From Chthonomonadales bacterium (lineage in GTDB: Bacteria > Armatimonadota > Chthonomonadetes > Chthonomonadales > Chthonomonadaceae): a stretch of 17,082 bases of DNA. Below the pieces are notes generated by a model that was not told the origin of the DNA, searched no databases, and was given only the letters and a program-made list of their open reading frames with translations. Every line of letters begins with the position of its first letter. Within the stretch, counting starts at the first letter, position 1. The DNA lies in the NCBI GenBank assembly GCA_038217285.1, contig JBBQPO010000124.1, forward strand, positions 1-17,082, read 5' to 3'. Made by a program: the position numbers and the translations under genes. Of this stretch, positions 1-17,082 are shown piece by piece.

Positions 1-53
1 CCAAAGCAGGCATAGGTCTTGCGCCGGAAGTCGGCAAGTGTGCTAAAATCCAT
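1..53 (-). CDS. Transposase N-terminus (partial), MDFSTLADFRRKTYACF
   Basis: Translated by hand from ATG at 53 (minus), preceded by AAAGGAAGG. The LxxFRxxxYxCF pattern resembles the N-termini of NF041680-type DDE transposases as recalled. Only 17 codons are visible. Confidence 0.6.
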   Translation of the reverse strand, partial: MDFSTLADFRRKTYACF

Positions 54-140
54 GTGGGCACCTTCCTTTCTTGTTAACTGAAAGGTACCCAATGGGGCAG
101 CCAAAGTTTATCTTCGGCTGCTCTGTAGTCTAAACGTCAA
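1..140 (-). mobile_element. Left end of an IS element (IS701/IS4-like DDE family) inserted in the methyltransferase gene
   Basis: Candidate terminal repeat GTCTAAACGTCAA (128-140), internal hairpin GCAGCC-N13-GGCTGC (97-121), and an RBS (AGGAAGG) plus ATG reading out of the window. Methylase-like coding resumes abruptly at 142. Confidence 0.65.
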
Positions 141-141
141 T

Positions 142-1946
142 GAAGGAGAGTATGGTCGGGTTTATCTAGCACCCATACATGGTATGGAAGAAACCGCTAT
201 GAGGGCACAACCAAAGTGGAAACCAGATCTCGAAATGCCGGCAAATCCTCGCTGGTTTTCGCCACCGCTTTACGGACTGAAAACCTATGGAGACCTGTTT
301 ACGCCCCGCCAACTTGTAGCATTAACAACATACGCTGACCTCATACCGGAAGCCCGAGAACGTGTAAAACAAGACGCCCGGGAGGCAGGGCTGTGTGATG
401 ACGGGAAAACCCTAAGCGGGAACGGTACTGGTGCGACCGCTTACGCAGATATGGTGAGTATATATCTAGCGTTTTGCCTGGACAAAATGACAGATACGAA
501 CACATGCCTGTGTAGCTGGCAGCTCAACCCGCCGAGGTTGCGCGCAACTTTTGGAAGACAAGCGCTACCGATGGTATGGGACTATGCTGAGGCTAACATA
601 TTCGGCGACGCGGCGGGTGATTTTGGCAGATGCGTACATTCGCTTACTGAAGTCCTGGATCGGCAAGGATTGACTGGGTCAGGGATCGCATTCCAAAAAG
701 ATGCGGCGGTTCCAATTGACGGCAAGAAACGAATTTTCTCTACTGATCCACCCTACTACGACAACATAGGATACGCTGATCTCTCAGATTTCTTCTACGT
801 CTGGATGCGTCGCTCATTGAAGCCTGTCTTCCCTGATCTATTCACTACGCTCACCGTACCCAAAGCTGAGGAATTGGTGGCAACGCCCTATCGTCACGGA
901 GGCAAAGAAAAAGCAGAAGCATTCTTCCTGAATGGTATGACGCAGGCAATGCATTGCATTGCATTGCTGAACAGGCACACCCGGACTTTCCAGTCACGAT
1001 TTACTATGCCTTCAAGCAGTCGGAAACTGACGGCATCAATGGTACAGTAAGTACAGGATGGGACACTTTTCTCGATGCGGTGATACAGGCGGGCCTAGCG
1101 ATCAGCGGTACGTGGCCGATGAGGTCTGAACTCGCGACACGCAATGTTGGGCGTGGTACAAACGCTCTGGCTTCGAGCATCGTCCTGGTCTGCCGTCCCT
1201 TCGCAACGGACGCAAAACAAACTACTCGCCGCGAGTTCGTCACTGCACTCAAGGCTGAATTGCCGGCAGCGCTCGTTAAACTTCAGCGAGGTAATATAGC
1301 TCCGGTAGACCTGGCACAGGCGGCAATCGGGCCAGGCATGGCAGTTTATACGCGATACGCTCGTGTGTTAGATGCAGAGGGTAAACCTATCTCGGTTCGC
1401 GAAGCGCTGGTCCTTATCAATCAAACCCTGGACGAGGCGCTGGCGGAGCAAGAGGGTGACTTCGACTCCGACACGCGCTGGGCGTTGTCGTGGTTCGAGC
1501 AGTCGGGTTTTGCTGAGGGCGAGTATGGCATAGCCGAAACACTCTCCAAGGCTAAGAACACCGGAGTCGCGGGAATGGTGGAGGCGGGCATTGTGGCTTC
1601 CGGGCGAGGTAAGGTGCGCTTGCTTCGACCGGGGGAGTTGCCTGCCGATTGGAACCCGTCTACGGATACACGGCTCTCTGCGTGGGAAATGGTGCATCAA
1701 CTGGTACGTGCGCTGGAGAGTGGTTCAGAACCGGCTGCGGCCGCCCTTGTCGCGAAACTCGGGGCAAAAGCGGATGTCGCGCGGGAACTGGCCTATCGGC
1801 TCTATACGCTCTGTGAGCGCAAGAAGCGTGCGGCAGAGGCGCTTTCGTACAACAGCCTCGTACAGAGTTGGCCAGAGATTGCGCGTCTGTCGCAGGAGAC
1901 CGGCGTAGCCGCCCCCATTCAGATGACGACGGACGACCTGGAGTAA
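142..1946 (+). pseudogene. DUF1156-family N6-adenine DNA methyltransferase, C-terminal part; IS-interrupted and frameshifted
   Basis: Frame 1 from 142 reads EGEYGRVYLAP... into ORF 184-1050, which has DLFTPRQL, FGRQALPMVWDYAE and catalytic TDPPYYD. Homology continues in ORF 954-1946 (VTIYYAFKQ, GTWPMRSE, NALASSIVLVCR, GNIAPVDLAQAAIGPGMA). The N-terminal SAM-binding part is absent from the window. Confidence 0.88.
946..967 (+). repeat. Pentanucleotide tandem repeat GCAAT(GCATT)3GC at the frameshift site
   Basis: Seen directly. Removing one GCATT unit fuses the two ORFs as ...MTQAMHCIAEQAHP... Confidence 0.9.
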
Positions 1947-2002
1947 CTTATGGAGATCAGCAGCCAGGAAAATCTCTATTTGGCGCCTGAGGAGGCATTC
2001 TG

Positions 2003-3364
2003 ATGCTTACTAACCTTCATCTGCGCAACTTCAAGTCGTGGGCCAATACTGGAGACATCGCACTCAAGCCAATCACCGGTTTTTTCGGTGCTAACAGCTC
2101 GGGCAAGACCAGTCTTTTGCAATCCCTACTGTTGCTCAAGCAGACTTCCGAATCAGCGGATCGAGGTCTGATCCTTCAATTCGGGGAGAAGAACAGTCTG
2201 GTCAACCTCGGCGACTTCCGCAGCGTCATCTATGGTCACGCGGTCGAGAACGAGTTGATATTTTCCCTGGATTGGGACCAGAAAAAGCCTATTGTGGCGA
2301 ACGACCTGCGACGAACAGTGCTTCAGAGCCAAAATATCGGCTTTACGACGCATGTGCGAGGCGAGAACGGCAATGGAACTGCCCTGCGGTTGACAGTACC
2401 GGATATGGCGTACCGAGTTGGTAATGGGATTTTTGGCATGCGCCGCAGAACGGAAGGCACAGGTGTATATGACTTATATACAGATAGGACTGGGTTTCAG
2501 TTCTTGCCCCAACGTGCCTTTCCCCTTCATGGTCCCATTAAATGCTATGGTTTCCCCAAAGAGGTAAGGCTCCGTTACATGAATTCCGGCTTTCTTTCGG
2601 ATCTTGAACTGGCCTTTCAGGAGCAACTCGAACAGATCTATTATCTGGGACCGTTACGAGCCAATCCTGAACGCACATACACTTGGTCGGGCGCGCAACC
2701 TTCCGATATGGGGCAGGCAGGGGAGCAGGCTATCCATGCCATCTTATCGTCCCGCGATAAAGGCGAAACCATTTCCAGGGGCAGAGGGCGGTCACGGGTT
2801 ACTTTAGAGGCGTATGTCGCGGAGTGGCTCCAAAAACTGGGGCTGATCGCGGAGTTTCGTGTCGAGCCTATCGCGGAAGGCAGTCAGCTTTTTCAGGTCA
2901 AGGTGCGGAAGGTGAAAGGGGGAACGGAGTCCCTGATAACGGATGTCGGCTTCGGGGTCTCGCAGATTCTTCCGGTCATTGTGCTCTGCTTCTATGTGCC
3001 GGAAGGCTCGACGGTAATCCTGGAACAGCCGGAGATCCATCTGCATCCCGCCGTTCAGGCCAATCTGGCAGATGTGCTGATCGATGCCTACCGGAAACGT
3101 GGCGTACAGATCATCGTGGAGAGCCATAGCGAACATCTCTTACGACGCCTTCAAAGGCGTATCGCAGAAGAGAAACTGAGCAGTGAAGAGGTCGGACTAT
3201 ACTTCTGTGAGGCCGGTGCTAAGGGTTCAACGCTCACGACGCTGGATCTGAACGCTTTTGGAAACATAACGAACTGGCCGGAAGATTTCTTCGGCGATGA
3301 GTTCGGAGAACTGGCTGCCACACAAAACGCAATAATCAAGCGTATGCAGCAAGCCAAGCCATGA
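2003..3364 (+). CDS. ABC-type/AAA_21-like ATPase with C-terminal DUF3696
   Basis: N-terminal LxLxNFKS, Walker A GANSSGKTS, signature-like VGFGVSQ, Walker B VILEQPE, H-loop VESHSEH, C-terminal NWPEDFFG. RBS AGGAGG at 1990-1995. Confidence 0.88.
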   Translation: MLTNLHLRNFKSWANTGDIALKPITGFFGANSSGKTSLLQSLLLLKQTSESADRGLILQFGEKNSLVNLGDFRSVIYGHAVENELIFSLDWDQKKPIVANDLRRTVLQSQNIGFTTHVRGENGNGTALRLTVPDMAYRVGNGIFGMRRRTEGTGVYDLYTDRTGFQFLPQRAFPLHGPIKCYGFPKEVRLRYMNSGFLSDLELAFQEQLEQIYYLGPLRANPERTYTWSGAQPSDMGQAGEQAIHAILSSRDKGETISRGRGRSRVTLEAYVAEWLQKLGLIAEFRVEPIAEGSQLFQVKVRKVKGGTESLITDVGFGVSQILPVIVLCFYVPEGSTVILEQPEIHLHPAVQANLADVLIDAYRKRGVQIIVESHSEHLLRRLQRRIAEEKLSSEEVGLYFCEAGAKGSTLTTLDLNAFGNITNWPEDFFGDEFGELAATQNAIIKRMQQAKP

Positions 3365-3864
3365 AGAAATCCGTGATCATCGATACAAATGTAGCAATCT
3401 TGGCAAACAACCGGTCTTCTGCTACTGACATTGACTGCTTGAATGCCTGCATTTTAGCGCTAACCCAGGCTCGGAAACAGGTAATACTGATGGACGATGC
3501 TTCTCGTATCTTTATCGAATATAGGCGACATCTGTCACATTCCGGGCAACCTGGGGCGGGCGATGCCTTCTTCAAATGGTTATGGAATAATCAGGCGACC
3601 GTGCGGCACTGCCGCCTTATCTCGATCACACCGCTTGAGAGCGATGACGCAGATTTTGAGGAGTTCCCAAAGGACCCCGAACTCGCCACATTCGACCGGA
3701 GCGACCGCAAATTTGTGGCCGTCGCGCTGGCAAGTGGCACCGCACCCCTGATCTTGAATGCGACGGACACCGACTGGTGGATCTACCGCAAAGCGCTGGA
3801 ACGCAATCGAGTGCATGTGCAGTTTTTATGCCCCGATCTCATGCGCGATAAGGATTTTGAGTGA
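3361..3864 (+). CDS. PIN-like domain protein (putative RNase/toxin)
   Basis: N-terminal IIDTNV, then DRSDRKFVAVA and NATDTDW, giving the acidic active-site pattern of PIN folds. ATGA overlap with the ATPase. Confidence 0.75.
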   Translation: MKKSVIIDTNVAILANNRSSATDIDCLNACILALTQARKQVILMDDASRIFIEYRRHLSHSGQPGAGDAFFKWLWNNQATVRHCRLISITPLESDDADFEEFPKDPELATFDRSDRKFVAVALASGTAPLILNATDTDWWIYRKALERNRVHVQFLCPDLMRDKDFE

Positions 3865-6458
3865 TGGCAATTACGAATTACGAGCGTGTCGGCAAAGCGC
3901 TGGAACTTGTTAAGACCGGTCTCGCTCCCTATGTAGAACGTGAACTGGAGTCGCAGCATGGTAAATACTGGATTACGGTGGTCACAGCCAACTGGCGCGA
4001 CGATGTGGCCTGGAATGGTGACAGCGACAATCCGCATCTTGATGCCGCCCTGCTTCTGCGCCTGATGTGGGAGCAGTGGAACGACGTCTTCCGCAAGACA
4101 TTGGGCTACGCGGAGCGCTCCCTGGTAAGCGAGATACGGGATGCGCGCAACAAATGGGCGCACCAGAACTCTTTCTCCTCCGATGACGCCGACCGTGCCC
4201 TCGATTCGATGGCGCGTCTGTTGACTGCCGTCTCCTCGCCCCAGGCCGACGAGGTCGGCAAGATGAAGATGGAACTGCGCCGCGTCATTTTCGACGAGCA
4301 GATGCGCAGCGAGAAGCGCCGCTCGGCAGGCACCGTTATCGAGAGCCAGGTCACCGGTACGCTCAAGCCGTGGCGCGAAGTGGTCAGCCCCCACCGCGAT
4401 GTGGCGAGTGGCCGCTACCAGCAGGCAGAGTTCGCGGCGGATCTCTGGCAGGTGCACATCGGCGAAGGTTCGGACGAGTATCGCAAACCCCCGGAGTTTT
4501 TTCGGCGCACCTATCTGACCGACAGTCTGCGCAGGCTCCTGGTAGATGCTGTCTGCCGGATCGCGGGCGACGGCGGAGACCCGGTCGTACAGCTCCAAAC
4601 GAACTTCGGCGGCGGCAAGACGCACTCTATGCTGGCGCTCTACCACCTGTTTTCCGGCGTTCCCACCCAGGAGCTTGCCGGGGCGGACGCGGTGCTTGCC
4701 GAGGCGGGCGTCGAGAATCTTCCTGAATTGCGGCCGGTGGTGCTGGTCGGAAACAAGATCTCGCCGGGCAACCCGAGCGTGAAGGCGGACGGGACGGTGG
4801 TGCGTACGCTCTGGGGCGAGCTTGCCTGGCAGCTAGGCGGCAGGGCGGCCTTTGACGTCATTCGCGCTGACGATGAGATGGCGACCAGTCCCGGCGACAA
4901 ACTGCGCGAGCTGTTCAATACGTACGGCCCCTGCCTTATACTCATCGACGAGTGGGTCGCCTATGCCCGGCAGCTCCACGATGCCGCCGATCTGCCGGGT
5001 GGAAGCTTCGAGACGCACTTCACCTTTGCTCAGGCGCTGACGGAGTCGGCGAAGCTGGCGAAAAACTGTCTGCTCGTCATTAGTCTGCCCGCATCGGATA
5101 CGTCCGGTTCGCAGCATGCCCGTGCCGATGATGTCGAAGTCGGCGGCGAGCGTGGTCGTGCCGCCCTGGACCGCCTGCGCAATGCGGTTGGGCGCGTGGA
5201 GGCGTCCTGGCGACCTGCGAGCGCGGAAGAGAGCTTCGAGATCGTCCGTCGCCGTCTGTTTGAGCCGATGGTGGAGCAGGAGCAGTTCGTAGCGCGCGAC
5301 ACTGTCGCGCGCGCCTTCTTCGACCTCTACCGAACGCAGCATTCGGAGTTTCCGCCTGAGTGTCATAATTCGGACTACGAGCAGCGCCTCAAGGCGGCCT
5401 ATCCCATTCATCCCGAAGTGTTCGACCGCCTCTATACGGACTGGTCCACCCTGGTGAAGTTTCAGCGTACACGTGGCGTTCTGCGCCTGATGGCGGCCGT
5501 CATTCATAGTCTGTGGGAGAAGGGCGACCGCAACCCGCTCATCATGCCGTCCAACATCCCCATCGATGACCAGCGCGTCCAGTTCGAACTAACCCGCTAT
5601 CTGCCCGAAAACTGGGTTCCTGTCCTGGAAAAAGACGTGGACGGCCCGAACGCGCTGCCGCTACGCCTGGACGGGGATGTGCCGAACTTGGGCAAGTTCG
5701 CGGCCTCGCGGCGCGTGGCGCGGACGGTCTATCTTGGCTCCGCCCCGACTGCGGCGGCAGCCAATCGAGGGCTGGAAGACCGGCGCATCAAGCTGGGCTG
5801 CGTTATGCCCGGCGAATCGCCTGCCGTCTTTGGGGATGCCCTGCGCCGCCTGAGCGCCGCCGCGACCTATCTCTATCAGGACGGGGCGCGCTACTGGTAC
5901 TCGACCCAGCCTACTGTCACCAAACTTGCCGAAGACCTGGCCGAACAACTGAAACGCGATCCCGACCAGGTGACGAAAGAGTTGGATAAGCGCTTGCGGG
6001 CCGACTTGAAGCAACCCGGTGATTTCGTCCGTGTGCATCCGCTGCCACAGTCCGGTCAGGATGTAGCAGACGACCTGGAGGCGCGACTGGTAGTGCTTGG
6101 TCCGGACTATCCCTACAGCAAAGAGCCGGGAAATGCGGCTGAAAAAGCCGCGAAGGAGATACTCCAGAAACGAGGCAGCGCCCCTCGCCTCTTCCAAAAT
6201 GCGCTGGTGTTTCTTGCGGTCGATAAAATACGTCTGCAGGATCTGGACGAAGCGGCTCGGCGCTACCTCGCGTGGGAGAAAATTCTATCGGAACGGTTGA
6301 TACTCTCTTTAGACCCCCATCAGGTCAAACAGGCGGAAACTCAGAAGGCCTCGGCAGACAGCGCCGTCACGGCACGTCTCCCGGAAGCCTATCAGTGGGT
6401 CAACAGCAACGTCAGCGTGGAAGCCAGGGGGGATGTTCGGGGTGGCTGGCGGGTCTAA
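3864..6458 (+). pseudogene. Swt1-like HEPN + DUF499 AAA+ ATPase, C-terminally truncated
   Basis: Start MAITNYERVGKAL (TGATG overlap), HEPN RxxxxH motif RNKWAH, LKPWREVVSPH, EFAADL, Walker A QTNFGGGKTH, Walker B LILIDEW, YPIHPE, FQRTRGVLR. Family-like sequence appears to stop at PEAYQW (6398), followed by 19 residues that are mostly antisense to the neighbouring gene. Confidence 0.82.
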
Positions 6459-6933
6459 ACTGCACTGGAACTGTCGGATGTGTGCCGGGGGTACCGGGGC
6501 GTTGGGAACAGAGCAGGCTGAAACCGACCAGGGCGAGCCCCCAGGCGAGGATCGTCCCGACGTGGAGCAGGGCGACGGGAGGATGCACAGACGCCGCTGT
6601 AAAGACTGGCAAAGCTTCGATCTGCAGGGGCGTAAGGTGTTCTCTGGCTTCGAGGCCAGTCGCCAGGACGCCGCCGGGGACGCGGCGTGGCAGGCTCGCC
6701 GTCTGCACCTGCCCGGAGCGCACCTGTGCGTAGAGCCGGAGGTCGCCGACGCGCCGACGCACTCCGTCCGTCATCACCTGCGAGACAATCACATCGTTGG
6801 GCCCGACCTGCCCGGAAGCGATGCGTCCCAGGAACTCGTTGAACTCCAGCACGGTCACCTCGCCCCGCGCTGTCTGAACAACGATTCCATGCCCCTTTTG
6901 TGCAAATGCCCAGTCTTGCAGCATGGCCCCCAC
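6412..6933 (-). CDS. Hypothetical protein with a single C-proximal transmembrane helix
   Basis: 173-aa ORF co-oriented with the upstream operon. Globular N-terminal part, hydrophobic stretch VALLHVGTILAWGLALVGFSLL, Pro-rich tail. Confidence 0.55.
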   Translation of the reverse strand: MGAMLQDWAFAQKGHGIVVQTARGEVTVLEFNEFLGRIASGQVGPNDVIVSQVMTDGVRRRVGDLRLYAQVRSGQVQTASLPRRVPGGVLATGLEAREHLTPLQIEALPVFTAASVHPPVALLHVGTILAWGLALVGFSLLCSQRPGTPGTHPTVPVQFRPASHPEHPPWLPR

Positions 6934-6994
6934 CCTTTCGAGACTCCGCAGTGCCTACCGCACCGGCGTCTCCCACAGTCTCTTGCCCTATTCC

Positions 6995-7843
6995 TTATCT
7001 CTTTAAGACGACTCCGCTGACCAGATATTCGTCGTCGGCCCCCCAGAATCCCTCCCACCGGGTCGCACCGAGTTCGGTCAGACGCGCTTTCGCGGCCGGG
7101 CCGAAGAGCAGTTCGACCGCATAGCGTAAGCGCACCGCGCCGATCTCCGATTTGGGCAGGCTATAGGGACTGCCCATTCCAATACCCATTTTCAGACCGG
7201 TGCCACAGGCCTTCGAAGCGGCCTCCATGAGCGAAAAGTGCGCCGCAACGCGGACTCGAAGCGCCTCTTCATCGTCATTTTCCGCTCCTGCCAGGAACGC
7301 TTCCGATTCGGTTTCCGACATGAACTGCCGGGCAAAGCGGTGCAGATAGGCGCTGTCTTTACCCGCCTGCCGTAGCCGGGGAAGATGGACCACGTCCACG
7401 CCGATGCCCGCGATGTCGGCGCCATAGGCCGCCAGGACGATATGGGCGTCGCCATCGTTGGTGTTGGAAATGTGGAGATGCTGGTCCTCGTAGCCACGAT
7501 CCATGGCCCAGGCTTCGACATCGCCCTGAAACGCAATGGAGGGCTTGCCCAGCGCGTCGTTCTGCCAGTGAAGATCGTCCGGGGCATGCAGGTTGGGAAA
7601 GCCTTCGGCACGAAACCGTTGGTAGACGGCAGCGCGAGCGGCGAGATGTGTGAGGCCAAATCGGCGGTAGCGGCGCTCCATCTTCGGATACCGATCCAGC
7701 GTTTCTCGCGTATAGCTGATCCAGCCGAGCGTTACCGGCAGATTGGGATTCATCGCCCACTCGACCGCCTCCGAATGCAGCAGCGTCTGCGCCAGGGTGG
7801 TCTGCATCAGATGCGCGTTCTTCACTTCTTTTTCGGCTTCCAC
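6995..7843 (-). CDS. 4'-phosphopantetheinyl transferase superfamily protein (two AcpS-like halves)
   Basis: NDALGKP, HLHISNT, GIGVDVV and FSLMEAASKACGTG correspond to the GKP, SxSH, GxD and (F/W)xxKEAxxKAxGxG motifs. Confidence 0.75.
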   Translation of the reverse strand: MEAEKEVKNAHLMQTTLAQTLLHSEAVEWAMNPNLPVTLGWISYTRETLDRYPKMERRYRRFGLTHLAARAAVYQRFRAEGFPNLHAPDDLHWQNDALGKPSIAFQGDVEAWAMDRGYEDQHLHISNTNDGDAHIVLAAYGADIAGIGVDVVHLPRLRQAGKDSAYLHRFARQFMSETESEAFLAGAENDDEEALRVRVAAHFSLMEAASKACGTGLKMGIGMGSPYSLPKSEIGAVRLRYAVELLFGPAAKARLTELGATRWEGFWGADDEYLVSGVVLKR

Positions 7844-7849
7844 GTCGCG

Positions 7850-9592
7850 CTATCTCCCTTCCGTCACGGTCAGCGTCTGTCCCTTCTGCATACGTGTTAT
7901 CGGGCCGAGTGGCTGCACCCGACCGCTGGGCCAGCGTATCTCCACGCGGTCGGCCTGCGCCGCCTTGCCGATTCCGAACAGCAGGCGACGGTCACTGGCG
8001 GAGAGATACGACGAGCCACTGTGTACCTCCTGCGTCTGCGTCTCTGGGCCGACCGTCACGCGCACCCGCGCTCCGTAGGCGTCCCGGTTGCTGGTCGTGC
8101 CGACCAGCAATAGGCGTATCCAGCCGTTGCCGGTGCGGTTCTCGTTGTGCAGCAGCGCTGCCTTGCCGCCGTTGGACATCAGCAGCAGATCCGGACTGCC
8201 GTCGTTGTCTATATCGCCCCAGGCCGCTCCGCGTCCCACGCGCGGCGTCGTCAAGGCCGCGCCGCTCCGAGCGCTGACGTCCGCGAAGCGGCCCTGTCCC
8301 AGATTGCGAAACAGGAGGCCTGGCTCGGCGTAGCTTACGCCCGCGTCTCGTCTGCCGATATCGTCATCGATATGCCCGTTCGTAATGAAGAGATCCGGCC
8401 AGCCGTCGAGGTCGTAGTCCAGGAAGAAGGCTCCGAAGCCCAGATAGGTCTGCGTGGCGTTCCCGACCCCGGACCGCGCCGCCACATCGAGGAACAGGCC
8501 CGACTCATCGCGCCGATAGAGCGTCAACTGTTCGCCCGCGAAGTTGGTGATGAGCACATCAAAAGCGCCGTTGTGCTGCGTATCCGCCGCATCGATGCCC
8601 ATCCCAGCGCGCGAAACGCCCCGCTCGGAGAGCGCGATCCCCGACTCGACCCCAACCTCCCTGAACGTGCCATCGCCCTGATTATGGAACAAAAAGTTCG
8701 GTTCCGTATCGTTGGCGACGAAGAGATCGGGCCAGGAGTCGCCATCGTAATCGCAGGTGACCACTCCCAGGGCTTTGCTATGGGCGTTCAGGATGCCTGC
8801 CTGCCGGGTGACGTCCTGAAACTTGCCGTTGCCCAGATTATGGTAGAGGCGGCACGACTCGCCGGGATAGGACTGCGGACGCGCGTAGGACTTGCTGGTC
8901 CCGTCCACGCTGTAAAAGACGTCGGTCTTCGGCGACCACTGCACATAGTGGCAGACGAACAGGTCGAGCTTCCCATCGCGGTCGTAGTCGATCCATGCCG
9001 CCGAGGTGCTCCACCCGGTATCGGTGATCCCACTTGTCGCCGTCGCGTCTACGAACTTGCGTCCGCCCCGGCCGTTCGAAACGTTGTGAAACAGTCGGCT
9101 CTTGCCGACCGCCGTGAGAAACAGGTCGTCATAGCCGTCGTTGTCGTAGTCTCCGACCGCGACTCCCATTCCGAACATCGGCACGTCCAGGCCGACCTCA
9201 TGCGTCACATCCGTAAACGTGCCATCGTGGTTATTGTGGTAGAGGGCCATTCGGGTGTGCTTGCCGCGCGCCTCCCAGGGTTCGCCATTGATGAGCAGGA
9301 TGTCCTGCCAGCCATCGTTGTCGTAGTCCAGAAAAGCGCAGCCGCTGCCCATGGTTTCCGGCAGCCACTTCTTCCCCACCGCACCGTTATTATGCTGGAA
9401 CCGTAAGCCCGCCTTACCGGTAATATCCGCAAATGTTACCGCCGGAGCCTCCGCCACGGCCCCGCGGTTAGGCGGCGTACCGGCTCGTCCGCCGCATCCC
9501 GCCAGGAGCAGTATCCACGGTAGCATCCGGCAGGCAGCCCACGTTCGCGCAGGGAGCAGAGGGTCATGTTTTGAAAAAGCGGCGCAAATCAT
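7850..9592 (-). CDS. CRTAC1-family lipoprotein (FG-GAP/VCBS repeats + ASPIC/UnbV domain)
   Basis: Repeated DYDNDG/DYDRDG/DYDGDS Ca-binding loops, ETMGSG, GRGAAWGD, and C-terminal SNRDAYGARV...GSSYLS...LLFGIG...VEIRWPSG. Lipobox LLAG-C. The true start may be the later MLPWILL. Confidence 0.92.
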   Translation of the reverse strand: MICAAFSKHDPLLPARTWAACRMLPWILLLAGCGGRAGTPPNRGAVAEAPAVTFADITGKAGLRFQHNNGAVGKKWLPETMGSGCAFLDYDNDGWQDILLINGEPWEARGKHTRMALYHNNHDGTFTDVTHEVGLDVPMFGMGVAVGDYDNDGYDDLFLTAVGKSRLFHNVSNGRGGRKFVDATATSGITDTGWSTSAAWIDYDRDGKLDLFVCHYVQWSPKTDVFYSVDGTSKSYARPQSYPGESCRLYHNLGNGKFQDVTRQAGILNAHSKALGVVTCDYDGDSWPDLFVANDTEPNFLFHNQGDGTFREVGVESGIALSERGVSRAGMGIDAADTQHNGAFDVLITNFAGEQLTLYRRDESGLFLDVAARSGVGNATQTYLGFGAFFLDYDLDGWPDLFITNGHIDDDIGRRDAGVSYAEPGLLFRNLGQGRFADVSARSGAALTTPRVGRGAAWGDIDNDGSPDLLLMSNGGKAALLHNENRTGNGWIRLLLVGTTSNRDAYGARVRVTVGPETQTQEVHSGSSYLSASDRRLLFGIGKAAQADRVEIRWPSGRVQPLGPITRMQKGQTLTVTEGR

Positions 9593-9619
9593 CGGCGCTC
9601 CCCGGCACCCCCTCCGGCC

Positions 9620-10909
9620 TTATCGACCGAGATGCGTCAGCACGGCGGCGGCGGTACGCTGACCGGAGACAAGCGCTCCGTTCAGAGAACTGGACACCGT
9701 GATCTCGCCGCCAAGAAAGAGGCCCTCGGTATCGGTTTCGGTGGCAGGCAGGCGGTCGAAGATTCCCATCGGCTGGCGAAACTGTGCCCACGGGATCCGA
9801 TAGACCTTGAGGAGCTGCCATTCGTCCGGGTTGGAGTCCTGAAAGTGAGGCGCGATCTCGCCTTTGGCGCGGCGGGCCAGCTCCTCGTCCGGCAGGAGAG
9901 AGTTCCCCAGAACGGACACCGAGAGCAGATATTTGCCCTTGGCCGCATACGAGGGCGCGACGTTCGACATCATGGCGGCGTTGTTGACGAGCGGCTGGCC
10001 CTCGGCATGCGTATTCGGTTCGGCGAAGAGCAGAATCGACTTACTCGCCTTCAGCGGCTTCGGCACGAGAAAGTAGAGACAGGTGACGGAACGATACTCT
10101 GTCGGCAGGCGGAGTCCGGTCAGTCGGGCCGCCGTTTCGCCATCGGTCGCGACGACGACCGCATCGGCCTCGACTGTCTCGCCGCCTTCGAGTCGTATGC
10201 CCGTCGCCCTTCCCTCTTCCCGCAGCAGTTCCACGACAGGACTGTTCAGATGAACGGTATCCGGCGTCAGGTCTTTCGCGATCTGGCGCGGAATGGCGCC
10301 CATCCCCTTTTCCGGGACGGCGGTACGGCCTTCTATGAGCATCTTCCAGATGAAGCCGAACATGCGTACGCTGGTCTGCATACTATAGTCGAGGAATATG
10401 CCGGCGAAGAACGGTCGAATGAAGCGATTGAGGAATTTGTCGGTGAAGCCGTACTCGCGCAGATAGTCTTCCATCGACATGTCGGGGTATTCGGAAATCT
10501 CTTTCAGGCTGACCTTACGAATATCCCGCCGCAGGCGCAGGACATTCATCTTATCCCGCAGGGTTATCAGCGGAGTGAGCGCGGACTCCAGCAGTTGACT
10601 GGGCTGGCGCAGCGGATCGCCCAGACTGTAGCGCTCCCCGCGCCAGAAGACGACCGCTCCGGCATCGAAATACTGAAGCTTGAGCGCTTCCAGGTCGAGC
10701 TCCTGCTGGACAGCGGGATAGGCCGTGAGTAGCACCTGAAAGCCCCGGTCGAGCCGACAGTTCGACACGATGTCTGTACGTACTCGCCCCCCGATCCCAT
10801 CGGATGCCTCGTAGAGATGGGCTTCTACACCCGCCCGTTGCAGCGTTCGGGCGCAACAAAGGCCCGCCAGCCCGCCTCCCACCACGACAACCTTCTGACC
10901 TTCCGCCAT
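9620..10909 (-). CDS. FAD-dependent oxidoreductase (amine oxidase / protoporphyrinogen oxidase-like)
   Basis: VVVVGGGLAGL, EASDGIGGRVRTD, LDRGFQVL, C-terminal FLGGE...SLNGALVSG. Start reassigned to ATG 10909 (MAEGQK) with GGAG upstream. Confidence 0.9.
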   Translation of the reverse strand: MAEGQKVVVVGGGLAGLCCARTLQRAGVEAHLYEASDGIGGRVRTDIVSNCRLDRGFQVLLTAYPAVQQELDLEALKLQYFDAGAVVFWRGERYSLGDPLRQPSQLLESALTPLITLRDKMNVLRLRRDIRKVSLKEISEYPDMSMEDYLREYGFTDKFLNRFIRPFFAGIFLDYSMQTSVRMFGFIWKMLIEGRTAVPEKGMGAIPRQIAKDLTPDTVHLNSPVVELLREEGRATGIRLEGGETVEADAVVVATDGETAARLTGLRLPTEYRSVTCLYFLVPKPLKASKSILLFAEPNTHAEGQPLVNNAAMMSNVAPSYAAKGKYLLSVSVLGNSLLPDEELARRAKGEIAPHFQDSNPDEWQLLKVYRIPWAQFRQPMGIFDRLPATETDTEGLFLGGEITVSSSLNGALVSGQRTAAAVLTHLGR

Positions 10910-10933
10910 TCCACGCTCCACAAGACATATTTT

Positions 10934-11078
10934 GTGACACTCCCCGTGGACTAAAGTCCAGGGGCTTCTAACACTCGTTAGCAACATGCCGGGTGTCAGG
11001 CAGGACAGAACCCGTTTCTCCGAGGGCTACCCCAGGATCCGGCTGTTACCCGTCTGCCCTTCCGCACCTGAATGCCGT
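10934..11078 (-). ncRNA. Stand-alone IS200/IS605 right-end / TnpB omega-RNA-like element
   Basis: Minus strand ends GAAGCCCCTGGACTTTAGTCCACGGGGAGTGTCAC, a subterminal hairpin plus TCAC end motif. It has further stems whose G-U pairs work only on the minus strand, and a possible UGACAC/GUGUCA pseudoknot. No tnpA or tnpB is present in the window. Confidence 0.7.
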
Positions 11079-11083
11079 AGGAG

Positions 11084-11092
11084 AGTATACCA
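11084..11092 (-). promoter_or_regulatory. Extended -10 promoter (TGgTATACT) upstream of the omega-RNA-like element
   Basis: Plus-strand AGTATACCA at 11084-11092. No convincing -35 at 17-bp spacing. Confidence 0.55.
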
Positions 11093-11102
11093 CTCCCACC
11101 GC

Positions 11103-11131
11103 TTGCAATGTCGGGGCAGAGGCGTTACAAT
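11103..11131 (+). promoter_or_regulatory. Sigma70-type promoter of the BolA-like gene
   Basis: TTGCAA-N17-TACAAT, followed by RBS AGGAGG (11141-11146) and ATG at 11153. Confidence 0.7.
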
Positions 11132-11152
11132 ATCGGACAGAGGAGGTTCTCT

Positions 11153-11467
11153 ATGACAACAGAGGAGTTGAGCGCGCTGCAGACGCGCCTGGAAGAGGTT
11201 GTACGGCAGGGTTGGGGCTTACGTGACCCGGACGTTCAGGTGTCCAGCGTGCTGCGAGACGGCAACAAAATCGACATGACGGTGATCTCGGCTCTGTTCT
11301 CCGGTCTGGAGGGCCGGGAACGGGAGGCCTTCTTCTGGCCCGTCTTCGACCCTCTCCCGAAATACGATCTGCTCTATATGACCTACTGCCTTCTGCTCAC
11401 GCCGGAAGAGGCCGTCCGTATGGGCGCTCCCTCCCTCGGCAGAGACAACGCGGACGACTGGGCGTAA
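11153..11467 (+). CDS. BolA-like small protein
   Basis: VISALFSG...ERE...LLTPEE resembles BolA V(I/V)SxxFxG...R...TPEE. Strong RBS supports the start at 11153. Confidence 0.6.
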   Translation: MTTEELSALQTRLEEVVRQGWGLRDPDVQVSSVLRDGNKIDMTVISALFSGLEGREREAFFWPVFDPLPKYDLLYMTYCLLLTPEEAVRMGAPSLGRDNADDWA

Positions 11468-11476
11468 TGACCGATT

Positions 11477-11501
11477 CTGACCCGCTGCAAGCAAGGGTCA
11501 G
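11477..11501. terminator. Possible hairpin between convergent genes
   Basis: CTGACCC-N11-GGGTCAG, with no U-tract. Confidence 0.25.
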
Positions 11502-12556
11502 GGCGTGTCTTTATGGATAAGGAGAGCGGTGGGAACGGTGACGAAGGCGGGGCGGGTTTCGATGTAGGCGTCCTGAGAGGAGGACTGCTGTGTATCGCGG
11601 TAGACGAGTTGGGAGGAGGAGCCGCCGTCCAGGCAGAGCGCGTCGGTGCATTCGGTATGGTGGACGGCGCGGAAGTAACGCTGCAGGCAAGCGGCGACAT
11701 CGGCGAACGTCATCTGCACAGCAATGCCCAGGACCAGATGGCGCGGGCGAGCGCTGCGGCCCGTTCCCTCGACATCGTAGGCGACGAATGTGCGCGGCAG
11801 AGCCCGAGGGCTGACGAGCCGCTCCTGCCGGTCGGTGATGAGAAGGACTCCCTTCGCAATCAGACGGGGTCCACAGGCGACTGCGGAACGCAGATTCCAG
11901 ATTTGGTTGGAGATGGGATTGAGGGGCTGGTTGACGGCATGTACGCTACTGTCGCGGTCGGAAGTAAGCCAGCCGATGCGGGGCGTCCCGGCGGCCGTAA
12001 AGCCCAGCGCCGCCCGCACGAAATGATTGTCGGGGTTGGAAGGCGAGCGCACTTTGCGCCCCGGATTGCGTATCTGCCCATCGGTCATGAGCAGACCCAT
12101 GATCTCTTTACTGTCGCCCTGCGTTTTCCCGAAGAAGCCGCCGTTGATCCCGCCCAGCGCATGTTGCGCAACGCACCACTCCCGAACCGTATGCGCGGCG
12201 CCGACGATAGCGCCGCCCGCCTGTTTTCCTACATTCTCCGCCGCCACATCGACATGGATGCCGGGCGTCCGGAGATCGACGTCGAGTAAGAGCGCATCGG
12301 ACGGTGTGCTTCCTACAAGGGGGCTGCCCTCCGGCACATAGTGGTAGAAGACGCCCTGCGCCACCGTCACGGTTCGCGCGCCCGATGTCGCTGCCTGGCG
12401 ATGGTGCATCCACTGCCACCCGCCGAAGGCCAGTGCAACGCCTAGCAGCGAAGCCAGCGCCGCCGGACGAACACGTCCACGCCGCACGGGGAAGCCGTCG
12501 TGAGGCAGGGAAGGTTCGGAACCTATCGGAGGCCTGCGTGGCGATTCCAGAAACAT
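11498..12556 (-). CDS. Phosphodiester glycosidase (NAGPA/DUF2233-like) with N-terminal membrane anchor
   Basis: GGINGGFF, GPRLI, PRTFVA and ALCLDGGSSSQL motifs. Hydrophobic ALASLLGVALAFGGW near the N-terminus. Confidence 0.85.
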   Translation of the reverse strand: MFLESPRRPPIGSEPSLPHDGFPVRRGRVRPAALASLLGVALAFGGWQWMHHRQAATSGARTVTVAQGVFYHYVPEGSPLVGSTPSDALLLDVDLRTPGIHVDVAAENVGKQAGGAIVGAAHTVREWCVAQHALGGINGGFFGKTQGDSKEIMGLLMTDGQIRNPGRKVRSPSNPDNHFVRAALGFTAAGTPRIGWLTSDRDSSVHAVNQPLNPISNQIWNLRSAVACGPRLIAKGVLLITDRQERLVSPRALPRTFVAYDVEGTGRSARPRHLVLGIAVQMTFADVAACLQRYFRAVHHTECTDALCLDGGSSSQLVYRDTQQSSSQDAYIETRPAFVTVPTALLIHKDTP

Positions 12557-12711
12557 ACGACAACCTCCGGGCAGACACAGAGACGAATCGGCGTCAAGAA
12601 GGTCGCAGCGGAAACTCTCCTTCTGCCTTCCTCGTTATCCATACTTCGGCTCAATTCCTGCTCAACAGGAATTATTCCTGCTGGAATTTGCCGTCCGTAA
12701 ACGAGAGGCTC

Positions 12712-12740
12712 TTGACGCGCGCAAGCAAGCCGCATATAAT
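12712..12740 (+). promoter_or_regulatory. Near-consensus sigma70 promoter
   Basis: TTGACG-N17-TATAAT upstream of the BatA-vWA gene. Confidence 0.8.
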
Positions 12741-12805
12741 GGGCGAACCCGACCGATTCGGGGGGCTGCTATGGTTCTGAAGGCGGAAAGCCCGTCGGAA
12801 GGGAA

Positions 12806-14965
12806 GTGCGAAACGTGAACGGTTTCGGCTTGCTGAATGCGGAGTTATGGCCGTGGCTGCTGGCGTTGGGGGTGCCGATCCTGATTCACCTCCTGACGCG
12901 ACGGACCCACCGGACGGTCATTCTGCCGACGTTTCGCTTCTTGCAGCGATCGCTGGCGCAGCAGTCGCAGGTGTTCAAGTTGCGGCGCTGGCTGCTGCTG
13001 GCCCTACGTCTGGCTCTGGTGCTGTTTCTTGTGCTGACTTTCCTCAAGCCGACCCGGACGGCGCCGCTCGCCGCGAAAAGCGGTCGCCGTGCGCTGGTGG
13101 TCGTCCTGGACCGTTCTCTCTCGATGGCCTATACGCAGGGTGGCGTCGAGTCGCTTGCCCGGGTGCGGAGCGAGGCGACGGCGCTGCTGGACGATCTGCA
13201 CTCCGCAGACGTCGCCGATGTGATTTTGGCCGGGGCCGCGCCACAGGCGGTGCTGCCGAAATTGAGTGGGGATTTCGGTACGTTGCGTCAGGCGGTCAAG
13301 AGCGCCCAGGCCGGTGCGGAGCGCGGGGATATGGCGGCGGCGGTGGCGCAGGCGGTGGAGATGCTGGCGAAGTCCGACGCGCCGGATCGCACACTTGTCC
13401 TGGCCTCCGACTTCCAGCACACCAACTGGGCCGATGTCACCTTCGACAGTCTGCCGCCCGATGTCAAACTGGTCACCGTCAGTTCGGACAGCGGGGAGCG
13501 CGAGAACGCCGCCGTGACCGGCGTGAAGCTGCGCCCCGCTGTCCCGGTCGCCGGGGAGGAAGCCCAGGTCGTGGCCGAAGTGTGGAACGGGTCGCCCCGG
13601 TTTCGCTCCCTGCCCATTACGATAACCTCTGCACGGGAAGAGGGCCCCGCGCCGCCGCCGCAGACAGCCGCGCTGAGCCTGCCGCCCTACACCAGCGGGA
13701 CCGTCAGCTTTCCCGTGACCTTTGCCGAGGCGCGCCGCTATCGGGTCGTGGTCCGGGTTCCCGCCGACGCGCTTCCCGCCGACGATGCCCGGTACCTCGT
13801 CGCCGATCTGCACCACTCGCAGACCGTGGTGCTGCTGACGGACGAGGCGCTGAACGGCAGCCCAACGGGCGCCTATTTCCTCTCGCGCGCTCTGAATCCC
13901 GTTCCGGATCAACCTGGCGGGATTCGTGTCCTGGCCCGCCATGCGACGGCGCTGACGGAGGCCGATCTCAAGACATGCGATGCCGTTCTGCTTGAAGCCG
14001 TGACCACGATGCCCGCCGACCGCATGCCCATGCTGGCGAAGTATGTGGAGAACGGGGGAACGCTGCTGGTCTTCGCGGGCGGGCCGAACTTCATCGGGCA
14101 GATGCAGGCCCTGGGGCGCCTCGGCAAGAACGGCGATGGCCTGCCCTTTCTGCCGCAGTCAGCGCTCGACGTCTCGCAGCGTGGGAAGGGCTATCTGACG
14201 CTGACCGAAGCCCGCTACGACAGCCCGCTGCTAAAGCTGTTCAAGAACCCCGAGGCCGCCGATCTGGGCAAAGTCCATTTCACGCGCCTCTATCTGACGA
14301 CCGAGCCGGACAAACGCGCGGAGGTGCTCCTGAAGTTCGAGGACGGGACGCCCGCCGCCGCCCGCCGCAACTTCGGGGCGGGCAGCATCCTGGTCTGCAA
14401 CTTCTCGACGGCCCCGACTGACAGCGACCTGCCCCGGCAGGAGTTTTTCCCGCCCCTCCTCCATGAGTTCCTGAAGGGCCTGACCGACAAGGGCGGCGAC
14501 CGCCGCGAGTTTTTCCCCGGCGGCTCGGCCTCCACGACCCTGGACGCGGAGCAGGTGCGCGGCAGCATCACCTGCCTGGACCCGAACAGCGAGCCGGAGC
14601 GCGTCCTGGTGGACAGACCGAGCGGCGGCGTGATCGTCGAGCGCGTGGACAGGCTCGGTTTCCATGCCGTCTTCGCGAATGGGCAGTCCGTCGCGACGCT
14701 GGCGGTGAACGCGCACCCGGATGAGAGCGACCTGCGCACGATAGATCCGCGGGAACTGCAGAGCAAGCGCGCGAAACATGCCTCCTACGCCGTCCATGCC
14801 GGGGCAGTCGGGGCAGGCTCCGAACTGGACAGCCTGCGTCACGACCGTCCGCTCTGGCCCTGGTGTCTGCTCGCCGTGCTGCTCTTCCTCCTCCTGGAAC
14901 ACGCCGTCGCCGCGTTCGGTGGGCAGGCGCGCCTCCGCCCCGCGCCACCCGCAGCGAAGTTGTAG
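12806..14965 (+). CDS. BatA N-terminal domain + vWA domain membrane protein
   Basis: LGVPILIHLLTRR...PTFRFL...WLLLALR (BatA double TM), MIDAS VLDRSLSM, VLASDFQ, Ig-like and GATase-like middle region, and C-terminal LWPWCLLAVLLFLLLE TM. Start is GTG 12806 or 12815. Confidence 0.88.
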   Translation: MRNVNGFGLLNAELWPWLLALGVPILIHLLTRRTHRTVILPTFRFLQRSLAQQSQVFKLRRWLLLALRLALVLFLVLTFLKPTRTAPLAAKSGRRALVVVLDRSLSMAYTQGGVESLARVRSEATALLDDLHSADVADVILAGAAPQAVLPKLSGDFGTLRQAVKSAQAGAERGDMAAAVAQAVEMLAKSDAPDRTLVLASDFQHTNWADVTFDSLPPDVKLVTVSSDSGERENAAVTGVKLRPAVPVAGEEAQVVAEVWNGSPRFRSLPITITSAREEGPAPPPQTAALSLPPYTSGTVSFPVTFAEARRYRVVVRVPADALPADDARYLVADLHHSQTVVLLTDEALNGSPTGAYFLSRALNPVPDQPGGIRVLARHATALTEADLKTCDAVLLEAVTTMPADRMPMLAKYVENGGTLLVFAGGPNFIGQMQALGRLGKNGDGLPFLPQSALDVSQRGKGYLTLTEARYDSPLLKLFKNPEAADLGKVHFTRLYLTTEPDKRAEVLLKFEDGTPAAARRNFGAGSILVCNFSTAPTDSDLPRQEFFPPLLHEFLKGLTDKGGDRREFFPGGSASTTLDAEQVRGSITCLDPNSEPERVLVDRPSGGVIVERVDRLGFHAVFANGQSVATLAVNAHPDESDLRTIDPRELQSKRAKHASYAVHAGAVGAGSELDSLRHDRPLWPWCLLAVLLFLLLEHAVAAFGGQARLRPAPPAAKL

Positions 14966-14984
14966 AGGAGCCTTGAAAATGGCC

Positions 14985-15024
14985 AAGTTCCCCCAAGGAC
15001 AACGATGTTGTCCTTGGGGAACTT
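14985..15024. terminator. 18-bp inverted repeat (terminator or operator)
   Basis: AAGTTCC(C)CCAAGGACAAC-GAT-GTTGTCCTTGGGGAACTT, 20 bp after the BatA-vWA stop, followed by an AT-rich run. Confidence 0.6.
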
Positions 15025-15149
15025 ATTTGACAACAAGTCAATATCTATGACATACTCGAATGCAGAAGCCGTGTCAACTCCTCGGTCATTTACACTGATT
15101 TTTTCATGATTTCGAGATCAAATTAACGTCAAGAGGATGGTCAACACCC

Positions 15150-16367
15150 ATGTCAAGCAGGAAGTATGAGACTACACATCCTTGGATGGATTTCAAATTA
15201 GATCTTCAGCGCGCCCCCTACACTTTGTGGATGCTGCTGGGTGAGGCCGTTTCTAAGTGTGAACATATAGCTGGGGTGCCGCTCTCACCTGACTACGCTC
15301 AACGTTTACATGCAATCGATCTTGCTAAAGGCGTATGGGCGACTACAGCAATCGAAGGTAATACCCTCTCGGAAGAAGAGGTCAAGAAGCGCATCGAGGG
15401 TAAATTGCCCCTTCCGCCTTCAAAGGAGTATCTCGGTCAAGAAGTCGATAATATAGTATCGGCATTTAATGTAATAGCAAGGCGTCTCGAAACAGAAGAA
15501 TTTCCGCTTCTTAGCGTTGAACTGATTAAACAATTCAATCGATCTGTTTTGGATAAACTCGAAGTTGCACCGGAGGTAAAACCAGGGGAGGTAAGAGAGT
15601 ATTCAGTAGGGGTAGCACACTACCTGGGTGCTCCTGCGGAAGATTGCGAATATCTTCTGGAAAAGCTATGTGCCTGGTTAAATGAACCTGAATTTTTACC
15701 TGATGGTGAAAATAGCATGATGTATGGGATACTGCGCGCTATTGTAGCTCATCTTTATCTCGCTTGGATACATCCGTTTGGGGATGGAAATGGACGCACA
15801 GCACGACTTATGGAAGTTCAAGTTCTGCTTGCAACTGGAGTTCCGTCACCTGCAGCACATCTTCTTAGTAATCACTACAATCTAACTCGAACAGCATATT
15901 ACCGACAACTGGACGCAAGCAGCAAACCCGGAGTTGGGATTTTACCTTTCGTCCAGTACGCTATCCAGGGTTTCGTAGATGGACTAAAGGAACAGATTCA
16001 TACCATTCGGGAACAACAATGGGAGGTTGCGTGGAGGCAATTCATATTTGATAAATTTTCAGGAATGTCAACTGAAACAGATAAGCGCAGAAGAGATCTA
16101 GCACTTGAACTTACAAAAGCGACCCTGAATGACTATAACGAACTGATACCATTGAACAAGATTCGGCAGGTAAGTGCCACGGTCGCGTTGTTGTATGCTA
16201 ACAAAACATACAGGACGATATTACGCGACATCGACATCCTGAATCACCTTCAACTCATAAAGGTTACCTCAAAAGGAGTAAGGGCAAAAAGAGAGATGAT
16301 CCTACAGTTCCTACCTCGTAAAAGAAATCAGGCGACAACAGATCCCGCCATTAAAGACACTAAGTAG
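15150..16367 (+). CDS. Fic-family AMP-transferase, class II type, with probable C-terminal winged HTH
   Basis: Canonical HPFGDGNGRTAR motif and N-terminal inhibitory motif TTAIEGN. C-terminal ..RTILRDIDILNHLQLI.. is HTH-like. Visibly AT-richer than the flanks. Confidence 0.92.
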   Translation: MSSRKYETTHPWMDFKLDLQRAPYTLWMLLGEAVSKCEHIAGVPLSPDYAQRLHAIDLAKGVWATTAIEGNTLSEEEVKKRIEGKLPLPPSKEYLGQEVDNIVSAFNVIARRLETEEFPLLSVELIKQFNRSVLDKLEVAPEVKPGEVREYSVGVAHYLGAPAEDCEYLLEKLCAWLNEPEFLPDGENSMMYGILRAIVAHLYLAWIHPFGDGNGRTARLMEVQVLLATGVPSPAAHLLSNHYNLTRTAYYRQLDASSKPGVGILPFVQYAIQGFVDGLKEQIHTIREQQWEVAWRQFIFDKFSGMSTETDKRRRDLALELTKATLNDYNELIPLNKIRQVSATVALLYANKTYRTILRDIDILNHLQLIKVTSKGVRAKREMILQFLPRKRNQATTDPAIKDTK

Positions 16368-16456
16368 CCGTTCGGTCAACGCTCGTAGAAATTTCGGGCG
16401 TATTGATCTCGCTGAGTTCGTAGAAATTACGAACATCCAGCGGTTGGCCGCTTAGG

Positions 16457-16825
16457 TTACCTGCCGCCGATTCCCAGTAACTGTCCGGAGGGCATCAAAT
16501 GGATCGCCCGTGCCAGGTTGGGAAAACGGAACTGGAGCAGCATCCCCCCGAAATAGATGACCAGATAAGCGCTCATTCCGACACGCATCACCAGTCTCAC
16601 AAAGCGCTCTTTGCCGGGAATACGTCGGATGCGTTCGAGGCCCGCAAGCGGCACGACCACGAAACACATCTTTACCACGAAAAACGCCAACAGACTCCAG
16701 GAGGCTACAAGCGCCAGAAACGGATTGGCCTCGACCGCCTTGCCGGAATGCAGAAGATAGATCGTCGAGAGGCAGTCCAGAGTAGCCACGATCCCCACGA
16801 CCCATGTTTCCCACAACAGTCGCAT
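16457..16825 (-). CDS. DUF5658-like small membrane protein
   Basis: LDCLSTIYLL...EANPFL...FFVVK pattern with about three hydrophobic helices. Confidence 0.72.
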   Translation of the reverse strand: MRLLWETWVVGIVATLDCLSTIYLLHSGKAVEANPFLALVASWSLLAFFVVKMCFVVVPLAGLERIRRIPGKERFVRLVMRVGMSAYLVIYFGGMLLQFRFPNLARAIHLMPSGQLLGIGGR

Positions 16826-16943
16826 CGTTCATCCTTATTCACGGCAAATGGCGGACATTCTTTCTGCCGTTTACACAGTTTAGCACAAAGCCTTCCGCCA
16901 AGTACGCTCTTCCTCGCAAATACCCGGCAATAATAGCCTTTAG

Positions 16944-17082
16944 GTTACTGTCCAGCCTGAAATCGCCGGGAATCTTTTGCCTTATCGTCTCGTAGGATAC
17001 CTATGCTAACACGCGAAGCTTTCCAACACCTCTACGATCAAGGACCAGAAGCCGTATTTACTCTGCTGACGGCGTTCGAACA
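16944..17082 (+). mobile_element. Left end of an IS66-like (single-ORF, ISBst12-type) element
   Basis: Candidate terminal repeat GTTACTGTCCAGC (16944-16956), similar to GTAACTGxTCAGC ends as recalled, followed by a transposase-like start at 17003. Confidence 0.55.
17003..17082 (+). CDS. IS66-like transposase N-terminus (partial), MLTREAFQHLYDQGPEAVFTLLTAFE
   Basis: Translated by hand and runs off the window. The YxQGPEAV pattern is recalled from N-termini of DUF6444-containing IS66 transposases. Confidence 0.6.
   Translation, partial: MLTREAFQHLYDQGPEAVFTLLTAFE

Follow-up and report, generated by a model that had tools for sequence, protein, structure and literature searches.

Hma systems commonly carry additional genes, and varied embedded genes have been reported in 62.7% of 1,485 of them in a preprint by Payne, Hughes, Fineran and Jackson (bioRxiv 2024, 10.1101/2024.01.29.577857). 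One such embedded module, HEC-03 (Hma-embedded candidate 03), is described there as an ABC ATPase together with a VapC-like PIN protein. For one representative, the candidate system by itself was cloned and expressed in Escherichia coli, where it is reported to have lowered plaquing in strain MG1655 deltaRM, with both genes being required (bioRxiv 10.1101/2024.01.29.577857). A guard or back-up role is also raised in the preprint, though not for HEC-03 in particular but as something conceivable for embedded systems with an ABC ATPase at large. The idea of embedded modules, the combination of an ABC ATPase with a PIN protein, and a back-up hypothesis in the style of PrrC/PARIS have thus been made public already, as a preprint. 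The gene labels are swapped between sources, the ATPase being HEC-03A in the preprint and HEC-03B in PADLOC-DB. Among the literature on HEC-03, Hma-embedded systems and DUF3696, as judged by titles and abstract openings, we found no mechanistic or structural study of HEC-03.

Several other described systems resemble HEC-03 in part. Septu and the retron-associated PtuA-PtuB pairs likewise consist of two genes, for an ATPase and a nuclease. PtuB of Septu is an HNH nuclease, not a PIN protein. PARIS (AriA-AriB) and Gabija (GajA-GajB) have an ABC ATPase from the same broad AAA_15/AAA_21 group as the HEC-03 ATPase, whereas their partners are TOPRIM or helicase proteins. The PIN RNases of VapBC modules match the HEC-03 PIN protein in fold and in four acidic residues, a comparison that the preprint makes as well, but are accompanied by the small DNA-binding protein VapB. 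A relative of the ATPase is found in Menshen (NsnA-NsnB-NsnC), in which two DUF3696 tails of the ATPase are predicted to grip the PIN-like domain of NsnC, described as inactive (PMC12065111). The accessible text of the Menshen paper mentions neither "HEC" nor "Hma", and in that of the HEC-03 preprint Menshen appears only among many ABC ATPase systems.

Here, we analyzed a pair of genes nested between two hma remnants in a 17,082-nucleotide stretch of DNA (hereafter the window). Profile matches and alignments identify the pair as an ordinary member of HEC-03, a two-gene anti-phage system that already has a name and has been tested experimentally. Both protein families are covered over their full length, gene order and Hma context are alike, and there is no difference in kind, the Hma system around this particular pair being degraded. 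Our preferred reading, to which we assign a probability of roughly 85%, is that the two genes form an autonomous HEC-03 defense module of an ABC-type ATPase and a small PIN-fold nuclease, probably gated by the ATPase, for which Hma is a frequent carrier. As a discovery the pair has little value, as a standard PADLOC run would return HEC-03 for the pair and Hma for its flanks. The locus does provide a clean natural case of embedded cargo outlasting its carrier, in favor of HEC-03 being autonomous.

The gene pair and its Hma flanks

The coordinates of all features are collected in Table 1. The overlapping junctions and the strong ribosome-binding site are readily read in the sequence, as the original prediction had stated. 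The ATG of the downstream junction is in frame with the DUF499/HmaC open reading frame, itself listed from a GTG at 3861. The GC content is 0.529 for the ATPase gene and 0.520 for the PIN gene, lower than in the HmaC remnant (0.621) and in positions 6459–15000 (0.637), in agreement with the earlier remark that the pair is AT-richer than the DUF499 gene (52–53% vs 62%). Since relatives of both proteins number in the thousands (1871 and at least 7987 at E ≤ 1e-3), chance is of no concern for the pair.

Table 1. Features of the HEC-03 pair and of the surrounding hma remnants, in window coordinates.
Feature	Position	Strand	Remarks
HmaB (DUF1156 methyltransferase) remnant	97..1946	+	two frames, without ~360–386 N-terminal residues
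GCATT 5-nt unit run, site of HmaB frameshift	950..967	+	tblastn segments overlap in different frames
GAGGAGG, Shine-Dalgarno-like	1989..1995	+	7 nt 5' of ATPase ATG at 2003
HEC-03 ABC ATPase gene	2003..3364	+	ATG start, 453 aa
Walker A / P-loop GANSSGKT, G29–T36	2087..2110	+	G29, N31, S32, S33, K35 invariant 61/61
Walker B stretch VILEQPE, V338–E344	3014..3034	+	E341, Q342, P343 invariant 61/61
DUF3696 C-terminal region, residues 393–438	3179..3316	+	Pfam PF12476 E 1.5e-10
ATGA overlap, ATPase stop/PIN start	3361..3364	+	ATG at 3361, TGA 3362–3364
HEC-03 PIN-like gene	3361..3864	+	ATG start, 167 aa
PIN acidic set	D8 3382–3384, E53 3517–3519, D115 3703–3705, D136 3766–3768	+	
TGATG overlap, PIN stop/HmaC start	3862..3866	+	TGA 3862–3864, ATG 3864–3866
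HmaC remnant, Swt1-like HEPN + DUF499 ATPase	3864..6458	+	HEPN_Swt1 E 6.5e-40; DUF499 (Pfam)

Both flanking core genes are broken, again as originally noted. Upstream, tblastn with the HmaB proteins of loci L016 and L002 places the homology at 97–963 in frame 1 and at 951–1943 in frame 3, and the stretches of the PADLOC HmaB profile that are matched comprise 388–647 and 642–958 of 967. The GCATT run at which the frame changes is the only 5-mer tandem with three or more copies in the window. Downstream, the homology to HmaC ends at 6401, which corresponds to residue 863 of the 1131-residue homologue from L016 (tblastn, query 1–863), and the PADLOC HmaC profile is matched over positions 2–671 of 941; the frame remains open to 6458, yet about 270 C-terminal residues are missing. 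No match to HmaA, the helicase of the system, was obtained in the window with either PADLOC profiles or tblastn. Compared with an Hma system of three intact genes, such as that of locus L016, the surrounding system is thus incomplete, with HmaB and HmaC partial and HmaA absent.

A promoter and terminator scan of positions 1–7100 returned nothing usable, with a single promoter-like site, on the minus strand, against 2.7 expected. Because the upstream region holds no promoter-like site above chance and hmaB is broken, expression of the pair is putative. Rfam and tRNA scans of the window gave no matches, and a repeat search of positions 1–7100 gave only short two-copy matches, with no insertion-sequence ends and no cassette borders.

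The ATPase and the PIN protein

Each protein is matched along its full length by a HEC-03 model of PADLOC-DB v2, and the flanks are recognized as HmaB and HmaC. The original prediction had not recognized the pair as a named system; the match to HEC-03, modelled in PADLOC-DB v2 and tested in the 2024 preprint of Payne et al., is the outcome that the prediction itself had set against its novelty, and this claim therefore fails. For the ATPase, model PDLC04148 is matched with an E-value of 5.7e-153 (residues 1–450 on profile positions 1–454 of 458), and the runner-up models are far weaker (NsnB, 1.2e-67; PDC-M55A, 3.8e-56). The matches to AriA (E 8.7e-26) and GajA (E 2e-11) are partial, being confined to the C-terminal lobe of the ATPase or to its P-loop, and similarity to the NCBIfam PtuA model is marginal (E 1.7e-5, 24 bits vs a cut-off of 500). 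In Pfam, the protein matches AAA_15, AAA_21, and DUF3696. No AriB TOPRIM, PtuB HNH, or GajB helicase match was obtained with PADLOC and Pfam for the partner protein and the neighbors, and the TOPRIM or helicase partners of PARIS and Gabija are absent at this locus.

The AlphaFold2 (AF2) model of the ATPase (pLDDT 89.6) displays a β-rich insert at approximately residues 84–161 and a C-terminal helix comprising residues 433–451. A Foldseek search with this model retrieves PtuA, GajA, Rad50, SMC, and OLD at E-values of about 1e-10, the best structural matches being PtuA chains (E 9e-11, probability 1.0). The modelled fold is that of an ABC-type ATPase with a P-loop rather than of an AAA+ protein, in agreement with the description in the preprint. 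In addition to the residues of the Walker motifs, Q47, S320, Q321, H375, and H378 are invariant among the 61 aligned sequences, all from ATPase–PIN pairs, and E341, Q342, and P343 belong to the same set. Of the ATPase columns without variation among the other 60 sequences, the window copy retains 60/60, and in a further count of conserved columns 67/68.

The Walker B stretch deviates from the canonical form, in that Q342 aligns with the second Glu of the Thermus OLD nuclease (PDB 6p74; ILEQPE vs IIEEPE). Judged from the family alignment, this Gln is a trait of the whole family and not damage to the window copy. Because it takes the place of the Glu in the aligned OLD ATPase, ordinary ATP hydrolysis may be slow or absent, and any "ATP gating" by the HEC-03 ATPase may consist of binding only.

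For the partner protein, PDLC04147 (HEC-03) is the sole PADLOC family matched (E 8.9e-40, residues 4–159 on profile positions 2–153 of 159). Its AF2 model (pLDDT 92.4) gives PIN domains as the top Foldseek matches in the PDB, among them AF0591, VapC4, Shigella VapC, HARP/PRORP, SMG6, and Nob1; the best has an E-value of 4.7e-3 and a probability of 0.98, and no match reaches E ≤ 1e-3. The identity to solved VapC chains is 9–16%. Pfam PIN_3 is matched at E ≤ 1 by 37 of the 61 family members, and by the window protein with an E-value of 0.022 and a score of 16 bits against a cut-off of 27. A search of PDB sequences with the PIN profile returned chance-level SH3 matches only (E 0.04 or weaker). 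Although these scores are weak, the modelled fold and the conserved acidic set agree with a PIN assignment: position 8 is Asp in 60/61 aligned sequences, and E53, D115, and D136 are invariant in all 61. The window copy likewise keeps every one of the 23 PIN columns that do not vary among the remaining 60 sequences, and 32/35 in a further count of conserved columns. The catalytic motifs of both proteins are thus intact, and profiles and folds agree on an ABC-type ATPase and PIN-fold pair in the variable slot of a DUF1156/DUF499 (Hma) system, which bears out these parts of the original prediction.

Related loci and alternative explanations

The original prediction had proposed a neighborhood analysis of homologous pairs. 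Of 80 genome loci, 78 carry an ATPase homologue immediately upstream of the PIN gene and in the same orientation; in the remaining two, L030 and L050, the PIN gene is at a contig end and the arrangement cannot be assessed, so that the order holds in 78/78 assessable loci. With start codons chosen by us, the two genes overlap by 4 nt in 52/78 loci, and in another 24 the gap is −1 to +5 nt. Pairwise identities among the ATPases correlate with those among the PIN proteins (Mantel r = 0.586, a value reached in 0/2000 permutations), in line with co-inheritance, although shared ancestry alone could produce such a correlation.

The pair resides within Hma loci in 20/78 cases, in the orientation of the hma genes. 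It lies between hmaB and hmaC in 12/78 loci and upstream of hmaB in seven, in five of which hmaA is upstream of the pair. The same slots are occupied by unrelated cassettes elsewhere, for example, by AbiL and PDC-S09 in L002. In the other 58/78 loci, 38 of them flanked by 5 kb or more on either side, no Hma gene was detected by tblastn with the remnants of the window itself (hits of at least 150 aa), a search that would overlook Hma genes that are divergent or fragmentary; one such relic is carried by L013. By these counts, the pair is independent of Hma. HEC-03 pairs are also found on 12 plasmid records, of which 10 are conjugative or mobilizable, and the carriers include plasmids without Hma. 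The locus counts thus document a strict ATPase–PIN coupling in mostly Hma-free contexts, across phyla. In a collection of phages, 16 records were matched, none covering 80% of the ATPase, i.e., no HEC-03 was found at that sensitivity.

Other defense genes were sought around 10 of the 38 Hma-free loci with 5 kb or more on each side, taken in order from the first (99 ORFs within 6 kb, E ≤ 1e-15; six ORFs overlapping the ATPase gene were excluded beforehand, five of them versions with a longer start and the sixth an antisense ORF in L008). Three of the 10 (L005, L007, and L017) hold type I restriction–modification or other defense genes and seven hold none, a sample too small to call enrichment.

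These distributions bear on two alternatives in which the pair belongs functionally to Hma. The original prediction envisaged a guard, silenced by intact Hma and firing when a phage inhibitor blocks it, as PrrC does with EcoprrI. The presence of the pair inside same-strand Hma loci fits this idea, as does the general suggestion in the discussion of the preprint, but it is weakened by the 58 loci without detected Hma and by the Hma-free plasmids. The reported representative, cloned alone, still defended E. coli, and together with the Hma-free loci this means that a guard role specifically for Hma is not required. In the window, where Hma is broken, a strict guard would either lack an object to guard or be permanently active, and we regard this explanation as decidedly unlikely. 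That the two proteins are integral Hma subunits, forming the nuclease arm of a methylase–helicase–ATPase system, is hardly credible: the overlap of the PIN stop with the hmaC start and the recurrent hmaB–hmaC position would suit such a role, but Hma went undetected in most loci, two different slots are used, and these accommodate unrelated cassettes, in line with the varied embedded genes reported for Hma systems in general.

The remaining alternatives concern what the pair itself does, if anything. It could be a toxin–antitoxin or addiction module that stabilizes an island or plasmid, in which the PIN protein is a VapC-like toxin, the ATPase its antidote, and defense at most a side effect. 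The VapC-like fold with its conserved acidic set, the tight coupling of the genes, their occurrence on plasmids, and their survival within a decayed locus are all compatible with this, but upstream of the PIN gene a 453-aa ABC ATPase is found in place of VapB, and the reported need for both genes in defense fits a sensor–effector pair; on balance, we consider an addiction module unlikely. The toxin–antitoxin and sensor–effector readings are compatible with each other. Finally, the pair might be dead cargo decaying along with its surroundings, as the two neighboring pseudogenes and the failure to find a promoter-like site would suggest. This is very improbable given that both frames are full length, that the conserved columns are retained almost throughout, and that neither the ribosome-binding site nor the coupling overlap shows damage. 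We therefore favor the autonomous, ATPase-gated nuclease module. The original prediction as a whole is partly supported: its anti-phage candidate falls in a family whose representative is reported to be an anti-phage system needing both genes, an activity that the window copy would share by homology, whereas its guard tied to Hma is not supported, in view of the Hma-free loci and the representative that defended alone.

A model for the module and its relation to Menshen

In the model that we propose for HEC-03, an ATPase head resembling those of SMC, Rad50, and PtuA, equipped with the β-rich insert and the C-terminal DUF3696 helix, would hold or gate the PIN protein in a physical complex. A phage cue would trigger a nucleotide-dependent rearrangement of the ATPase, whereby the PIN active site formed by D8, E53, D115, and D136 is freed or activated. 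By analogy to VapC-type PIN proteins, the activated nuclease would then cut nucleic acid, most likely RNA, and thereby halt phage multiplication, possibly at the expense of the cell, i.e., by abortive infection. The module works alone, Hma being no more than a frequent carrier locus, and the window represents a case in which the carrier has decayed and the cargo, presumably still active, is intact.

The ATPase homology to Menshen NsnB provides a testable lead on the architecture of the HEC-03 complex. The two ATPases share the C-terminal DUF3696, and in hhalign the HEC-03 ATPase aligns end to end with a plasmid Menshen NsnB-type ATPase (probability 99.75). According to the available description of Menshen, the two systems also have in common a partner with a PIN-type fold and a Walker B motif without the usual DE pair. 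A contact between DUF3696 and the PIN protein in HEC-03 is accordingly suggested by this alignment in combination with the grip predicted in the Menshen paper. There are also clear differences. NsnA (a ParB-DUF262 protein with a DNA-binding domain) is absent beside the window ATPase, whose neighbors are the HmaB and HmaC remnants, and the β-rich insert of the HEC-03 ATPase is absent from the 387-aa NsnB-type protein. Unlike NsnC, whose PIN-like N-domain is fused to a C-terminal nuclease effector, the HEC-03 PIN protein (167 aa) consists of the PIN domain alone and retains its acidic catalytic residues. In hhalign, no sequence link was found between it and two proteins at the NsnC position (probabilities 1.0 and 3.6). 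A relation of the PIN protein to PDC-M55B, which accompanies a DUF3696 ATPase on a Bacillus plasmid, was likewise rejected (hhalign probability 0.2).

Tentatively, HEC-03 could be a pared-down relative of NsnB-NsnC, in which a catalytically competent PIN protein serves as both anchor and weapon, the insert takes over sensing from NsnA, and the ATPase, owing to the Gln in Walker B, acts as a slow, nucleotide-binding switch and not as a motor; we consider this combination possible but doubtful. A 29-column stretch in L084 resembles the DRKF...DTDWW region of the PIN protein, a resemblance that is not significant. The Menshen-type gene order (DUF262, DUF3696, hypothetical protein) is present in both L083 and L084.

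Identity of the gene pair

The 453-aa product of the first gene of the pair contains the Pfam domains AAA_15, AAA_21, and a C-terminal DUF3696, and a Pfam search with the 167-aa product of the second gene gave no match. Models in PADLOC-DB v2 match both proteins, PDLC04148 ("HEC-03B") covering residues 1-450 of the larger one (E 5.7e-153) and PDLC04147 ("HEC-03A") residues 4-159 of the smaller one (E 8.9e-40). The pair is therefore HEC-03 (Hma-embedded candidate 03, a two-gene anti-phage system of an ABC ATPase and a VapC-like PIN protein), a family that has already been named, modelled, and bench-tested. The original prediction of an ATPase-gated PIN RNase was right in outline, but it had not recognised the pair as a named system, and the novelty does not hold because the system is already published as HEC-03.

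The family was described by Payne, Hughes, Fineran, and Jackson (bioRxiv 2024, 10.1101/2024.01.29.577857). According to the available part of that preprint, embedded genes are common in loci of the Hma system (HmaA helicase, HmaB methylase, HmaC ATPase), being present in 931 of 1,485 systems; nine Hma-embedded candidates were put to the test, and seven, including HEC-03, lowered plaquing in E. coli MG1655 deltaRM. Its discussion raises a PrrC/PARIS-style back-up function for embedded ABC ATPase systems, and the same suggestion made earlier for the present pair is accordingly not new. Other defence-related papers naming HEC-03 are, judged by title and opening of the abstract, apparently genome or metagenome surveys. 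The component letters are swapped between sources, the ATPase being HEC-03A and the PIN protein HEC-03B in the preprint and the reverse in PADLOC-DB v2.

The ORF list and the sequence bear out two coupled ORFs with a ribosome-binding site (see table). The pair had also been described as AT-richer than the DUF499 gene, and indeed the GC content is 52.9% in the ATPase gene and 52.0% in the PIN gene, compared to 62.1% in the hmaC remnant and 63.7% in the region 6459-15000. Low GC extends beyond the pair, the HmaB remnant having 50.5% in its 5' and 58.3% in its 3' part, whereas the HmaC remnant has 62%, as in the rest of the window; this comparison of the remnants suggests that hmaB and the cassette came from a donor of lower GC than that of hmaC. 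The PIN/hmaC junction is flanked by a 15-nt exact direct repeat (3788-3802 and 3892-3906, 104 nt apart), both copies of which encode K-A-L-E, and which may be due to chance or be a trace of cassette exchange.

Coordinates of the gene pair, its junctions, and other features in the window
Feature	Position	Strand	Remarks
ATPase gene	2003..3364	+	453 aa (ORF list)
PIN gene	3361..3864	+	167 aa (ORF list)
GAGGAGG	1989-1995		7 bases 5' of first ATG; read from sequence
ATGA start/stop overlap, ATPase/PIN genes	3361-3364		read from sequence
TGATG overlap, PIN gene into next long ORF (3861/3864..6458)	3862-3866		read from sequence
E341-Q342 of the ATPase	3023-3028		within the Walker B stretch
Fic-domain protein gene	15150..16367	+	PADLOC SoFic E 1.2e-51; Pfam Fic E 1.5e-14

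Conservation and predicted properties of the two proteins

With one genome per species, 453 loci with a PIN relative were obtained, of which 80 were kept. An ATPase homologue lies directly upstream of the PIN gene on the same strand in 78 of these; the remaining two PIN genes begin no more than about 80 bases from a contig end. By our own choice of start codons, the gap between the genes is -4 nt in 52 of the 78 loci, +2 in 19, +1 in three, and +5, -16, -1, and +17 in one each. The pairwise identities of the two proteins are correlated (Mantel r 0.586; 0 of 2000 permutations as high), which shows co-inheritance rather than contact. All columns invariant in the other 60 sequences are kept by the window proteins (60/60 in the ATPase, 23/23 in the PIN protein).

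The ATPase has at least 7987 relatives, and its structure model (pLDDT 89.6, 61 sequences) best matches PtuA (from Septu and from retron systems), GajA, Rad50, SMC heads, and an OLD nuclease, with E about 1e-10 and probability 1.0. These model-based matches agree with the preprint (10.1101/2024.01.29.577857) in pointing to the ABC rather than the AAA+ class. Invariant positions in the alignment include G29, N31, S32, S33, and K35 of Walker A, as well as Q47, S320-Q321, H375, and H378. The Walker B stretch reads ILEQPE in all 61 ATPase homologues aligned, and IIEEPE is found at this position in Thermus OLD (6p74), the sole solved sequence relative, so that a glutamine stands for the second glutamate of 6p74. 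In ABC ATPases, a Glu-to-Gln change at this site stops hydrolysis but still permits ATP-driven engagement of the heads. Because of this substitution, we suspect that the HEC-03 ATPase works as a switch that binds ATP but hydrolyses it poorly. A similar loss, DE to EN, is described for NsnB of the defence system Menshen (NsnA-NsnB-NsnC) in the available part of PMC12065111.

For the 167-aa protein, 1871 relatives were found at E <= 1e-3, and its AlphaFold2 model (pLDDT 92.4, pTM 0.88, 41 aligned sequences) has PIN domains as its best Foldseek matches in the PDB: AF0591 (1o4w), VapC4, a Mycobacterium toxin-antitoxin complex, Shigella VapC, HARP/PRORP, SMG6, and Nob1. Foldseek gives these matches probabilities of up to 0.98, but TM-scores are 0.34-0.57 and no match has E < 1e-3. 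Of 61 family members, 37 match Pfam PIN_3 at E <= 1 (best E 7.6e-5), the window protein scoring below the cut-off (E 0.022). Among the PIN-type acidic residues, E53, D115, and D136 are invariant (61/61), and position 8 is aspartate in 60 of 61. We accept the protein as a PIN fold from a divergent branch of the superfamily.

The ATPase is also akin to Menshen: NsnB is its second-best PADLOC model (E 1.2e-67), and it aligns end to end (prob 99.75) with an NsnB-position protein from a plasmid operon of DUF262, DUF3696, and hypothetical-protein genes. In the accessible text of PMC12065111, NsnB is an ABC ATPase with a DUF3696 helix, NsnC combines an inactive PIN-like domain with a nuclease, and AlphaFold 3 models have the PIN-like domain gripped by two DUF3696 tails. 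By analogy with those models, the HEC-03 ATPase may hold the PIN protein by its DUF3696 tail. A profile of the HEC-03 PIN family showed no sequence relationship with either PDC-M55B or two proteins in the NsnC position, so that one ATPase clade serves at least three partner families (HEC-03 PIN, NsnC-type proteins, and PDC-M55B).

Genomic homes of the pair and its decayed carrier

To look for Hma genes, the 78 loci with the pair were searched by tblastn, the queries being the window Hma remnants (hits of >= 150 aa, E <= 1e-5). The pair lies between hmaB and hmaC in 12 loci, upstream of hmaB in seven (five of which have hmaA upstream of the pair), and in one has only hmaC downstream, the upstream side being cut off; the other 58 gave no Hma match, and in 38 of them both flanks span at least 5 kb. 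Intact arrangements include L016, with the order HmaA, HmaB, ATPase, PIN, HmaC (1131 aa), and L002, with HmaA, AbiL pair, HmaB, ATPase, PIN, PDC-S09, HmaC; the latter locus holds three embedded cassettes (L002 3756-5647 and 10468-10920), namely the AbiL pair, HEC-03, and PDC-S09. PIN relatives were likewise found on plasmids (12 records, of which 10 are conjugative or mobilizable), and on Azotobacter pAcX50e the partner ATPase was confirmed (hhalign prob 99.96). In a sample of 10 Hma-free loci, the pair has neighbouring defence genes, of type I restriction or otherwise, in three (L005, L007, and L017), each with type I restriction-modification genes, and none in seven. In L017 the pair directly follows M-S-R, and in L007 a TIR-like ThsB gene and a type I restriction enzyme gene flank it.

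Given the Hma-free loci, the plasmids, and the varied positions, the pair is an autonomous module for which Hma is one of several homes. The proposal that it guards the DUF1156-DUF499 system is unsupported and is weakened by this distribution. Two scraps make it look as if cassettes carry along bits of former neighbours: 56 aa similar to the C-terminus of HmaB directly upstream of a pair outside Hma (L013 1785-1952), and a 165-aa SNF2-helicase fragment (DruE-like, PADLOC) directly upstream of the pair on an Azotobacter plasmid (L081 8510-9007).

In the window, both flanking core genes are broken, as originally noted, which argues against a strict guard role there. ORFs 184..1050 and 954..1946 match PADLOC HmaB (DUF1156 methylase) at profile positions 388-647 and 642-958 of 967. 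HmaB homology begins near base 97, so that about 360-386 N-terminal residues are missing, and the frame shifts within a GCATT run (950-967). As no other tandem 5-mer in the window reaches three copies, this suggests slippage. The remnant starts only about 45 bases from the start of a minus-strand ORF, which begins at base 53 and continues beyond the left edge of the window (1-96). No HmaA was found in the window. ORF 3861..6458 matches PADLOC HmaC (DUF499 ATPase; profile 2-671 of 941), with homology stopping at 6401, equivalent to residue 863 of 1131, and the frame open to 6458. The profile match is preceded by a complete Swt1-like HEPN domain (3894-4235, E 4.2e-41), in which an R-x4-H motif (RNKWAH) is readable; HmaC of L016 and L002 has the same N-terminal extension of ~165 residues ahead of the region covered by the HmaC profile. 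Judging from its open frame, the 865-aa remnant could be expressed.

A low-GC island (15001-16500, 45% GC against a window average of 59%) has no tRNA gene nearby. Its Fic gene may be a second, separately acquired gene of defence type.

Follow-up and report, generated by a model that had tools for sequence, protein, structure and literature searches.

The locus lies in a window of 17,082 nt, the whole stretch of DNA analysed here and equal to contig C124 in the assembly of a Chthonomonadales bacterium (G000, 6.2 Mb in 459 contigs, with an estimated completeness of 95%). It is situated in a divergent intergenic region of 244 nt, between a minus-strand gene encoding a flavin-containing amine oxidoreductase of 429 aa (9620..10909; PF01593, E 9.7e-54) and a plus-strand ORF of 104 aa (11153-11467) that has no Pfam match and is preceded by a divergent promoter (TTGCAA-17-TACAAT, 11103-11131), a layout also observed in the congener G001. 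The element that a preliminary description of this DNA had presented as an orphan, promoter-driven omega-RNA corresponds to the 5' UTR of the amine oxidase gene. All the motifs named in that description (the TGgTATACT box, the CUAAC/GUUAG stem, the terminal hairpin, the end and the internal UGACAC) are present where it placed them, and no transposon gene lies beside the element, as it had noted. Elsewhere in the window, a defence-like run on the plus strand (2003-6458) begins with an AAA_15/AAA_21 ATPase that bears DUF3696 and continues with a Swt1-like HEPN protein to which DUF499 is fused, and a Fic/DOC gene is located at 15150-16367.

The amine oxidase gene is preceded by an extended -10 element, TGgTATACT (11084..11092, minus strand), identical in two congeners, G001 and G002. 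A consensus-based promoter scan did not list it, as there is no -35 element at 16-18 nt. Counting G000, 25 of the 41 genomes of the family have an orthologue of the gene, and GGGTATACT or GGGTATAAT is found 5' of the orthologue in 6 of the 11 examined loci of other genera, in which the leaders measure only ~30-45 nt. TGgTATACT is thus the ancestral promoter of the amine oxidase gene itself, and older than the transposon-derived module described below, because it is conserved before orthologues with short leaders in other genera; its earlier assignment as a promoter serving a separate RNA is not upheld. The long leader is specific to the genus of G000.

At the other extremity of this leader, the 20 nt lying in guide position (AAAAUAUGUCUUGUGGAGCG, 10914..10933, minus strand) include a GGAG (10919-10916) that sits 6 nt 5' of the amine oxidase start codon. 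Sequence homologous to this flank precedes the start codon in both G001 and G002, and the flank is best read as the ancestral 3' end of the mRNA leader, with its Shine-Dalgarno sequence. The 5' part of the leader (10999..11078, minus strand) is a genus-specific segment forming a long imperfect hairpin (AGGGCAGA.../...UCUGUCCU) that is common to G001 and G002. The helices CGGCAU/AUGUUG, UCAGGU/GCCUGA and AGGGCAGA/UCUGUCCU, attributed previously to a scaffold of 145 nt, are complementary stretches of these 80 nt that the two congeners also possess; they have no place in the omega-RNA family model, and only ~61-65 nt of the proposed scaffold appear to be transposon-derived, the rest being the leader of the genus.

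Two further observations concern this leader. A segment within its 5' part (GCGGAAGGGCAGACGG, 11049-11064, minus strand) matches the first codons of the gene (GCGGAAGGTCAGAAGG, 10891-10906) at 14 of 16 positions, a level reached by 0.8% of 2,000 shuffles, and may represent the degenerate remains of a duplicated gene start, resulting from an old rearrangement of the leader. In several genera, AATCCTGT(T) repeats are present just 5' of the Shine-Dalgarno sequence (loci L157 in G411, L010 in G001 and L011 in G002), and only a diverged copy of the motif remains in G000; these repeats may represent a conserved operator or repeat.

Between the genus-specific segment and the Shine-Dalgarno region lies the module of interest (10934..10998, minus strand), a probable solo, 5'-truncated right end of an IS200/IS605 (TnpB) element carrying the 3' module of an omega-RNA scaffold, recognised by its match to a covariance model and its absence from the congener leaders. 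Its right limit is the transposon end (...GUCAC|), and its left limit is uncertain by ~4 nt (10994-10998). The first strand, UGACAC (10993..10998), pairs with GUGUCA (10935-10940) in a long-range, pseudoknot-type interaction; it is followed by a hairpin, CUAAC-GAGU-GUUAG (10968..10981, with a 5' arm at 10981-10977 and a 3' arm at 10972-10968), that matches the internal stem CUCG...CGAG of the family via compensatory changes, and by the terminal stem-loop CCCC-UGGAC-UUUA-GUCCA-C-GGGG (10942..10964, UUUA loop at 10955-10952), equivalent to stem 4. The module ends in GGGGAGUGUCAC at 10934, its end segment being GAGUGUCAC (10942-10934).

Taken alone, the 65-nt module folds into a closing helix and two hairpins (-24 kcal/mol, z -2.54, with 3 of 200 shuffles equal), compared with a z of -1.24 for the whole 186 nt, for which 21 of 200 shuffles were as good. 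Better-than-chance folding is limited to the 3' module. The opposite strand of the whole region reaches a z of -1.08, close to the -1.24 of the minus strand, and the argument that G-U pairs specify the strand carries little weight for the region as a whole. UGACAC/GUGUCA is the closing helix both in the minimum free energy fold and in the RNAalifold consensus; GACAC/GUGUC is paired in all 13 aligned sequences, invariant within the subfamily to which the module is compared below (subfamily C), and, by eye, the long-range pairing of the GACAC type covaries between the families of G000. The pairing of the internal UGACAC with the terminal GUGUCA, seen earlier as partly competing with one stem, corresponds to the conserved long-range or pseudoknot pairing of the family.

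The genome of G000 contains 14 matches to the TnpB zinc ribbon (PF07282), five of which lie in open frames of 368-410 aa. The 3' ends of its tnpB copies are built alike: AAG is followed by a G+C-rich stem starting with CC and capped by UUUA or UUCA, and after the return strand comes a short tail closing with TTGAC, TCTGAC or GUCAC, exactly where copies diverge. Among these ends, the nearest to the candidate is that of the element on contig C62, which has a TnpB ORF of 401 aa. A descriptor for this design retrieved 26 places in G000, versus 13 in a reversed-genome control, and 17 were good hairpins by eye, including the candidate.

When 400 genomes of the phylum were searched with a pattern derived from the foot and tail of the candidate hairpin, a single further genome matched; there the pattern closes a truncated tnpB that retains a zinc ribbon and a D.NAA motif. 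In the genome_contigs collection, the same pattern retrieved at least 120 loci with covarying stems, mostly from Chloroflexota MAGs, many of them at contig ends, as is the case for repeats. Among the matches listed, 40 loci had at least 900 nt upstream, and the longest suitable ORF was taken for each, leaving out six loci with ORFs under ~100 aa. TnpB domains were detected in 15 of the 34 ORFs scanned and an IS200 Y1 transposase in two; at least five more loci (L034, L050, L064, L066 and L081) display TnpB motifs by eye, either as remnants or in a different frame. Upstream of the rest lie unrelated genes, so that orphan ends of this kind are common. In L071 and L076, the right-end hairpin comes directly after an IS200-type Y1 transposase gene and not after tnpB. 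Three other matches, all from one Anaerolineae MAG (L045, L051 and L061), share a common downstream flank (tgctgacctagc...) without tnpB, and have the appearance of another short repeat that imitates this hairpin.

In subfamily C, the scaffold 5' of the hairpin consists of a stem-loop, UAGUU, CCGG-CGGACAC-CCGG, CAAGUAG and CUCG-loop-CGAG, to be compared with the candidate from GACAC onward (UGACACCCGGCAUGUUG, then CUAAC-GAGU-GUUAG). A covariance model (R1) built from 12 right ends of this subfamily, the candidate being left out, scores the candidate at 51 bits (E 8e-11 in 46.8 kb with filters off, 1.1e-8 per genome), which makes it the top match in G000. The end of the C62 tnpB element scores 31.5 bits and the other Armatimonadota copy 30.6 bits, and no match was obtained with R1 in the leaders of G001 and G002 (L010 and L011). 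Over G000 and 40 family genomes, only the candidate and the C62 end reach an E value of 0.001 (among 100 scored first-look candidates per genome).

As the pattern used for fishing came from the candidate itself, ~20 of the 107 model positions match by construction. Among the 18 bases just 5' of this pattern, 16 match the consensus, a level reached at only 2 of 12,420,072 genome positions, and the candidate has a length of 64 nt, compared with 64-66 nt for the modules of subfamily C, to which it is 78-82% identical. An HMM restricted to the upstream part (nhmmer) gives 8.7 bits (E 4.6 genome-wide, seventh in the genome) and aligns only from the loop of stem 1 on; independent support for the homology rests on the 16/18 count and the equal length because this HMM is not significant. 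The family structure itself comprises four helices, namely stem 1, the long-range GACAC/GUGUC pairing, an internal and a terminal stem, with 93.9% of positions paired, compared with 36-53% in slid controls, and 8 compensatory pairs (0 of 500 shuffles as high); two pairs of helix 3, the internal stem, have changes on both sides, and the candidate keeps the PK, P3 and P4 helices. The terminal hairpin and its ...GUCAC end are a genuine IS200/IS605 (TnpB) right end and 3' module of an omega-RNA, as the preliminary description had recognised.

Several simpler comparisons did not detect this relationship. It escaped a BLAST search with the element in its own genome. Against the 14 tnpB ends, blastn-short gave a best E value of 1.2 and missed it, and Smith-Waterman alignment placed the C62 end in the top 1.07% of 1,493 random genome segments, which is not significant after 14 tests. 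No Rfam family was matched in the window or the region, either at the gathering score or at E values up to 10; this blank is uninformative for omega-RNAs, because the same outcome was obtained on 8 real tnpB loci.

What is missing from the module is as instructive as what it keeps. Neither the 5' strand of stem 1 nor the hairpin 5' of it has a counterpart at the locus, and the first 35 positions of R1 align poorly; the flank is able to replace the lost strand in 3 of its 4 pairs, which may be due to chance. The immediate neighbours are the amine oxidase gene and the 104-aa ORF, and none of the 14 PF07282 matches is located on C124. For the left end, 12 elements of subfamily C were delimited (TTAC or CTAC before the element, and a hairpin resembling that of the right end), and three HMMs built from left ends of 11 distinct elements gave no match at the leader or in G001 and G002 at E values up to 100; these HMMs do find the left end of C62, weakly. 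The absence of a tnpB remnant and of a left end, reported previously, is thus borne out by these searches. The left junction of the module reads ...CUGAC, not TTAC/CTAC. In metagenomes, elements of subfamily C (57 loci) occur both as full-length copies of ~1.3-1.4 kb and as gene-less ones, whose copies share 319-352 nt. Several copies ending at TCAC had been put forward as a possible support for a guide-RNA gene; BLAST and covariance model searches indicate a single copy in G000 and none in 40 family genomes.

The would-be guide fares no better, since no second site with at least 14 of 16 matches to the 20-nt flank exists in G000. A single 12/12 seed was found at C230:10131 (plus strand), in an acetyl-CoA-synthetase-like coding sequence. 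The identity extends over 15 nt, CAC and then nt 1-12 of the presumed guide; ~0.01 match of this kind is expected by chance, and the match is probably a coincidence. As for the protein partner, the TnpBs of subfamily C (L177, L201, L204, L209 and L216) are 22-28% identical to any TnpB of G000, and those of sister subfamilies 36-45% identical to the C62 TnpB; judging from these identities, G000 appears to encode no close relative of the TnpB with which the scaffold co-evolved.

Comparison with relatives delimits the module in another way. Among 60 relatives, the congeners G001 and G002 are the only DNA matches of the region, with the amine oxidase at 81-83% protein identity. Both share an identical GUGGUAUACUCUCCUAC promoter and leader start, related first 45-80 nt and a related Shine-Dalgarno region; the module is absent from both, and their leaders measure ~130 and ~100 nt versus 168 nt in G000. 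In MAFFT alignments the sharing runs to ...CUGCCUGAC, so that the genome-specific segment amounts to 61-65 nt, with an ambiguity of 2-4 nt. This absence would fit a gain of the module in the G000 lineage as well as its loss in the congeners. Closer relatives, at 95-96% identity, keep the module with 1-2 substitutions, which affect unpaired positions and one of which is toward the family consensus; in more distant metagenomic relatives, 62-79 nt of different sequence stand where G000 has 105-157 nt. Contigs from four DNA runs display the module either present or replaced, with no clean empty-site joint. Substitutions in the relatives fall at equal frequency within the module and around it, and the module bears no apparent sign of constraint. 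We infer that it arrived as, or decayed from, a larger element in the G000 lineage.

What, then, is this module? We consider it likely that it is a solo 5'-truncated right-end relic located in the 5' UTR of the amine oxidase gene, and co-transcribed, if at all, as a part of its leader. The last 61-65 nt of a right end of TnpB-type IS200/IS605 would have landed between the amine oxidase promoter and the Shine-Dalgarno sequence, with loss of the left end, of tnpB and of the 5' half of the scaffold. The remnant would be neither mobile nor a complete guide-RNA gene, because the rest of the element is gone; if the promoter fires, the module would simply ride in the mRNA leader, and the sequence called guide would be ordinary flank, as at any right end. 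As far as sequence comparison can tell, a guide-RNA function of this relic is unlikely, and we infer that it has none today.

The reading put forward in the preliminary description, a working orphan omega-RNA, would require that a TnpB from elsewhere, most plausibly that of C62, binds the leader transcript, either whole or processed into a shorter piece, and then uses it as a guide RNA or blocks or cuts the mRNA at the Shine-Dalgarno sequence. We judge it unlikely. The intact PK, P3 and P4 helices, a flank that can mimic most of the missing stem-1 strand, a conserved promoter 5' of the module, and the retention of the module in relatives at 95-96% identity are all consistent with it, and the genome does not lack TnpBs, with its 14 zinc-ribbon matches (five in open frames of 368-410 aa), among which the C62 element has the only other end matched by R1 and a TnpB that sister-subfamily proteins resemble at 36-45% identity; gene-less elements whose omega-RNAs are served in trans are moreover described in PMC10055086. 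However, the promoter predates the module, the 5' stem-1 strand and the upstream hairpin are missing, and in ISDra2, as described in PMC10097598, it is stem 1 with a triple helix that contacts the protein. The divergence of subfamily-C TnpBs from those of G000 (22-28% identity), a guide with no second target at 14 of 16 matches or better in the genome, substitution rates without any excess of constraint inside the module, and the absence of the module from two congeners that have the same gene also argue against it. A variant of this idea, to which we give an even lower probability, is that of a TnpB-binding handle exapted in the mRNA leader: a TnpB from elsewhere would grip the PK/P3/P4 core and clamp the adjacent 16-20 nt with the Shine-Dalgarno sequence, the flank supplying a substitute stem-1 strand, so that the amine oxidase mRNA would be repressed or cleaved, or the RNA used as a guide. 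If true, this would be a case of early omega-RNA domestication, in which the guide RNA is captured rather than the protein.

Two other readings appear very improbable. One is a non-autonomous miniature element of the PATE type, mobilisable by TnpA in trans, also envisaged previously. Gene-less derivatives of 320-350 nt are numerous in subfamily C, G000 possesses four Y1 transposase genes and an internally deleted mini-element on C63, and the start of the leader, CTCCTAC, contains a CTAC that fits the target motif of the family. Nonetheless, the HMMs detect no left-end hairpin at the leader or in G001 and G002 (E up to 100), the left junction reads ...CUGAC and not TTAC/CTAC, the module is single-copy in G000 and found in none of the 40 family genomes, and its 65 nt are far shorter than the 320-350 nt of the mini-elements of the family. 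That CTAC, together with a weak similarity 5' of GACAC, also suggested that the whole leader might be one old element inserted after CTAC; this is improbable, as it received no support from R1, from the upstream-only HMM or from the left-end HMMs. The second is a leader with a cis-regulatory role in the host, be it as an attenuator, a protein-binding site or an unknown riboswitch, without any transposon link, and its chances are just as slim for the region as a whole. A long 5' UTR directly 5' of the Shine-Dalgarno sequence, a hairpin within the 5' 80 nt with a variable tip and a stem retained across three species, and AATCCTGT-type repeats near the Shine-Dalgarno sequence in relatives would suit such a leader. 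Against it stand the specific match of the 3' module to a tnpB-linked family, the lack of this module in congeners with the same gene, and the absence of an Rfam match (at the gathering score or at E up to 10) and of a U-tract terminator, none being found at the element. The 5' 80 nt may still have a cis-regulatory role of this kind.

The favoured reading, that of a solo right-end relic, has consequences for annotation. An IS200/IS605 right end that has decayed within a host leader would place a nearly self-contained RNA module directly 5' of a ribosome-binding site, under the control of a host promoter, and relics of this sort can readily be misread as new riboswitches or as orphan guide RNAs. 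Useful diagnostic features are the AAG-CCCC...UUUA...GGGG-AGUGUCAC end, the GACAC pseudoknot strand and the comparison with module-less relatives. They could also furnish the starting material for domesticated guide RNAs, although this is not seen to have happened here. No solo right-end relic in a host 5' UTR was found described in the literature searched, where one paper uses the term 'orphan' for CRISPR arrays.

Parallels also come from G000 itself, in which four other solo, 5'-truncated right ends (C5:2390, C23:7725, C168:8959 and C280:1038) measure ~45-140 nt, lack tnpB and end at a normal boundary, like the candidate; they differ in belonging to other families, with TTGAC or TCTGAC ends, of which the genome also contains full-length or partial tnpB copies. 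The left flank is (T)TCAC in three of these four fragments, which start after an internal TGAC or AGAC. Together with the CUGAC junction of the candidate, they may point to aberrant cleavage at internal sites. Left ends from G000's own pairs C9/C19 and C173/C63 start near ...AAT|ATGAC and ...GAAC|ATGAC; they yielded no target motif and did not confirm the idea that TCAC is the target preceding the solo fragments. At C63:11720, the TnpB element C173:11447 has a gene-less derivative with an internal deletion, comprising ~230 nt of left end, including a perfect hairpin of 17 bp, and ~170 nt of right end, and it constitutes a PATE-like element in G000.

Gene-less IS200/IS605 derivatives carrying omega-RNAs that are served in trans are known from the account given in a 2023 preprint by Meers (PMC10055086), and the PATE-like elements of subfamily C (L162/L197, L166/L178 and L174/L215) share with the candidate a gene-less right end of the omega-RNA type for which TnpB could act in trans only. 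These elements keep their left end and the TTAC/CTAC motif, measure 320-350 nt and are repeated, whereas the candidate has none of these features. In TldRs, nuclease-dead repressors derived from TnpB, the guides are encoded beside the tldR gene. The candidate resembles their guide RNAs in having an omega-RNA-like scaffold off the transposon, and they would serve as the model for a domesticated use of any kind; it differs from them in having no neighbouring tldR, as Pfam searches (PF07282) identified no adjacent nuclease-dead tnpB-like gene in the window. Finally, the reRNA of ISDra2 comprises, in the description of Nakagawa 2023 (PMC10097598), four stems and a pseudoknot, with the 5' pseudoknot strand located between the two strands of stem 1 and a UUUA tetraloop on stem 4. 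Compared with a right end of this type, the candidate is a single copy in a host mRNA leader, devoid of tnpB, of the 5' strand of stem 1 and of all that lies 5' of this strand; it has the same UUUA terminal stem-loop ~20 nt from the end, the same pairing of the tail and a scaffold that ends at the boundary of the element, and its structure agrees with the ISDra2 architecture of four stems and a pseudoknot.
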